A DNA stretch of 64,000 bases from Candidatus Vicinibacter proximus (GCA_016713905.1 JADJOE010000003.1:2071944-2135943), one strand, 5' to 3'. Counted from the first letter of the stretch, positions 1 to 64,000 are shown. Made by a program: numbers and translations. The notes: a model not told the origin generated them from the letters alone.

Positions 1-788
1 AAAAGTCCTTCATCAATATTTACCGGGGCCATCCCAAAAACAAACTCTCCATTTGCCTGTCGACCTATTGGCGAATAAGCCTCCCCTGTGCTTCCTACAC
101 CGATAGAATAAATTTTTATCTTATACACTTTCGCCAATTCTGCCGCGAGATCAGGACTAATCTCACCAGCATTATTTACTCCATCTGTGATCAAAATAAT
201 TACTTTACTGCTGGTAAGACTATCCTCTTTCAATCGATTTACCGCGGTCGATAATCCCATTCCAATCGCCGTCCCATCTTCCAGATAACCACATTCCAAC
301 TGGCCCAATAAATGATTTAAAACATTATGATCTACTGTTAAGGGACATTGGGTAAATCCTTCTCCTGAAAATCCTACCAATCCTATTCGGTCGTAAGATC
401 TCTTGTCAATAAAATCCTTTGCTACCAGTTTACTCACTTCCAGTCTGTTGGGATTAAAATCCTGCGACAACATGCTTGATGACAAATCCATCACTAAAAA
501 AATATCAATGCCATCTGCTTCAATTTTTTCTTCCCGCAATACCCATTGCGGTCTTGCCATGGCCAGGATAAAAAATGCAAGTGCCGCTATTTTGAAATAG
601 GGTAAGATATTTAACAGGAATACTTTCCAGCTTTTCCTTGCCGAAAAATGCATCAAGGTAGGAAAGATCAATTCCACATCCTGACTCTGCTGATTTCTTA
701 TTCTGCGAAGCCACAAAAATGGTAATATACCCAAGAGTAATAACATCCAGGGATTTTGCCATTCCAATTGACTGAACCAGTTAATCAT
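1..788 (-). CDS. batA: VWA-domain aerotolerance protein, BatA-like (C-terminus cut by window start)
   Basis: Absent from the ORF track because it runs off the edge. Hand translation of the minus strand from ATG 788-786 gives MINWFSQLEWQNPWMLLLLLGILPFLW..., with two N-terminal TM helices, MIDAS motif VMDLSSSM and ILITDGVNN. The start overlaps the stop of the upstream ORF in ATGA (785-788). Confidence 0.85.
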   Translation of the reverse strand, partial: MINWFSQLEWQNPWMLLLLGILPFLWLRRIRNQQSQDVELIFPTLMHFSARKSWKVFLLNILPYFKIAALAFFILAMARPQWVLREEKIEADGIDIFLVMDLSSSMLSQDFNPNRLEVSKLVAKDFIDKRSYDRIGLVGFSGEGFTQCPLTVDHNVLNHLLGQLECGYLEDGTAIGMGLSTAVNRLKEDSLTSSKVIILITDGVNNAGEISPDLAAELAKVYKIKIYSIGVGSTGEAYSPIGRQANGEFVFGMAPVNIDEGL

Positions 789-2095
789 AATTCCTTATAA
801 TTCAGAATGAGTTTGTGTTGTTTACTTATACCGAATATCCCCGATTGAATGAGTCTTTCTTTTTTCCAGAACGCCATGATCAATAAGAAAGGTAAAAACA
901 CTACGATAAAAGGCAATGCCAGTAAAATGAGCATTACCCTCAGCGTAGGATGCTTCGTCTGATCTACTATACTTCTGTGCCATCTGGATAATTGGCCCAC
1001 CTGCCTTTCATGCAACTGAACCCACTGTGCTGGCAAAGTGAAATAATTTTTCTGAACCATGTTTGAAATTAAAATTAAATCCCTTTGACCATAAGGACCA
1101 AATAATTCTAAAAGATTTGCAGGCACTTCTTCTTTCGGATTTTCGAATTGGGCTGACATCTCCACACCGAGGATTTTTTCAAAGGTATTTTTGTTTTGCA
1201 TATCCAAAATTCTACCAAGAAAATCATTGGACTCTATAAACAATCGCACAAAATCCAGATGGTTTTGATGTTTATTTAATTCCAGATGGAGGTTTGCAAA
1301 TTTAACCAAATCAATTTCTTTAAGAATAGTTTTAAATTCCTCCAGATGTTTAAAATCCAATTCTGAGTGTTGCATTTTTTCCATCAGCTCAGCTGTTGTA
1401 GATTCCATTGCCGGCAGATAGAAAGCTTCCGATACATACCTTCGCAAAATATCCGTCAAATGATCGTAATACAGTTTAACCTCGCCTCTTTGCCAAAGCT
1501 TTTGAGTACTTAGGTCTTCTAATTTTTTCAATGCTTTCTGGAGGGCTGTTTCTCGAACCCTGTACTCTATACTACCGGGTGTAATGCTGTCTGCTTTAAA
1601 AAATAAATACAACAGAAAAAGCATGCCCAACAAAACCAAAATACCTCCGATCAAATAATACGGTATATAATCCGGAGCCTCTGTTTCGATAATATCCTTA
1701 ATGGGTCTTAATTGCTGCAAACTGTCCGGCACAAAGGAAACATCTAATTGAAGTGGATTACTTACGGCAGAATCATTTTTATAATAAACTCTGAAAGCCG
1801 GAATAAGGTATTGTCCACTGTCAAATACTGTAAACCTAATTCTTCGCTCATAGGATTTATCCGAAAGCTGTTCCCATCTGCCTTTCTCCAGAATTTCCAT
1901 CCAGGAAATTGTATCCACGTAAGCCAGTGGATCTACTTGAAATTCAAGACTCGTACTTTTTTGTGTAAGTACTTGCTGATCTCCAATAAACATGGAAGTA
2001 GAATCAAGTGTCTGCTTAAAAATAAGCTGGGCAATCAGTGATTTACCCAATCCTGTCCACATAAAAATAAATACCAATAAAATCCTCATCCTCAT
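785..2095 (-). CDS. membrane protein of the MoxR/DUF58/VWA (Bat-type) operon, function unknown
   Basis: 436 aa with an N-terminal signal peptide, a central TM (YYLIGGILVLLGMLFLLYLFF) and a C-terminal TM (MLILLALPFIVVFLPFLLIMAF). It has 4-nt overlaps with both neighbours (2092-2095 and 785-788). Confidence 0.6.
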   Translation of the reverse strand: MRMRILLVFIFMWTGLGKSLIAQLIFKQTLDSTSMFIGDQQVLTQKSTSLEFQVDPLAYVDTISWMEILEKGRWEQLSDKSYERRIRFTVFDSGQYLIPAFRVYYKNDSAVSNPLQLDVSFVPDSLQQLRPIKDIIETEAPDYIPYYLIGGILVLLGMLFLLYLFFKADSITPGSIEYRVRETALQKALKKLEDLSTQKLWQRGEVKLYYDHLTDILRRYVSEAFYLPAMESTTAELMEKMQHSELDFKHLEEFKTILKEIDLVKFANLHLELNKHQNHLDFVRLFIESNDFLGRILDMQNKNTFEKILGVEMSAQFENPKEEVPANLLELFGPYGQRDLILISNMVQKNYFTLPAQWVQLHERQVGQLSRWHRSIVDQTKHPTLRVMLILLALPFIVVFLPFLLIMAFWKKERLIQSGIFGISKQHKLILNYKEL

Positions 2096-2961
2096 TTACT
2101 CCTCCTTTTGAAAAATTGTAACAAAGTGGATATATATGAATACCGGATGTCGATCGCAAGAAAATCTGCCTTGCTTCGCACAAACGATGATTTTGTCTTC
2201 AACTGATGCTCCCTTTGTGTTTGTTCATGACTCCGTAGCCATTCTATGTCGGAGGTATCGAAAGAAATTCTCGCTCCGCTTTCCGAATCTATCAAATGAA
2301 TGAGCCCAACTTTCTTCAATTGGATTTCCAATGGATCCAGAATTTGAATTCCAATCACATCATGTTTTTTGGCAACAATTCTGAGCGTGGTTTCTGGGAT
2401 GGAAAGCTGGAAATCAGACAATAAAAAACAGATGCATCGTTTATGCAATACCCCATTCAGATATTGAAGAGGAACATCCAGATTACTTGCAGTTTGTTGA
2501 TCCCGTGGAACAACAATCTCCCTTATGATTCTCAATATATGTTGTCTTCCTTTTTTTGGCGGAATATAGAGATGTACCTGATCACTAAATAAAATCAATC
2601 CTACTTTATCCTGATTTTGTGTAGCGGAGAAAGCCAATACTGCAGCAATTTCCGTAATCCATGCAGCCTTGGATTGTTCAGTCGAACCAAAGTAGGTGGA
2701 TTTACTCACATCAATCATCAGCATGAGTGTAAGTTCTCTTTCCTCTTCGTACACTTTTACAAAGGTCTGTCCTGCTCTGGCAGTGACATTCCAATCTATA
2801 TGACGCACATCATCTCCGGGAACATATTCCCTCACTTCAGAGAACGACATTCCTTTTCCTTTAAATACACTGTGATAGGCACCGGAAAAAATCTGCCTGC
2901 TCAAGCCCTTTGTCTTGATTTCAATCTGTCTTACTTTCTTTAAGAGTTCCTGTACTTCCAT
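2092..2961 (-). CDS. DUF58 domain protein
   Basis: 289 aa with the DUF58-type signature GDDVRHIDWNVTAR. It lies between a MoxR ATPase and VWA genes, as in Bat operons. Confidence 0.85.
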   Translation of the reverse strand: MEVQELLKKVRQIEIKTKGLSRQIFSGAYHSVFKGKGMSFSEVREYVPGDDVRHIDWNVTARAGQTFVKVYEEERELTLMLMIDVSKSTYFGSTEQSKAAWITEIAAVLAFSATQNQDKVGLILFSDQVHLYIPPKKGRQHILRIIREIVVPRDQQTASNLDVPLQYLNGVLHKRCICFLLSDFQLSIPETTLRIVAKKHDVIGIQILDPLEIQLKKVGLIHLIDSESGARISFDTSDIEWLRSHEQTQREHQLKTKSSFVRSKADFLAIDIRYSYISTLLQFFKRRSK

Positions 2962-2964
2962 AAA

Positions 2965-4287
2965 TTACCAAATTCTCTTCAAGGGTCCTGATCTTCTTAA
3001 TTTGTCCTGCACCTTGCTGTAAGGCAGAAAAATCTTATACTCCCCCCACACCGGATTGCGTTGTGTGGAAAAGCATATTCCTGTGGGAAGCAAGGTCCAG
3101 TTGCTGAATGGATCCAGTAGAATAAAATGATTCAATTTATCATTATTTGCTTCCAAATATTGATTCTTGGTTTCTTCCAGAAAACCGTGCAGAATATTTT
3201 CAAACTCTTCGTCCTTATCAAAAATATCGGCAAGCGTAATTGCATCTCCATTTCTCCTATTGAAATTCAAGGAAGAAAATTGTATGCCTTTTTGACCGGG
3301 CCATAAAATCTGAAATGTACCACTGATAAAAAAGTCATTGACCCAATCTAACTGAATACCTAAAGAATATACTTTGTGCATTTCCTGTGCAGCAGATGCC
3401 TCAGCAAAAACTTTTGTCAGCCAGGTTTGTGTAAACGCGGTCAGCCATTTAGTAAATGCTTTATCCTCCAGTGCAATCTTCTTCATATTAGCCGAAGTTT
3501 TGTCCTGTGTCAAATTGCTGCAGGTAAAATTTACTGCATTGACTACATTAAAAACCATATTACCTGGCAATAATGTGCTGTCCGGAATTAATCTGAATTG
3601 ACCCGGTTTATCAAATTTAATTTGTGCAAAAAATTTAGCAGCCTGATTGCATTGGTGTACACTCAATACCATCCATTCACAATTTACATCCTTGCAGTTT
3701 CCCTTAAACCAAAAAAGTGTAGAATCTGTGATGCAGCCAATATATCCTGAGACTCTTGCATCTTCGTAACATTGAAGATGTAAAAAATACTTACTGTCGG
3801 CGGTTCTATACTCACGGTAACTCAGACCAGGAGGACATTCAGAATTAATCATTGTGGTGCGTGGGGTTTGTTTCAACTGCAAGTGAAATCCCGAACTCTT
3901 ATCTTGCTTCAACACGTCTGCCTGCAGTATACTGTCTTTGTAAACCCCGATCAATTGACCCCACTGAACACCGGAGGTATCAGACAAAATACATTTCAAT
4001 TCTTCAGGGTTGTATTTTCCTTCCAAAATCAATTTTACTCCGGTATTCATGTTCTGTATGAACCCTTTCCATTCGTGCTGATCATTACCCAGCGTCAGAA
4101 TGATTTTGTGGCCAAGATTGTTATCACCGATATATTGGTTAATCCAAACACCATAATCTTTTACGAGAAAAAGATTTTTAACTTCTTCAATGCGTTGATC
4201 CGCCTGTGCATGCATGGAATGGGAAAACATACCCATACCAATGATTAGGCTAATGGAAAAAAATAATCTTTTTAAAGAAGTGCTCAT
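2965..4287 (-). CDS. secreted protein of unknown function (weak DUF3298/RsiV-like C-terminal region)
   Basis: 440 aa with signal peptide MSTSLKRLFFSISLIIGMGMFSHSMHAQ and a C-terminal ...WTLLPTGICFSTQ...YKIFLPYSKV pattern. There is a 3-nt gap to the DUF58 gene and a 26-nt gap from moxR. Confidence 0.55.
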   Translation of the reverse strand: MSTSLKRLFFSISLIIGMGMFSHSMHAQADQRIEEVKNLFLVKDYGVWINQYIGDNNLGHKIILTLGNDQHEWKGFIQNMNTGVKLILEGKYNPEELKCILSDTSGVQWGQLIGVYKDSILQADVLKQDKSSGFHLQLKQTPRTTMINSECPPGLSYREYRTADSKYFLHLQCYEDARVSGYIGCITDSTLFWFKGNCKDVNCEWMVLSVHQCNQAAKFFAQIKFDKPGQFRLIPDSTLLPGNMVFNVVNAVNFTCSNLTQDKTSANMKKIALEDKAFTKWLTAFTQTWLTKVFAEASAAQEMHKVYSLGIQLDWVNDFFISGTFQILWPGQKGIQFSSLNFNRRNGDAITLADIFDKDEEFENILHGFLEETKNQYLEANNDKLNHFILLDPFSNWTLLPTGICFSTQRNPVWGEYKIFLPYSKVQDKLRRSGPLKRIW

Positions 4288-4313
4288 GATTTGCTAAGTA
4301 ACTTTTGAGGATA

Positions 4314-5312
4314 CTATGGCACTTCCACCTTAGAGAGAATGCGTGAAATTATATTTTCCTGATTGATATTCTCCGCTTCTGCTTCATAACTTAAGCCAAT
4401 GCGATGTCTGAGTATGTCTTTGACCACATTCTGAATATCATCAGGAATGACAAATCCTCTCCGGTTAAGAAATGCATTTGCTTTGGCAGCTTGGGCGAGA
4501 AAAATACTTGCGCGCGGGGATGCACCATAATTGATCAAAGGAATCAGATCGGCCAACTTATAATCTCCCGGATTACGCGTGGCAAAAATTAAATTCAGTA
4601 TATACTTTTCAATTCGCTCATCCAGATAAATTTTATTTACTGATTGCCTTGCTTTTAAGATATCAGAAACGTGAATCACCGGTTTAATTTCTTTGTGAAT
4701 CTCTCCATTCAAATTCCTTCGCATGATTTCACGCTCCTCTTCCATGTTTGGATAGCCTACGACCACTTTCATCATAAAACGGTCCACCTGAGCTTCCGGC
4801 AATGGATAAGTGCCCTCCTGCTCGATTGGATTTTGAGTTGCCAACACCAAAAATGGCTCTTCCAGTTTGTAGCTCTCCTTTCCTATCGTGACCTGTCTTT
4901 CCTGCATGGCTTCCAACAATGCCGACTGAACTTTTGCCGGAGCCCTGTTTATCTCATCGGCAAGGACGAAATTGGCGAATACAGGGCCTCTGCGTACAGA
5001 GAAGTTATGATCCGCCGGATTGTATATCAAAGTCCCAATGATGTCCGCAGGAAGCAGATCGGGTGTGAACTGGATACGGCTAAAACTGGCGTCTATTGAA
5101 CTGGCAAGGGTCTTTATGGCAAGAGTTTTTGCCAATCCCGGGAATCCTTCGAGCAAAATATGTCCGCGGGTCAGCAATCCCAGCATCATGCGGTTCATCA
5201 TGTGCTTTTGTCCGACAATAACCGAACTGTGCATTTCCAACAAGCCATCCAAGAATCCGCTTTCTATACCAATTTGTTGATTAAGAGCTTCAATATCAAT
5301 ATATTGCGACAT
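4314..5312 (-). CDS. moxR: MoxR-family AAA+ ATPase
   Basis: 332 aa with Walker A GFPGLAKT and Walker B VLADEINRAP. Length and C-terminal lid are typical of MoxR. Confidence 0.95.
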   Translation of the reverse strand: MSQYIDIEALNQQIGIESGFLDGLLEMHSSVIVGQKHMMNRMMLGLLTRGHILLEGFPGLAKTLAIKTLASSIDASFSRIQFTPDLLPADIIGTLIYNPADHNFSVRRGPVFANFVLADEINRAPAKVQSALLEAMQERQVTIGKESYKLEEPFLVLATQNPIEQEGTYPLPEAQVDRFMMKVVVGYPNMEEEREIMRRNLNGEIHKEIKPVIHVSDILKARQSVNKIYLDERIEKYILNLIFATRNPGDYKLADLIPLINYGASPRASIFLAQAAKANAFLNRRGFVIPDDIQNVVKDILRHRIGLSYEAEAENINQENIISRILSKVEVP

Positions 5313-5381
5313 AAATATTAAATTTTTTATTAAATTAGTGTCCGATTTACAGACATTTGCGCCAGCAAACCGTTAATCAAG

Positions 5382-6080
5382 ATGTTAAACAACGCAAAAT
5401 TAGTTGTGTTTCGATATATCTACTTAAGCATTTTACTTAGTCTTAACATCTGGCAGCTACAAGGCCAACAAAAAGCCAATTTCATCAATGGATATGATCT
5501 GATTAATCAATTGCATGATGGACAATTACTGGTAAGACTAAAAAGTCACCACAACAAATTAACCGCTTTGCAAGGTGAATTGGATTCTACTTCCAAAAAT
5601 ATAAAATACCAACAAAGGGTTCAAAAAGAAATCCATTATTTAATGGCCGAAAGAGATTCATTCAATAAAAATTTAATCCTGGCCATGCAATCAAATTTTA
5701 AATTTTGTCCGGTATTTTATTTTTATGATAAAGATTTTCCGGAACTCAAGAAAAGCAATTTTACCTCCAGCCTTTATCTGGATTCTACCCTGGAAGCGAA
5801 ACAAAATATTAATCTTGTCGGAGATGTGCAGGTTATTATGGCAGTTGGAGAAACCAAGGAACAGGGTTTAGAGGCCTTCATTTTTATGAATAAATATGGC
5901 AACAAATTACCCCCTCCTTTCCCCTCATATCTGCGTTTGAATTCATTGGTACCCGTTCTGAATGGATTGTTTTATGACAATCATTATGCATTGGACGCTG
6001 CATACTACAGTAAAAAATTACAAAAGAAATTTTCTAAACTTTATAAAAAAGCGAGCATCAGGGAAATTGAGGAGGAATGA
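5382..6080 (+). CDS. hypothetical secreted protein
   Basis: 232-aa ORF with a hydrophobic N-terminus (IYLSILLSLNIWQLQGQ). I recognise no motif. Confidence 0.5.
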   Translation: MLNNAKLVVFRYIYLSILLSLNIWQLQGQQKANFINGYDLINQLHDGQLLVRLKSHHNKLTALQGELDSTSKNIKYQQRVQKEIHYLMAERDSFNKNLILAMQSNFKFCPVFYFYDKDFPELKKSNFTSSLYLDSTLEAKQNINLVGDVQVIMAVGETKEQGLEAFIFMNKYGNKLPPPFPSYLRLNSLVPVLNGLFYDNHYALDAAYYSKKLQKKFSKLYKKASIREIEEE

Positions 6081-6156
6081 TAGTTTAGTATGCTTTAATA
6101 AAAATCTTCCTCGACAAAATATTCTACCTCACTTAAAAAAATTCAAGAGCGACACG

Positions 6157-6720
6157 CTAAACTATACGGATAAGTGAATAAATCTCTGAGTCCAGAAATT
6201 TTCCGTTGTAAAAATAGTTTTCACGAAAATAGGCTTCTTTTATAAAACCATTTTTGATCAATAAATTTCGTGAACGATCATTGAATGGATTGATGTTGGC
6301 TTCGATAGAGTGAACATGCATCTGATTAAATGCAAAATCCAGAACAGTCTGTAAAGCTTCTGATACCAAACCCTTACCCTGATGTTTGGTTTGCAGCATA
6401 TAACCTACTTCCGTTCTGTAATTGGGTTTATCTATTCTCCAAAATCCAATCGTTCCAATTAATTTTAAATCTTCTTTTAAAGTGATGCCCCAATTGATAC
6501 CATTTCCAAGCAACCGGTCTGCTTCGATCTGTCTGATCATTGCCTTTGCTTCGGCTGCACTTTTCATCATTGGTTTGTCAATGTATTTCATCACCTCCGG
6601 ATCAGATCTCATTTGGAAAAAATATTTTGCGTCTGCGGGTAATATTTTCCTCAATCTTAAGCGGGAAGATTCCAGAACAGGAAAGGGTTCAAAATTTAGA
6701 TTCAGTGATTTAACTTTCAT
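6157..6720 (-). CDS. GNAT family N-acetyltransferase (RimJ/RimL-like)
   Basis: 187 aa with an acetyl-CoA binding region (QTKHQGKGLVSEAL). The overall pattern matches ribosomal-protein-type acetyltransferases. Confidence 0.85.
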   Translation of the reverse strand: MKVKSLNLNFEPFPVLESSRLRLRKILPADAKYFFQMRSDPEVMKYIDKPMMKSAAEAKAMIRQIEADRLLGNGINWGITLKEDLKLIGTIGFWRIDKPNYRTEVGYMLQTKHQGKGLVSEALQTVLDFAFNQMHVHSIEANINPFNDRSRNLLIKNGFIKEAYFRENYFYNGKFLDSEIYSLIRIV

Positions 6721-6902
6721 TGGTTATTAAAGGTATTTAATATTTTTAAATCCAAGCATTACACTTTTTGAATACAAGAAAAAAGACTTAAATATGCGCA
6801 TGAATTCTGTTGAACATCACAAAGTAAAATTTTGAAAGCGCATTTATTTTTATAGAGATTGACTTTTGGTAATACCCCAGTGCCCATTGCTCCATAATGA
6901 CA

Positions 6903-6932
6903 AAAACCCTTCTATCATTATAGAAGGGTTTT
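6903..6932. terminator. bidirectional hairpin terminator candidate
   Basis: AAAACCCTTCTAT / ATAGAAGGGTTTT form a 13-bp stem with a 4-nt loop. A-run and T-run flanks lie in the gap downstream of the beta-barrel gene (7020..8057). Confidence 0.5.
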
Positions 6933-7019
6933 AAATGTTAAGCTAAACTGACCAAGTTTAACCCGTACAAATTAGTTCATGGGGGTTAAAGGTCCTTTCG
7001 CTTAGGTGGGTGGGACATT

Positions 7020-8057
7020 TTATCGTTTGATGTCTTTCAATGAAAAACTGTAGTTTATCATGACAAATGGTTCTGTGTATTTGGCCGCTCCTCTTCCCCA
7101 AACCCAGTATCCGATTCCTCCGGTTATACTTAATTTGTTGTAAAATTTTAATTCGAGGTTGTAATAAGTCCTGAGCGTTTTACTGTTGTTGAAGTAGAAA
7201 TTTTTTCTGCCATTGAAATAAAATCGATCCGTGAGATCCGGAGTTCCTCCATTTCCCATTCCGCCGATGTAATCCACAAATACGTTGGGACAAATTGAAA
7301 AATTCTTGGTAATCGGGAAAGTATATCCTCCTGCGACAGCAACAATTAATTGGTCTGCAAAAGCACCCTGTCTAAAGTTATACCCAACCTGTCCCCTGAT
7401 AAAAGATCTGTATTTTTTATCCAGGTTACCCCCTATGTGGTAATTGATGCCAAAATCTCTTTTCAGCAATCCCCTCCACTCTCCGCTGGGTTCAACTACC
7501 GTATCCTGACCATTGATTTCATAGGTGAATCTGCTGTAATTGTCACCCTTTTCGTCATATAAATCCGGAAAGCGAGTGTTGACTTCCAAAGCCATTGGAA
7601 TTTTTACAGGAAACTGATATTTAACCCTCAACCAGGAGTCTGTAAACCCACGGTTAATCTCCCATTCAGGTTCCGCCAATCGGATGGATGTTCCTGGAAT
7701 TTTGCCAGGGTGAGAGGTGGTTCTCTCCCAACCATCCAACCAACAAATCAAGGCAGAAACTTCAAATCCCCAGCCCAATCCAATTCTTGGTTCGAAAAAA
7801 ACATATCTGAAATCATGAAATTTACCATCAATCAATGGTGGTCCTTCCTGCAATGAATCTGCAGTCCAGGTATCGTCCTCGCCGGAAGCTGTACCCTTGG
7901 TATCAATGGATGTTGGGTACCAACGTTTACCGGCTGTCTTGCGGCTATAGCCCAAACCAAAATTGAATTCTCCTTTTGGCAAAGACCAGGGAGATTGTGC
8001 AAAACTGTCCTGAAGAAAAAGAAAGGCACAAATGATGATGAGAAATTTACATTTCAT
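7020..8057 (-). CDS. predicted outer-membrane beta-barrel protein
   Basis: 345 aa with signal peptide MKCKFLIIICAFLFLQDSFAQ and alternating aromatic/Gly-rich strands. It lies 2 nt downstream of the haloperoxidase-like gene. Confidence 0.5.
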   Translation of the reverse strand: MKCKFLIIICAFLFLQDSFAQSPWSLPKGEFNFGLGYSRKTAGKRWYPTSIDTKGTASGEDDTWTADSLQEGPPLIDGKFHDFRYVFFEPRIGLGWGFEVSALICWLDGWERTTSHPGKIPGTSIRLAEPEWEINRGFTDSWLRVKYQFPVKIPMALEVNTRFPDLYDEKGDNYSRFTYEINGQDTVVEPSGEWRGLLKRDFGINYHIGGNLDKKYRSFIRGQVGYNFRQGAFADQLIVAVAGGYTFPITKNFSICPNVFVDYIGGMGNGGTPDLTDRFYFNGRKNFYFNNSKTLRTYYNLELKFYNKLSITGGIGYWVWGRGAAKYTEPFVMINYSFSLKDIKR

Positions 8058-8059
8058 TT

Positions 8060-9538
8060 TTATGATTTGATTTTAATAGTTCCTTCGAAGTATTTTTTAT
8101 ACACATCCTTCCAAAGATATTGGGCGATGTCTCGACCCATCTTTAGACCGGCAACGTTGTCTGCTTGTATGTGGTATCCTCCCATAACCCTTGAAATACC
8201 CGCCATGTCTGCAGTGGCTGTAAACGTTTCCAATGGCAGTGACACCGGATCGCCCGGAGTCTCGGTAATAATTCCTGGTTTTCTGATTTCCTTTTCTCCA
8301 AATTTATCGCTACCGGTAAACAATTCCAGCATTTTGGCACAAGCTCCACTGACGGTGCTGTGGCCTGAAACGTAGGCAGGAAATGGCGGAGAAACAAAAT
8401 TGGCCGGAGAATACGGATGCCATCTTTCTGCAGGCATTTCTATTGTTCCTTTGTCCGGTCCACCCCATCCTCTGATTTTTTCACCTTTGTGGTAATGTCT
8501 GACCAATGTCCATGGCCTGGAACTGTCGTAATATCTTTTGGTTTCCCAGCAGGCAATGAAAGCATCCATGGCGGTAGTTCCTACCACAAAAAACATCTTC
8601 ACATCACGATCTAAATCGTTTTTATCTCTCTTAGAAACCATTTGAGCAAACTGCAACCAATGACCGGCTTGTCCGGTGGAACGCGGCCCGTCACGCATGA
8701 ATTCTATGATGGCTTTTCTTTCAGGGGTAAGGTTGGAATTGAAATCAATGACTTCCTGAACTTCTTTTGCCAGTTGGTCAGATCCAACTTTAGGATATTC
8801 TGGAGCTCTGAACTGAGCAGAAGATTCTAGTCCGAATGGTTTTACCCGATACCAATGGGGGGTTAGGAAATTTACTAAAAAGGTGTCTCCTTTTGCATCC
8901 ACAAAAGGCAGCGGGTGCCATCTGTCCGGGTTAATAACTTTTTTGTACGTATTTACCGGCTGGTAATAAGTATAATCAGAATAAGCTACCCGACTGCATC
9001 CTATCTCATCGCCATGTTGATTCGCGCCATCGTTTCTGCGGTAATCAATAAGCGCTTTAGCGACCTTATTGCCTACCCCCTCAGCCGTCTTAGGATCTGT
9101 GGAAGTATTTTTGGGATTGTATCCTGCCTTAGTAAATTCTTTGGTCAGGTAGTCTTTATCAGCAGGGTAAACATCCAGTAACACCCTGAAAATAGCATAA
9201 GCAATAGCCGTTTCTTTATTCTTTTTGGTACGTTCAGCCTTAGGGCGTCTTAAGCTGGTGCCAAATCTTGAACCGGCTGCTTTGTCGTCATAGGCTGCCC
9301 ATGCATCGTACATGGCTGTAGTGGCAATCCCCAGTGACCTGGACTGGATGGTCGGACGGGCACCCACACGGTCCACATCATTGGCAGTAGCCTCCAGAGC
9401 CACACTTAACCATTTGTATGCAGCGGAGGGTTTGAATTCTTTGTCAAACTGACTGAAGCCGGTCTGAAGACAGATGGCAATCAGGAAAATCGGTAAGGTT
9501 TTTTTCAACAGCCCTAACAGGCTTGATTTAGTTTTCAT
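8060..9538 (-). CDS. vanadium-dependent haloperoxidase / PAP2-superfamily protein
   Basis: All three PAP2/VHPO motifs are present: KRYYDSSRP (KxxxxxxRP), PAYVSGHS (SGH) and SRVMGGYHIQAD (SRxxxxxHxxxD). I prefer the internal start MKTKSSLL at 9538, which precedes a signal peptide, over the track start at 9613. Confidence 0.75.
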   Translation of the reverse strand: MKTKSSLLGLLKKTLPIFLIAICLQTGFSQFDKEFKPSAAYKWLSVALEATANDVDRVGARPTIQSRSLGIATTAMYDAWAAYDDKAAGSRFGTSLRRPKAERTKKNKETAIAYAIFRVLLDVYPADKDYLTKEFTKAGYNPKNTSTDPKTAEGVGNKVAKALIDYRRNDGANQHGDEIGCSRVAYSDYTYYQPVNTYKKVINPDRWHPLPFVDAKGDTFLVNFLTPHWYRVKPFGLESSAQFRAPEYPKVGSDQLAKEVQEVIDFNSNLTPERKAIIEFMRDGPRSTGQAGHWLQFAQMVSKRDKNDLDRDVKMFFVVGTTAMDAFIACWETKRYYDSSRPWTLVRHYHKGEKIRGWGGPDKGTIEMPAERWHPYSPANFVSPPFPAYVSGHSTVSGACAKMLELFTGSDKFGEKEIRKPGIITETPGDPVSLPLETFTATADMAGISRVMGGYHIQADNVAGLKMGRDIAQYLWKDVYKKYFEGTIKIKS

Positions 9539-9712
9539 GATATTAGTTTTTGAGTAAGCATATAATTTCAAGGGCCGAAAATAGCCATGCAAACAACGAA
9601 GGCTGTTGTACAATCCACCAAAATGGCTCGATAATTGATGAGTGAAGGTTTATAATGGACGAATAAAATCAAGCCGGCGTTTTTCCGGATTGGCTTTTCA
9701 AGATTAAAGCCC

Positions 9713-10411
9713 ATGAAACTTAAGTGCCTGGTCATCGACGATGATCCTCTGATTTGCGATCTTATTAAACATTTCTGTGATAAAATCCCGGAGATCGAAT
9801 ACTGTATTTCTGCCGGAACCGGTATGGATGGTCTTCAGGTGTTGTCCGGACAGGAGATCAACCTCATCTTTCTGGATTTCAACCTCCCGGACATGAAGGG
9901 ACAGTATTTGTTGGAAATTAAAAAAACCGATGTGCCGGTCATCATGGTAACATCCGAGGCAGAGTTTGCTGCAAAATCCTACGAGTATGAAGACGTCCAG
10001 GATTTTTTAGTGAAGCCCATTTCATTTGACCGATTTCAAAAAGCGGTACAGAGAATCCTGACAAAGCCACAGCAAAGCACTCCTATCAAACAAGACCAGG
10101 AGGTAATTTTTGTGAAGGACGGCACTAAATTCGTAAGACTCCCCTATCAGGACATATTGTACTTAAAATCAGAAGGTAACTACGTCTCCTTTGTAACCAC
10201 CGACAAGACCATTCTCAGTCTGATCACCATCAAAGAGCTCGAAGAAAAACTACCCTCGTATTTTATGCGGGTCCACCGTTCCTACATTGTCAATCTGCAG
10301 CGAATGGAAAGCATCTCCACCGAAGAAATTGCCATCGGAAAACACCATATTCCCATCAGTCAAAAGTATCGACCGGATCTGATGCTGTATATCGGGAATG
10401 CGAATGAATAG
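9713..10411 (+). CDS. LytTR-family response regulator
   Basis: Receiver domain (LVIDDDP..., LIFLDFNLPDMKG) followed by a LytTR DNA-binding domain (ILYLKSEGNYVSFVT...RVHRSYIVN). There is no adjacent kinase on the same strand. Confidence 0.9.
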   Translation: MKLKCLVIDDDPLICDLIKHFCDKIPEIEYCISAGTGMDGLQVLSGQEINLIFLDFNLPDMKGQYLLEIKKTDVPVIMVTSEAEFAAKSYEYEDVQDFLVKPISFDRFQKAVQRILTKPQQSTPIKQDQEVIFVKDGTKFVRLPYQDILYLKSEGNYVSFVTTDKTILSLITIKELEEKLPSYFMRVHRSYIVNLQRMESISTEEIAIGKHHIPISQKYRPDLMLYIGNANE

Positions 10412-10465
10412 GATTTTACATAATTAAATACAAAAATCTGAATTAAAGTGGCTCAGCGGAAATAG

Positions 10466-10792
10466 CTCCGTGATTTCATTGAAGTTACAATGTATAATAA
10501 AACAAGTAATCCCAATAGATAAAGGATTAAAAGCCAGACTAAATTCAAACCAAACAATGTAAGAAGTCTATCCAATGTTTTAAAACAAGCTATAGAAAAA
10601 GCAGGAATTAAGATAATTGTCACTTCACATTCCTTGAGACATAGTTGTGCTACATACCTCCTGGAAGCAAGAACAGATTTGAGATATATTCAAGAGTTGT
10701 TGGGGCACAACAGCAGCAAGACTACTGAAATTTACACGCAAGTCAGCACCAAGAACATACAAAAAATTACCAGTCCATTGGATACTTTCTAA
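10466..10792 (+). pseudogene. tyrosine recombinase remnant, C-terminal catalytic part only
   Basis: Hand translation gives ...NNVRSLSNVLKQAIEKAGIKIIVTSHSLRHSCATYLLEARTDLRYIQELLGHNSSKTTEIYTQVS...*. HxLRH, LLGH and the catalytic Tyr are present. There is no N-terminal domain or start codon, and an in-frame TAA lies at 10520-10522. Confidence 0.8.
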
Positions 10793-10942
10793 GAAAATTT
10801 AATTAATTTTGGGAAAAGATATGCACACCTTTTGTTTCACCAATCCCTCCACCGATAGACAGACTTGTGCCACGAGGTGTTAGGTATATACGAGTTATAC
10901 CTAACCGTACAAAATTATAAAAACAGAGTATATTTGCATAAT

Positions 10943-11173
10943 ATGACAAAAACAACAATAATAAAAAACATAAATAGTCTTTTGGAATCAATAGAAGATC
11001 AAGAAATGCTTGAATCCATTTATGATCTTCTTGAAAATTATAGGAATTCCAAGACTTTAAACACATGGGATAAATTAACAATCGAACAAAAAAATAAAAT
11101 ATTGCAAGCATATTCCGAATCGGAGAATGATGAAAACTTAATCCCAATGGATAAAGTAATAAAAATGAAATGA
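10943..11173 (+). CDS. putative antitoxin (addiction-module component) paired with a ParE-like toxin
   Basis: 76 aa from the internal ATG (MTKTTIIKNINSLLESIEDQEML...). It is small and acidic, and its stop overlaps the toxin ATG (ATGA-type coupling). A TATATTTG box (TAnnTTTG) lies at 10929-10936. Confidence 0.6.
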   Translation: MTKTTIIKNINSLLESIEDQEMLESIYDLLENYRNSKTLNTWDKLTIEQKNKILQAYSESENDENLIPMDKVIKMK

Positions 11174-11461
11174 CGATATTTTTTTACTAGCTCAGCAACT
11201 AAAGATCTTGAAAATATTAACTCTTATTTATCGCAGCATTGGGGAGAGAATTCACAATTAAAGTTTGAATCTAAACTTAGGCATTCATTAAATTTATTAC
11301 CTTCTAATCCTAGACTGGGTATTTTAGAAAATGTTGCCAAAAATATTTATAGTATCCACGTGCATAAACATATCAGAGTTTATTATAGATTAACGCTTAA
11401 AAAGATAATAATCCTTTCACTTTTCGATGTTAGACAAAACCCAAATCTTCGCCCAACGTGA
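11170..11461 (+). pseudogene. RelE/ParE-family toxin, frameshifted in a T7 run
   Basis: ATG 11170 reads MTIFFY* . The frame shifted forward by one nt reads RYFFTSSATKDLENINSYLSQHWGENSQ...IRVYYRLTLKKIIILSLFDVRQNP. Removing one T from the run at 11179-11185 restores MTIFFTSSATKDLENI... Confidence 0.75.
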
Positions 11462-11713
11462 CATGGCCGGTTGGGTATAACATGGCATAGACTCCACACC
11501 GCCAGCTAGAAGAAGTCTTTCATAATAAGCTGTATTTGTTTAGCAAGAGTTTAATTGTTATTTTTTGGTTTAAAGGGTTAGGTGGTGCAGCGTCTATGCC
11601 AAAACCGTTGTGCGACAGCTTAGAAAACCGACACCTGACAAAATCACGAGAAATATTGTTTCTAATTTTGGAAACTTTTATTATCTTTGTGACGTTTAAC
11701 AAGACAGTATTGA

Positions 11714-12055
11714 ATGAGATTTTTCGAGACAAAATTTTTAGAAGAAGCGGACGACTTTATTTCACAACTTGACCCGAAGACCATTAAGAAAATCTTTTAC
11801 AATATTGACCTTGCTGAACAGACCAATGACCCAAAACTTTTTAAGAAACTTCAAAATGACATTTGGGAGTTTCGGACAATGTTCGCAGGACTTCAAATCA
11901 GACTTCTTGCATTTTGGGACAAGACAGATAATAAGGAAACTTTGGTAATAGCGACCCACGGTTTCGTAAAGAAAGTTGACAAGGTTCCGGCAAACGAAAT
12001 TGACCGGGCAGTAAGACTGAGAGACAAATATTTTAAAAACAAACATAAAAAGTAA
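11714..12055 (+). CDS. RelE/HigB-like toxin (Gp49/DUF891 type)
   Basis: 113 aa (...IWEFRTMFAGLQIRLLAFWDK...LVIATHGFVKK). The toxin-first arrangement is followed 4 nt later by an XRE antitoxin. A TATCTTTG box lies at 11682-11689. Confidence 0.8.
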   Translation: MRFFETKFLEEADDFISQLDPKTIKKIFYNIDLAEQTNDPKLFKKLQNDIWEFRTMFAGLQIRLLAFWDKTDNKETLVIATHGFVKKVDKVPANEIDRAVRLRDKYFKNKHKK

Positions 12056-12059
12056 TCAT

Positions 12060-12386
12060 ATGGCAACTAAAGAATTAAAGACTTACTCACTTGCCGAGAT
12101 GAAAGATAAGTATATCGGCAAAGTCGGGACACAAGAGCGTGACGAGTACGAATATGAACTTCGTATGGACGTTTTAGGTAAAATGATTAAAGCCGCAAGA
12201 CAAGAAAGAAACTTGACACAAGAAGAACTTGGACGACTTGTTGGGGTTCAGAAAGCTCAAATTTCAAAACTTGAAAGCAGTGCTAACAGTGCGACAATCG
12301 ACACCATTATCAAAGTGTTTAGAGCATTAAAAGCAGAAATCAATTTTAACGTAAAACTTGAAGACAACTTTGTCAAAATCGCCTGA
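12060..12386 (+). CDS. XRE-family HTH antitoxin (HigA-like)
   Basis: 108 aa with HTH LTQEELGRLVGVQKAQISKLES. It lies immediately downstream of the HigB-like toxin. Confidence 0.85.
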   Translation: MATKELKTYSLAEMKDKYIGKVGTQERDEYEYELRMDVLGKMIKAARQERNLTQEELGRLVGVQKAQISKLESSANSATIDTIIKVFRALKAEINFNVKLEDNFVKIA

Positions 12387-12483
12387 CAGAAAAGAAAGCC
12401 GAACGTACAACACACGCTTTGCGCAACGGGGGCTGACATCGTTCATAGGAAGTTTCTGCCTCCATTGTAAATTCGTGCTGGCA

Positions 12484-12745
12484 GACAATTTAGTTTTCCA
12501 AAATCCCCCACTGCACCAAGCATGGAAACGTTTTGAGAAAACTAATTCAAAATAATTCGATAAACTCTTCTCTATATTTAACAACAAATAAATTTAAAAA
12601 CATTTATTCCGTAATACAAGAATTCATGACTATTGGTTGCAATTTAAAGTAGAGCAACCAAAGCAACGGAAATCAAGTCCGGATGTCGTAAGGTTTTGTG
12701 ATGGAAAAATCAGGGTGGATTATTAAGTTTCTTACTAAATTCGCT
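12484..12745. repeat. direct repeat, copy 1 (partner at 21063-21325)
   Basis: The 60-mer at 12541-12600 is identical to 21121-21180, an offset of exactly 8,580 bp. By eye there are about 9 mismatches over about 200 nt (12538-12740). Weaker homology extends upstream to about 12484. Confidence 0.9.
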
Positions 12746-12934
12746 TTGTACTTTATGAATAAAGCCAAATCGATCAGTATGTATTAAATCCACTATGAGA
12801 AACTATATCCTTTCCTGCTTGATCCTCTCCCTTGTTTCCTGCACCCCGGAAAACAAGATAGACATCGTCAGAGAACCCCCTCCCGAACCAAAACCATCGA
12901 AGAGGTCGATGCTATAAAAGCTGCACTCCATGCC

Positions 12935-13075
12935 ATGAAAATTGAATTTGAAGTTTCTAATGAAGAATACTATAATCCTGAATTTGTTGCTAAAATTGAG
13001 AAGAGCAGACAAGACTTTAAAGATGGCAAAGGCAAAGCATATACTACAGAACAACTTAATGCATTATGGAAGTAA
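12935..13075 (+). CDS. short antitoxin candidate partnered with YoeB (N-terminal region lacks a start)
   Basis: MKIEFEVSNEEYYNPEFVAKIEKSRQDFKDGKGKAYTTEQLNALWK. Its stop overlaps the yoeB start by 10 nt. The in-frame upstream sequence (TKTIEEVDAIKAALHA) looks like more of the same protein but has no start codon. Confidence 0.5.
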   Translation: MKIEFEVSNEEYYNPEFVAKIEKSRQDFKDGKGKAYTTEQLNALWK

Positions 13076-13323
13076 TTTTTCTTCCTAATGCTGAAGAAGA
13101 TCTTAATTTGTGGGTATCGACTGGAAATAAATCCATCCTCAAAAAAATAGCTCAACTTGTCAAAGGCATTAAAGCCAATCCCTTTGATGGCATCGGCAAA
13201 CCTGAACCACTAAAACAAAATCTATCAGGCGCTTGGTCTGGCAGAATCAACAAAGAACATCGACTTGTTTATGAAATTATTGACGATAAAATTTTAATTC
13301 TATCTGCTAAAGGGCATTATTGA
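13066..13323 (+). CDS. yoeB: Txe/YoeB-family toxin
   Basis: 85 aa with close resemblance to YoeB (GKPEPLKQNLSGAWSGRINKEHRLVYEI...GHY). The C-terminal His-Tyr and the Glu of GKPEPL are retained. Confidence 0.9.
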   Translation: MEVIFLPNAEEDLNLWVSTGNKSILKKIAQLVKGIKANPFDGIGKPEPLKQNLSGAWSGRINKEHRLVYEIIDDKILILSAKGHY

Positions 13324-13743
13324 TCATATAATTTTAGTATAGAAATTATGTGCTTCTAAAAATTTCATAATATTCGCCCATTGCTCCTCATTGCAATCAA
13401 ATTCCAACGTATATTTATTTTTATTCACTAAGTAAATATTTAGTACATAGTGATCATGCTTGCCTCGCTTTTCACGTGTCTTAATATATTCTATATTGCT
13501 ATTATTAATATTTACATTTGATTTTTTAGGAAAAAAGTAAAAAGCTTTAATTTCCGTATCTGTAAAATGAAGCAAATAACATTTTTGGGCAGAAACAAAT
13601 ATAAAAAGGAAAATAACTAAACCTACTGCTAACTTACCTATTAGATGAATATTGCTACTAAAAATTACTAGGAATGCTATTATATAAACAGCTATCAATA
13701 TATACTCTCTTCTTAATTGTTTTTGATTATCAATAATTAACAT
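13324..13743 (-). CDS. putative immunity protein (2-TM) for the adjacent orphan Rhs-CT
   Basis: 139 aa with two TM helices, then a soluble tail. It starts 19 nt after the CT stop and has the same architecture as the 14658..15122 ORF. Confidence 0.6.
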   Translation of the reverse strand: MLIIDNQKQLRREYILIAVYIIAFLVIFSSNIHLIGKLAVGLVIFLFIFVSAQKCYLLHFTDTEIKAFYFFPKKSNVNINNSNIEYIKTREKRGKHDHYVLNIYLVNKNKYTLEFDCNEEQWANIMKFLEAHNFYTKII

Positions 13744-13762
13744 AAATGCTTAAGAGTATAAA

Positions 13763-14419
13763 TTAATTTTTAAATAAATTTTGAATATCAAATAAATCCG
13801 AAATATTGGAATTTAATTGAATTAGACTTTTTTCAGAATTTATAGTTTTTAAATTAATTTGATTAAGAGAAGTATTAATCCCTCTAAGGCCAAATATTGC
13901 ACTTCCATAATCTACTAATTTACTTTCTTTATTTGTGGCATCATTATATATATCGGCAGCAGAAAATCCAAAATTTAAAGCTTCAATTCCAGCAATTGCA
14001 ATTTTTGCTCCTTGTATACCCTTTGCAGCAAGCCCAACCCCTGTCACAGTCGAAGCAATATTTGCCATTTGTAGATTAACACTAAGTGTTTTCTTTAAAG
14101 CAAATTTAAACCCATCTGGTCCCTTAAGTTTAACTTCATCAGATGGCTTATTATCAAATATGTTATTAATAACCCTATTCACATTGCCTACAAATCCTTC
14201 AGGATAACTATAAGTGTCTTCCTTTGGCTTATCACTTGGTTGAGGTGTTGGTGTTGGCGTGCAACTTGATGGAGGACATGTGGAAGTTTCTGGTGCTTTT
14301 TTCTTAGGATCACCTCCACCATCAGAATCTTCCTCACTCATTCCAGTTGGATCTATTATTCTTATTGGGTTATTAAATCCATATCGATATGGATTCCAAC
14401 TAGGTGTTTTTTCTTCCAT
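13763..14419 (-). CDS. orphan Rhs C-terminal toxin cassette (core-end motif plus unknown CT)
   Basis: Begins ...SWNPYRYGFNNPIRIIDPTGM (PxxxxDPxGM core-end motif). A Pro/Thr linker follows, then a CT with a Gly/Ala-rich amphipathic stretch (GVGLAAKGIQGAKIAIAGIEAL). No Rhs core lies upstream. Confidence 0.75.
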   Translation of the reverse strand: MEEKTPSWNPYRYGFNNPIRIIDPTGMSEEDSDGGGDPKKKAPETSTCPPSSCTPTPTPQPSDKPKEDTYSYPEGFVGNVNRVINNIFDNKPSDEVKLKGPDGFKFALKKTLSVNLQMANIASTVTGVGLAAKGIQGAKIAIAGIEALNFGFSAADIYNDATNKESKLVDYGSAIFGLRGINTSLNQINLKTINSEKSLIQLNSNISDLFDIQNLFKN

Positions 14420-14650
14420 TGGATCGGCACTATATCAAATTTATGCTGCTAGTTCATACACCTAACATTTTAGGGTATACAAATATAACAATTCTTCTTC
14501 TGTCAGTGGGGCTGAAAAAAAATAAAAGTCTTTCAGTTAGTCTTCTTAATGGCAGAATTTATAATCAGATGCCGATGCAATCCTTGTCAAAATTATTAGG
14601 CACAAAGCACAGATTTCCGCCAATAGAAGGTAGAATACTTCAGTAAAAGA
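14420..14650 (-). repeat. decayed rhs core homology upstream of the orphan CT (copy 1)
   Basis: Aligns by eye with 15819-16023, with identity declining away from the CT. It contains stops in all frames. Confidence 0.6.
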
Positions 14651-14657
14651 AATAATT

Positions 14658-15122
14658 CTATGGTAAACTTTTTATGTTTTCATTTGATAAATACGAGTCT
14701 ATTCTATTAATATTTACTTTCAAATCTATTAATGTTCTAAATAATTTTTCAGAATTTTTTAAACTCATTGCAATAACATGTTTTACAATTTTTACATTAT
14801 TTCTTTCTTTTATGTAAACCGTTGTGTAATGTCCCCGTTTATAAGAAAAGTAGATTTTAATTTCCTCAATCAGATCTAAATTGTAAAAATATTCCTTTTT
14901 AATAAAAAGCATAAAATACTTTAAAAAAAGGTCTTTATTTGTTACGACAATTTCAGCTTTAGATTTCATTGACCAATAAAAAAGGTAAGTTATTGCTACA
15001 ATTGCTAGTGTCGAAAATAATTTTGCTGAATTCCAAAACCAAAACAGCATAATAAGGATAAATCCCAAAGGTAGATTTTCAATAATATTATGTTTAAAAT
15101 AATATAATTTCCTTGCTGACAT
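14658..15122 (-). CDS. putative immunity protein (2-TM) for the adjacent orphan Rhs-CT
   Basis: 154 aa with two TM helices (LPLGFILIMLFWFW, LAIVAITYLFYW). It starts 3 nt after the CT stop. Confidence 0.6.
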   Translation of the reverse strand: MSARKLYYFKHNIIENLPLGFILIMLFWFWNSAKLFSTLAIVAITYLFYWSMKSKAEIVVTNKDLFLKYFMLFIKKEYFYNLDLIEEIKIYFSYKRGHYTTVYIKERNNVKIVKHVIAMSLKNSEKLFRTLIDLKVNINRIDSYLSNENIKSLP

Positions 15123-15125
15123 AAA

Positions 15126-15818
15126 CTATTTAGGTTTTTTATTAATTTGATTAGATAACTCATATGCATCTTTTATATCACCAATATTTCCAACTCCTGG
15201 TTTTGCTTCAAAATGAGATTTCCAACCACCGAGTGTCGCATTAACTAATTTATTTAATTTTGCTCCATTTTCCCCTAAAGTAAATTCAGTGAAATTAAAT
15301 CCAGTTAAATCATTTATTAAATCATTCGCATCATTACCCATTCCATACATTGTTATTCCATTTCCAAGAATAGAAGCCCCTTTTTTAAAATTTAAAGCAG
15401 CAAAACCTTCTCCTAATGAAAAAACATTTAAAATAACTGAAGCTTGTTTGCTGGCTATCTTTAGAACTGCAACCGTTCCACCTTCGCCTTTCAAATCTTG
15501 CTCTTTAACGCCATAGAAATTTTCTGTTGCGGACACTAATTTGTTATTCCATGATCTATTTTCTTTAACTTCAGGAGTCATGCTAGAATAAACTCCTTTA
15601 TCCTTGCCCTCGTTATCTGTCCATTTATAATCCTGATTTTTATCAGTCCGATTAAAACATCCATCAGAATCACACCATGAATTTCCAGTAAAATTTTTAG
15701 GTGGAAATTTAGCTTCTTCTTCTCCCATTCCAGTTGGATCTATTATTCTTATTGGGTTATTAAACCCATAACGATAAGGATTCCAGTTGGGAGCTTTTTC
15801 TGCTAGTGGATCGACCAC
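15126..15818 (-). CDS. orphan Rhs C-terminal toxin cassette (paralogue of 13763..14419)
   Basis: GTG start. It reads VDPLAEKAPNWNPYRYGFNNPIRIIDPTGM, then a CT with LKGEGG..., AALNFKKG and NDLIND motifs that parallel the other orphan. About 40 nt around the motif are nearly identical to 14341-14380. Confidence 0.75.
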   Translation of the reverse strand: MVDPLAEKAPNWNPYRYGFNNPIRIIDPTGMGEEEAKFPPKNFTGNSWCDSDGCFNRTDKNQDYKWTDNEGKDKGVYSSMTPEVKENRSWNNKLVSATENFYGVKEQDLKGEGGTVAVLKIASKQASVILNVFSLGEGFAALNFKKGASILGNGITMYGMGNDANDLINDLTGFNFTEFTLGENGAKLNKLVNATLGGWKSHFEAKPGVGNIGDIKDAYELSNQINKKPK

Positions 15819-16023
15819 ATACCACTTCTGTACTTAATAATCATAATCCTAACTTTTTAGGTCATACAAAGATAAAAGATATTTATTCTTCAAGCAATGG
15901 GGAGGCAAGAATAAAAAACTTGTTGGCAGATTACTTGATGATAGAACTTATGATCAAATGCCAATGCATTCCTTCTAATAATTATCAGCACAAGTTGAAA
16001 ACCTGTGCCAAAATGGGGATTAT
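15819..16023 (-). repeat. decayed rhs core homology upstream of the orphan CT (copy 2)
   Basis: Homologous to 14420-14650. The stretch GATTATGATTATTAAGTACAGAAGTGGTATGTGGTCGATCC aligns, with one indel, to the ARYYDPRISVWYGVDP coding sequence of the 16604..17428 fragment. Confidence 0.6.
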
Positions 16024-16626
16024 TTAAATATCGCCATTCATCTTTAACATTAATTCAACATCTTTCTTTTCATTAATTGCATTAAGTCTTGTGACTATGG
16101 ATTGAATACCTCTTTGTCGATTGATTAAGTGTTGTTCATAAAAAAATAATGACATTTTTAAATTATTATTTTCAAAATAAGAAAGAGCCAATAGATATCT
16201 TGCATCATTAATTATTGATTTATTAGTATTGTTCTTTATTTTTTCATTCTTTCCAACAATTTGATTAAGGCTGTTAATTGCCTCGATATGTAATTTATTT
16301 GCTCGTAATATTAATGCATAATTATATAAACAATAAGAATCATTAGGTGCTATTTTCATGTATTTTTTGGAAACTTTTAAAGCCTTTTCATATTCTCTTA
16401 ATTCATAAAATGCTAGCCCATACTCGACAAGAATCCAATAGTCAAAATCAACTACATACTTTTCGTTTTTTAGAATTGATAGCAATTCGATTATTGTTAC
16501 ATATTTTTTATTATGATTTAATTTGATAATAATCTCATGTAATCGATCCAGATATTTTCGAATCAAAACTGGGTCTTTCTTATTTGAGTAATTTAAAATT
16601 TTACTAATCAATTGATGATTTGTCAT
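16024..16626 (-). CDS. putative immunity protein, TPR-like
   Basis: 200 aa, helical, with TPR-type repeats (EYGLAFYELREYEKALKVSKKYMKIAPND...). Its ATG lies 23 nt inside the 3' end of the upstream Rhs-CT ORF. Confidence 0.6.
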   Translation of the reverse strand: MTNHQLISKILNYSNKKDPVLIRKYLDRLHEIIIKLNHNKKYVTIIELLSILKNEKYVVDFDYWILVEYGLAFYELREYEKALKVSKKYMKIAPNDSYCLYNYALILRANKLHIEAINSLNQIVGKNEKIKNNTNKSIINDARYLLALSYFENNNLKMSLFFYEQHLINRQRGIQSIVTRLNAINEKKDVELMLKMNGDI

Positions 16627-17428
16627 TTTTTACTCTTTTATTAGGATTAGGGTCCTGTTTAAATTTTTTATTTTTATCTCCTTTATTAGAATTTCTTTGG
16701 TCACCAGTTCTTTCACCTGGTCTTACTTTAGTATGCTTGTCGTTACTTGATTTACTTTTACTTGTAGTGTGCTTAACTTCTTGTTGACGCTGTTTAATTG
16801 ATTCAATTCTTTTATTAGTCTTCTCAGTAGGTGTTTTTCGGGCCTCAACTTTAGAAGGGCTAGCTAAATTGCTTAAGGCAGTTGTAGTTGTTGCTGCGCC
16901 ATGAACTACAGCGGCTGTTGCTACTGGCGTTGCCAAAGCAGTAGCTCCTCCAGATGGTAATGCAAATGCAACAGCTGCAGCACCTCCAACAAACCCGACA
17001 GCAGTTTCAACAATTCCAACAGCTGCTGCAATTACGTCACCCGTTGTTTGCCCATATTCAGCTGCTTGTGCATAATTTCCAAATTGATTTGGGTCACCTC
17101 TTCCAGCACCAGCTAACATATTTGAAGAAACTGCATTTACAGCACCTGCAACAAAAGCAGTTGTATTTGCAGCGGCTTCTTTAAGCCAAGCAGGAGGGTC
17201 TGGCCACTTTCCATCAGGATCAGTATAAATTATTGGATTATTGAATGTATATATGTAAGGAGAATACTCTAATCCATCTTCTGTCAATGGATCGACACCA
17301 TACCACACCGATATCCTAGGATCATAATACCTCGCCCCAAAATAATAAAGTCCGGTCTCCTCATCAACCTCCTTACCCGTGAACCTATACTTCGTAGAAT
17401 AGCCCCCAGCTTTCTGTTCGGCCAGCAA
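16604..17428 (-). CDS. Rhs core end plus C-terminal toxin domain (3' portion of a disrupted rhs)
   Basis: YRFTGKEVDEETGLYYFGARYYDPRISVWYGVDPL...SPYIYTFNNPIIYTDPDGKW is followed by a Gly/Ala-rich hydrophobic region and a Lys-rich tail. Only a TTG start is available, and it is in frame with the upstream pseudogene. Confidence 0.7.
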   Translation of the reverse strand: MLAEQKAGGYSTKYRFTGKEVDEETGLYYFGARYYDPRISVWYGVDPLTEDGLEYSPYIYTFNNPIIYTDPDGKWPDPPAWLKEAAANTTAFVAGAVNAVSSNMLAGAGRGDPNQFGNYAQAAEYGQTTGDVIAAAVGIVETAVGFVGGAAAVAFALPSGGATALATPVATAAVVHGAATTTTALSNLASPSKVEARKTPTEKTNKRIESIKQRQQEVKHTTSKSKSSNDKHTKVRPGERTGDQRNSNKGDKNKKFKQDPNPNKRVKNDKSSID

Positions 17429-17570
17429 GTTCCACTTTTAGACTTCACACTAAAGTAATCTTTATTTTTCAATCTTGGTTTTCATCAAGCCGATTGCAGG
17501 GGCAATCGGTTCCCTTCTTATCGAGTGATCTTTATCACTCGATTGGCGCAGTAGCGCCACCAGTCGGTCA
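17429..17570 (-). other. in-frame insertion of about 140 nt in the rhs core with three adjacent tetraloop hairpins
   Basis: It lies between LPFGD and LLAEQKAGGYSTKYRFTGKE. The hairpins are 17490-17509 (8 bp), 17521-17542 (9 bp) and 17544-17559 (6 bp). Three in-frame stops lie at 17462-64, 17450-52 and 17438-40. Confidence 0.6.
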
Positions 17571-18098
17571 TCACCGAAAGGCAAATATAGGATAAATTGA
17601 TAAGGATTTCCAGCCTCATCTGTTAAATATGTGCTTGATCCAATGTGATCTGGATGGAAGAAATATGTTACATTATTGGTGTTTATTACATGCCACTTTC
17701 GTGGTTCACTCCCTTGAAGCACTGTCGTGCTTCATTCCGACAAAATCGTCGGAAATCGGTCGCTCATCTTCACAGTCGTCTTCTTCTGGATCAGTATCTT
17801 CAATAATTAAGGTGTCGAATCCAAATTCAGTTCTGATTAATTCCAGATCTTCTGCTTGTCTATCAGGAAGTCCTGCTTTTTCTGATCCCGATAACTCTAG
17901 ACTGTTGTCAACACTACTATCTACAGAACCAACTAATTTACAAGCTATTCTTTCAGTACCTGAATAATAATGATTCGTGACCATGTAATGTGGTCCCATA
18001 ACCATGTAGCCACTGACATATTGAGCATAATTTCCTACAGTAGCATTGGTCTGGCTTTGTCCATTTAGATTCACTACAGCATAATTACAAATATTGAA
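17462..18098 (-). pseudogene. rhs core 3' fragment, 5'-truncated and frameshifted
   Basis: ...HYYSGTERIACKLVG... (frame A) is followed by YFFHPDHIGSSTYLTDEAGNPYQFILYLPFG (frame B). The frameshift lies near 17706-17722. Homology stops at about 18098, so no N-terminal or YD-repeat body is present. Confidence 0.8.
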
Positions 18099-18144
18099 TT
18101 ATATTTTTGTAATGAATAGAATGTTCATCTAAAAAACATTTTTT

Positions 18145-18726
18145 ATGCATTACAATCCCAATACGGTGAGCGAGTATCGTGTGTTTATGATACTCAAGAA
18201 TTTTTCATCCAAGACAATAAAAACATATCTCAAGATTGCCGACTAATTTTTGATATATTTTGACGCACGGTATCTCAATGAGTCAATGTGTGATGATCCG
18301 GTATGGAAATATCTGATAGATCGATTTGAAAAAGGTCTAGCATGGTCCCCTTAAGGGGAATTTAATTCCGATAATCCTCTATTCCAAAATTATTCAAGAA
18401 TGTCTTATTTCTCCCCTGGAGCTTAACCAAGCTTCCTAGGCCAAAAAAAGAAACTAAACTTCGATCCATCCTTTCAAAGTAGGACGTGTAGCATGAATAA
18501 TTCTTCTACCACATTTAAACATCAGTTCATCCTTTCACCAATTTATGCTAAAGGATGCAGGTTGAGCGAATTGAGAAACCATTGTCTGAATGATGTGGAA
18601 GGCAATCGAAATGAGATCCGCATCAATCCGAACATAGCTTAAACGAAGGTCAAGGGATTTAAAGTTACTATTAAAAGTGTCATTCCTTTGAATAATCTCA
18701 TTGAATTCATAGGAAACCCCTTGTAG
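18145..18726 (+). pseudogene. tyrosine recombinase remnant, N-terminal and central part, with four in-frame TAA codons
   Basis: A single frame reads MHYNPNTVSEYRVFMILKNFSSKTIKTYLKIAD*FLIYF...KHQFILSPIYAKGCRLSELRNHCLNDVEGNRNEIRINPNIA*TKVKGFKVTI...LNNLIEFIGNPL*. This covers the SAM-like N-domain and the Arg-I region. TAA codons lie at 18244, 18352, 18424 and 18640. Confidence 0.8.
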
Positions 18727-18858
18727 TTTAATTAATTAAACCGTATGTTTGTAGAGGATACGATATTTTATAGGGTCTATCTGACGAAAATTAGTCAGAA
18801 ATGCATTATTTTGTCAAGCAAAGTATTAAATTAAAAGCAAGGATCTAAATGAATATAT

Positions 18859-20952
18859 ATGAAGTCTAGATATATTTTGGCAATAGCGATGTTTATTCAA
18901 GCTATTAATTGCCATGCGCAATGGAATCAAACCGACGGCCCATACGGCAATACGGATGTTTTGTCAATAATCCCAGATGACTCAATAATATTTACATTAA
19001 CAAACTGTGGATTGTTTTCTAAAAAAACAATAAATAATGATTGGAATCTAAAAAATCCCCATTTATTTTTTTCTTCTTATACTAAAATAAAAGATAGCCT
19101 TTTTGTTGTCAACAATGGTATAAAACTAATTGATTTATTGAATCCTGAGAATTCGCCTACTAACATTTCCACTTTACCTTTTTCTACACTGACACATTCT
19201 GATTCCTGTATTTATGGAGGAGGAAGTCCTTTAGGATTTTATAAATCAAACAATTTTGGGAAAACGTGGATTAGGCATAACACTGGCTTGCCAATCGACA
19301 CAGGTTCAAAGCCGGATCCCCCATATTATTATATTATTTATGATATAAAATCTGTAGAAATGACCTCAAAATATATCTTTTGCGGAACGACTAAAGGAGT
19401 TTACAGAAATTCTGAAATGCTAGCAACATGGACACCAGTTAATTCTGGATTACCTTTATCTACTGTTTCCTTTATAAAATCATTTAATGATACGCTTTTT
19501 GTTGCAATTGGAAATAGTTTATTTAAAAGTTTAGATTTTGGTAACAATTGGACCTTAATATTTAATTCCCCTTCTTCCATAACAACTGTCCTAAAAGTAA
19601 ATAATCAATATTTAGTTGGAAGTTCCAATAATGGTATACACTATTCAATAGATAATGGTAAACGATGGAATACTTTAAATACTGGTTTACCAGATTTGAG
19701 TATCACGACTCTTGTTTACTATGATTCCATGATAATTTGTGGAACAAAATCCAAGGGTATTTTTTATAATCACAATGGCCAATGGATTACTAATAAATCT
19801 GGATTAATTTGTTCGAATATTAAATCATTGGCTAAAACAAAATCCGGATTGGTCGCAAATGATATAAATAACGTTTATGTTTCAAATAATGGAACCAACT
19901 GGGATTCAGTAAACACACCAAACATACCCAAGTATCCCAAACTAGGATCTGGAATTGGGTCTTTGGCAACTAATGGTGATACCATTTATATAAGTTATCA
20001 CTACAGCACTCCTATTGCACCATTTTTTTACTCTTATATCAGATACACGAAAGACAATTGTAACACTTGGGACGAATTACTAACAAATCTTCCTTACACA
20101 TTAAACGGCAAGCTTTATAAGATTTATCATGAAAATAATAGATTTTTTGCATATGTAGATAATAAAATATACTATACCGATAACTCAGGACTAAACTGGA
20201 TAAATATAAGCCTTCCCTCTAAATATTGTAATCAAATTAAAGCATTTGTTAATTATAACTCCATCCCTTTTATAGCCACCTGTGGTGATGCACAACTTTT
20301 AAGGCTTGATAGTAACCAAAGTTGGGTCTTGTCAAATAATGGACTACCACCCAACGGAAAACCGATATCTTTAGTCAGTTGTGAAGGTGCGCTATTTGTG
20401 TATATTCAAAATTATGGGATGTTCGTTAGTTTTGACAACGGGAATTATTGGACTTTTGCAAATAATGGGCTGGTTACAAATATTTCAATCCGTGACTTTG
20501 CATACATCGGTAATAATTTATTTATATCTAGCAATTATGGCGTCTATTTCACAAATGATTTCGGCCAAAACTGGGTTTCCATTAATAATGGATTGATCAA
20601 CTTAGACCTGAGTTCAATAAAAATAATGAATGATACTTTATATGTTGGCACATATGGAAATGGAATTTGGAAACGAAGCCTCCATGAAATTCCTGTGAAT
20701 ACACAAGACCCCCCACAATCAGATAAATCATTTATAATTTATCCTAACCCAGCTTCAGATTATATTCATGTTGCTAATAATTCTAATGCAGCAAGCTTCA
20801 AAATTATTGATATGATTGGGAAAGAAGTATTGTCTGGTAACTTAGAACCACAACATGAAATTAATATTTCGAAAATAATAGATGGTGCATATATATTCTT
20901 GATTCATTCAGGCACAAAAGTTCAGATGATGAAATTCTTAATTAATAAATGA
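18859..20952 (+). CDS. BNR/Asp-box repeat protein with T9SS C-terminal sorting domain
   Basis: 697 aa with a signal peptide and repeated SxDxGxxW boxes (SNNFGKTW, SLDFGNNW, SIDNGKRW, TNDFGQNW...). The C-terminus IIYPNPASDYIHV...KFLINK is typical of a T9SS CTD. Confidence 0.8.
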   Translation: MKSRYILAIAMFIQAINCHAQWNQTDGPYGNTDVLSIIPDDSIIFTLTNCGLFSKKTINNDWNLKNPHLFFSSYTKIKDSLFVVNNGIKLIDLLNPENSPTNISTLPFSTLTHSDSCIYGGGSPLGFYKSNNFGKTWIRHNTGLPIDTGSKPDPPYYYIIYDIKSVEMTSKYIFCGTTKGVYRNSEMLATWTPVNSGLPLSTVSFIKSFNDTLFVAIGNSLFKSLDFGNNWTLIFNSPSSITTVLKVNNQYLVGSSNNGIHYSIDNGKRWNTLNTGLPDLSITTLVYYDSMIICGTKSKGIFYNHNGQWITNKSGLICSNIKSLAKTKSGLVANDINNVYVSNNGTNWDSVNTPNIPKYPKLGSGIGSLATNGDTIYISYHYSTPIAPFFYSYIRYTKDNCNTWDELLTNLPYTLNGKLYKIYHENNRFFAYVDNKIYYTDNSGLNWINISLPSKYCNQIKAFVNYNSIPFIATCGDAQLLRLDSNQSWVLSNNGLPPNGKPISLVSCEGALFVYIQNYGMFVSFDNGNYWTFANNGLVTNISIRDFAYIGNNLFISSNYGVYFTNDFGQNWVSINNGLINLDLSSIKIMNDTLYVGTYGNGIWKRSLHEIPVNTQDPPQSDKSFIIYPNPASDYIHVANNSNAASFKIIDMIGKEVLSGNLEPQHEINISKIIDGAYIFLIHSGTKVQMMKFLINK

Positions 20953-21062
20953 AAAATTAAACCCCATAAAAGCTCTTTAGAAAATTGGTGTTTGTGCGGC
21001 TAAATGAACCTTCCAGACTTAAGCAGGACAAGTTGTGCTTACTATCAAGGTCTGCACTGAAG

Positions 21063-21325
21063 GACAATTTCTTGCTCCGAAATCCTGCACGAACGCAAAG
21101 CCGCAAAACGTTGTACGAAAACTAATTCAAAATAATTCGATAAACTCTTCTCTATATTTAACAACAAATAAATTTAAAAACATTTATTCCATAATACAAG
21201 AATTCATGACTATTGGATGCAATTTAAAGTAGATAAACCAAAGCAACGGAAATCAAGTCCGGATGTGGTAAGGTTTTGTGATGGAAAAATAAGGGTGGAT
21301 TATTAGGTTTCTGATTAAATTCACT
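21063..21325. repeat. direct repeat, copy 2 (partner at 12484-12745)
   Basis: See copy 1. This copy lies between the BNR gene stop and the stop of the sensor kinase. Confidence 0.9.
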
Positions 21326-21345
21326 GTCAGCTATTCTAACAAGGT

Positions 21346-24030
21346 TCAATCCTTCTGAAACTTTAATCTTTCCTTCACAAAATAATTTAGATAAAATTCC
21401 ATTTTCATTTGTACCAACTTCCACTTTTCATCCAACTCCTCAGAAGAGGTTTCAATGGGTAGACCATGAATTAACTGTTCCAGATCAAACAAACTGAATC
21501 GCCGCAGGCTGTTTACCAGCTTGTGTAGTATTCTATCTCTGAGCCCCGCATCATGCTGATCTACGGCGGTCTTAAAACCACTCATCGCATCTTGCCACTC
21601 AGCTATCAGGATTTCCAGTGCCCGCAACACTTTATCTTTTTGAAAATCATAATCCCGATACAACACTTCCACATCCGGTGCCGGATAAGTTTGCAGTGCT
21701 GCCAACTCATTAACGCGCTGAATTAATTTCTGAGGACTCACCGGTTTTTGTATTACGGCATCAAATATTTCCTCTCCTTCTGTGCTGACTCTCGAAATGT
21801 CGTGTGCACCTGTAACGCATACGATCGCGCCTCCATCCGGTTTAAATTTTCTGAGTTCACTCAGATGATCCACAATCTTAAAATCATCAAAATTATAATC
21901 CGTTAGTATGAGTTCAAACAAAAGACCGGGGGACAGTTCTTTAAGTTCATCGGGGTGATGAAGCTGTACATATTTTATTCCTGGCTTATCAAAAATATGC
22001 TTGTACAATAACTGAATCTGCGGATCATCATCGATCACCAAAATATTTTTATAACGATCATCAATACTCACAGGAAGTAAAGATTTGCTGACATTTGATT
22101 TTTGGTCCAGCACTTTCAGTTCCATTGCAAAAGAAAAATCAGATCCTTTGTTTAACTCCGATTTAATTTCCAGTTTGCTGCCAAACAAATCAAGCATCTG
22201 CACGACAATCGGCAAGCCTAATCCTACCCCATGAATGTTGCTGATGCCTTGACCGGAATCCATTTTCTGGAATCTTTGATGAATCAGATTTATCTGATCT
22301 GCCTGAATACCGATGCCCGTATCGGAAACTTCAAAAAATAATTTAAACTGTCCATCCTGAATTTGGCTGCCCTTTACTCTAAGCGTTATTTTGCCTTCGG
22401 CATGTGTAAACTTCAGTGCATTGGACAACAGGTTGTTGATGATCTGACTGAGTCTCAATCCATCAGTTTTAAAAACTTTTCCCTCTATGGTCTTGTCTAA
22501 AATTAATTCCAGCTCAATTTTTTTGGTCCTTGCTTCAAACAAGTATGCTTTGTGTATTTGTTGCAGCAACTGATCCAATTGAATCGGTTCACTTTGCAAA
22601 GTAATTTGCCCTTCTTTTAGTTTTGAATAATCGAGTACATCATTGACCAGCGCCAGTAAATTATCCGAACTGAATTTCAAGCTTTCTATTAAAGGCAATT
22701 GCTCAGACTTTGGATTGTTTTCAGCAAGCATTCTGGACATGCCGATGATGGTATGCAAGGGGTTGCGAATCTCATGACTCATGTTCTGCAGAAATTCTTC
22801 TTTTTGCCTGTTTGCTTCTTCTGCTTCATCTCTTGCTTTGGCAAGCGTATGAATATTTTGCTGGATAGTTTGTGACATGGAAGAAAAACTGCGCGCCAAC
22901 ATTCCTATTTCATCGTTCTGATGAATGGGTAGTTTTTCAGTAGAGAGATTTTGTCCAAAACTCGTCATGGATTTGGTGATGGACTCCAAACTCAAGGTCT
23001 GTTTTCTTAACCACCACAATGCTAAAAAAACAACTGCCAATACTATGAATAAAGTAATCAATAATATGGATCCCTGCCATCGGTAGAAAGGCACCAATAA
23101 AGTTTCCCTTGAGGCTTGCAAGCCCAGTATCAGGAAATAATCCTTCCGTGGATAATTAATTTTTTTATAGGCCAACAGATTTTTTTCTGTAGCAGAGGAG
23201 TGTATTTTCGATTGATCAGACTGCAAATTTTTGAGGTCAATTTTCAAATCCACAAATCCCGCAGGTTGTAAATTGTGTTCAAATCCAAATTCTTTTGCGG
23301 GATCAGGATGTGTAAGATAATATCCCTGATGGTTCATCAGATAGAGTTCAAATTCTTTTGGAACCGTCTTCTTTAATTCATCCAGAAAGGCATTCAGATT
23401 GGCATTGATGATGATGATTCCAAAAGTAGTATCCTGTATGAAAATCGGACAAGCCACTCTCAGTGTGCTCATCTGCGGATTACTTATTTTTCCATGCTCC
23501 TTGTTCAGGTCAATCACTGAAAAATAAACGGAATCTTCCGGGTAAGTCAAGGTCTCCTGAAAATAAGAACTGAATCCCTTTTGTTGCAATTGATCGCGCT
23601 GCACCAGATGGATTCCTTTTTCGAATTGATCAACGCGGATAATTTCCTGTCCTGCATTTTCCTTTCCAATGATTCGCAATTGTGCATAGTCAGGTCGGCT
23701 GGACATAAAACTGATGTAATCTTCTCCAAGTTTATTTCTCATCAATGGTACTCCTGACTGATACATGCTTTTGATGTAATCTTTCAGAAATGCGCTGCGC
23801 GAAAGAAAGAGAATGTCTTTTCGGATGTTGTTGATGTAAGAATTGATTTTCACATCCAGGATCTCAACGGTATGAGACAATTGTTGTTCAGAAGAAGAAA
23901 TGACTATGTTGGAACTAATGCGGTAAAGGAAAAAACCTATTAGCGAACTACTCAACAAAATGAGCAGGATGTACACCACTGCATTTTTTACGGCCAGTGA
24001 TACAAAACGATCTTTTCCAAATATATTCAT
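21346..24030 (-). CDS. hybrid sensor histidine kinase / response regulator
   Basis: 894 aa with two TM helices flanking a sensor domain of about 290 aa. H-box EEFLQNMSHEIRNPLH, ATPase G-box GVGLGLPIV, a receiver (ILVIDDDP...LILTDYNF) and a C-terminal helical (HPt-like) region are present. Confidence 0.9.
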   Translation of the reverse strand: MNIFGKDRFVSLAVKNAVVYILLILLSSSLIGFFLYRISSNIVISSSEQQLSHTVEILDVKINSYINNIRKDILFLSRSAFLKDYIKSMYQSGVPLMRNKLGEDYISFMSSRPDYAQLRIIGKENAGQEIIRVDQFEKGIHLVQRDQLQQKGFSSYFQETLTYPEDSVYFSVIDLNKEHGKISNPQMSTLRVACPIFIQDTTFGIIIINANLNAFLDELKKTVPKEFELYLMNHQGYYLTHPDPAKEFGFEHNLQPAGFVDLKIDLKNLQSDQSKIHSSATEKNLLAYKKINYPRKDYFLILGLQASRETLLVPFYRWQGSILLITLFIVLAVVFLALWWLRKQTLSLESITKSMTSFGQNLSTEKLPIHQNDEIGMLARSFSSMSQTIQQNIHTLAKARDEAEEANRQKEEFLQNMSHEIRNPLHTIIGMSRMLAENNPKSEQLPLIESLKFSSDNLLALVNDVLDYSKLKEGQITLQSEPIQLDQLLQQIHKAYLFEARTKKIELELILDKTIEGKVFKTDGLRLSQIINNLLSNALKFTHAEGKITLRVKGSQIQDGQFKLFFEVSDTGIGIQADQINLIHQRFQKMDSGQGISNIHGVGLGLPIVVQMLDLFGSKLEIKSELNKGSDFSFAMELKVLDQKSNVSKSLLPVSIDDRYKNILVIDDDPQIQLLYKHIFDKPGIKYVQLHHPDELKELSPGLLFELILTDYNFDDFKIVDHLSELRKFKPDGGAIVCVTGAHDISRVSTEGEEIFDAVIQKPVSPQKLIQRVNELAALQTYPAPDVEVLYRDYDFQKDKVLRALEILIAEWQDAMSGFKTAVDQHDAGLRDRILHKLVNSLRRFSLFDLEQLIHGLPIETSSEELDEKWKLVQMKMEFYLNYFVKERLKFQKD

Positions 24031-24063
24031 TCACTCAAAGTTAATGGATCCTGAGCTGGTATT

Positions 24064-24696
24064 CTATTTTCTTCCAAAATCCGCCGGGATCTCTCCCCAG
24101 ATTTCTGTTTCCCATTTGATGATGGGATTGGAATAAGTGTTTTGATTCAACCATTGAGTGGCCCGGTTCAGCAAATCCAAAATAGCCTTGTTGCTTGCAT
24201 TAAATTCAATTTTGGTGTTTGGAATTTTTCTTTTTACCCAACTCATGGCTGTTTTAGAATCTGTATAGATCGGTGTCTGGGGTTTGTTTAATTTTTTAAG
24301 CAAGGCCAGAGCATGGACGAGTGCCAGAAATTCCCCAATATTGTTGGTACCGTGTACATAGGGCCCCTGATGAAACAGTTCGACACCGGTATAGGGATCC
24401 ACTCCTCTGTATTCCATTTTGCCCGGATTGCCTTGACAGGCCGCATCCACCGTAATACTTCCTACAGGCACCACTTTTTTCCAATCCTGAGACCTCTGGG
24501 ACGGCGCTTTGGCTTTTTGGCTGCCGGAGTAAGTATAGCCGGAGAGGTACGCATCATTGGCTTCATCCAGCGATTCAAAGGATTTGTATTTAGCGTCGGG
24601 GTATGCTTTGACTTGCTTCAGGCAATCTTCCCAGCTGTGGTACACGCCCGGAGTCTGCCCCTGCCAAACCACGTAAAATTTTTTCTTCGCTTTCAA
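24064..24696 (-). CDS. rnhA: ribonuclease H with N-terminal hybrid-binding (RNase H1-type) domain
   Basis: The N-terminus KKFYVVWQGQTPGVYHSWEDCLKQVKAYPDAKYKSFESLDEA matches the RNase H1/viroplasmin N-domain. An RNase H fold follows (GTNNIGEFLALVHAL, IYTDSKTAMSWV). Confidence 0.85.
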   Translation of the reverse strand: MKAKKKFYVVWQGQTPGVYHSWEDCLKQVKAYPDAKYKSFESLDEANDAYLSGYTYSGSQKAKAPSQRSQDWKKVVPVGSITVDAACQGNPGKMEYRGVDPYTGVELFHQGPYVHGTNNIGEFLALVHALALLKKLNKPQTPIYTDSKTAMSWVKRKIPNTKIEFNASNKAILDLLNRATQWLNQNTYSNPIIKWETEIWGEIPADFGRK

Positions 24697-24717
24697 GAAT
24701 TTTCCAAATTGAGTAAT

Positions 24718-25146
24718 TTAATCTTCAAAGACATCTGTCTCCTGAGTAGACTTGACCAAGGCGGTGAATTTGCCCATGTAACGGGTAGCTTTTACAATGT
24801 GGTTGTCGATCCAGTGGTAATTCCCTCCCCTTGGTTTTCCCATAATCAGACCATGATATCGAAATCCACATTCCTTCAACCATTGATCCGTAATGTCTCT
24901 AAGATCTTCCGTTCTGCTGGTAAAAAAATAAATGATGTGTCCCGCATCATACCATTTGTTCAACATCTCCAATGCATCCGGATAAGGAGCAACTGTTTTC
25001 ATTCGCTCCGGCTCTTCGTTGGGTACATCATCACAAATGGTACCATCAATGTCAATCAAAAAATTCTTGATGCCTTCGCCAAGCATGGGACTCTTTCTTT
25101 GTCCGTTTTCATCCGTTTCAAAAATCAAATGATTGTTGTTCATCAT
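24718..25146 (-). CDS. HAD-superfamily phosphatase-like protein
   Basis: 142 aa with the DxDGT motif (LIDIDGTICDD) and a second motif FFTSR. It lies 21 nt upstream of rnhA on the same strand. Confidence 0.6.
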   Translation of the reverse strand: MMNNNHLIFETDENGQRKSPMLGEGIKNFLIDIDGTICDDVPNEEPERMKTVAPYPDALEMLNKWYDAGHIIYFFTSRTEDLRDITDQWLKECGFRYHGLIMGKPRGGNYHWIDNHIVKATRYMGKFTALVKSTQETDVFED

Positions 25147-25208
25147 GAAAAATATTTTATTTCCCTTGTTCCCATATATACCCTTGCAATATTAAATCTA
25201 CAATTAAA

Positions 25209-25267
25209 ATTAGCTCATTATCAAATTAACTCATTAGCTATTTAACTCATTAGCTAATTAACTAATT
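25209..25267. repeat. short tandem repeat, ATTAACTCATTAGCT units (about 3.5 copies)
   Basis: attagctcatta-tcaa-attaactcattagcta-tttaactcattagcta-attaactaatt. It overlaps the stop codon of the S9 peptidase gene. A shorter copy lies at 28117-28148. Confidence 0.7.
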
Positions 25268-27277
25268 CTTCAACCATTTATCCAACCATCCAAAATATTC
25301 TTTCTGCCAGAGCAATCCATTTTGTGGCGTTTGAATCCAATGTCCTTCTTCAGGAAACAGAACCAATCTGCTTGGAATATTTTTCAATTGGGCAGCCTGG
25401 TAGGCTTGCAGTCCTTCGCTGACAGGTACCCGAAAATCTTTTTCTCCATGCATCACCATGATCGGAGTATCCCAATTTTGTACATACTTGTGCGGTGAAA
25501 ATTTTTCATATTGCATGGCATGGGCTTTATCCCAGAAAGGACCTCCAAAATCATAATTTACAAACCACATTTCTTCGGTGGTTCCATACATAGACTCCAG
25601 ATTAAACACACCACAATGTGAGATGAAACATTTAAATCGCTTGTTGTGATTTCCTGCTAGGTAGTAAACGGAATATCCGCCAAAACTTGCACCAACAGCT
25701 CCCAATCTATCTTTATCAACAAAAGGTTCCTTGGCTGCATCGTCGATGGCACTCAAATAGTCTTTCATGCATTGTCCTCCCCAATCTTTGGAGATGGCAA
25801 GATTCCACTCTTGACCAAAACCGGGCATCCCTCTGCGGCAAGGTGCCACAATCACATAACCCTTGGAGGCCATCAGTTGGAGATTCCAGCGATAAGAAAA
25901 AAACTGGCTCACAGTGGATTGCGGTCCACCCTGACAATACAATAAAGTGGGATATTTTTTCTTTGGATCAAAGTCCGGAGGCAGGATCGTCCACACCAGC
26001 ATTTTTTTTCCATCTGTAGTCTGAATCCATTTTTGGCGGACCTCTGCTTTTTTAATTTTATCCCAGACGCTTTTATTTATCTGCGTCAACTGAACCGCTT
26101 CGCCAGTCATCCCGTGAATGGAATATATTTCAGCCGGATTGGTCATCGAAACTCTTGAGCCGATCAATCCTTTTGGACTTACGAGGATGCTTTGGTAATC
26201 ATGAATTCCGGTAGTGAGTTGTTTTACTTTAGCCGTTGCAATGTCCTGCATCATGATTTGGTTGCAGGCATTGACAGCACTGATGAAATAAATAAATTTT
26301 CCATCCTTAGAAAAAGTGGCATGTTCGGCATTGTTGTCAAACTTAGCGCCCAACATCTTTTTTTCTCCGGATTTAAAATTGTAGAGGATGAGTTGATCTT
26401 TATCCGCTTCATAAGTTGGCGTCAACATGGCATTCCACAGCACCGAGTTGCCGTCAGGAGAGAAGATCGGAGATTTATCATATCCCTGATTGAATCCACT
26501 GATGTTGCGGGTAGATTTAGTTTGAATATCGTACAGAAAAATATCGGTATTGGTGTTGAGTGCATAGTCTTTGCCGCTGTATTTCTTACAACTGTAGGCT
26601 ATCATTTTGCCATCGGGTGAAAAACTCACTTGCTCGATTCCATCATTCGGTTCCACAGGAGCTTCAAATGGTTCATTTACAATGTTCACAGGTTCCCCAA
26701 CCAGCATCCCGTTTTTTAGTTCCACGGTAAAAACATTGCTGTCATGACCATCATCCCAGGTTTTCCAGTGACGATACATGAGATCATTGTACAAACGGGC
26801 GTTTGCAAGAGGCAGGCCGGGATAAGTTTCCGTAGTTGTTTTACGGTATTTCACATCCTGCAGGAAAGCTATTCTGTCGTTTGTAGGCGCAATCACAAAT
26901 CCATTCATCTCCAGGTCAGCGAGTTTGTATTGGTCGCTTCCGTCTGGATTGCAGGAATAAAGGAGACCATTTGCAAGAAACAGGATTTTTTTCCCATCCG
27001 GCGTAAATCTGGCATTGTTTTCATGCCCTTCATAATTCGTTATTTTTACCGGAGGGGTAGTTCCATCGGTCTTGCAGACGTACAAGTCAGTATTCCCTTT
27101 ATTGGCTACGATGTTGAAATAGGTAACTGAATACACTACGCTTCCGCCATCCGGAGAAACATCTTCCAATGCTACCCGCCCCAATTTCCAAAGGGTCTCT
27201 TCAGTGAGTAATTCTTTTTGGGCATGGAGGATATAGTTTGTTACAATAAAAATAAAAAGCAAGTTTAGGTACTTCAT
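25262..27277 (-). CDS. S9-family serine peptidase (prolyl oligopeptidase / acylaminoacyl peptidase type)
   Basis: An N-terminal beta-propeller with SPDG repeats is followed by a catalytic GASFGGYS nucleophile elbow and a C-terminal His region (EGHWI). I prefer the start MKYLNLLFIF at 27277, which precedes a signal peptide, over the track start at 27400. Confidence 0.9.
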   Translation of the reverse strand: MKYLNLLFIFIVTNYILHAQKELLTEETLWKLGRVALEDVSPDGGSVVYSVTYFNIVANKGNTDLYVCKTDGTTPPVKITNYEGHENNARFTPDGKKILFLANGLLYSCNPDGSDQYKLADLEMNGFVIAPTNDRIAFLQDVKYRKTTTETYPGLPLANARLYNDLMYRHWKTWDDGHDSNVFTVELKNGMLVGEPVNIVNEPFEAPVEPNDGIEQVSFSPDGKMIAYSCKKYSGKDYALNTNTDIFLYDIQTKSTRNISGFNQGYDKSPIFSPDGNSVLWNAMLTPTYEADKDQLILYNFKSGEKKMLGAKFDNNAEHATFSKDGKFIYFISAVNACNQIMMQDIATAKVKQLTTGIHDYQSILVSPKGLIGSRVSMTNPAEIYSIHGMTGEAVQLTQINKSVWDKIKKAEVRQKWIQTTDGKKMLVWTILPPDFDPKKKYPTLLYCQGGPQSTVSQFFSYRWNLQLMASKGYVIVAPCRRGMPGFGQEWNLAISKDWGGQCMKDYLSAIDDAAKEPFVDKDRLGAVGASFGGYSVYYLAGNHNKRFKCFISHCGVFNLESMYGTTEEMWFVNYDFGGPFWDKAHAMQYEKFSPHKYVQNWDTPIMVMHGEKDFRVPVSEGLQAYQAAQLKNIPSRLVLFPEEGHWIQTPQNGLLWQKEYFGWLDKWLKN

Positions 27278-27314
27278 ATTAGTAATATTCAATATCAAAT
27301 AAATTGTAATGCGA

Positions 27315-27632
27315 TCAGGCCTGGGCGGTAGGTGTGTTAAATGACATAGGAGGAAATTGCGGCGGCTCTGGATCCTGAATGGTTCCGAACTGATTTTCAA
27401 ACTTACTTACATTGTCCGCCAGGGCCTTTAGGAGCCTCTTGGCATGTTGTGGTGTAAGGATTATTCTAGACTTCACTTTTGCCTTAGGTATGTTAGGCAT
27501 AAGCCTTATAAAGTCGAGTACAAACTCAGAGTGGGAGTGTGAAATGATTGCCAGGTTTGAATAAACGCCTTCCGATACTTTTTCAGAAAGCTCGATGTTG
27601 ATTTCATTGGGATTCTTTGGTTGATCAGCCAT
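27315..27632 (-). CDS. DUF3467 domain protein
   Basis: 105 aa. GVYSNLAIISHSHSEFVLDFIRLMP...KVKSRIILTPQHAKRLLKAL matches the DUF3467 pattern. Confidence 0.8.
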   Translation of the reverse strand: MADQPKNPNEINIELSEKVSEGVYSNLAIISHSHSEFVLDFIRLMPNIPKAKVKSRIILTPQHAKRLLKALADNVSKFENQFGTIQDPEPPQFPPMSFNTPTAQA

Positions 27633-27907
27633 TTTTTAGATTTTAGTTGCAAATTTAAAGATTAAACAACAAAATTCCCAATCTGGTTTTCAAGAGGGAC
27701 CATAGAAGCCGCATATTAAAAAGCCATGATCTTATTGAATCTCACGTATGGTGAAGCGTCTTTGTTAAAAGAATTAGGTAGCGGGATGCATTCAAAATGC
27801 TGTAATTATAATGCATCGCAGTTTAAAACTGCGACAAACAAAAGTGGTTAATTCTAGCCTCACGGCTTGAACTTTACGCAAGTTTTCAAGGCACAGATTT
27901 TAACGTA

Positions 27908-27960
27908 ATGTTTGACGCTGGGAAGTATGACTGAACGATCTCTGCTTCAGCAGAGTATCG
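27908..27960. repeat. repeat of about 50 nt, copy 1 (partner at 29771-29827)
   Basis: GTTTGACGCTGgGAAgTATGaCTGAACGATCTCTgCTtcAGCAgAGtATCGT compares with GTTTGACGCTGtGAAtTATGgCTGAACGATCTCTaCTgaAGCAtAGATCGT. Confidence 0.7.
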
Positions 27961-28223
27961 TGTGACAGCACGATAGGTGAAGGACTTGTCCGACCACTGG
28001 CGAAACTGCGAAAGCGGCTTCACGTACACTTTAATTGATACTGCTTTTATTCAATGTAATGTTTTATGCTGAGAAACATCAACCAACCTATTATTAATTT
28101 TCAAAGACTATAATTTTCAAATTAACTCATTAGCTCACTAACTGATTCTCACATTTTGTAATTTCTTGACTTGAAATACTTTAAAGTATTTAAAATTTTG
28201 TTAGATTTGTGAAAAATTCAATC

Positions 28224-29699
28224 ATGAAAATACTTTTTAGCACAATTTTAGTACTCCAATTAAGTTTTTCTTATTCGCAAATTGATTTTAAAACAGTTGA
28301 TGTAGATAAAATATCAAAGTCTTTTATCATAGATAAATTTTTAGGGTATAAAGATGGAATTTATTATTTCCAATACCTAATCATAAAAAATATAGTTCAA
28401 TTTGATCGAAAAAAAACACAAGGACTTGGCGTAGTTATGTTTGACAAAGATTTAAAAGAAATACGAAGATTTGAAGTAAGTGGTAAAGAAAAAAAAGAAA
28501 ATTTAATTGCAACTTACTTTAAGGATGGTAAATTACATTTAATAGCATCATATGACAATAAGGAAAATAAAATTATAAACCATTACTCATTTGATAATAG
28601 CGGCAATCGTATTGGTGCAATAGAATTACTGGTTACCGATGAAGATTCTAATATAGATGTAGATTTCTCATTGGATTCAAGTAAAATTTTAATAGTCAAC
28701 AAATTTGATCCTAATACAAAAAATGAAAATTGTAAATTAGATGCTTGTGTAATAGATAAAGATGGGAATTTGCAATGGAAGAAGTCCAGTTCACTAGGAA
28801 ATTCCAAGGAATTTGATTTCAAAGCATTCAAAATTAATAATGAAGGTAACCTTTATGTCATTATGCAAGCATTATCTAAAAATGATGCATATTCTTACAA
28901 TCTTTTTAATTTGAATAAAAATGGTTCACATACCACAAAGTTGGTCACAAGTGGGTACATCGGAATTGTAAAAATGTATGAAACAGAAGACGGTTGTTAC
29001 CTTACAGGATTCAATTATAATTTAAAAAAAGGAATTCATGTTAATCCATTTTTAGTTAGAATAAATGATAAAAAGACTGAATTAATAGTACCTAACGAAT
29101 CAATTAATGAAGACTATTTAGCACCGTTAATAAAAAATAAATTTTACAAAGATAAAGATGGTTGGTCTGGATATACTTCATTAGTACATGCTTGGAAAAA
29201 TGATAAATCTGAGCACAGAATTGTATGGGAAGCTTCATATTTAAGCATTGAAAAAGTTGGAGGAATCCAGTATAAATACAATGAGTGCAAACATTACTTT
29301 ATGTTTATTTACGATGCAAATGAAACATTGAAAGACATAAAAATTTGCCCAAAGGAATTGGCAACTGACGCTGATTACTTTATCTATCCGGTACAAAGTT
29401 TTGTTCAAAACGATATAATGTATGCTGTGTTTAATGAGCAAGAGAATAACATTAATCTTACTTCGATTGATAAATGGAAAAACAAAGGAGATCAAATACC
29501 TATTTTAAGAAGATTTAAACCAGATGGAAGTATCAAAGATATTAAGTTAAATAAAAACCTAAATAATCAAGGTGTGATTCCAAATGCATCCGGTTTAACT
29601 TCTGAAGGCAATTTGATATTTTACTTTGGCGAATTTAAATTTTTAAAAATTAAGGACTTTAAGATAGGTTTGATAAATATTAATAATTTTGAAAAATAA
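28224..29699 (+). CDS. hypothetical secreted protein, very AT-rich gene
   Basis: The ATG at 28224 gives MKILFSTILVLQLSFSYSQ (signal peptide). About 490 aa, Lys/Asn/Ile-rich, with no motif I recognise. Confidence 0.6.
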   Translation: MKILFSTILVLQLSFSYSQIDFKTVDVDKISKSFIIDKFLGYKDGIYYFQYLIIKNIVQFDRKKTQGLGVVMFDKDLKEIRRFEVSGKEKKENLIATYFKDGKLHLIASYDNKENKIINHYSFDNSGNRIGAIELLVTDEDSNIDVDFSLDSSKILIVNKFDPNTKNENCKLDACVIDKDGNLQWKKSSSLGNSKEFDFKAFKINNEGNLYVIMQALSKNDAYSYNLFNLNKNGSHTTKLVTSGYIGIVKMYETEDGCYLTGFNYNLKKGIHVNPFLVRINDKKTELIVPNESINEDYLAPLIKNKFYKDKDGWSGYTSLVHAWKNDKSEHRIVWEASYLSIEKVGGIQYKYNECKHYFMFIYDANETLKDIKICPKELATDADYFIYPVQSFVQNDIMYAVFNEQENNINLTSIDKWKNKGDQIPILRRFKPDGSIKDIKLNKNLNNQGVIPNASGLTSEGNLIFYFGEFKFLKIKDFKIGLININNFEK

Positions 29700-29770
29700 C
29701 AGGATGTGGTTAGCTGAATTCAATTCATTGAATTCGAAATTCTCCAAAATATTCTAAATATTACATTGCC

Positions 29771-29827
29771 AAGTTTGACGCTGTGAATTATGGCTGAACG
29801 ATCTCTACTGAAGCATAGATCGTTCAG
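29771..29827. repeat. repeat of about 50 nt, copy 2, ending in an 11-bp hairpin
   Basis: CTGAACGATCT-(12 nt)-AGATCGTTCAG at 29794-29827, followed by a T-rich tract. It may also terminate the upstream gene. Confidence 0.7.
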
Positions 29828-29881
29828 TTATCTCTTATTCTCACAATCCTCTATCTTTGTAGCTAACAGTTGAGAAATGAG

Positions 29882-31432
29882 ATGAGGAAAAAAATCAAAT
29901 ACTACCGCCTTATCTGGCTTAAACATGATTTGCCCGCGGGTCTTGCGGTGTTTTTTGTGGCCCTGCCGTTGTGTCTGGGCATTGCACTGGCCTCGGGTGC
30001 ACCCTTATATTCAGGTCTGATGGCCGGAATCATTGGCGGCGTAGTGGTGTCTTTAATCAGTGGCTCGCAGCTGGGTGTTTCCGGACCTGCAGCAGGGTTA
30101 ACAACTGTGGTGGCTGCGAGTATAGTTTCATTAGGTGATTTTAGGATGTTCTTGCTGGCGGTGATAGTCGCCGGAATGTTTCAATTGATTTTGGGCTTAC
30201 TTAAATTGGGAAGCATCGCCCATTATTTTCCATCCTCGGTCATCAAAGGAATGTTGGCAGCCATCGGAATTATCTTGATTTCAAAACAAATTCCAATTGC
30301 ACTGGGATATGACGAACCTGACTTTTGGAACAGTGGATTCCTGGGATTATTCTCTGAACACAAGTTTTTATTGAACTTCATTTCGTTCAACAAAAGTCTC
30401 ACCACCGGTACGATCGTGATCACCATGCTTTCCCTTGGATTACTGATATTTTTCCAGGGAAAATATGCACACAAATTTAAATTATTACCTGCACCACTAG
30501 CGGTAGTTGTATTGGGAATTATTTTTAATCAGATTTTTTATCAGGCAACTTCGGATTACTCTTTAAAACACACGCAACTTGTTCAAATCCCCCATAATGT
30601 TTTTACACATATTGTTTTTCCCGATTTGTCTAAAATTTTTACCACCCACATCATTTGGATACAGGGAATGATCATTGGATTACTTGCAACTTTGGAGACT
30701 TTGTTGTGTGTAGAGGCGGTGGATAAGTTGGATAAAAGAAATCGCATCACACCGGTTAACCGAGAGCTTCTTGCACAGGGAATAGGCAACATTCTTTGTG
30801 GTCTGCTTGGCGCCATTCCCATCACCGCTGTAGTAGTACGTGGTGCTGCCAATGCAGATGCAGGAGGGCGAACCAAACTCGCTTCTTTCACCCATGGCAT
30901 TCTACTCCTTGCTGCCGTTCTGGCTATTCCATTTTTACTCAATTTAATTCCTTATGCGTCTCTTGCAGCCATACTTTTATTTACCGGTTACCGCCTTACA
31001 CCACCCAAATTATACAGGAATATGTGGAGCCTTGGATGGAGACAATTTTTTCCATTCCTGATCACCATTGTGATAATTCTTGCAACAGATTTATTAATCG
31101 GTGTCAGCATCGGATTGCTGATTTCCATTTATTTTATCATACAGAATAATTTCAAGGCAGAATACCGCATCAGTAAAAAAATGGCCCACGATACAGAAAT
31201 ACATTACATCAAACTCAACAGCAATGTAACCTTCCTGAATAAAGTAAATTTGCGGAAAGCACTCGACCTTATTCCAGAATACAGTGTATTGACGATTGAT
31301 GGAAGTGAATGTAATTTTATCGATTACGACATCCTGGAGATTATAAGCGAATACGCCAACAAAGCACATGATCGCCACATCGAATTACATTTACATGGGA
31401 TTGAAAAAGTAAATGTTACCGCTTTGCATTAA
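29882..31432 (+). CDS. SulP-family anion (sulfate) permease with STAS domain
   Basis: About 516 aa with multiple TM helices, a SulP N-terminal pattern (DLPAGLAVFFVALPLCLGIALASGAP) and a C-terminal STAS-like region. I prefer the ATG at 29882 over the TTG at 29870. Confidence 0.9.
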   Translation: MRKKIKYYRLIWLKHDLPAGLAVFFVALPLCLGIALASGAPLYSGLMAGIIGGVVVSLISGSQLGVSGPAAGLTTVVAASIVSLGDFRMFLLAVIVAGMFQLILGLLKLGSIAHYFPSSVIKGMLAAIGIILISKQIPIALGYDEPDFWNSGFLGLFSEHKFLLNFISFNKSLTTGTIVITMLSLGLLIFFQGKYAHKFKLLPAPLAVVVLGIIFNQIFYQATSDYSLKHTQLVQIPHNVFTHIVFPDLSKIFTTHIIWIQGMIIGLLATLETLLCVEAVDKLDKRNRITPVNRELLAQGIGNILCGLLGAIPITAVVVRGAANADAGGRTKLASFTHGILLLAAVLAIPFLLNLIPYASLAAILLFTGYRLTPPKLYRNMWSLGWRQFFPFLITIVIILATDLLIGVSIGLLISIYFIIQNNFKAEYRISKKMAHDTEIHYIKLNSNVTFLNKVNLRKALDLIPEYSVLTIDGSECNFIDYDILEIISEYANKAHDRHIELHLHGIEKVNVTALH

Positions 31433-31440
31433 AACAAAAA

Positions 31441-31469
31441 AAAGTCCCGCAGAATATCTGCAGGACTTT
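31441..31469. terminator. bidirectional rho-independent terminator candidate
   Basis: AAAGTCCCGCAG-AATAT-CTGCAGGACTTT (one mismatch) lies between the convergent SulP and cyclophilin genes, flanked by A/T runs. Confidence 0.6.
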
Positions 31470-31491
31470 AAAAATTAAAATATAATTTTTT

Positions 31492-32088
31492 TTATTTCAC
31501 TTCTCCGCTTTCAGAGATTTTTACTTTTACGGAAGTTGCTCCACTGCGTGATCCCACAGCCTCCATTTTACTCACCACGTCCATTCCTTCAACCACTTTA
31601 CCAAACACCACATGTCTTCCATCTAACCAAGGGCAAGGTACTGTAGTAATAAAAAACTGCGAACCATTAGTGTTCGGACCAGCATTGGCCATAGATAGTA
31701 ATCCGGGTTCTGTGTGCTTGATGATAAAATTCTCATCATTGAATTTTTCACCATAAATGGATTTTCCTCCGGTGCCGTTGTGATTGGTAAAATCACCTCC
31801 CTGACACATAAATTGTGGAATGATACGGTGGAATCCGCTTCCCTGGAAGCCGAAACCTTTTTCTCCGGTGCACAACGCCCTGAAATTTTCAGCAGTGATG
31901 GGCGCAACGTCTGCGTAAAGTTCAAAAACAATTCGCCCTGCAGGCTGATCGTTGATGGTAATGTCAAAAAATACTTTTGGATTGGTAGTCATTTTTTTAG
32001 AAGCTTTTTGATTTTGGGCAGCAAGGTAACTTGATCCACAGAAAAGACTGGCCAAAACCGGTAAAAAAATATAGAGAATCTTTTTCAT
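31492..32088 (-). CDS. peptidyl-prolyl cis-trans isomerase, cyclophilin type (secreted)
   Basis: Signal peptide plus cyclophilin motifs [16 protein letters not shown] and [13 protein letters not shown]. Confidence 0.95.
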
Positions 32089-32239
32089 GATAAAAATTTT
32101 CCCTTAAACGTAATCGGAATTATATTATTGCATACTTCCTAAAAAATGTTTTCTGAACCAGGACTGCCAGAAACTAAACCTCAGGCCTTTCTATTCATAA
32201 ATTTAAAGCTAATTTGCAGGTTCAAAACTTGTTTAAGAC

Positions 32240-33463
32240 ATGTCCTTCTCTGCCTCTGACAAAGCTTTAATAAATTCACTGTTGGTGTCCACCCTGGGAT
32301 ACTTTGTCGATGTATACGATCTCTTACTGTTTAGCGTAGTGCGTAGTAAGAGCCTTCGCGAATTGGGTATACCGGAAGAAGCTCTGCTGGAATCAGGACT
32401 CAGCTTACTGAATTGGATGCTTATCGGGATGATGGCCGGTGGTGTCGTCTGGGGTATTTTGGGCGACAAGAAAGGTAGGCGCTCCGTTTTGTTTGGTTCC
32501 ATCCTGATTTATTCTTTGGCCAATTTCCTGAATGCATATGTCACCGATGTAGGAACCTACAAAATACTTCGTTTGGTAGCAGGTTTTGGACTTGCCGGAG
32601 AATTAGGCGCCGGAATCACCCTGGTGTGCGAACTCATGAAGCCCGACAGAAGAGCTTATGGGACCTTGCTGATCACAGCCATTGGTCTATTGGGTGCTGT
32701 CTTTGCCGCATACATTGGTCAATATTACGATTGGCGGTTTGCGTACAAACTCGGCGGAATGATGGGCTTTGCCTTGCTTTTACTAAGGATAGGCTCCAGG
32801 GAAAGCACAATATTTGAAAAAAGTCAGGATCTAAACATTAGCCATGGGAATTTTCTACAGTTGATTACCCGGAAAGATTTGTTGCTGCGTTATCTGAAGT
32901 TAATTTTATTAGGCTTGCCGATATTTTTTGTCATTGGCATTTTGGTTACTGCAACGCCAGAATTTGCAAGGGCTTTTGGAATGAATGAGATTCCTGAAAC
33001 CGGGTTCGCGATTATGATCAGTTATACCTTTATTTCTCTTGGCGATATTCTATGCACCTTTCTAAGTCAATTATTGAAAAGCAGAAAGAAGGCTCTGGCC
33101 ATTTTTCTATGGATTAGTTTAGCTGGCATTTTGGTTTTTCTCTTGTTTCCAGGGCAAACCCCGCTGGCTTATTACTGGCATTGTGCCATCATGGGCATTG
33201 GCATAGGATACCTTTCCTTGTTGGTTACATTTGTTTCCGAACGATTTGGCACAAATTTGCGTGCAACCGCAACTATTTCTGCACCAAATTTTATCCGGGG
33301 ATTGTTGCCTGTCTTCGTTGCTCCAATATTTCTGTACATAAAATCACAATCCGATCTCATTACTGCAGGAGTGGTGATGGGCATTCTCTGTACCATTATT
33401 CCTATGATATTGCTTTTATGGATTAAAGAAGATTATGGAAAATCTATGGATTGGGTAGAATAA
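32240..33463 (+). CDS. MFS transporter
   Basis: 407 aa with about 12 TM helices and an MFS loop motif GDKKGRR between TM2 and TM3. Confidence 0.85.
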   Translation: MSFSASDKALINSLLVSTLGYFVDVYDLLLFSVVRSKSLRELGIPEEALLESGLSLLNWMLIGMMAGGVVWGILGDKKGRRSVLFGSILIYSLANFLNAYVTDVGTYKILRLVAGFGLAGELGAGITLVCELMKPDRRAYGTLLITAIGLLGAVFAAYIGQYYDWRFAYKLGGMMGFALLLLRIGSRESTIFEKSQDLNISHGNFLQLITRKDLLLRYLKLILLGLPIFFVIGILVTATPEFARAFGMNEIPETGFAIMISYTFISLGDILCTFLSQLLKSRKKALAIFLWISLAGILVFLLFPGQTPLAYYWHCAIMGIGIGYLSLLVTFVSERFGTNLRATATISAPNFIRGLLPVFVAPIFLYIKSQSDLITAGVVMGILCTIIPMILLLWIKEDYGKSMDWVE

Positions 33464-33602
33464 ATTTCTTTTTCTGGCCAATTAAAATCCATTCAACGAA
33501 ACTAATTCCCGTTTGCTTATCCAAATTTTATTTCAGGAAATTAAAAGTAAATCAATTATTATTTTTAGTTTCGTAAATCAAACCATCTAAAACCATCTAC
33601 AC

Positions 33603-36425
33603 GTGAAAAATTTAAGTCTGATTTTACTCCTGTTTGCTTTTTGCTCAGGTTTTCAAAGTATTGCACAAACGAATGTGATTCGCGGTAAAGTGACCGATAA
33701 AATCAATGGAGAACCCTTACCAGGAGTCAATGTAGTGATTTGGTCAACCACCAAAGGGACAGTGACTGACCCGGATGGAATGTACACCATTGCTGCACCA
33801 GCCAATGGAAAACTTGAATTTACCTATCTGAGTTACGCAAGTCAAATTGTGGATATTGCAGGAAGAAATGACATCGACATCAGCCTCATGCCTACCAATT
33901 CAGAACTGGATCAGGTGGTTGTTGTAGGATCCCGAAGACCAGGAAGAATTCTTATGGAGTCCACTACACCGATTGATGTAGTGAATGTCAAACAATCCAT
34001 TCAGACTACTGCACGTATGGATCTGACTTCTATGTTGAATTATGCTGCGCCTTCTATCAATTACAACAAACAATCAGGATCAGACGGAGCAGATCATATC
34101 GATTTGGCCACATTGAGAGGACTTGGACCTGACCAATCACTCGTACTGGTCAATGGCAAACGAAGACACCAGACTGCGTTTGTCTCTGTCTTTGGAACAA
34201 GAGGCAGAGGAAATTCAGGTACAGATTTGAATGCATTTCCCTTAGCGGCAATGGATCGTGTAGAAATTCTCCGTGATGGTGCATCCGCACAATATGGTTC
34301 TGACGCCATCGCAGGTGTGATGAATCTTATCCTTAAAAAAACTACAGGAGAACTTACTGCAAATATTGCATACTCCGGTTACTATGATAAAAAATTCAAC
34401 CCTGCCTTTGAACCCGATCTCAACCAATACGTGTACGAAAACAAATTAGATGGAAACAGCATTTCTGCAGATTTGAATTATGGGGTCAAATTAGGCAAGC
34501 AGGGTGGTTTTGCCAACTTTACTTTAAATTATTTATCCCTCGGAAAAACCTATCGTCAATCCTTAGATCAGGATTTTTCTGCTGAATATGGATTACCGGT
34601 TAATGTGGTAAGACGAGCACATGGAGATGGTTCTCTGAATTCAGCAGGTGCGTTTTTGAATGCAGAACTTCCGTTAAATGAAGACTTGAAACTTTATGCA
34701 TTTGGTGGTTACAATAATAAAGCTTCAGAGGCATACGCATTCAGCAGGAATTTTTCAGGCAAACCGAATCGTTTTATTACAACAGCTTCCGGACAGCTGG
34801 TAGACATTCCGGGAATCATAAAAAAATCCGGAGGCACCACCACTGCGGATGCAGATTCTTACTTTAATCCAATCATTGCTACAAACGTTAATGATTTTTC
34901 GGCAGCAATTGGCATTCGCAAAGAAAATCCTGAGGGTTGGAATTGGGATTTGAGCAATGTTACCGGACAAAATAATTTTCATTTCTATGGTGAAAAAACA
35001 GTGAACGCTTCATTGAGTGATGTTCAAAAAAATCATTTCGACGATGGCGGATTTAAATTTTTACAGAATACAACCAATTTAAATTTCAATAGAGAATTTA
35101 CAGGATTTTTGGAAGGAATCGGATTTGCAGCGGGGGCTGAACTTAGATTGGAACAATACGAATTATACGCTGGAGAAGAAGCTTCTTATAAAAATTACGA
35201 TCCCAATAAAACTGTGGTTACCGGAGGTGGCGACACCGTATTTGTAGCAGGTGGATCTCAGGGATTTCCGGGTTATCAACCTTCTGATGAAGTAAATGCA
35301 CAGCGCATCGCAGCAGCTGCTTATGCAGATGCAGAGTTAGACATCACCAAAGATTTTTTGGTGAGTGCTGCAGTGAGACTGGAGAATTACAATGACTTTG
35401 GATTTACCCACAATTACAAATTGGCATCCAGATATCTGATCCATAAAAAATTGAATGTACGTGGTTCCTTATCTACTGGATTCCGCGCTCCTTCCCTTCA
35501 GCAAATAAATTTTTCTTCCACTTTTACGACCGTGCAGGGAGGAAATATCTCAGAAGTGAAAATTGCACCAAACGACAACAGCATTACAAAAGCTGCAGGT
35601 ATTCCTGAACTCAAGCAGGAAGAATCACTGAACGCAAGTTTGGGTTTTGCATGGAAAGCAATGGATGAATTGAGTATAAGTTGTGATTTATACTGGGTTA
35701 ATATTAAGGATCGCGTAGTATTGTCCGGACAATTTGATGCCTCTGACAATACCTTAGATCCCGTCTTTACTGCTGAGCTAAATAGATTACGTGTTGGGCT
35801 TGCACAGTTTTTTGCCAATGCTGTAAATACGACCAATAAAGGAATTGATTTGGTCTTTGATTACAACCGCAAATTCGGTAAAAACAGAGTGCGTTTACTG
35901 GCCATGGGTAATATTCAGGAAATGACCATAGATAAAATTAATGTACCAGAAAAACTCAACGATACAGAATCTCACAGAAAACAATTTCTGAGCGACAGAG
36001 AGCAGGCATTCATTTTAGCTTCTGCTCCACCGGTTAAATTAGGATTTAATCTGGAGTACGGTTATAAAAAATTTGGCATCGGAACAAGACTAACCTATTT
36101 TGGAAAAATAAAAATTCTTGGATATGGCGAAGATGGATTGGGTATTGCGCCACAAGTTCCAAATGACGACAACACCGCTTATCTACCCGATGAATATCTG
36201 TATAATGCAAAATGGGTAAACGACATTTATGCTTCTTACCAAATCACGAAAAATCTGAATGTCAACCTGGGCGTCGATAACCTGCTGAATGTACATCCTG
36301 ATCTGGGTGCAGTAAATGGAGCCAAATGGTGGGCATTCAACAACGAAACCGGAGGCCCATGGGATGCAGTGCAAATGGGTGGTAATGGGATGAGGATGTT
36401 TGCCAGATTGGGATTTGTTTTTTAA
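33603..36425 (+). CDS. TonB-dependent receptor with N-terminal carboxypeptidase-regulatory-like domain
   Basis: 940 aa with a GTG start. It has a signal peptide, IRGKVTDKINGEPLPGVNVVI..., a plug (VEILRDGASAQYGSDAIAGVMNLI) and a C-terminal beta-barrel ending ...ARLGFVF. Confidence 0.9.
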   Translation: MKNLSLILLLFAFCSGFQSIAQTNVIRGKVTDKINGEPLPGVNVVIWSTTKGTVTDPDGMYTIAAPANGKLEFTYLSYASQIVDIAGRNDIDISLMPTNSELDQVVVVGSRRPGRILMESTTPIDVVNVKQSIQTTARMDLTSMLNYAAPSINYNKQSGSDGADHIDLATLRGLGPDQSLVLVNGKRRHQTAFVSVFGTRGRGNSGTDLNAFPLAAMDRVEILRDGASAQYGSDAIAGVMNLILKKTTGELTANIAYSGYYDKKFNPAFEPDLNQYVYENKLDGNSISADLNYGVKLGKQGGFANFTLNYLSLGKTYRQSLDQDFSAEYGLPVNVVRRAHGDGSLNSAGAFLNAELPLNEDLKLYAFGGYNNKASEAYAFSRNFSGKPNRFITTASGQLVDIPGIIKKSGGTTTADADSYFNPIIATNVNDFSAAIGIRKENPEGWNWDLSNVTGQNNFHFYGEKTVNASLSDVQKNHFDDGGFKFLQNTTNLNFNREFTGFLEGIGFAAGAELRLEQYELYAGEEASYKNYDPNKTVVTGGGDTVFVAGGSQGFPGYQPSDEVNAQRIAAAAYADAELDITKDFLVSAAVRLENYNDFGFTHNYKLASRYLIHKKLNVRGSLSTGFRAPSLQQINFSSTFTTVQGGNISEVKIAPNDNSITKAAGIPELKQEESLNASLGFAWKAMDELSISCDLYWVNIKDRVVLSGQFDASDNTLDPVFTAELNRLRVGLAQFFANAVNTTNKGIDLVFDYNRKFGKNRVRLLAMGNIQEMTIDKINVPEKLNDTESHRKQFLSDREQAFILASAPPVKLGFNLEYGYKKFGIGTRLTYFGKIKILGYGEDGLGIAPQVPNDDNTAYLPDEYLYNAKWVNDIYASYQITKNLNVNLGVDNLLNVHPDLGAVNGAKWWAFNNETGGPWDAVQMGGNGMRMFARLGFVF

Positions 36426-36493
36426 TTTGTGCAAGAAAGATTTTTTTAGCTATTCATGCAATTAGCTATTCAAGATTTATTATTTTTAAAAAC

Positions 36494-36541
36494 AATCTCC
36501 ATTGGTATTAAGAAGTTCACTTCTTAATACCAATGGAGATT
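36494..36541. terminator. very long perfect hairpin (22-bp stem, TTCA loop)
   Basis: AATCTCCATTGGTATTAAGAAG-TTCA-CTTCTTAATACCAATGGAGATT, about 70 nt downstream of the TonB-dependent receptor stop. No T-run follows on the plus strand. Confidence 0.55.
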
Positions 36542-36945
36542 CTGCCAAAAAAAAAACCGGATGTAAAAGGGTAATTACCTATTCATTCCATCTTTTAATC
36601 CAGAACAAACTGAAATCGCCTATTTTCCTTCCAATTGCAGACCGTACAATCACCTACTCAGAAACCAAATTAGAGAAATATTGAAAGTTGTGATTAGGAA
36701 TGAAGTCATCTTTATAATAGGGTAATGTCCAATTGGTATGATGAGCAAATACAAAATTCCATATTTGCACAAAACGACTTAAGTGCAATAATAAAATATC
36801 TTATTTGCATTAAATGGCTTAAGTGCCAAAATAAATAACTTTAGAACCTTTATGCAAGTGGACTATGGGGATTTTCAAAATCACCAACGGATGCAAAACA
36901 CACTGCATTCTTGAAGAAATTTTTAGTTTTACGATATAAAAACGA

Positions 36946-38865
36946 ATGATGTCATATCCATCCCAAATCAAGAGTCTCGAAGAATACAAATCAGCCTATC
37001 AAAAAAGTGTCTCCGATCCGGAAGGTTATTGGGCTGACGTTGCAGCACATTTTCATTGGCGCAAAAGCTGGGACTCTATTCTGGAATGGAATTTCACCGA
37101 ACCAAAAATAAATTGGTTTAATGGCGCACGGCTTAATATTACCGAAAACTGTCTCGACCGCCACCTCAGCAATTTGGGTAACAAACCGGCCATCATTTGG
37201 GAAGCCAATGACCCTGAAGAACATTATCGCGTCCTCACTTATCGCGATCTTCACCTAAAGGTCGTACAATTCAGCAATGTATTAAAAAACAATGGCATCA
37301 CCAAAGGAGACCGCGTCTGTGTGTACATGGGAATGATCCCCGAACTGGCCATTGCAATTTTGGCTTGTGCACGAATCGGTGCCATCCACTCAGTTATATT
37401 TGGTGGTTTCAGCGCTCAAAGCATTTCCGATCGCCTGGAGGACGCTGGCGCCACTTGTATCATTACTTGTGATGGGGCTTACCGCGGAAGTAAAGACATT
37501 CCGTTAAAATCCATCATAGACGATGCCTTGATTGGAAATCATACCGTAAAAAAAGTAATCGTATGTACCAGAACCCGCACTCCGGTGAGCATGATCAAAG
37601 GACGCGATGTTTGGTGGGAAGACGAAATTAAAAAAGTTGAAACACAAGGCAATCCTGATTGTCCGGCAGAAGTAATGGATGCCAATGAAGAGTTATTCAT
37701 ATTATACACTTCAGGTTCTACCGGCAAACCCAAAGGGGTCGTGCATGCCTGCGGAGGATATATGGTCTGGGCTTATTACACATTCATCAATGTTTTCCAG
37801 TACAAACCCGGAGAAGTTCATTTTTGTACAGCAGATATTGGGTGGATTACCGGACACAGCTATATCGTGTATGGTCCATTGAGTGCCGGAGCTACTACCC
37901 TAATGTTTGAAGGAGTCCCTACCTGGCCTGATGCCGGAAGATTTTGGGACATTATCGACAAGCATAAAGTAAACATCTTGTATACTGCACCCACAGCCAT
38001 CCGAAGTCTGATGGGATTTGGTGCAGCTCCTTTTGAAGGAAAGTCACTGGATTCTCTCAGAGTGCTTGGCACAGTTGGTGAGCCAATAAATGAAGAAGCT
38101 TGGCATTGGTATGATCAGCAGGTGGGCAAAGGTCGCTGCCCGATAGTAGACACCTGGTGGCAAACAGAGACGGGTGGCATTATGATCTCAAATCTTGCGG
38201 AAATTACCCCTGCAAAACCTTCTTTTGCAACACTACCTCTTCCCGGTGTCCAACCGATCTTAGTGGACGAACAAGGAAACGAAATTCACGGAAACGAAGT
38301 AAGCGGAAATCTATGCATTAAATTTCCATGGCCGGGTATGCTTCGCACTACTTACGGAGATCATGAACGTTGCAGGTTAAATTATTTTTCCACCTTCAAA
38401 GATTTTTATTTTACAGGTGATGGTTGTTTGCGGGACGCTCTAGGAAATTACCGGATAACCGGACGTGTCGATGATGTATTGAACGTCAGTGGGCACCGTC
38501 TCGGCACCGCTGAAATAGAAAATGCACTCAACATGCATCTCGGGGTTGTAGAGAGTGCCGTGGTTGCTTATCCTCATGACATCAAGGGTCAGGGTATTTA
38601 TGCTTTTATTTGTTACAATGGACATTTTGAAAATGAAGAACACACGCGCCAGGATATTTTACAAACAGTTAACCGCATCATAGGTGCCATTGCACGACCT
38701 GATAAAATACAATTCGTTCCCGCACTTCCCAAAACCAGAAGCGGTAAAATCATGCGGAGAATTCTAAGAAAAATTGCGGAAGGAGAACTCGAACAACTGG
38801 GTGATACTTCTACATTATTGGATCCGGGGGTTGTGCAGGAAATTATTGAAGGTAGATTGCAATAA
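36946..38865 (+). CDS. acs: acetyl-CoA synthetase
   Basis: 639 aa with the AMP-binding motif YTSGSTGKPKGV, WWQTETGG and a C-terminal SGKIMRR. The pattern is canonical Acs over the full length. Confidence 0.95.
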   Translation: MMSYPSQIKSLEEYKSAYQKSVSDPEGYWADVAAHFHWRKSWDSILEWNFTEPKINWFNGARLNITENCLDRHLSNLGNKPAIIWEANDPEEHYRVLTYRDLHLKVVQFSNVLKNNGITKGDRVCVYMGMIPELAIAILACARIGAIHSVIFGGFSAQSISDRLEDAGATCIITCDGAYRGSKDIPLKSIIDDALIGNHTVKKVIVCTRTRTPVSMIKGRDVWWEDEIKKVETQGNPDCPAEVMDANEELFILYTSGSTGKPKGVVHACGGYMVWAYYTFINVFQYKPGEVHFCTADIGWITGHSYIVYGPLSAGATTLMFEGVPTWPDAGRFWDIIDKHKVNILYTAPTAIRSLMGFGAAPFEGKSLDSLRVLGTVGEPINEEAWHWYDQQVGKGRCPIVDTWWQTETGGIMISNLAEITPAKPSFATLPLPGVQPILVDEQGNEIHGNEVSGNLCIKFPWPGMLRTTYGDHERCRLNYFSTFKDFYFTGDGCLRDALGNYRITGRVDDVLNVSGHRLGTAEIENALNMHLGVVESAVVAYPHDIKGQGIYAFICYNGHFENEEHTRQDILQTVNRIIGAIARPDKIQFVPALPKTRSGKIMRRILRKIAEGELEQLGDTSTLLDPGVVQEIIEGRLQ

Positions 38866-39328
38866 ACCAAAAGTTCCATAGCCTTAAATGATTTATATTG
38901 CCATGCAAAATAATGCGAAAACCTACCTAAATCATGAGCAGCAAATGCTTGAAGCCAGTACCAACGAAATGTAAGTGATAACGGAGTCCAGCTCTAAAAT
39001 ACTACACAAATCTCTCCACATGTCTTGACCAAAAATGGACATATTCAAAAAATTAGACAGATCAGATTAGGCTGCTAAACATGAACTTTTTCATAAAAAT
39101 CTTCTAATGGTGATTTTCTATTCAACCCATAATATGCATTATGGTTTCGATATTAAAGGCAAAAGATCTATAAAAACAAACGTTCCCATGAATGAACGGT
39201 CTTTGATTATCATCAAAGTAATGACCCACAGTCCATCAAGTTAACCATATTTTATTTTTCAACTAAATTTGGATATCCGTGATAAGATTAATTAGGTGAA
39301 TGATTAATTTTACCAAAAATACCAACTG

Positions 39329-39817
39329 TTGAATATTAATAAATTCCTAGAACTGGTCAAAAGCAAAAAGAAGCAACATCAGCAAGTCATTAAAAAGTTA
39401 AAAGGTACTAACACAAAAGTACTTGACCAAAATTTTCACCAAGCACATCAGGAAGTATTCACAGAATTCAATTGTCTCGAGTGTGCCAACTGTTGTAAAA
39501 CAACAAGTCCAAGACTTTATCCTATAGATATTGAAAGAATGGCACATGCATTACAAATGAGGCCATCAGAATTGATGGACAAGTATATTGTAATGGATGA
39601 AGATCAGGATTACGTTTTTCTTTCATCTCCTTGTCCTTTTTTGGAACAAGACAATACTTGCAGAATTTATGATTTCCGACCTAAAGCGTGTCGGGAGTAT
39701 CCACACACTGACAGAAAGAATATGATTCAAATTCTTGATCTCACCTATAAGAATATTGCTGTCTGTCCTGCAGTGTTCATAATGATAGAAAGAATTAAGG
39801 ATAAAATGAAATTGTAA
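39329..39817 (+). CDS. YkgJ-family cysteine-cluster protein
   Basis: 162 aa with a CLECANCCK cluster and a second cluster CPFL...CRIYDFRPKACREYP. TTG start. Confidence 0.75.
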   Translation: MNINKFLELVKSKKKQHQQVIKKLKGTNTKVLDQNFHQAHQEVFTEFNCLECANCCKTTSPRLYPIDIERMAHALQMRPSELMDKYIVMDEDQDYVFLSSPCPFLEQDNTCRIYDFRPKACREYPHTDRKNMIQILDLTYKNIAVCPAVFIMIERIKDKMKL

Positions 39818-40218
39818 TACGATTTTTTCTATTTCTCAACTACATCTTGGCAGATTCAATTTATAATTTAACTTTGAAATATTTTTTGCCATTTGTAATT
39901 ATCGTTGTATTTTATTATAAAGCCATGGATACACCGCAAAGTATATGCAAGCTACACCAAACATGGGTTAAAACTGATCACGAAAATTCTAGACATTTAT
40001 TAAATCATTCCCCTTTCTTAAAAGATCGCTTCTTATTGAAGTTGGTTATCCCTTTTAGTCCTAACAATGAATATGATTTATAATTTATGAATACTAATCT
40101 ATCTTAAATTAATCTCAAAATTATATGCTCACTCATAAAATGGTACTTTCTCTATTGGTGTGAAATGCCTTTTTAAAAAAATAATGTAACTATCTTTCTA
40201 TCGCAAAATTTTAAATTT

Positions 40219-42405
40219 CTAAAAATTCAACAGACCAAATTCTTTCAGTTGTTGAATTTTGTCATTGAACCAAAATAAATCAAAATCGGAAAACTGATCA
40301 TTGATGTGGGCTTTTAAAATGGAATATGTTTTTAATTCAGTTGACTTTTTTAATGAAATAAAATCCAGGGCATTTATCAAGCAATCTTTCTCTGAAGGGG
40401 TCAATACTAAATTAAGTGAAAGGTGCTTACTGTGAAATTCTAACACACTCAATTCTGATTTATTTCCCTTTAATCTTTTTTGTAGAGTCTTAACTTCAGG
40501 CGTTGTCCCCAGCCAAACCCATTTTGAATGAGGCTTTATAACAACCGGATCATCTTCAAATAAATTTTCTACAATAAATTTATCATCAATGGTGGTTCGC
40601 GGAATTTTAAAATCAAACCATTCCTGTAATGGATATTCCATGCCAACTCCATGCATGTAATTGTATAGAGATTTTTTAAGTCCAAAGCTGAATTTATCAT
40701 GATCAATTTTGGTTTTATCCTTAAACTGAATATCGTTGTTGGCAAAAGTAATTTCTTGTTTCTCCGCAACCAAACCATATTCGTCCGGATTCATGCCTAC
40801 CGGACTATGTGCAGTTAGGGCAAACTGGTGCCAAAAGCCTGAGCGGATGACTTCTGACCGAAATAGTTGGCGTACCATTTCAAGACTATCCACGGTTTCC
40901 TGAACGGTCTGTGTGGGAAAACCATACATGAGATAAGCATGGACCATGATTCCTGCTTCGGTCAGATTTCTGGCTACCCTTGCAACTTGTGTAACAGTTA
41001 CACCTTTTTGGATCAGCGCCAGCAGACGATCTGAGGCGACCTCCAATCCACCCGAAACAGCCATGCAACCTGATGCACTTAATAACATACACAAATCAGC
41101 CGTAAAGCTTTTTTCAAATCTGATGTTGGTCCACCAACTCACAACCAAATCTCTTCGTAAAATTTCCAGGGCAAGCTCCCGCATCAGTGCCGGCGGTGCG
41201 GCTTCATCTACAAAATGAAATCCTCTTGTACCTGTAGCTACTATCAACTCTTCCATTCGATCCACTAATAATTTGGCGGCGATGGGTTCGTAAAGTTTGA
41301 TATAATCTAAAGAGATGTCACAGAAAGTACACTTACCCCAGTAACATCCATGTGCCATGGTAAGTTTATTCCACCTACCATCGCTCCAGAGACTGTGCAT
41401 AGGATTAGCAATCTCAATAACAGATATGTATCGATTAAGGAGTAAGTCACTGTAATCGGGGGTTCCAAGTTCACTTTGGTGATAATCTTTGCATTCAGGA
41501 TGGTTGATGTATATTACTTTTCCTTCTTCTTTTAAAAAAGTTCGCTTAAGATTTTGTTTACTCAATGCGCCACTGATATATCGGTATAAACTTTCTAAGG
41601 GTAACTCGCCATCGTCCAGACAAATAAAATCAAAAAAATCAAAAACCCTAACATCTGATAATTCTCTCAATTCTGTATTTGCAAATCCTCCACCCATACA
41701 GATTTTAATGTGCGGAAATTGCTTCTTAACAAATTGTGCACAGCGAAATGCTGAATATAGATTACCAGGAAAAGGAACGGAAAAACAAAGTAGCTGAGGA
41801 TTCATTTCCTCCAGCCGATCTGCCAAAATTCGAAGACTGATCTTGTCTATATAGCTATGACTGGATTGTAAACTCTGGTGCAATTCATCAAAGGAATTAG
41901 CGGATCTACCGAGTCGTTCTGCATAACGGCTGAAACCAAAATGTTCATCGACACATTCTCTGATAAAATCTGCAAGATCCTCAAGATATAATGTGGCAAA
42001 ATGTTTTGCTTTATCCTGAATACCCATATGGCCAAAACCCCACTCTAAATCTACCAACTGGTCAAATTTTGAAGCTTCCGGGAGAAAATTGCCTTGAGCA
42101 ATCAGTTGGGCTAGTGTTGGATTCTTACCCTGAAGAAATTCTATAGCAGAGTCTATGGTTTTTACATATTCTTCCCACAGCACATATATTCTTTGTGCAT
42201 TCCCGGACCATGCTGACGAAGATTGTGCAGGTTTCAAATTGGTCAGACCATTTTTTGAAAAGATATCCAAAATCACCTCTATCCCAAGATCCATCTGGTA
42301 GGAGGAAATGCTTTTGGTATTCAAAAAACCCTTCAGATAGGCTGTTGCCGGATATGGCGTGTTCAGTTGGGTAAATGGTGGAGTTACAAGAAAAATGTTT
42401 TTCAA
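40219..42405 (-). CDS. B12-binding-domain radical SAM protein (large, 728 aa)
   Basis: The N-terminus (NIFLVTPPFTQLNTPYPATAYLKGFL) is typical of the B12-binding rSAM class. The Cys cluster is HGCYWGKCTFCD, and there is a long C-terminal extension. TTG start, with a TACTTTTG box about 20-25 nt upstream of it. Confidence 0.75.
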   Translation of the reverse strand: MKNIFLVTPPFTQLNTPYPATAYLKGFLNTKSISSYQMDLGIEVILDIFSKNGLTNLKPAQSSSAWSGNAQRIYVLWEEYVKTIDSAIEFLQGKNPTLAQLIAQGNFLPEASKFDQLVDLEWGFGHMGIQDKAKHFATLYLEDLADFIRECVDEHFGFSRYAERLGRSANSFDELHQSLQSSHSYIDKISLRILADRLEEMNPQLLCFSVPFPGNLYSAFRCAQFVKKQFPHIKICMGGGFANTELRELSDVRVFDFFDFICLDDGELPLESLYRYISGALSKQNLKRTFLKEEGKVIYINHPECKDYHQSELGTPDYSDLLLNRYISVIEIANPMHSLWSDGRWNKLTMAHGCYWGKCTFCDISLDYIKLYEPIAAKLLVDRMEELIVATGTRGFHFVDEAAPPALMRELALEILRRDLVVSWWTNIRFEKSFTADLCMLLSASGCMAVSGGLEVASDRLLALIQKGVTVTQVARVARNLTEAGIMVHAYLMYGFPTQTVQETVDSLEMVRQLFRSEVIRSGFWHQFALTAHSPVGMNPDEYGLVAEKQEITFANNDIQFKDKTKIDHDKFSFGLKKSLYNYMHGVGMEYPLQEWFDFKIPRTTIDDKFIVENLFEDDPVVIKPHSKWVWLGTTPEVKTLQKRLKGNKSELSVLEFHSKHLSLNLVLTPSEKDCLINALDFISLKKSTELKTYSILKAHINDQFSDFDLFWFNDKIQQLKEFGLLNF

Positions 42406-42494
42406 AAAAATCGAATTTCACAAAAGTACATGGAAATTCTTATTGCCCATTGCAAAGATTCTGTTTACCAGGGCAAGGCTTATTTTGATTTATA

Positions 42495-43166
42495 CTATTC
42501 CTCCTGACTGGAATTTATGCTTACCCTCTCTTTTTTCAACATAAGATAAGAATAAACCACCGGTACAATCACCAGGATAGTTATGATGATAAAGAAAATT
42601 ATAAAAACAATTTTATTATTGTGCAAAAGCAAACTAACCAAAACAATAATTATCCCACCAATCATCCAGACTTTACTGGCTAAACGATGAGTTTGTTTCC
42701 AAACAGTCTCACTTTCCAGTGTCCATGGGGTGCGAATTCCTACAAAATAATTTGGCCTCACCGTCTGCAAGTAATTACCCAATCCGGCGAACATGGCGCC
42801 TATGATTACAAGAAGAAGATTTGAATGTTCCATCCCGCCTTCTTTTGAGGAATTTAAAATTACCCAGGTAATTGCAGAGATAAATGATGTAATCAACAAT
42901 CGGATGTTAAAAAAATTATCGCCCATTTCCTGTAGCTTTTTCTTGGGATCTATAGAAGGAATAACCAGCATCAAAAAATAAATGCCAAGACCAAGTATGG
43001 CAGGCAAATAAAGTAGTGTATTCTTGGAGGACCAACCGTCGGCCTTGCCTTCTATATTGAAGTGCGTGGCCACTGTCTCAGGCAACTGCTCCCAAATAAA
43101 GGCAAGGTAAACATAGGGCAGCAGCGCAATAAATATCAGTAACAATTCTTTGCTCAACTTATTCAT
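42495..43166 (-). CDS. SdpI/YhfL-family membrane protein (DUF1648 plus SdpI domain)
   Basis: 223 aa with multiple TM helices, HFNIEGKADGWSSK (DUF1648-like) and VGIRTPWTLESETVWKQTHR (SdpI signature). Confidence 0.8.
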   Translation of the reverse strand: MNKLSKELLLIFIALLPYVYLAFIWEQLPETVATHFNIEGKADGWSSKNTLLYLPAILGLGIYFLMLVIPSIDPKKKLQEMGDNFFNIRLLITSFISAITWVILNSSKEGGMEHSNLLLVIIGAMFAGLGNYLQTVRPNYFVGIRTPWTLESETVWKQTHRLASKVWMIGGIIIVLVSLLLHNNKIVFIIFFIIITILVIVPVVYSYLMLKKERVSINSSQEE

Positions 43167-43170
43167 AAAT

Positions 43171-43425
43171 CTATTTTTTTAGTGAAAGGATATAATTTAA
43201 AAGATCGTCCACCATGGTAGTATTAATGGAATAAAACACATATTGTCCTTGTTTTACGGTTGTCACCAAACCTGCCCTCTTTAACTTATCCAGATGATGA
43301 GAAATGCTTGGTGCGGTCATGTCGAACTTTGCAGCAATATCACCTGAAGTCATATCCTTTTTCCGTAAAAGCTTTAGGATATCCCTCCTGGTTGGATCAT
43401 TCAAGGCTTTAAAAACATCATTCAT
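43171..43425 (-). CDS. ArsR-family autorepressor, SdpR-like
   Basis: 84 aa, FKALNDPTRRDILKLLRKKDMTSGDIAAKFDMTAPSISHHLDKLKRAGLV. It lies 4 nt upstream of the SdpI-like gene. Confidence 0.85.
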   Translation of the reverse strand: MNDVFKALNDPTRRDILKLLRKKDMTSGDIAAKFDMTAPSISHHLDKLKRAGLVTTVKQGQYVFYSINTTMVDDLLNYILSLKK

Positions 43426-43453
43426 GACCTACAATATGCTATACTAATAATAC

Positions 43454-43473
43454 ATTTAGACAAATGTCTAAAT
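43454..43473. promoter_or_regulatory. palindromic operator candidate upstream of the sdpR-like gene
   Basis: ATTTAGACA-AA-TGTCTAAAT has perfect 9-nt arms and lies about 30-50 nt upstream of the ATG at 43425. Confidence 0.5.
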
Positions 43474-43660
43474 ATCTAATTACATTTCCAAATAAAAATA
43501 TTTTTTTTTACAAAGGAATCCTAATAAGTCTCAAAGGCTAATATTCAACTGACTCTTCCGAGAATAAAAAACGGGGAAATAAGACTCTGTCTGAAACCCA
43601 CCCTGCCAATTAGTAAGCAAATATCTTGAACTAAACATTTGCCACGCGGACCAACTCAAT

Positions 43661-44881
43661 TTACAATAAATCCTTCAATGTAAACGTAAACTCCAACTTC
43701 TTCCCTTCTCTCAATACTTTTAATCGAATTCTCTTTCCCTCCTTGTTGGATAGGCGGCGTTGAATGGTATTGAGGTTCAGATAATCTGCACCAGTACTGT
43801 TCAACTTTAGGATGAGATCTCCTTCTTTAATTCCTGCGTTTGCAGCAGGACTATTGTCCACCAAATGGCTGACATAAAAATTTTTAAGTAGAGGACCTCC
43901 TGCAAGACATGTAATTCCGGATCTGTCGAATCTCAATTGTGCATTGTAATTTTTAATGGATTTAAAGTATACCACAGAATGATTGTAATCAAAAATTACC
44001 CTAAATCGCTCCAGTATCTGGTTACCAATAATTCCTTGTTTTCTGTCCTTCTCACGTTCCATTAACTCCGTATCTTGTTCTTGAAAATAAGTGAGCAATT
44101 CCGGAAACTGAAAAGCACAAAAATCAAATGATTTGGTTCTACCTACGTATCCATTAATCAGCCCACCTATTCCGGACCCTAATTTTCCAGGCACCAACTG
44201 AGCAGGTAATGTTACATTGGTTTGGTGACCGGTATAAATTAAAAGTGACAATCCTGCCCCTGTATCCACCAGAAGATTCAACTTCACTGCGGTATTGTCC
44301 TCCTGGGTTTTCATCTCTACAGTAATATAAGGCTTATTTCTGTACAAATGCATTGAACAGGATTCATATTTTTTCAATTTTTCTTCCTTCAATTTTTCAT
44401 GCAAGAGGATGATGTGTGAAGAATAATTTATTTCAATGAAGTAATTTTTAAAATGCGCTGCGCTCAGAATCCCATGAATTTCTTCTCCGATAATTTCAGA
44501 AACACCTGTTACAGGTTTTTGCAATACGAGCAAGGGAAGGCTTACATCTCCCATTCCCTCGATAAACAAATTAAGTGGTTTGGTGACCCATGCATTCATT
44601 TCTTGTTGGAGATCAGATCCCAATACCTTTACTTCACGACTGTAGATATCTTTAAAAATGTCCGTGTACTTACTTTCAAAAAGCAGATGGTGCTCTGCAC
44701 CGGTATCAAAGATGAGTTTGAGTGGAATTATACCCTCAAGATTAACTTCAAGTATTATAAATGACTGAACATACCGGAAGGGTATGCGAATGGACCTGGC
44801 ACCAAAAACAGGACCTGAATTGGATAAAAAAAAGCAAAGGCAACAAGTATAAAAGATCGTTTTTTTTACCAAGAGGTTCAT
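43661..44881 (-). CDS. retropepsin-like aspartyl protease (two DTG lobes) with C-terminal PDZ domain
   Basis: FDTGAEHHLLF and LLVDTGAGLSLL motifs. The C-terminal PDZ-like region is SPAANAGIKEGDLILKLN. A signal peptide is present. Confidence 0.75.
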   Translation of the reverse strand: MNLLVKKTIFYTCCLCFFLSNSGPVFGARSIRIPFRYVQSFIILEVNLEGIIPLKLIFDTGAEHHLLFESKYTDIFKDIYSREVKVLGSDLQQEMNAWVTKPLNLFIEGMGDVSLPLLVLQKPVTGVSEIIGEEIHGILSAAHFKNYFIEINYSSHIILLHEKLKEEKLKKYESCSMHLYRNKPYITVEMKTQEDNTAVKLNLLVDTGAGLSLLIYTGHQTNVTLPAQLVPGKLGSGIGGLINGYVGRTKSFDFCAFQFPELLTYFQEQDTELMEREKDRKQGIIGNQILERFRVIFDYNHSVVYFKSIKNYNAQLRFDRSGITCLAGGPLLKNFYVSHLVDNSPAANAGIKEGDLILKLNSTGADYLNLNTIQRRLSNKEGKRIRLKVLREGKKLEFTFTLKDLL

Positions 44882-45030
44882 TAGTTTCTACAATAACCTC
44901 TGACAAGATAAGCAGAGTCCGTTAAATTACAAACAATCTGTCTTGTATATGGTCTTTTTATAGGTATCCTTCGTTTCTAAACCCACAAGGCATAAGGAAG
45001 GTCAGTAATTTAACGTATTTGAATTCAAGT

Positions 45031-47379
45031 CTAATCTTGTACAAATACCTTTGCAAGATAAATTCTGTCGCCGGAATGATACCTGAGCAAATAAAGACCT
45101 GGATTCAATTCCGGCAATTTGACCATGATTAATTTCTCCAGTTGGTTAGATGGGATAAAGTTTAATTCAACGGATTGACCGGAAAAATTGTAGAGGTTAA
45201 GAAAGTCTTCTCTCTTAGATGCATCAGGAAGGAGAAGATTTATATATTCTTTGGTGGGATTTGGGTAAACCACCATTTCTGATGCTTGATCATTTGGCTC
45301 ATTTAGGCCGGTGGTGCAATCATTCGCAGAAGCAAAACTTGGCCTGGAAAATATTTTCCATTGTGCACTACACCTCCCAAAAGAATAATCATCCTGTTGT
45401 TCTAAATAAACTATAGAATCTACGATGCCGGTAGAATTGCTCAGATAAATTTGTTCTCCGGATTTTGAGAGTTTAAAATTAGCATGAAGCCCCGCACTCA
45501 TCCCATCCTCATCAGCCCAGACACACAGGTAACTTTTTGGAAGAATGGTAGTATCCGGAAATGGCCATTTGATTAAATTATCAGGTTGATCAGAAAGAAA
45601 ATTTCCAATCAGGGATATAGACCGATCTGTATTATTATACAATTCAATCCAGTCATCATAATCCCCTCTTTCATCTGACTGGTAGGTTTTGTTGGATGTC
45701 ATGAATTCATTGATCAGAATTTCACCTGGCAGTATGGTTTCCAGCTTTAACGGTAGGGTATGAAATTCATATTCCGCTCTCGCTGGTGAAAGGCTGGCCA
45801 GGTTTGTGTTTTCAGCAAAAATATAATATTGGATTTCATTTGCGTTGGGAGCTTCTAAATGGTTGGCATAAACACCGTCATTTGCCGAACCATCCTCATG
45901 TTGACCATCATCAAAAAGCGTTATGGCGGAAAACAGAGATCTCCTCTGGTCTCGGTAATAAAGTACTACATTATTTGCTTGTTCAACCTGAACACTTAAA
46001 ACAAACATTTTTCGTGGGTCAGGAACATCCGGCTGTGTATTTATTTTACCAATGACAGGTGCAGTCATGCTTAGTTCCGGCGTTGTGTTCAGGTAATTAT
46101 ATCTGGCTTGTGCAAAACTGATAAGTCCCGGATAAATTTTTCCTGATGGTGGGTTGATCTGAAAATCCGATTGAAGATTTGTATTAAAAGCTGCATCCGA
46201 AAAAAATTTGTTTTTATCCAAACTCACTGCTTCCCTGATTAAATCCTGAAGTTTAACCCCATGGGATTGATAATAATTGTTTTGTCGTGCCTCATCCATG
46301 ATCGTACGTAAATGGGCGAGATATCTTTTTTTGTACGAGGGAATGGACAATAATTTGGAGATCAATGGTCTTTCTGCGTTGTTGACATGAAGCAATGGAG
46401 AAAGGCTGATCATTTGTTGCAAATTGAGTTGTCCTGAACCGGAATTGGTAAACGCGCCGTAGAATTCATTTAAATCCCACATAATGGGATTAAAACGACC
46501 ATGTTCATCCTGGTAAATCAAATAATTATGACCTGAACCACTGTAGCTGTCCAGATTGACAAAAAAATTATTTAAAGCCAACATCCACAATGCACGATCT
46601 ACATCCAGTATAGAAGAGATTCCTGCAGGATTTTGGCTAAGTCCTTTCAAAAATTTAACCAACTCATTCCACCCTGCTTCAGATTCAATTTCATAATTGT
46701 TTTGATAGCATGTCGAATCATCGGAAATAAATTTTAATGCTGAACCTGATCCTCCCATTGGACAATTACCCGGTAATTGTTTTTGCTTCTCTACACGATC
46801 ACATTGAAAATACACACCATCTGAATTGTAAAAATGTTGTTCCAAAAAATCATTACCAGGATCTTGCACATTAGTGTATAATCCGAGGTAAACATCATTT
46901 ACAAAAACTTTCATGAAATTTGCCTTTGAAGCAGGCATATATTGTCGCACTATTTGGTATCCTAAAGCCTCTCTTAAAAAGCTGGGATCCATGAATCCGT
47001 TCGAAAGTTTAATGGTATTTACACCTTCATAGGATTGATCACCATTGATAAAATCTAGCTTAATATTTAACGGATTTTTTACTCTGGTCGGATTGTACGT
47101 ACTGTTCCCTTTATATCGTATACCTACACTGTCAAATTCAACACCATTAAGATTTACTTTGGTAGCGACCAAACGCAAATCCGGATCCACGGTATGCAAG
47201 GAGTCTAGCTTTTTATCCCAATCTAATGTAGGAAAAACAATTCTGATCTCCTGAACTTTCTCCATATCATACAAGGACTGAGCCAATATGAAATTTGAAG
47301 TAAAGGCAAGTACGATCAAAAAAATAAAATGTATTTTGATAACAGGATACATACAAAAAAGATTCTTCAAATTTTTCAT
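45031..47379 (-). CDS. CotH-family protein with lamin-tail-like domain and T9SS C-terminal sorting domain
   Basis: 782 aa. The N-terminal two thirds match the CotH pattern (NIKLDF..., NYLIYQDEHGRFNPIMWDLN). An LTD-like ILINEFM...DWIELYN follows, and the protein ends VVYPNPTKEYINL... Confidence 0.75.
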   Translation of the reverse strand: MKNLKNLFCMYPVIKIHFIFLIVLAFTSNFILAQSLYDMEKVQEIRIVFPTLDWDKKLDSLHTVDPDLRLVATKVNLNGVEFDSVGIRYKGNSTYNPTRVKNPLNIKLDFINGDQSYEGVNTIKLSNGFMDPSFLREALGYQIVRQYMPASKANFMKVFVNDVYLGLYTNVQDPGNDFLEQHFYNSDGVYFQCDRVEKQKQLPGNCPMGGSGSALKFISDDSTCYQNNYEIESEAGWNELVKFLKGLSQNPAGISSILDVDRALWMLALNNFFVNLDSYSGSGHNYLIYQDEHGRFNPIMWDLNEFYGAFTNSGSGQLNLQQMISLSPLLHVNNAERPLISKLLSIPSYKKRYLAHLRTIMDEARQNNYYQSHGVKLQDLIREAVSLDKNKFFSDAAFNTNLQSDFQINPPSGKIYPGLISFAQARYNYLNTTPELSMTAPVIGKINTQPDVPDPRKMFVLSVQVEQANNVVLYYRDQRRSLFSAITLFDDGQHEDGSANDGVYANHLEAPNANEIQYYIFAENTNLASLSPARAEYEFHTLPLKLETILPGEILINEFMTSNKTYQSDERGDYDDWIELYNNTDRSISLIGNFLSDQPDNLIKWPFPDTTILPKSYLCVWADEDGMSAGLHANFKLSKSGEQIYLSNSTGIVDSIVYLEQQDDYSFGRCSAQWKIFSRPSFASANDCTTGLNEPNDQASEMVVYPNPTKEYINLLLPDASKREDFLNLYNFSGQSVELNFIPSNQLEKLIMVKLPELNPGLYLLRYHSGDRIYLAKVFVQD

Positions 47380-47483
47380 ATTCTATTTGATTGAAAGTTG
47401 CAAAACAAACTCAGCCTATCTTACCAATAAGGAAGCATTCCATTATTAAAATGTACTCAAACCAATAAACCTGGTATCGGGGA

Positions 47484-47987
47484 TCAATGAATCAATTGCT
47501 TAAGTCCGTATCTTATCAACAGTATTCCACCAACGATCACCAGTAAAACAATATAAAAAGGCATGAAACTTATGGCGTAAATGTGGGTACGATCTAATAC
47601 CCACATCAAAGTGAGTATGACTCCGATGATCAGAATAAATCCGGTGAGTTTATCGAAGCCGGGAACGTCATCCAGATTTACAAATCTGCGGATGATGGCT
47701 ATAGTTGCCACCATGGAAAGTATGGGAAAAAACTGAATCATCATTTCAGTATCCATAATGCTTCTTCGTTCCCAAAAGAAAAAATAAATATTAAGGGTCA
47801 CTGCAAATATTCCCGGAATGCAGATAGCATAAACCAATACAGCAAATAAATAATTCCAGGGACTTCGATAAGAATCGGGTTCGGAAATCCAACCTAATAC
47901 CAAAGCTATTGCGGGAATACCCAGAAAAAAATAAAGGCTGAAATTTGGATTGGCCTGTATCATGTCAAAAAATTGCTGTAAAGTCAT
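47484..47987 (-). CDS. hypothetical membrane protein
   Basis: 167 aa with about 5 TM helices and no recognised motif. Confidence 0.5.
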   Translation of the reverse strand: MTLQQFFDMIQANPNFSLYFFLGIPAIALVLGWISEPDSYRSPWNYLFAVLVYAICIPGIFAVTLNIYFFFWERRSIMDTEMMIQFFPILSMVATIAIIRRFVNLDDVPGFDKLTGFILIIGVILTLMWVLDRTHIYAISFMPFYIVLLVIVGGILLIRYGLKQLIH

Positions 47988-47997
47988 GTGGAGCTAT

Positions 47998-49227
47998 TTA
48001 TATTTCCAAAAACAATTTCATCGGATCTTCAATTATTTCCTTGACTTTTACCAGAAAACCAACGGAAGAACTTCCGTCGATAACCCGATGATCATAGGAC
48101 AAAGCAAGATACATCATTGGTCGGATTACTACCTGCCCATTTATAGCCACCGGACGATCCTTGATGGCATGCAAGCCCAATATAGCAGATTGTGGCTCAT
48201 TGATAATAGGCGTACTCATCAGTGAACCGAAAACGCCCCCATTGGTGATGGTGAAAGTCCCTCCTGTCATCTCCTCCAAACTGAGTTTTCCGCCTCGGGC
48301 CTTTTCAGCAAGTTCTTTAAGCTTAATTTCAAATTCATGAAGCTTAATTGACTCAACATTATGGATTGGTGGAACTACCAAGCCTGTCGGGGTCGAAATT
48401 GCCATAGAAATATCCACATAATCATGATAGATCAGATCTTCCCCATCAATAAACGCGTTGACTTCAGGCATTTCCATCAACACTTGCGCACAGGCTTTGG
48501 CAAATACAGACATGAATCCTAACTTAATTCCATATTTGGCTTGGAATTTTTCATTGTACGTCTGACGGAGTTCCATCAATTTGGACATGTCAGCCTCGTT
48601 AAAAGTGGTGAGCATGGCCGTTTCATTTTTAGCGGATACAAGACGTTTTGCAATGGTACGCCGCATTCTTGACATCTTCTCTCTTCTTTCAGGACGTGTT
48701 CCTGTCATCACCTTTGATGTGTCAGACGAGCTCAGGATGTTTGTTGCAGGATTTTCTAAAGGAGAGGTGGATTTCTCGCTTTTCGAGCTGATTGCTTCCA
48801 GCACATCGCCCTTGGTAATTCTTCCTTCTTTTCCACTACCTTGGACATCATCAACTTTTAGTTCATGTTCACGCATTAATTTGGCAGCGGCAGGCGCTGG
48901 ATGCTGGACCAATTTATTTGTTGGGGCTTCGGAACCAATAATTTCTGATGGTTTGGAAGAAGTTTGAGGCGTTTCCATTTCTCCGGAAACAGACACATCA
49001 ATTTGTGCTACCACTGCCCCTACGCTGAGATCATCTCCTTCATTGGCCAAACGCTTAATTCTTCCTGCTTTTTCGGCGGGTAGTTCAAATGTTGCCTTAT
49101 CTGACTCAAATTCACAAAGGGCCTGATCCAGTTTTACCTTCGCGCCATCCTCTACAAGCCATTTGGCGAGGGTCACCTCTGTTACAGATTCTCCGATGGA
49201 GGGCACTTTTATCTCGATCACGTTCAT
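47998..49227 (-). CDS. sucB: 2-oxoglutarate dehydrogenase E2, dihydrolipoamide succinyltransferase
   Basis: Lipoyl domain ([17 protein letters not shown]...[11 protein letters not shown]), a peripheral subunit-binding domain and a catalytic C-terminus ([10 protein letters not shown]). Confidence 0.85.
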
Positions 49228-49384
49228 ATGGAATGATTTAGCTCAAAAGTAGACAAAGCTGACCAAAAAAGGTTTATGATTTAGGCCACCTTGATTGGAG
49301 ATTTACCCAGTTTCAGAATTTGCCCACGAATCCTGGCTTATTTATTTTTTGTAAAAGACACGTTCTGACAAAGCTTTATTATCA

Positions 49385-50254
49385 TTGCAAAATAAAAATT
49401 ACCCGGACTTGCAACACTCCCCTATTGAAAGTAGACACTACCCTGCCAAAATTCTTTTGGTGGGTGAATATGGGCTGTTGTATGGAGGAGAGGCGCTGAG
49501 CATGCCTTATCCAAATCTTGGAGGCAGTTGGGATTCTGGACAAAATAATTTCCCCAGGTTGGACGATTTCTGTAATTACCTGGATGGAAAAGAAACATTG
49601 ATAAAGTCATTGGATCTGAACCAGTTTCGTCAAGATCTGGAGAATGGATTGTATTTCAACAGCAACATTCCGCAATCTTATGGACTAGGGAGCAGCGGAT
49701 GTCTTTGTGCAGCCGTTGCCGATCGGTATGGTAAAAATCTCAACGGCAATCCAGCACTCCTCAGAGATTTATTCATCCAGATGGAATCCTTCTTTCATGG
49801 ATCTAGCTCCGGATTGGATCCTTTGGTTTCTTATCTGAACAAACCTCTTCATCTGATTCATGAAGGTGAGCCAAAGGTTTTGGATAACAACATAGTACTG
49901 GAAAACGAAGGATATCATATTAGCCTTGTCGACAGCGGAATTCCACGAAATACAAAGGAATGGGTCAAACTCTTTAAAGCACTGATGCAAGATCCGGAAT
50001 ACCACCGGGGATATTCTGAAAAAATGCTCCACGCAAATAAAAATCTGATTGAAGCATTCATCAGCCAAAACAATGACCACATTATTCAAAATTGGCAAGC
50101 CCTCAGTGAATTAAGTTTCTGTTATTTCTATAAATTTATTCCTGATGGGATTAAATACAAATGGGAAAAAGGGATACAGGACCGGACCCTATTTTACAAG
50201 CTCTGTGGTGCAGGCGGTGGTGGATTTTTTCTGGCACTTGAAATTAAAAAGTGA
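49385..50254 (+). CDS. GHMP-family kinase (mevalonate-pathway type)
   Basis: 289 aa with the N-terminus AKILLVGEYGLLYGGEALSMP, the GHMP motif PQSYGLGSSGCLCAAV and a C-terminal CGAGGGGFFL. TTG start. Confidence 0.7.
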   Translation: MQNKNYPDLQHSPIESRHYPAKILLVGEYGLLYGGEALSMPYPNLGGSWDSGQNNFPRLDDFCNYLDGKETLIKSLDLNQFRQDLENGLYFNSNIPQSYGLGSSGCLCAAVADRYGKNLNGNPALLRDLFIQMESFFHGSSSGLDPLVSYLNKPLHLIHEGEPKVLDNNIVLENEGYHISLVDSGIPRNTKEWVKLFKALMQDPEYHRGYSEKMLHANKNLIEAFISQNNDHIIQNWQALSELSFCYFYKFIPDGIKYKWEKGIQDRTLFYKLCGAGGGGFFLALEIKK

Positions 50255-50312
50255 GAATAAAATTCCTTCTGATTGAATAACCTTATATTTACTCAGACAA
50301 GCATTCACAAAC

Positions 50313-51491
50313 ATGAAAAGCTGCCTACTTTTCCTCCTATTTTTTTTAAATATTCATAGATCATTTGCACAAAGCCTGATCGTGAATCATCATTCTGTAG
50401 CAGAGTTTGACAGCATTCCAGAGGTATATAAAATCCAGGCAGCAAAATTACGAATGTTGTTCATGGATCGTTCAGTTGGATTCAATATTTCCACTTATCT
50501 GGATTGTCTTTCTACGCCATGGTCGTCCTCACTTTCGTCCTGCAAAAGATATGAGCATAAAGACCCATTGTATAACTCGGACCCTAAGGAGGTACGATGG
50601 GAAAGGGTATGGGATAGAAGCAACTGGCGATATGAATTTTGGCCAACCGGCTGCTCGGAAGATGTCACTTGTTTTATAAATTTCATAGAGCCACGACTCG
50701 ATTCTTTTGATGTGATAGGATGCCAGTTCAGTTATCTTGCAGTAACCCCTGGGGCAAGAATTGCAGATCCTACAACCGGTTTTTTTGGAAACCAGACAAG
50801 TGGTAATAAAGCAAACACATACGCCAACTTTGGCAGACTTCATCCGGATAAAAAACTCATTTGGTGGACAACTTCTCTTGCAAGAGGAATTGGAACTTTG
50901 GAATCTGAATCATTCAATGCACAAATGCGTGATTTTGCATCAAAAAATAATATTTACCTCTTTGATGTAGCGGACATCTTATCCCACGACCCGGATGGCA
51001 GACCTTGTTTTGATAATCGCGATGGAGTAAGTTACCAGACAGAAAACTATCCTGATGATGGTGTAGATCTGGCTGCAATTTGTCCTCATTATACAACAGA
51101 GACCGAAGGAGGACATTTGGGTTCTGCTTCTGCAGGAGGGGTACGGGTCGCAAAAGCCTTTTGGGTCCTGATGGCCAAACTAGCCGGTTGGAAAGGTATT
51201 TCCACAAAAACAAAAGAAATAAAAAATAGCGGCCTACTCATTTATCCAAATCCTGCTGCAAACTATTTTTATATAAGGAATTTATTTTCAGCAAGCAATG
51301 ATCAAAAAATAACGTTGACCATTCAAACTCTTGAAGGAAAAACCCTAATGACAAAAGTATTGCAAAATCAGGATCAAAATAATGAAACAGAATATAGAAT
51401 TCCTCTGCAGAATATCCCTAATGGATACTATTTAATCGATCTGTTAAAGGATGGAACCCATTATTTACACAAACAGGTAATCTGTCGGTAA
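50313..51491 (+). CDS. secreted protein of unknown function with T9SS C-terminal sorting domain
   Basis: Signal peptide and a C-terminal LLIYPNPAANYFYIRN...HKQVICR. The N-terminal domain of about 290 aa is unrecognised. Confidence 0.65.
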   Translation: MKSCLLFLLFFLNIHRSFAQSLIVNHHSVAEFDSIPEVYKIQAAKLRMLFMDRSVGFNISTYLDCLSTPWSSSLSSCKRYEHKDPLYNSDPKEVRWERVWDRSNWRYEFWPTGCSEDVTCFINFIEPRLDSFDVIGCQFSYLAVTPGARIADPTTGFFGNQTSGNKANTYANFGRLHPDKKLIWWTTSLARGIGTLESESFNAQMRDFASKNNIYLFDVADILSHDPDGRPCFDNRDGVSYQTENYPDDGVDLAAICPHYTTETEGGHLGSASAGGVRVAKAFWVLMAKLAGWKGISTKTKEIKNSGLLIYPNPAANYFYIRNLFSASNDQKITLTIQTLEGKTLMTKVLQNQDQNNETEYRIPLQNIPNGYYLIDLLKDGTHYLHKQVICR

Positions 51492-51738
51492 CTTAGCTAA
51501 ACACCATTCTGGCAAGATTATTTGAACACAGAATAATGAAATTTATAAATTTACTTTTTTTTAAAAGGATGGGAAAGCCGACAATTTATTAAAATGATGC
51601 ACCAGAAATCAACTTAAATCAACACGATGTTGACTTTTTAATTTTTAATTAACTAACTATTTATAGCAATTTTGACATTTTAAAGGATATTTGCATCAGA
51701 AAAATATCATTGCATTTAATCTTCGAACCAATTTTAAT

Positions 51739-52302
51739 ATGAAATTTATTGCTTTCTTGTTTTTAAGCGTTTTGACTGCACATTACTCTTTCTGTCAACC
51801 TCCTTCTCCTGCAAAACAAAGCCCAGTCTTATATACGGAAACTGCCAGACCGGAAGATAAAATTCAGAAATTTTTTCCATACGACATCAAACTTAAAAAT
51901 GCCGAAGGAAAAGAATTCATGTCCTCCCAATTATTTAAGAAAAATGGAAAACCAACTGTTCTACTCTTTTGGCTGACCACCTGCGGACCTTGCAAAATGG
52001 AAATGGAAGCCATCAAAAATAAATACGAATCCTGGTCAAAAGAATCAAAATTCAACTTTTTTGCCATATCCACTGACTGGAGCCACAATACTGAAAAATT
52101 TGTGGAACGTGTAAAAACCTCCGGTTGGCCCTTTGCGGCTTACCATGATTTTAATCAGGAATTCAAGTATGTGATGCCAGGTGGTTTAAATGGACTTCCC
52201 CAGGTTTTTGTATTGAATAAAAAAGGTGAGGTTGTCTTTCATAAAAGAAAATACATGCCCGGTGATGAAGACAAACTGTTCGAAGAAATAAAGAAACTCT
52301 AA
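51739..52302 (+). CDS. TlpA-like thiol-disulfide oxidoreductase (thioredoxin fold)
   Basis: CxxC motif WLTTCGPCKME. I prefer the internal start MKFIAFLFLSVL, which gives a signal peptide, over the track start at 51691. Confidence 0.8.
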   Translation: MKFIAFLFLSVLTAHYSFCQPPSPAKQSPVLYTETARPEDKIQKFFPYDIKLKNAEGKEFMSSQLFKKNGKPTVLLFWLTTCGPCKMEMEAIKNKYESWSKESKFNFFAISTDWSHNTEKFVERVKTSGWPFAAYHDFNQEFKYVMPGGLNGLPQVFVLNKKGEVVFHKRKYMPGDEDKLFEEIKKL

Positions 52303-52364
52303 GCTGAATTACAAAAGAAATGATTTTAAATTATGCTGAAATTGCTCAGCAATTTTAATTAAAA

Positions 52365-52400
52365 AATGGAGTCTGAAAACAAATTGCAGACTCCATTTTT
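52365..52400 (+). terminator. rho-independent terminator
   Basis: AATGGAGTCTG-(11 nt)-CAGACTCCATT is followed by a T-run, 60 nt after the TlpA-like stop. Confidence 0.7.
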
Positions 52401-52448
52401 ATATAACCCATTTAACCAATTCAACTGAAAAATATCATCTTGAATTTT

Positions 52449-53687
52449 TCACTCAATCAATTGAAAACACTGCAGAAAATAACCATCGCTGAAGTAAATT
52501 CGTTTGGTCACCGGATCATATGTTGGGTCACTAATATAAGTATCTGGAAATACTTTTCCTTGATTTAGTGAATTATACTCCAATAACTTTTTTCCACTTG
52601 AGGCTTCGAAAATGTAAAGCGTTCTGTTAGAAAAAATGATTTTACCTTCACTATAAATTATCCCGCCAATTGCTAGACCATTAATATCGGTTAACCAATT
52701 TTGATTACCAGTCCTTTTGTCGAGTGACACGAGGTTTCCATTGCCTACCATAAGATAAACATTGGTTTCATCAAAGACTAAATTCGACTCAGCTAAATAA
52801 AGCCCTCCGGATTTATCAGAAAATACTTTTTTCCAAATCAATTTACCTGTATTCTTGTCCACACAGAACAAAGTCTTCATACTTGTAAAAAATATTAAAT
52901 TGTCCTGGATGTAAGGAGGAAATGCACTTCCAAAAATTTTCGGATCCATATCAAGAATTTCCCAATTTGTTGTTTTTGCAGATAAATTATAACATACCAA
53001 ATTGATACTTTGTCTACTTCCCCACGTTCCCGTCTTAAATATTAAAATAGTATCTCCTCTTGAATCAAACCACATTACTGGAGCCGATATATTTGGATAT
53101 ATACCTTTTTCATTTGGCAGGTCAATTTTATAAATTTGATTTTGATCACCATTCGCGACATTTAAAATATCTATATTAACTGATCGATCATTATTTATAA
53201 TAGTCGAAAGACATAGTGGATTGTAATTCGTAAAATAATTGATACCATAGGCTGAGTTATTCTGCTTAGACCATATAGTTTTGCCAGAACTTAAATCAAT
53301 TCCATACAAGTAAAAATCCTTGAATAGATAAAATTTCCCAAAAGCCAATTGATGATAAGTATCTAGAAATCCTACATCTCCCTTCTCAAATCTTCCCGGA
53401 TGATGATCTGACCAATTCCATAAAAATTTACCCGAATCCTGAGAAAAGGCAACTAATTCCTCATTATACTTACTAAATAATATTGCTTTAGAGGCAATTA
53501 CCTTATATTCAAATAGAATTGGTGAAATAGAAAATGTTGATTTTATTGAATCATTCAGAAAACTTTGCCAAACCAATTTCATTTCAAGTTTTCCAGATCC
53601 TCCCGGGGGAGGATCTGGATATGATGACTCTTCATGGTCACAAGCATATATTGCTAAAATAATAAATAAGTATAGAAATTTCATCAT
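52449..53687 (-). CDS. PQQ-like beta-propeller lipoprotein (paralogue 2)
   Basis: I prefer the start MMKFLYLFIILAIYAC (lipobox) at 53687. A PPPGGSG linker follows, then repeated tGK.iW propeller motifs. The last roughly 75 nt are nearly identical to those of 53937..55172. Confidence 0.75.
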   Translation of the reverse strand: MMKFLYLFIILAIYACDHEESSYPDPPPGGSGKLEMKLVWQSFLNDSIKSTFSISPILFEYKVIASKAILFSKYNEELVAFSQDSGKFLWNWSDHHPGRFEKGDVGFLDTYHQLAFGKFYLFKDFYLYGIDLSSGKTIWSKQNNSAYGINYFTNYNPLCLSTIINNDRSVNIDILNVANGDQNQIYKIDLPNEKGIYPNISAPVMWFDSRGDTILIFKTGTWGSRQSINLVCYNLSAKTTNWEILDMDPKIFGSAFPPYIQDNLIFFTSMKTLFCVDKNTGKLIWKKVFSDKSGGLYLAESNLVFDETNVYLMVGNGNLVSLDKRTGNQNWLTDINGLAIGGIIYSEGKIIFSNRTLYIFEASSGKKLLEYNSLNQGKVFPDTYISDPTYDPVTKRIYFSDGYFLQCFQLIE

Positions 53688-53688
53688 T

Positions 53689-53859
53689 TTAATGCTTCTG
53701 GGTAATAAAAAATGTTCCGTATGTATTTGTTTCAAGTAACTTTGCCATCTCCTTCTTCGTATTTCCATCATTCCGCATTTGTTGATGATTACTGTATAAT
53801 AGTTCATTTGAAATCGAATTTGGAAAATCAATTGCGGAGCTCACAAGAACTAATCCCAT
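53689..53859 (-). pseudogene. relic 3' end of a second lipase gene
   Basis: Hand translation gives MGLVLVSSAIDFPNSISNELLYSNHQQMRNDGNTKKEMAKLLETNTYGTFFITQKH*. This parallels the C-terminus of the 55178..56647 product (VVPVSSAIDFPNSYKDQLLYSNHQQMRNDRNTK...). It lacks the Ser nucleophile region. Confidence 0.75.
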
Positions 53860-53936
53860 TACTGTTTAATGATTTTCATACATTACTACCATTCAGTTAG
53901 ACTTGATTTCAATGAACAATAATAATTTAATATTAC

Positions 53937-55172
53937 TTACTCAATCAATTGAAAACACTGCAGAAAATAACCATCGCTGAAGTAAATTCGTTTGGTCAAT
54001 GGATCATAAGTTGGGTCACTGATGTAGGTGTCAAAATATTCTTTACTTTCATTTGATGAATCATATTCAATTAGCTTCTTACCATTGGATGCATCAAATA
54101 TGTAAAGCCTTCTGTTGGAAAAAATGATTTTGCCGCCAATGCATCTGATTCCACCCAAAGCAACTCCCGGCACATCCGTCTTCCAATTTTCTTTTCCTGT
54201 CTTTTGATTCAAAGAAAATATATTGCCATTCCCTATTATAAAATATACATTTTGATCATCAAATTCAAGATTTGAATTCGCCATGTACAAGCCGCCTTGT
54301 TTGTCTGAAAAGTCCCGTTTCCAGACGATCTCTCCATTTTCACTGTTAAAACAAAAAATGGATCTTGAGCTGCAGGTAAATACAAGTCCATCTTTTATAA
54401 AGGTGGCCAATGAGTTGGGTTCTGTGTTTGGTTCCAGGTCTTCCTTAAACCAAACCATTTCTGATTTGGTTAAATTGTAGCAAGCCATACTCATTACTTT
54501 CGGACTACTCCAATAGCCCGTCTTAAAATACAACAAGGTGTCCCCTACTTGATTAATTTGAATGGCCGGTGGAAGCACCAGTGGATAAAAACCAGGTTTA
54601 TCTTCAGAGAAATCGGCGTGGTAAATTTTCCTTTCAGAACCATTCTTCATGTTGACGATGACTAAACTTTCTGTTTCGTCATTTTCCACATATCTAAAAA
54701 AGGCCAGCTCTTCCATTCGTGTGTATTCTAAGTAATGTCCACCCCGGCTGTGTACATCAATGGACCAAATGGACTTACCAGTATTCATATCTATCCCATG
54801 TAAATTGCTGCCTGTATACATAAATATATTTTGATAAACTGGCATTATGGTTTGGGACAAATTCATCATTTCTCCCTTTCTATCCGGGTAATGATCATCC
54901 CAACTCCAGCATGATTGACCGGAATCTTGTTTAAATGCCATAATATGATCATTAAGCAAACTCAACAAAATAGCATCACTTACCAATACTTTATCCTTAT
55001 ACAAAACTGGTGGAATGGACAGGCTTGTTTCCGGCCTTTTTGGAAGTAGAGTCTGCCAAACTAATTTAAGTTTGGTGGTTTCGGATCCTCCTGATGGAGG
55101 ATCCGAAATAGTAGCTGGATCATCATCGCACGACATGGTCAACAACATCAATGCCATCCAAATATTTTTCAT
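53937..55172 (-). CDS. PQQ-like beta-propeller lipoprotein (paralogue 1)
   Basis: 411 aa with lipobox LLTMSC, a PPSGGSE linker and propeller repeats (NTGKSIWS, ENGEIVWK, KTGKENWK). It starts 5 nt after the lipase stop. Confidence 0.75.
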   Translation of the reverse strand: MKNIWMALMLLTMSCDDDPATISDPPSGGSETTKLKLVWQTLLPKRPETSLSIPPVLYKDKVLVSDAILLSLLNDHIMAFKQDSGQSCWSWDDHYPDRKGEMMNLSQTIMPVYQNIFMYTGSNLHGIDMNTGKSIWSIDVHSRGGHYLEYTRMEELAFFRYVENDETESLVIVNMKNGSERKIYHADFSEDKPGFYPLVLPPAIQINQVGDTLLYFKTGYWSSPKVMSMACYNLTKSEMVWFKEDLEPNTEPNSLATFIKDGLVFTCSSRSIFCFNSENGEIVWKRDFSDKQGGLYMANSNLEFDDQNVYFIIGNGNIFSLNQKTGKENWKTDVPGVALGGIRCIGGKIIFSNRRLYIFDASNGKKLIEYDSSNESKEYFDTYISDPTYDPLTKRIYFSDGYFLQCFQLIE

Positions 55173-55177
55173 ATACC

Positions 55178-56647
55178 TTATTTTTGCTTTGTTTTAAAAA
55201 AATGACCATATTTCCCTACAAACATCAAATCTGTTGTGGATCTTTTTGTATTTCTATCATTCCTCATTTGTTGGTGATTACTGTACAATAGTTGATCTTT
55301 ATATGAATTTGGAAAATCAATTGCAGAGCTCACAGGCACTACTCCATCTGATTCTTCTATCTCTTCAAATTCATAGTGATAGATTTCTTGATGGGAACAA
55401 AAATAATCCCAACTATTATTCTTCTTGTCACATTCCTCGAAATCAATCCCATAATACATGTCCTTTCTTCGTTCTGATCCATTTGCGTCATATTCAACAC
55501 ACATACAATAACTTTCCGTAACCACTTTATAATTTATACCTGAACCTATGATGATCTTCCATTTATTGTCAACGGTTTTAAACCAATCAAAGACCGCCCT
55601 GTTAGCATCAGCTTTCTTTTGGTAATCATTTTTAACTCCCCAGGCACCAAACCATCCCCCTGGATGCCACCACACTCCATCTAAAAATTCAACCCATTTC
55701 GTTTGGTTAACATATTTAATGTAATACTCATCTGAAATCTGATTAACCTTATCCACCATATCCTGATCTTCATTTGCAGTGTACACAGGTACTGTCTCTG
55801 CTGAAGTTTTTAACCATTTCAACAAACGAAAAAATACAGGATCCTCTTCCACACCATAAAAGGCTACATTGTTTTTTATTTTTGAATTAAACTCATTAAA
55901 AAATACCGGCTTTTGTTTATACTCATCGGTAATCGGTGACAAAAAATCAGCGGCAAATGTTGGTGCCACGCCCGACACAAATTCGCAGGCGGGTTTGATG
56001 ATCTTTTCTTTAATTTTTTCCGGATTGATCAGCAAATCGAGTAGAAAGTTGGATTCCACAAATTCGGTCAGTTTCGAATTGGCAATATGCACACAACCCT
56101 CTTCCATTAGATCTACCATGTCATCCACATGCTGTAAAATAGGTGCTCCTCCATGTGGTGTTCCATAGGTAACAATACCTCCAAAGTAAGGATCTCCCTT
56201 TTGTGTATTTGTACGCTCCAAATCAGCCGCCCTCACTGCCAATCCCCCCTGTGAATGTGCAATCACAAAAGGTTTTAAGTGATCTTCTAATGGTCTGTTA
56301 ACTCCTTCTGAATTCTTAATCGCATCCAACAATCCCTGTCCGGCGGATTTAAGACTGATCTGAGGATATTCCGGAAATTCTGAATCTACCCAGTATTTAG
56401 TTTCAATATCGGGTCCCACCTTTTGCCAGGCCTTCAAGGCATCTCCTCCCAAACCATGTACCCAAAAAATAGTGCGACAAGGATCTCCGGTACTTGGATT
56501 GTAGCAAGATTTTGGTCCCCCGGTTGGATTGTTAGGGTCATAAGGAACAGCTGACTCAGCTATCCCATAAACAGGTTGTGCTGTCAAAGTGCTCATCAGT
56601 AGGATGTTGATGCAAACAAATATACAAAAACAAATAAAAGTTCTCAT
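55178..56647 (-). CDS. secreted alpha/beta-hydrolase, lipase/esterase-like
   Basis: 489 aa with a signal peptide, the nucleophile elbow VIAHSQGG, and candidate Asp (ESDGVVPV) and His (SNHQQM). It has no T9SS CTD. Confidence 0.7.
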   Translation of the reverse strand: MRTFICFCIFVCINILLMSTLTAQPVYGIAESAVPYDPNNPTGGPKSCYNPSTGDPCRTIFWVHGLGGDALKAWQKVGPDIETKYWVDSEFPEYPQISLKSAGQGLLDAIKNSEGVNRPLEDHLKPFVIAHSQGGLAVRAADLERTNTQKGDPYFGGIVTYGTPHGGAPILQHVDDMVDLMEEGCVHIANSKLTEFVESNFLLDLLINPEKIKEKIIKPACEFVSGVAPTFAADFLSPITDEYKQKPVFFNEFNSKIKNNVAFYGVEEDPVFFRLLKWLKTSAETVPVYTANEDQDMVDKVNQISDEYYIKYVNQTKWVEFLDGVWWHPGGWFGAWGVKNDYQKKADANRAVFDWFKTVDNKWKIIIGSGINYKVVTESYCMCVEYDANGSERRKDMYYGIDFEECDKKNNSWDYFCSHQEIYHYEFEEIEESDGVVPVSSAIDFPNSYKDQLLYSNHQQMRNDRNTKRSTTDLMFVGKYGHFFKTKQK

Positions 56648-56672
56648 AACTATTATATTTTTTTTAAGTGAT

Positions 56673-57692
56673 TTAAAATTTTAAAACTTTCCTGCTGGTC
56701 TTATAACCGTTAAGGCTCAATTGAAGATAATAGAGTCCTGGAACCAAGTTTCCGGAATAAATTTTTTCCTGATTTGTTCTGATTTCATACTCCTTGATCA
56801 GTTTCCCTGCCTGATTTAACAATTGCATTTTATAACTGAATTCCGGTTTATAATCAACAATTGAAACATTCCAATTTCTGTTCAACTCATCATTGAATAC
56901 CACAAAATCCAGTCCTTTCCCGCTCGATACGGATGTTCTTTGCAAAGCATTCTTAAGCTCACGGTTATTATAAAATTCATACGCATAACGTTTGATGATT
57001 TTATTCCAAAATCCCTTGTCGCCACTGTGAAATAAATATGGCTTAATGTTCTGAATTTCACAATCCACATATGCATTCCCAAGCTGGTAAAACTGGTGTT
57101 TTTCTGAGATCACTTCAACCCCATTTTCCTTAACCACATCGTAATAGTATAATTGATTTTCATCCACCAATCGCGTCTGTTGCTCTCGGCCTATACGGTG
57201 CACGCCATCTGATATTTTATCGACACGGAAACCCTGAGCAATTAAATCATCTAAATTCTCTTTGGTTAGAAAAAGAAAATTACTCAAAAGTGTATTATCC
57301 GTTGGCAAGGTTTCCGCAGGTGGAATAATCTCAGACGTAATAAAATGCCCATTCAAGTCAAAAATATAAATCCTATTTTTTGTAACGATGGTAGTACCTA
57401 TCTTGCTTAAATAGGAAACTGATTTTCTCTTTAAATGCGTAACAATTTTAACCTCGGAATAATCTTCCAGTAAATAAAGCTCTACAAAGTTTTCTTCATC
57501 CACTCCTTCCAAATTCTGTTTATCCAGAATTGTAAGGTTGGCATCCTTTGGAACGGTATAAAACTCCCGATGTTTTTCCTTGTAGCTTAGTTTTTCAAGA
57601 TACAGATTTGGCCTAAGTTCTTCAATAGTTTGGGTAAAAGTGGCTGTACAAAATAGTTGTACCAGCCAGAATAAAAAAATGTTCTTTTTCAT
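56673..57692 (-). CDS. secreted protein of unknown function, probable T9SS C-terminal sorting domain
   Basis: 339 aa with a signal peptide. The C-terminal beta-sandwich-like tail is ...LLNQAGKLIKEYEI...LVPGLYYLQLSLNGYKTSRKVLKF. Confidence 0.55.
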   Translation of the reverse strand: MKKNIFLFWLVQLFCTATFTQTIEELRPNLYLEKLSYKEKHREFYTVPKDANLTILDKQNLEGVDEENFVELYLLEDYSEVKIVTHLKRKSVSYLSKIGTTIVTKNRIYIFDLNGHFITSEIIPPAETLPTDNTLLSNFLFLTKENLDDLIAQGFRVDKISDGVHRIGREQQTRLVDENQLYYYDVVKENGVEVISEKHQFYQLGNAYVDCEIQNIKPYLFHSGDKGFWNKIIKRYAYEFYNNRELKNALQRTSVSSGKGLDFVVFNDELNRNWNVSIVDYKPEFSYKMQLLNQAGKLIKEYEIRTNQEKIYSGNLVPGLYYLQLSLNGYKTSRKVLKF

Positions 57693-58156
57693 GTGTTAAA
57701 AAATTAAAATAAGCCGGTGATCGGCACCGGTATCCGTCATAGTCGCTTCTTTTGCGTGGTGCGTTCTGAATTACCCACAGAACATAAAATGTCCATGTCG
57801 GATGAATTCCAACAAATATTTTTACCAAAAGGTGGTGTCCTAGATTATCCTAAATCATGTTTTAATTTTATGTTCTCAAATAGTGTCATGTTTGATCAAA
57901 CATTTGGTGTTATAATTTCAAAGATAGTGAGAAAAATAAAACTGTCAAGTTTTTTGCAAAATATTTTTATTGCGTTTAAAATATTTTTTGTGATGATTCG
58001 AAGTTTGAAAATAAGGATAGGACAAACAACACCTGCTTTATTTTCCAGAATGCCTTATATTATTATTCATTAAGCGTTGATTTTGTGAGGAGACAATTAT
58101 TTATGATTGAACATTCTTACTAGTTTTCTCATTGATAAGTTAAATCATTTACTACC

Positions 58157-59434
58157 GTGCCACTCAACATTCCACAAAGTACCAAACCAAGACTCGTCAT
58201 CATCGGTGCCGGATTCGCCGGATTCACCTTAGCACGAAAACTTGCCGGTAAAGACTATCAGATTGTTCTGCTGGACAAAAATAATTACCATCAATTTCAA
58301 CCGCTTTATTACCAGGTGGCCATGTCCGGTCTGGAACCCAGTTCGATTTGCTTCCCACTGAGAAGAAGTTTTCAGGATGAAAAGGACTTTTATGTAAGAG
58401 TCGCCGAAGTAAATAAAATACTTCCGGAGGAAAATAAAATAGAAACCTCCATGGGCATTATCCGATACGACCTACTTGTATTGGGCATGGGTGCCAAAAC
58501 AAATTACTACGGTAATGCAGAATTTGAAGCCAACAGCATTCCTTTGAAATCTGTTTCTGAATCTCTATTTCTCAGAAATCAAATACTATCTGATCTTGAA
58601 AAAGCAGTAATGAGTCCCGAAGGCACCGATCTTTCGCCTTTGTTGGACATTGTCATTGTGGGCGGGGGACCAACCGGAGTTGAACTCGCAGGTGCATTAG
58701 CAGAAATGAAGCAACACGTGATTCCGAAAGATTATCCGGATCTGGATGCAAAAAAAATGCATATCCATTTGATTCAGGGCGCGGACAGGCTTTTGCCGGG
58801 AATGTCTTTAAAGTCTTCTGACAAAGCCAAGAGTGATTTGGAGCAACTTGGTGTCATACTTTATTTAGACCAACAGGTAAAAAATATTTCTGATGGTAAG
58901 GTTATTTTGGATAATGGCTTTTGCATAAACGCGAATAAAGTGATTTGGGCTGCTGGCGTAAGCGCATCTGCTATACCCGGTCTGCCTGAATCCTCAATTT
59001 CCCGGAGTGGCAGAATTCTTACCGATGAATATTGCAGAGTTAGGGATACGAAAGATATTTTCGCAATAGGTGATCTCGCACTGGTTAAAGCACAAAAATT
59101 TCCGAACGGACATCCTCAGGTAGCCCCCGCAGCCTTACAGCAAGCCAAATGGCTGGCCGGCTACTTGAGCAAAAAAATATCCACACCTTTCGAATATTTC
59201 GACAAAGGTAGTATGGCAACCATTGGGCGACATAAAGCGGTTGTGGACGTTGCAGGAAGACACATTAGTGGTTTCTTTGCCTGGATAATATGGTTGTTTG
59301 TCCATATCTACTATTTGATTGGTGTCAAAAATAAAATTATCGTATTGCTCAATTGGATCTGGGGATATATTTTCTATGATCAGGCTTTACGCTTGCTGAT
59401 CAAACCAAAAACTACGAAAAAAGAATTGGTTTAG
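58157..59434 (+). CDS. ndh: type II NADH dehydrogenase (NDH-2)
   Basis: Two dinucleotide-binding motifs (VIIGAGFAGFTLARKL, IVGGGPTGVELAG) and a C-terminal membrane-anchoring helix. GTG start. Confidence 0.9.
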   Translation: MPLNIPQSTKPRLVIIGAGFAGFTLARKLAGKDYQIVLLDKNNYHQFQPLYYQVAMSGLEPSSICFPLRRSFQDEKDFYVRVAEVNKILPEENKIETSMGIIRYDLLVLGMGAKTNYYGNAEFEANSIPLKSVSESLFLRNQILSDLEKAVMSPEGTDLSPLLDIVIVGGGPTGVELAGALAEMKQHVIPKDYPDLDAKKMHIHLIQGADRLLPGMSLKSSDKAKSDLEQLGVILYLDQQVKNISDGKVILDNGFCINANKVIWAAGVSASAIPGLPESSISRSGRILTDEYCRVRDTKDIFAIGDLALVKAQKFPNGHPQVAPAALQQAKWLAGYLSKKISTPFEYFDKGSMATIGRHKAVVDVAGRHISGFFAWIIWLFVHIYYLIGVKNKIIVLLNWIWGYIFYDQALRLLIKPKTTKKELV

Positions 59435-59545
59435 TTTGATTTCATTTCTCTCTACCATAATACCAAGAATTAATTAGTCAGATTCTTTCCGATATTGTGC
59501 ATTGGTAAAAACCAAAGCTTATATTTGTATCAAACTCCACATCTG

Positions 59546-60544
59546 ATGAGATACTTTATTTTCGCTCTACTATGCATCCTCTTACAATCTGCCGCTTTCA
59601 CATTTAATCCATTGTACGCCCAATCCCAAAATGAAGACAGTGTAGGCTACCTCGCAGATACTCTTGTGGTTACCAATCCAAAAAGTGGTCTGGAGGAAAC
59701 ACTGATTTCCAAAACCATCATTTACAATAAAGGAGGTGTGCCACCTGTTTTTAAAAGTTGTCTAAAGGATCCTAATCCAAGGGAATGCAATAAAAAAATT
59801 CTAAAGGAATGGAAATACAATAGGATGAATTATCCGGAAGCTGCAAAAGCTCAGAAAATACAGGGTTTTGTTTATGCCAAGTATGTCGTGGATGCAAGTG
59901 GAAACATCGTCCGACCTGAAATACTTCAAGGCCTTGGAGGGGGTTGTAATGAGGAAGTGCTCAAATTTATTTCTTCCCTGCCACCCTATGCACCCGGCAA
60001 AAGAAATGGATTTGCGGTAGCTTATGAACTTAAGCTTGAAGTGAATTTTGAAAACCTGAATTCGATATCTGTAAATCCTGATTTTTCTGATCAAAATATG
60101 GTTAAAGAAAATCAGGATAGTGTGGGATTTATCATAGACACTATATATTCAATGGACAGTATTACCGGATATGAAGAAGTACGAATTGTATATGAAGATG
60201 TATACAACAAAGCGGATGTGGAACCAATTTTTAAATCCTGCGGAAATGACCCTGATCCAAAAGAGTGCAGTAAAAAACTATTGCTGGATTCCATGTACAG
60301 GATCATTAAATATCCGGATACAGCCAGAGCACAAAAAATTCAAGGGGTGGTTTATGTAAAATACATTGTAAATACCCAGGGAAAAATAGTTTCACCAAGA
60401 ATAACCCGGGGACTTGGTGGAGGCTGTGATGAAGAGGTCCTGCGTTTTCTCGCGATGCTGCCTCCATACATTCCAGCTAAAAGAAAAGGGATAAATGTTG
60501 CCTATGAAATCAACCTCCCGATCAAGTTTATTCTAAAAAAATAA
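59546..60544 (+). CDS. secreted protein with two tandem TonB C-terminal-like domains
   Basis: The internal start MRYFIFALLCILL gives a signal peptide. Two repeats of about 140 aa each contain YPE(D)xAxAQKIQGxVYxKYxV...GLGGGC(N/D)EEVL. Confidence 0.75.
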   Translation: MRYFIFALLCILLQSAAFTFNPLYAQSQNEDSVGYLADTLVVTNPKSGLEETLISKTIIYNKGGVPPVFKSCLKDPNPRECNKKILKEWKYNRMNYPEAAKAQKIQGFVYAKYVVDASGNIVRPEILQGLGGGCNEEVLKFISSLPPYAPGKRNGFAVAYELKLEVNFENLNSISVNPDFSDQNMVKENQDSVGFIIDTIYSMDSITGYEEVRIVYEDVYNKADVEPIFKSCGNDPDPKECSKKLLLDSMYRIIKYPDTARAQKIQGVVYVKYIVNTQGKIVSPRITRGLGGGCDEEVLRFLAMLPPYIPAKRKGINVAYEINLPIKFILKK

Positions 60545-60643
60545 ATGTTCAATTGCTTTTTCGCATTTGTAATCTGGCATTTATTTGAGATTGTTCAATA
60601 TCCCTTACCTTTGCGGGCCTTTATTGGCCCAATATAAATAAAT

Positions 60644-61522
60644 ATGAAAGGAATTATACTTGCAGGCGGACAAGGAACCCGGCTTTATCCACTTACCCTT
60701 GCAATGAGCAAACAGTTGATGCCTGTTTACGACAAACCAATGATCTACTACCCCCTGTCCACACTAATGTTGGCAGGAATTCGTGAGATTTTAATTATTT
60801 CAACACCCCGGGATCTTCCACAATTCAAATCCCTGCTTGGAGACGGTTCGCATCTCGGAATTCGGTTAGAATACCAGGAGCAATTGGTTCCAAATGGTCT
60901 TGCACAAGCTTTTGTATTGGGAAAAGATTTCATCGGCAAGGATTCTGTCTGTCTTATTCTTGGAGACAATATATTTTATGGTCATAAACTTCCTGAATTA
61001 CTTCGAGAAAGTACAACTCCCGATGGAGGAATTGTTTTTGCCTATCCGGTAGCAGATCCTGAACGCTATGGTGTGGTTGAATTTGATGAAAATCTACACG
61101 CCATCAGCATTGAAGAAAAACCTTTAGTGCCAAAATCCAATTACGCGGTTCCTGGAATCTACTTTTATGACAATGAGGTGATCCACATCGCCGAAAACCT
61201 AAAACCCTCTGCCCGGGGTGAGTTCGAAATTACCGACGTCAATAAAACCTATCTAGAAAGAAACAAACTTAAAGTCGGGGTTTTGGGCCGTGGGGTTGCA
61301 TGGTTGGACACAGGTACACATGAATCCCTGATGCAGGCTTCTCAGTTTATTCAGGTAATCGAAGAACGCCAGGGTCTTAAAATCGGATGTTTGGAAGAAG
61401 TAGCTTACTTGATGAATTATATAGACCGTGTGGGTCTTGCCAGGGAAGCGGAAAAATTAAAAAAAAGTATCTATGGCGAATATCTGCTTAAATTGCTCAA
61501 ACTGACAGATCCAAAAGTCTGA
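60644..61522 (+). CDS. rfbA: glucose-1-phosphate thymidylyltransferase
   Basis: [18 protein letters not shown]..., with the canonical RfbA/RmlA pattern over the full length. Confidence 0.95.
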
Positions 61523-61600
61523 TCCCAAGATAGAACTTTTAATTTTTTTTGAAACAAAGAATGGCTTTCAAGCGTTAACTAAGCCAAAAATAATAAGATC

Positions 61601-62017
61601 ATGTACCCAATAGAACTAGTTAGGCCAATGGCTCAGGAATTAAATCAGGTTGGATTTGAAAGTCTTAACAGCCCTGAAGAAGTAGCTCAAAAATTACAAG
61701 GTAATCAAGGCACCACCTTGCTTGTAGTTAATTCAGTATGCGGATGCGCAGCAGCAAATGCTCGTCCTGGGGTCAGAATAGCGCTTGGCCAGGAAAAGAA
61801 ACCAGATCATCTGGTTACTGTTTTTGCAGGTGTGGATACTGCAGCTACAGCTAAAGCTCGCGAATTCTTATTGCCTTATCCTCCATCCTCTCCTGCGATT
61901 GCATTGATAAAAGATGGAAAATTGGTTCATATGTTGGAGCGTCACCACATCGAAGGTAGGTCTGCACAAATGATAGCCGACAACCTTGTTTCTGCTTTTA
62001 ATATGTATTGCAATTAA
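61601..62017 (+). CDS. BrxA/BrxB-type bacilliredoxin (DUF1094, YphP/YqiW family)
   Basis: 138 aa with the CGC active site in LLVVNSVCGCAAANARPG. The length and ends match the family. Confidence 0.85.
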   Translation: MYPIELVRPMAQELNQVGFESLNSPEEVAQKLQGNQGTTLLVVNSVCGCAAANARPGVRIALGQEKKPDHLVTVFAGVDTAATAKAREFLLPYPPSSPAIALIKDGKLVHMLERHHIEGRSAQMIADNLVSAFNMYCN

Positions 62018-62026
62018 TTCTACCCG

Positions 62027-62638
62027 ATGCACATAAAATTTATATTGGTTTTAGTTGGTTTTATATTCTGTATATCGACTGCAAGGTCTTCAGTACTTAC
62101 AGATTCCATAATCAAGTATAAGCCCCTTTATACCAAAAAAGAACTCAAAAAGGAAGCGAAAGACATTAAAGAATTTGGAAAATTGGTCAAGGACTTTTCC
62201 AAGACTTCAAAGTCGGATAATATCGATTACCTCAATTCCAAATTGGAAAAGCTCAAAGTTCGAATGAATGAAGAACATCAGGAATTGAATGCCCGTATTT
62301 CTGCACGAACTCGACGCATTAAGCCTGCTAAAATAAACCGGGACAGTCTAAGTGAAACAGAATTACCCAAAGGTTATAATACCAATATTGGTGGCCAGAT
62401 TGTAAACGCGAACAAATCTGAAATTATGGAAAAAAGGTCTGAGACTGAAATTCTTCTGAAATACAGTAAGATCCTTAGTAAAGAAAATGCCATCGTTCGC
62501 AAATTGAAAAACGTTACAGAATTAACCAAGGACACACCATCAAGAACCATAGAAGAAATAATTTCAGACAGCAATGATTTCGTAGCCTCCATGAAAGAAG
62601 AACTTGCCTTGATGACCAAAGAAAAAGGTAAAAAATAA
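62027..62638 (+). CDS. hypothetical secreted coiled-coil protein
   Basis: 203 aa with a signal peptide. It is Lys/Glu-rich and has no motif I recognise. Confidence 0.5.
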   Translation: MHIKFILVLVGFIFCISTARSSVLTDSIIKYKPLYTKKELKKEAKDIKEFGKLVKDFSKTSKSDNIDYLNSKLEKLKVRMNEEHQELNARISARTRRIKPAKINRDSLSETELPKGYNTNIGGQIVNANKSEIMEKRSETEILLKYSKILSKENAIVRKLKNVTELTKDTPSRTIEEIISDSNDFVASMKEELALMTKEKGKK

Positions 62639-62801
62639 GCCCAAGTTATACGCAAGATTTAACCCATTTTTTTCTTTCCCAATTTTGCAATTTGCAAAAT
62701 CAAGTTGCTTTTTGAAGGAAATATAAGTTCTGATAAGAACTTTAAACGCGCATTGAGAATATCCCACTAAAGATAACAATGCATTTTCATCCATCCAATT
62801 T

Positions 62802-64000
62802 TTATTTAACCAAAACAAATCCAGCCCAATTGTAAGGATCAAGCCCATTATCTCTGAGTTGCTTTTGTGCTGCCCGAAATGCATCAGGTATGGTCATTTT
62901 TTCTTCCAGCCACTTTTTATAAAATGTGGTCATCAGCAAAGAAGTCTGTTTGTCCGGTACTTGCCATAGGGACATGATTAAATATTTTACCCCAGCAATT
63001 TTGAAGGCTCTTTGCAATCCATAAACCCCTTCATGACCTTGTATATCCCCCAGGCCGGTTTCACAAGCAGATAAAACGACCAGCTCGGTGTTCGACAAAT
63101 TCATTTGACTAATTTCATAGGCGGTGAGAACCCCATCCTCTTGACCTGGGTTTGGCTGCTTACCCTCCCATGCAGCATTTCCGCCAGACATTATTAATCC
63201 TGAACGCAACATTGGTTGATCTGATTTTTTAAATTCAGATTCAATCTGATCATGGCTTGTAGACTCTTGACCATGCTTTCTTTGATCACTATAAAAATAT
63301 CCATGGGTTGCAATGTGAAGTATTCTAGGAGAAATTGCACCAATCTTTCCTATATTTTTAAAAGATTCTTCTGTGCCATCATAAGCCTTTTTAGTAAGTA
63401 CTTCCATTCCTGCAGTGCGCATTATTCTCTCCAGCGAATTTATTTCTCTTTCAGTACCCAATAGATAGTTCCAACTTCCTGATCTATTGATACTCATAGA
63501 ATCAGACTTGTTAAGGGACACAGCATTTCTAGAAGAAGTGGCATAAACTATATCGTTATTCATCGTGGTACTGTCAAAATCAAAAATTAGACCCCCATAA
63601 AGAACAGCGAGATTGTTTTTAACTTCATTTGAATTTGGAATGACTAACTGACGTGTACTGTTTAACTCACTTAAATCATATCTGTCTGAAAGTATAACAT
63701 CCTGATCTATAGGAATTGCATCTAAATTAATCCTATGAAGTAAACCGCTTGGTGAATAGTATACTTTATTAACTCCTGCCATTTCTTTCTCCATCGGTTT
63801 CCAAATCAAATCATACAATGTCTGATCTGAACCTTTTTTAACAAAAGCTCCTCTGTTAGAGATGTTATAAAGTCCATTTACATAGTCTGCCTTTTTGTCT
63901 GAAAGGGATAGCATCAAAGCGCTTAACTCTCTTTCTTCAAAAAGCTTAATAAAAATAGGTTTTTTATCCCCCTTTTTCAAAAGCAAAGCTCCATAATATA
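62802..64000 (-). CDS. CHAT-domain protein (N-terminus beyond window end)
   Basis: The caspase-like dyad context is LHIATHGYF and ELVVLSACETGLG. The frame stays open to position 64000 (...YYGALLLKKGDKK), so the gene is 5'-partial. Confidence 0.8.
   Translation of the reverse strand, partial: YYGALLLKKGDKKPIFIKLFEERELSALMLSLSDKKADYVNGLYNISNRGAFVKKGSDQTLYDLIWKPMEKEMAGVNKVYYSPSGLLHRINLDAIPIDQDVILSDRYDLSELNSTRQLVIPNSNEVKNNLAVLYGGLIFDFDSTTMNNDIVYATSSRNAVSLNKSDSMSINRSGSWNYLLGTEREINSLERIMRTAGMEVLTKKAYDGTEESFKNIGKIGAISPRILHIATHGYFYSDQRKHGQESTSHDQIESEFKKSDQPMLRSGLIMSGGNAAWEGKQPNPGQEDGVLTAYEISQMNLSNTELVVLSACETGLGDIQGHEGVYGLQRAFKIAGVKYLIMSLWQVPDKQTSLLMTTFYKKWLEEKMTIPDAFRAAQKQLRDNGLDPYNWAGFVLVK

Follow-up and report, generated by a model that had tools for sequence, protein, structure and literature searches.

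Arrays of orphan Rhs toxin tips and their immunity genes are a known type of reserve for toxins and immunity. The 64,000-nucleotide stretch of DNA analysed here (the window), from the chromosome of an activated-sludge Saprospiraceae bacterium ('Candidatus Vicinibacter'-like), carries on its minus strand the 3' end of an rhs core and three pairs of a C-terminal toxin region (CT) and a small ORF. The locus raises the question of whether it is the remnant of a main rhs gene whose shell and delivery region were lost in place, as a preliminary description of this DNA had it, or an orphan array lying apart from any main gene. By examining the layout of the locus, the interruptions of its core and its relationship to arrays in related assemblies, we conclude that it is probably a displaced ('satellite') array of three orphan rhs-CT/immunity cassettes, a reading of which it is part that no main rhs decayed here into a stump. 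In kind, it is an orphan rhs array of the ordinary sort, found in a new lineage, and its one unexplained extra is a hairpin-rich repeat.

Organization of the array

The features below were obtained by ORF scanning, family matches and alignment to relatives, and are given in the order in which the minus strand is read.

13324-18092, minus: whole array, rhs 3' core fragment and three CT/small-ORF pairs
17204-18092, minus: cassette 1 rhs core fragment, 5'-truncated and broken by two insertions, about residues 612-834 of a 1034-aa relative
17706-18074, minus: 122-aa ORF containing HYYSGTERIA
17676-17768, minus: insertion 1 (ins1), 93 nt, three stem-loops, replacing 16 nt of core
17462-17722, minus: 86-aa ORF, YFFHPDHIGSS...LPFG
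17425-17571, minus: insertion 2 (ins2), 147 nt, between the LPFG codons and AEQKAGGY
16604-17428, minus: 274-aa ORF, YRFTGKEVDEETGLYYFGARYYDP...NPIIYTDPDGKW and then CT1, TTG start
16024-16626, minus: putative immunity gene 1, 200-aa TPR protein
15819-15993, minus: leader of orphan 1, common to the orphan 2 leader, its final ~27 nt recognisable core
15126-15818, minus: orphan 1 ORF, 230 aa, GTG start, ending in CT2
14658-15122, minus: putative immunity gene 2, 154 aa, hydrophobic N-terminal region
14420-14605, minus: leader of orphan 2, with decayed core codons
13763-14419, minus: orphan 2 ORF, 218 aa, ATG start, ending in CT3
13324-13743, minus: putative immunity gene 3, 139 aa, two N-terminal hydrophobic (TM-like) stretches

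This ORF layout agrees with the preliminary description, whose spacings between each CT ORF and its small ORF are exact (a 23-nt overlap, a 3-nt gap and a 19-nt gap in cassettes 1, 2 and 3). The profile HMM search that it had suggested was run, and the family TIGR03696 (Rhs_assc_core) matches all three CT ORFs, with E values of 4.6e-20 (274 aa), 1.1e-4 (230 aa) and 9.3e-4 (218 aa). With the 1034-aa relative as tblastn query, Rhs homology in the window is confined to 18092-17204, 15845-15726 and 14527-14339; about the last 220 core codons are left, and the N-terminal delivery region and complete YD-repeat shell are missing. A full-length rhs is absent from the 64-kb window, where no ORF exceeds 940 aa (the Rhs proteins of relatives have 1034-3882 aa). 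Profile search, ORF sizes and tblastn thus bear out, at the locus and across the window, that these are orphan cassettes with no deliverable rhs.

The cores of the array end in a PxxxxDPxG motif (NPIIYTDPDGKW and NPIRIIDPTGM) followed by a variable CT. As in orphan modules elsewhere, 3' core fragments lacking the remainder of rhs are each joined to a distinct CT, and each CT has directly downstream of it a small ORF with a putative protective role. Orphan modules are also expected downstream of a main rhs gene, but here a recombinase remnant and a divergent T9SS-substrate gene occupy the region upstream of 18092. GC content is 23-37% over most of the array and ~41-42% over 17000-18000, against ~40-44% in the flanks; this low GC, together with the YoeB/DUF2683 and Gp49/HTH modules and the Xer-like recombinase remnant that adjoin the array, indicates an island-like setting.

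Cassette 1 is a 'long orphan', with ~220 core codons whose frame is broken by two copies of the hairpin-rich repeat. Its core fragment matches the 1034-aa relative at 93.5% over 108 aa and 51% over 177 aa (tblastn) and, the two insertions excepted, aligns at ~90% nucleotide identity to intact genes (P0011 and P0013). The truncation previously placed at about 18098 is real, but the homology ends at ~18086-18092. The 274-aa ORF, an exact match to a database protein (P0001), contains the last 73 Rhs core residues, ending in DPDGKW (17221-17204), and then CT1, which comprises a hydrophobic Gly/Ala-rich segment and a basic tail, with a hydrophobic stretch at residues 129-157; relatives of CT1 are 175-303 aa long. 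The putative immunity protein 1 has ANAPC3/TPR matches (E 4.9e-7), and an identical protein is encoded in 124 collection blocks in two genomic contexts.

In the orphan 1 ORF, 31 core-end residues precede CT2, with NPIRIIDPTGM at residues 21-31 (DPTGM at 15740-15726); in the orphan 2 ORF, 27 precede CT3, the motif ending at residue 27 (DPTGM at 14353-14339). The two ORFs are 31% identical (BLASTP E 2e-21) in an alignment that includes their shared core end, and CT1 is unrelated to CT2 and CT3. Putative immunity protein 2, identical in arrays at a second locus described below, has no family match in profile searches, and its similarity to putative immunity protein 3 is not significant (E 0.09). 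Searches of Pfam and other profiles matched none of the three CTs to a known toxin family, and a structure model of CT2 was unusable (pLDDT 48.8). Homologues of CT2 (n=11, all 114-279 aa) and of CT3 (only 6, of 48-296 aa, among 1.84 billion representatives) never occur on a full-length Rhs in the databases searched, a result that, like the lengths of the CT1 relatives, assembly fragmentation may bias. The leaders of the two orphans are ~74-78% identical (repeat scan D1/D3; blastn gives 73.6% to 14328-14605). They had been described as 200-230 nt of decayed core; homology to core at the protein level holds for ~27 nt in orphan 1 and ~108 nt in orphan 2 (where tblastn aligns 14527-14339, 63 aa, at 43% identity), the remainder being shared by the orphans and not demonstrably core-derived.

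Hairpin-rich insertions in the core

The preliminary description noted a frameshift at 17706-17722 and stop codons in the rhs fragment. Both are present, and alignment to intact relatives shows two discrete insertions instead of scattered decay: ins1 is the cause of the frameshift, and ins2, whose end lies ~0-10 nt ahead of the TTG codon that starts the 274-aa ORF, carries the stop codons. Both have low folding energies as RNA (z -4.0 for ins1 and -7.2 for ins2), and a covariance model based on ins1 matches ins2 (E ~1e-6), which places them in one hairpin-rich repeat family. This family, which is previously undescribed and repeatedly interrupts orphan cores, has no sequence similarity to any Rfam family. 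Copies of ins1 are found in other arrays at the same site and at a second, shell site, and copies of the family also lie in unrelated intergenic regions. The elements would be mobile, to judge from their presence or absence among cassettes; neither terminal inverted repeats nor target duplications were observed at them.

Small structured intergenic repeats are known to invade silent-cassette loci, as the neisserial Correia/NIME elements do in the maf and pilS regions, and pneumococcal BOX elements are comparable. The repeats described here resemble them in being modular, hairpin-rich, ~90-150 nt long and of low copy number, and in occupying intergenic positions as well as sites within toxin or silent-cassette arrays; they differ in the lack of visible terminal inverted repeats and target duplications and of any Rfam similarity.

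It has to be considered whether these elements, instead of being junk, are a mobile structured module with a function, one by which orphan rhs cassettes are defined in this lineage; they might serve as a leader RNA for the cassette's own expression or stability, or as a signal that silences read-through and guides recombination. Such a role would account for the 95-99% identity that 8 cassettes share in the hairpin part of ins2, against 85-94% in the flanking coding core, for the covariation of the stems (as counted), and for the position of a recent exchange tract, which begins at the 5' edge of ins2. We regard it as rather doubtful all the same.

Exchange between two loci

Comparison of the present locus (locus A) with a different locus (locus B) across related Saprospiraceae assemblies revealed a recent recombination tract, delimited by a mismatch profile and per-ORF counts against the arrays L010, L012, L013 and L009:

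14340-17590, minus: recent recombination tract, 3.25 kb

Within it, the arrays of the two loci are ~99.95% identical (at most ~2 nt different, 0-1 differences per 100 nt), and the immunity ORFs, which are intact, show 0 differences between them (0 nt for putative immunity gene 1). Outside it, the core diverges by 7-9% at 17600-17990, and the sequence beyond is unrelated. One edge of the tract falls in core/ins2 homology; the other coincides exactly with the DPTGM junction of orphan 2, beyond which locus B continues with a different CT/immunity pair. A near-identical tract surrounded by a 7-9% divergent core and then unrelated DNA is, as read from the sequence, the signature of homologous recombination through core repeats.

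The block encoding the 274-, 200-, 230- and 154-aa proteins occurs at the different locus in L010 and L012, within an array downstream of a 1034-aa rhs with a Peptidase_M91 CT, and also in L009 and L013. The core disrupted by both ins1 and ins2 recurs as an internal orphan cassette in five arrays (L009, L010, L012, L027 and L030), and even its intact versions (P0011 and P0013, 422-438 aa) are themselves orphans. The classical architecture is seen in a relative (L002), which has an orphan array downstream of a 3882-aa SpvB/TcdB_toxin_midN/RHS protein. Of the closest shell relatives, most are fragments of 575-860 aa.

This mosaicism shows that the cassettes swap with rhs arrays elsewhere by homologous recombination, with crossovers in the conserved core/ins2 segment and at the DPxG(M/K) junction that closes the core at its 3' end. 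Crossovers at these points can carry toxin tips onto or off a deliverable rhs gene, and by analogy CT2 and CT3 could be deployed via a main rhs. The three intact small ORFs would meanwhile supply immunity against three toxin types circulating in the population.

Alternative explanations

The idea that a complete main rhs once stood here, and that a deletion took its shell and delivery region and left its 3' end with its own orphans, draws on the facts that cassette 1 heads the array and keeps the longest core stretch, that a recombinase remnant (18172-18627) lies immediately upstream of the break, and that main rhs genes in related MAGs are often fragmented. Against it, other arrays contain the same core form, with identical ins1 and ins2, as an internal orphan; the 3.25-kb tract nearly matches a different locus, one equipped with an rhs of its own upstream; and a longer rhs at the site was found in no assembly examined. 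In-place decay is therefore unlikely, and the earlier statement that the main gene lost its shell here is not supported: since the lead fragment is an internal orphan elsewhere and its block lies downstream of an rhs in L010 and L012, the locus is better read as a displaced orphan array. That a complete rhs is present at the site and was collapsed or broken in assembly, an option the preliminary description had left open, is scarcely credible. Contigs of many assemblies do stop inside the repeated core, but at least 8 independent assemblies from different projects have the identical truncation junction, sharing the 785-nt spacer and the start of the 122-aa fragment after the T9SS gene, and two (L011 and L014) read through the entire array at 99.4-99.8% identity.

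Two further readings concern how the cassettes work. The displaced-array reading is compatible with autonomous expression of the small Rhs-CT/immunity pairs as intracellular, type II TA-like (addiction or growth-control) modules, a role established for Salmonella orphan Rhs-CT/RhsI pairs, which are transcribed internally (PMC7043789). As in Salmonella, the CT ORFs here have non-canonical internal starts shortly upstream of the core-end motif and tightly linked immunity genes; unlike there, no counterpart of the P2 promoter sequence could be identified. Each CT ORF has a start of its own (TTG 17428, GTG 15818, ATG 14419), and the 23-nt overlap and the 3-nt gap point to coupled translation of CT and immunity ORFs; moreover, many database relatives begin at the same MLAEQKAGGY/MAEQKAGGY position right after ins2, and every CT2 and CT3 homologue is orphan-sized. 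Yet gene callers choose such starts by default, promoter-like sites occur at chance frequency (32 found, 28.6 expected), and the Bacteroidota-type TAnnTTTG motifs at 17589, 15874 and 14487 are single unvalidated matches. We consider TA-like behaviour possible, but only tentatively so; if the CT ORFs were translated from their own starts, they and their immunity genes might stabilise the locus as TA-like pairs. The earlier conclusion that the locus can act only as an immunity reservoir or a recombination substrate accordingly holds for recombination, to which the near-identical tract testifies, but its 'only' is too strong in view of these starts and the Salmonella precedent.

The other reading invokes a Xer-type recombinase that captured the cassettes in an integron-like or rAID-like manner, the hairpin-rich elements being attC-like sites. 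Its starting point is the remnant that adjoins the array:

18172-18627, plus: Xer-like tyrosine recombinase gene remnant, N-terminal half, three in-frame stops

The remnant matches NCBIfam NF040815 (recomb_XerA_Arch, 'site-specific tyrosine recombinase/integron integrase'; E 5.8e-7, residues 14-165 colinear with 2-149 of 263) and has no Pfam or PHROG match. The recurrent hairpin-rich elements with covarying stems, the low GC, and the rAID-1 orphan-immunity arrays with repetitive intergenic sequences of Bacteroidales (10.1101/471110) fit this reading too. As defined there, rAID-1 (recombinase-associated acquired interbacterial defence) arrays have an intact, co-directional 5' XerD-like recombinase at least 44% identical to BF9343_RS08045 of B. 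fragilis, and at least 2 co-directional downstream genes with GC of at most 41% and repetitive intergenic sequences. The present array, like rAID-1 (Ross et al., 10.1101/471110), is a Bacteroidota, low-GC, co-directional array with immunity genes, structured repeats and an adjoining Xer-type recombinase. Unlike in rAID-1, its recombinase is a divergent pseudogene, its cassettes keep complete toxin tips, and its hairpin-rich repeats lie within the rhs core. On GC and repeats the comparison is mixed: most of the array, whose genes are co-directional, lies at 23-37% GC, but 17000-18000 reaches ~41-42%, and the repeats present are in core or leaders, not at regular intergenic sites. In addition, the hairpin-rich elements sit in core sequence instead of between cassettes and have copies in unrelated intergenic regions, the exchange tract is bounded by long homology and not by element ends only, and locus-B arrays have no recombinase within 10 kb. 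Capture by a recombinase is thus very unlikely.

Relation to enterobacterial orphans and significance

Read as a displaced array, the locus has among its closest known counterparts the enterobacterial orphan rhs-CT/rhsI modules (Poole et al. 2011, PMC3150448; Koskiniemi et al. 2014, PMC3967940), with which it shares tandem units of core fragment, variable CT and small immunity ORF, upstream core kept with in-frame stops, and exchange by homologous recombination in core. It differs from them in that no main rhs lies directly upstream, the motif ends in DPxG(M/K) instead of DPxGL, the core is interrupted by hairpin-rich repeats, and CT2 and CT3 have no full-length Rhs carrier in the databases searched; the intact relatives in the Saprospiraceae host are SpvB/TcdB_mid/RHS giants, whereas enterobacterial Rhs proteins are linked to T6SS PAAR/VgrG.

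The orphan rhs cassette phenomenon is thereby extended to environmental Bacteroidota (activated-sludge Saprospiraceae), whose intact relatives are Tc-toxin-like SpvB/TcdB/RHS giants. Population-level data from two chromosomal loci provide a natural example of cassette exchange, with shuffling through core homology. Should the hairpin-rich repeat turn out to have a function, polymorphic toxin loci would gain a further layer of regulation or recombination. An array without toxin delivery can be stably fixed in a population, which fits selection for immunity or addiction over attack.

Organization of the array

A listing of open reading frames (ORFs) over window positions 11000-24000, together with family searches, reproduces the minus-strand Rhs fragment and the three pairs of toxin ORF and small ORF of the preliminary description, with spacings within the pairs (a 23-nt overlap, a 3-nt gap and a 19-nt gap) that agree exactly. 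CT1 to CT3 denote the toxin tips following the Rhs core.

Features of the array
17706-18074 (-): 122-aa ORF of the lead fragment, containing ...MVTNHYYSGTERIACKLVG...
17768-17676 (-): ins1, 93 nt, replacing 16 nt between EDDCE and (N)V.YFFHPDH
17462-17722 (-): 86-aa ORF in a different frame, containing YFFHPDHIGSS...LYLPFG; weak Pfam RHS match
17571-17425 (-): ins2, 147 nt, between LPFG(E) and (M)AEQKAGGY
16604-17428 (-): 274-aa ORF (CT1), starting MLAEQKAGGYSTKYRFTGKEVDEETGLYYFGARYYDP and passing via NPIIYTDPDGKW into a unique C-terminus
16024-16626 (-): small ORF, putative immunity 1
15126-15818 (-): orphan 1 ORF (CT2), starting, as does orphan 2, 21-31 codons 5' of NPIRIIDPTGM
14658-15122 (-): small ORF, putative immunity 2
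13763-14419 (-): orphan 2 ORF (CT3)
13324-13743 (-): small ORF, putative immunity 3

As had been claimed, these are rhs cassettes: the NCBIfam model TIGR03696 (Rhs-associated core) matches all three toxin ORFs (E 4.6e-20, 1.1e-4 and 9.3e-4). Homology to full-length relatives (tblastn) is confined, within the 64-kb window, to 18092-17204, 15845-15726 and 14527-14339, and no ORF longer than 940 aa occurs across it; with the TIGR03696 and Pfam matches, these results uphold the observation that the window holds no deliverable rhs gene. The 274-aa protein (P0001) has a verbatim copy in the protein collection, and its best 120 relatives, from Saprospiraceae MAGs and metagenomes (in part under the name Candidatus Vicinibacter), are all 'RHS repeat-associated core' proteins of short length (155-474 aa).

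Hairpin-rich insertions in the core

The database proteins P0011 (422 aa) and P0013 (438 aa) are intact counterparts of the broken lead fragment. Alignment of their genes with window positions 17200-18200 (minus strand) gave ~90% identity throughout, except for two window-only blocks, ins1 and ins2. The frameshift and stops reported in the lead fragment are thus present, but their source is these two discrete insertions.

At an identical core position, ins2 is found in at least nine distinct orphan cassettes from several assemblies, and neither the main rhs genes nor P0011 and P0013 have it. Among eight cassettes its hairpin part is 95-99% identical, the adjacent core 85-94%, and the CT-proximal core 56-71%. 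Presence of the insertions is polymorphic, some cassettes having ins2 without ins1. Copies of the ins1 type occupy the window's site and a second site just upstream of the 'long orphans', where 67 nt of shell are replaced (shell fragments L005 9240-9914, L009 539-1051 and L010 13838-14131); this replacement falls between two YDANG-repeat codons, so that annotated ORFs of 97-224 aa terminate inside the element.

Both insertions are strings of perfect short hairpins, with RNA folding z-scores against dinucleotide shuffles of -4.0 (ins1) and -7.2 (ins2). Across the ins1 alignment 93.9% of cells pair, versus only 30-40% in slid controls, and four pairs change on both sides, a number reached by 13 of 500 shuffles. 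A covariance model built from ten ins1-type copies matches ins2 copies (E 1e-7 to 4e-3), window positions 27926-28054 (+; E 2.6e-5) and, more weakly, 39187-39312 (+). At 27926-28054 the GACA and GAAA loops are shared, as is the 5' motif AUGAnnGAACGAU, but the stem sequences differ, and the folding of this non-rhs copy is unremarkable (z -1.1). Both copies are intergenic, outside rhs context and sense to the next gene, one ~170 nt before ORF 28209-29699, whose secreted product has no Pfam match, and the other 17 nt upstream of the CxxCxxCC-domain ORF 39329-39817. Rfam yielded no family at gathering threshold over the whole window, nor any match by E-value thresholds on 13000-19000, 20900-21450 and 27850-28230. 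Among GTDB representative genomes the ins2 pattern occurs in one MAG, in three copies that all lie within its rhs array, so a high-copy MITE was rejected; the ins1 pattern, in a scan of JGI metagenomes, was found on three contigs, each time in rhs context. The ins1/ins2 family is best read as a structured, probably mobile repeat of low copy number that has spread into dispensable orphan DNA; that it serves a dedicated function in the orphan cassettes is also conceivable.

Main rhs genes in related loci

Locus L002 (GCA_963852125.1) encodes a 3882-aa protein that combines SpvB, TcdB_toxin_midN and RHS-repeat domains, with P0013 downstream of it; an rve (IS481-like) transposase gene follows, as do more ORFs of CT/immunity size. 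The classical layout of a main gene with an orphan array therefore exists in this clade. No rhs gene was found within 10 kb upstream of P0011 in L005. Exact-protein look-ups for a full-length rhs in the window's own genome returned no record for P0001 and P0122, and short contigs only for the database proteins P0007 and P0125.

In close relatives, most of the 'main' rhs genes are either broken or shortened at the N-terminus (loci L001-L003, L010 and L029; 2056 aa, 761+598 aa, 1034 aa and 860 aa), and among these loci an uninterrupted SpvB/TSP_3/TcdB_toxin_midN/RHS protein (3882 aa) is seen in GCA_963852125.1 only. In L001-L004 an rve (IS481-like) transposase gene stands between the main gene and the first orphan. 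L029, with a T9SS sortilin-like gene divergent from its 860-aa rhs, was considered as a syntenic locus and rejected, its flanks not being homologous to the window.

Origin of the truncated locus

An assembly error might account for the truncation, and many contigs in the assemblies compared do stop within the repeated core. The same junction, consisting of the exact histidine kinase neighbour, the T9SS-substrate gene, a 785-nt spacer and the start of the 122-aa fragment, recurs nevertheless in at least eight independent assemblies (three NCBI/ENA MAG sets, two JGI metagenomes and Logan assemblies), which discounts that alternative: the junction is fixed in the population. The preliminary description had held instead that a main gene lost its shell here. 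Other arrays (L009, at 4982-5691 and from 8752 onward; L027; L030), however, contain the core bearing both ins1 and ins2 as an internal cassette, and so the lead fragment is, on this comparison, of orphan type rather than what is left of a resident main gene.

The suggestion that the locus serves as a recombination substrate is directly supported. The 200-aa TPR protein (immunity 1) is found in exact form in 124 collection blocks, which fall into two contexts. Context A is that of the window (L011, GCA_044227965.1, and L014; 99.4-99.8% identity over aligned stretches). In context B (L009, GCA_044228225.1, L010, L012 and L013) the block of 274-, 200-, 230- and 154-aa ORFs stands within a longer array downstream of an rhs gene (in L010 and L012, 1034 aa with a Peptidase_M91 tip), flanked by a T9SS-tail gene, an ABC-F gene and HMG-CoA reductase. 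Against L010 there are 0-1 differences per 100 nt from ~17590 to ~14340, 7-9% divergence over 17600-17990 and unrelated sequence outside, and the four block ORFs differ between the loci by 0-1 nt. The left edge of the near-identical tract is the core/ins2 boundary and its right edge the DPTGM junction of orphan 2, after which locus B continues with a different CT/immunity pair. Read from these edges, the tract is the footprint expected of recent homologous recombination between core repeats, in a recent exchange with another rhs array. A displaced orphan array trading cassettes with another locus thus replaces the reading of a gene that lost its shell in place.

One strain difference was seen nearby: a stretch of ~0.7 kb in the window (10897-11605) corresponds to ~2.7 kb with five ORFs (220, 213, 262, 78 and 34 aa) in L011 (14477-17204) and L014.

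Features surrounding the array

Flanking features
11714-12386 (+): Gp49/HigB-like and HTH_3 pair, type II toxin-antitoxin-like, downstream of the array
12935-13323 (+): DUF2683 and YoeB pair, type II toxin-antitoxin-like, downstream of the array
18172-18627 (+): remnant of a Xer-like tyrosine recombinase gene, upstream of the array and divergent from it; N-terminal half, three in-frame stops
12526-12745 and 21106-21325: 220-nt direct repeat, 94% identical

The recombinase remnant, supported by NCBIfam only (a colinear NF040815 match, E 5.8e-7), has no Pfam or PHROG match and no tblastx similarity to the integrase fragments of L029; its degraded state is kept in all assemblies seen. The 220-nt repeats, which have no Rfam match, bracket 8.6 kb comprising the YoeB pair, the array, the recombinase remnant and the T9SS-substrate gene, and may be old island ends. 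Array GC is mostly 23-37%, with ~41-42% over 17000-18000. Assemblies with the histidine kinase neighbour yielded no empty-site variant lacking the 8.6-kb segment, which looks like an old, immobilised island. Assignment to rAID-1, the recombinase-associated orphan immunity arrays of Bacteroidales (10.1101/471110), was rejected because the repeats here do not sit between genes and the recombinase, a dead gene, is divergent from the array.

Elsewhere in the window, direct repeats (52420-52719/53908-54207 and 53756-53856/55245-55345; 74-84% identical, ~1488 nt apart) span three adjacent minus-strand ORFs (52449-53831, 53937-55172 and 55178-56647) that are probably tandem paralogues.

Toxin tips and immunity proteins

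Pfam and NCBIfam revealed no known toxin domains in CT1-CT3 and no match for immunity 2 or 3. CT1 has a Gly/Ala-rich hydrophobic stretch (residues 129-157) and a basic tail common to the database protein P0003. The ORFs of orphans 1 and 2 are 31% identical, over an alignment that takes in the common core end. All homologues of CT2 (11/11) and CT3 (6/6) are orphan-sized, and so neither tip has yet been seen on a deliverable Rhs. An AlphaFold model of CT2, built from a 12-sequence alignment, was of too low confidence (pLDDT 48.8) for a fold search. Immunity 1 is a soluble TPR protein (Pfam), immunity 3 has two TM-like stretches, and immunity 2 has, as judged by eye, a hydrophobic N-terminus; membrane-embedded putative immunity proteins suggest, by inference only, toxins that act on membranes.

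Toxin tips are modular, as comparison of P0164 and P0029 with the L002 main Rhs tip and P0013 shows: some CT2-family proteins carry an N-terminal subdomain, FE(S/T)E(E/D)EAKA.AK..GIK(T/I)GWFR..., that is present as well where the CT begins in P0013 and in the 3882-aa main Rhs.

Discussion

In Enterobacteria, orphan rhs cassettes provide immunity and form a silent toxin reserve fusable to the main rhs by recombination (PMC3150448, PMC3967940). By analogy, the intact small ORFs here would provide immunity, and the array may be a silent reserve whose tips become fused to a main rhs. The locus had been thought able to act only as immunity reservoir or recombination substrate; the shared tract bears out recombination, but 'only' is too strong, as all three CT ORFs have their own start codons (database relatives of the 274-aa ORF start at the same post-ins2 position) and Salmonella orphan Rhs-CT/RhsI pairs have internal promoters and non-canonical starts and act as type II TA modules (PMC7043789). 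An internally expressed, TA-like role of the CT/immunity pairs may therefore be a third one. No promoter evidence was found: a sigma-70 scan stayed at chance level, and a search for the Bacteroidota -33/-7 motif gave one unconvincing match (15897-15867).

Only one feature of the locus is unexplained, the hairpin-rich ins1/ins2 repeats that interrupt its core, and they are also its sole non-routine element. The locus itself is a genuine orphan rhs array, of an already known kind and from a new lineage.
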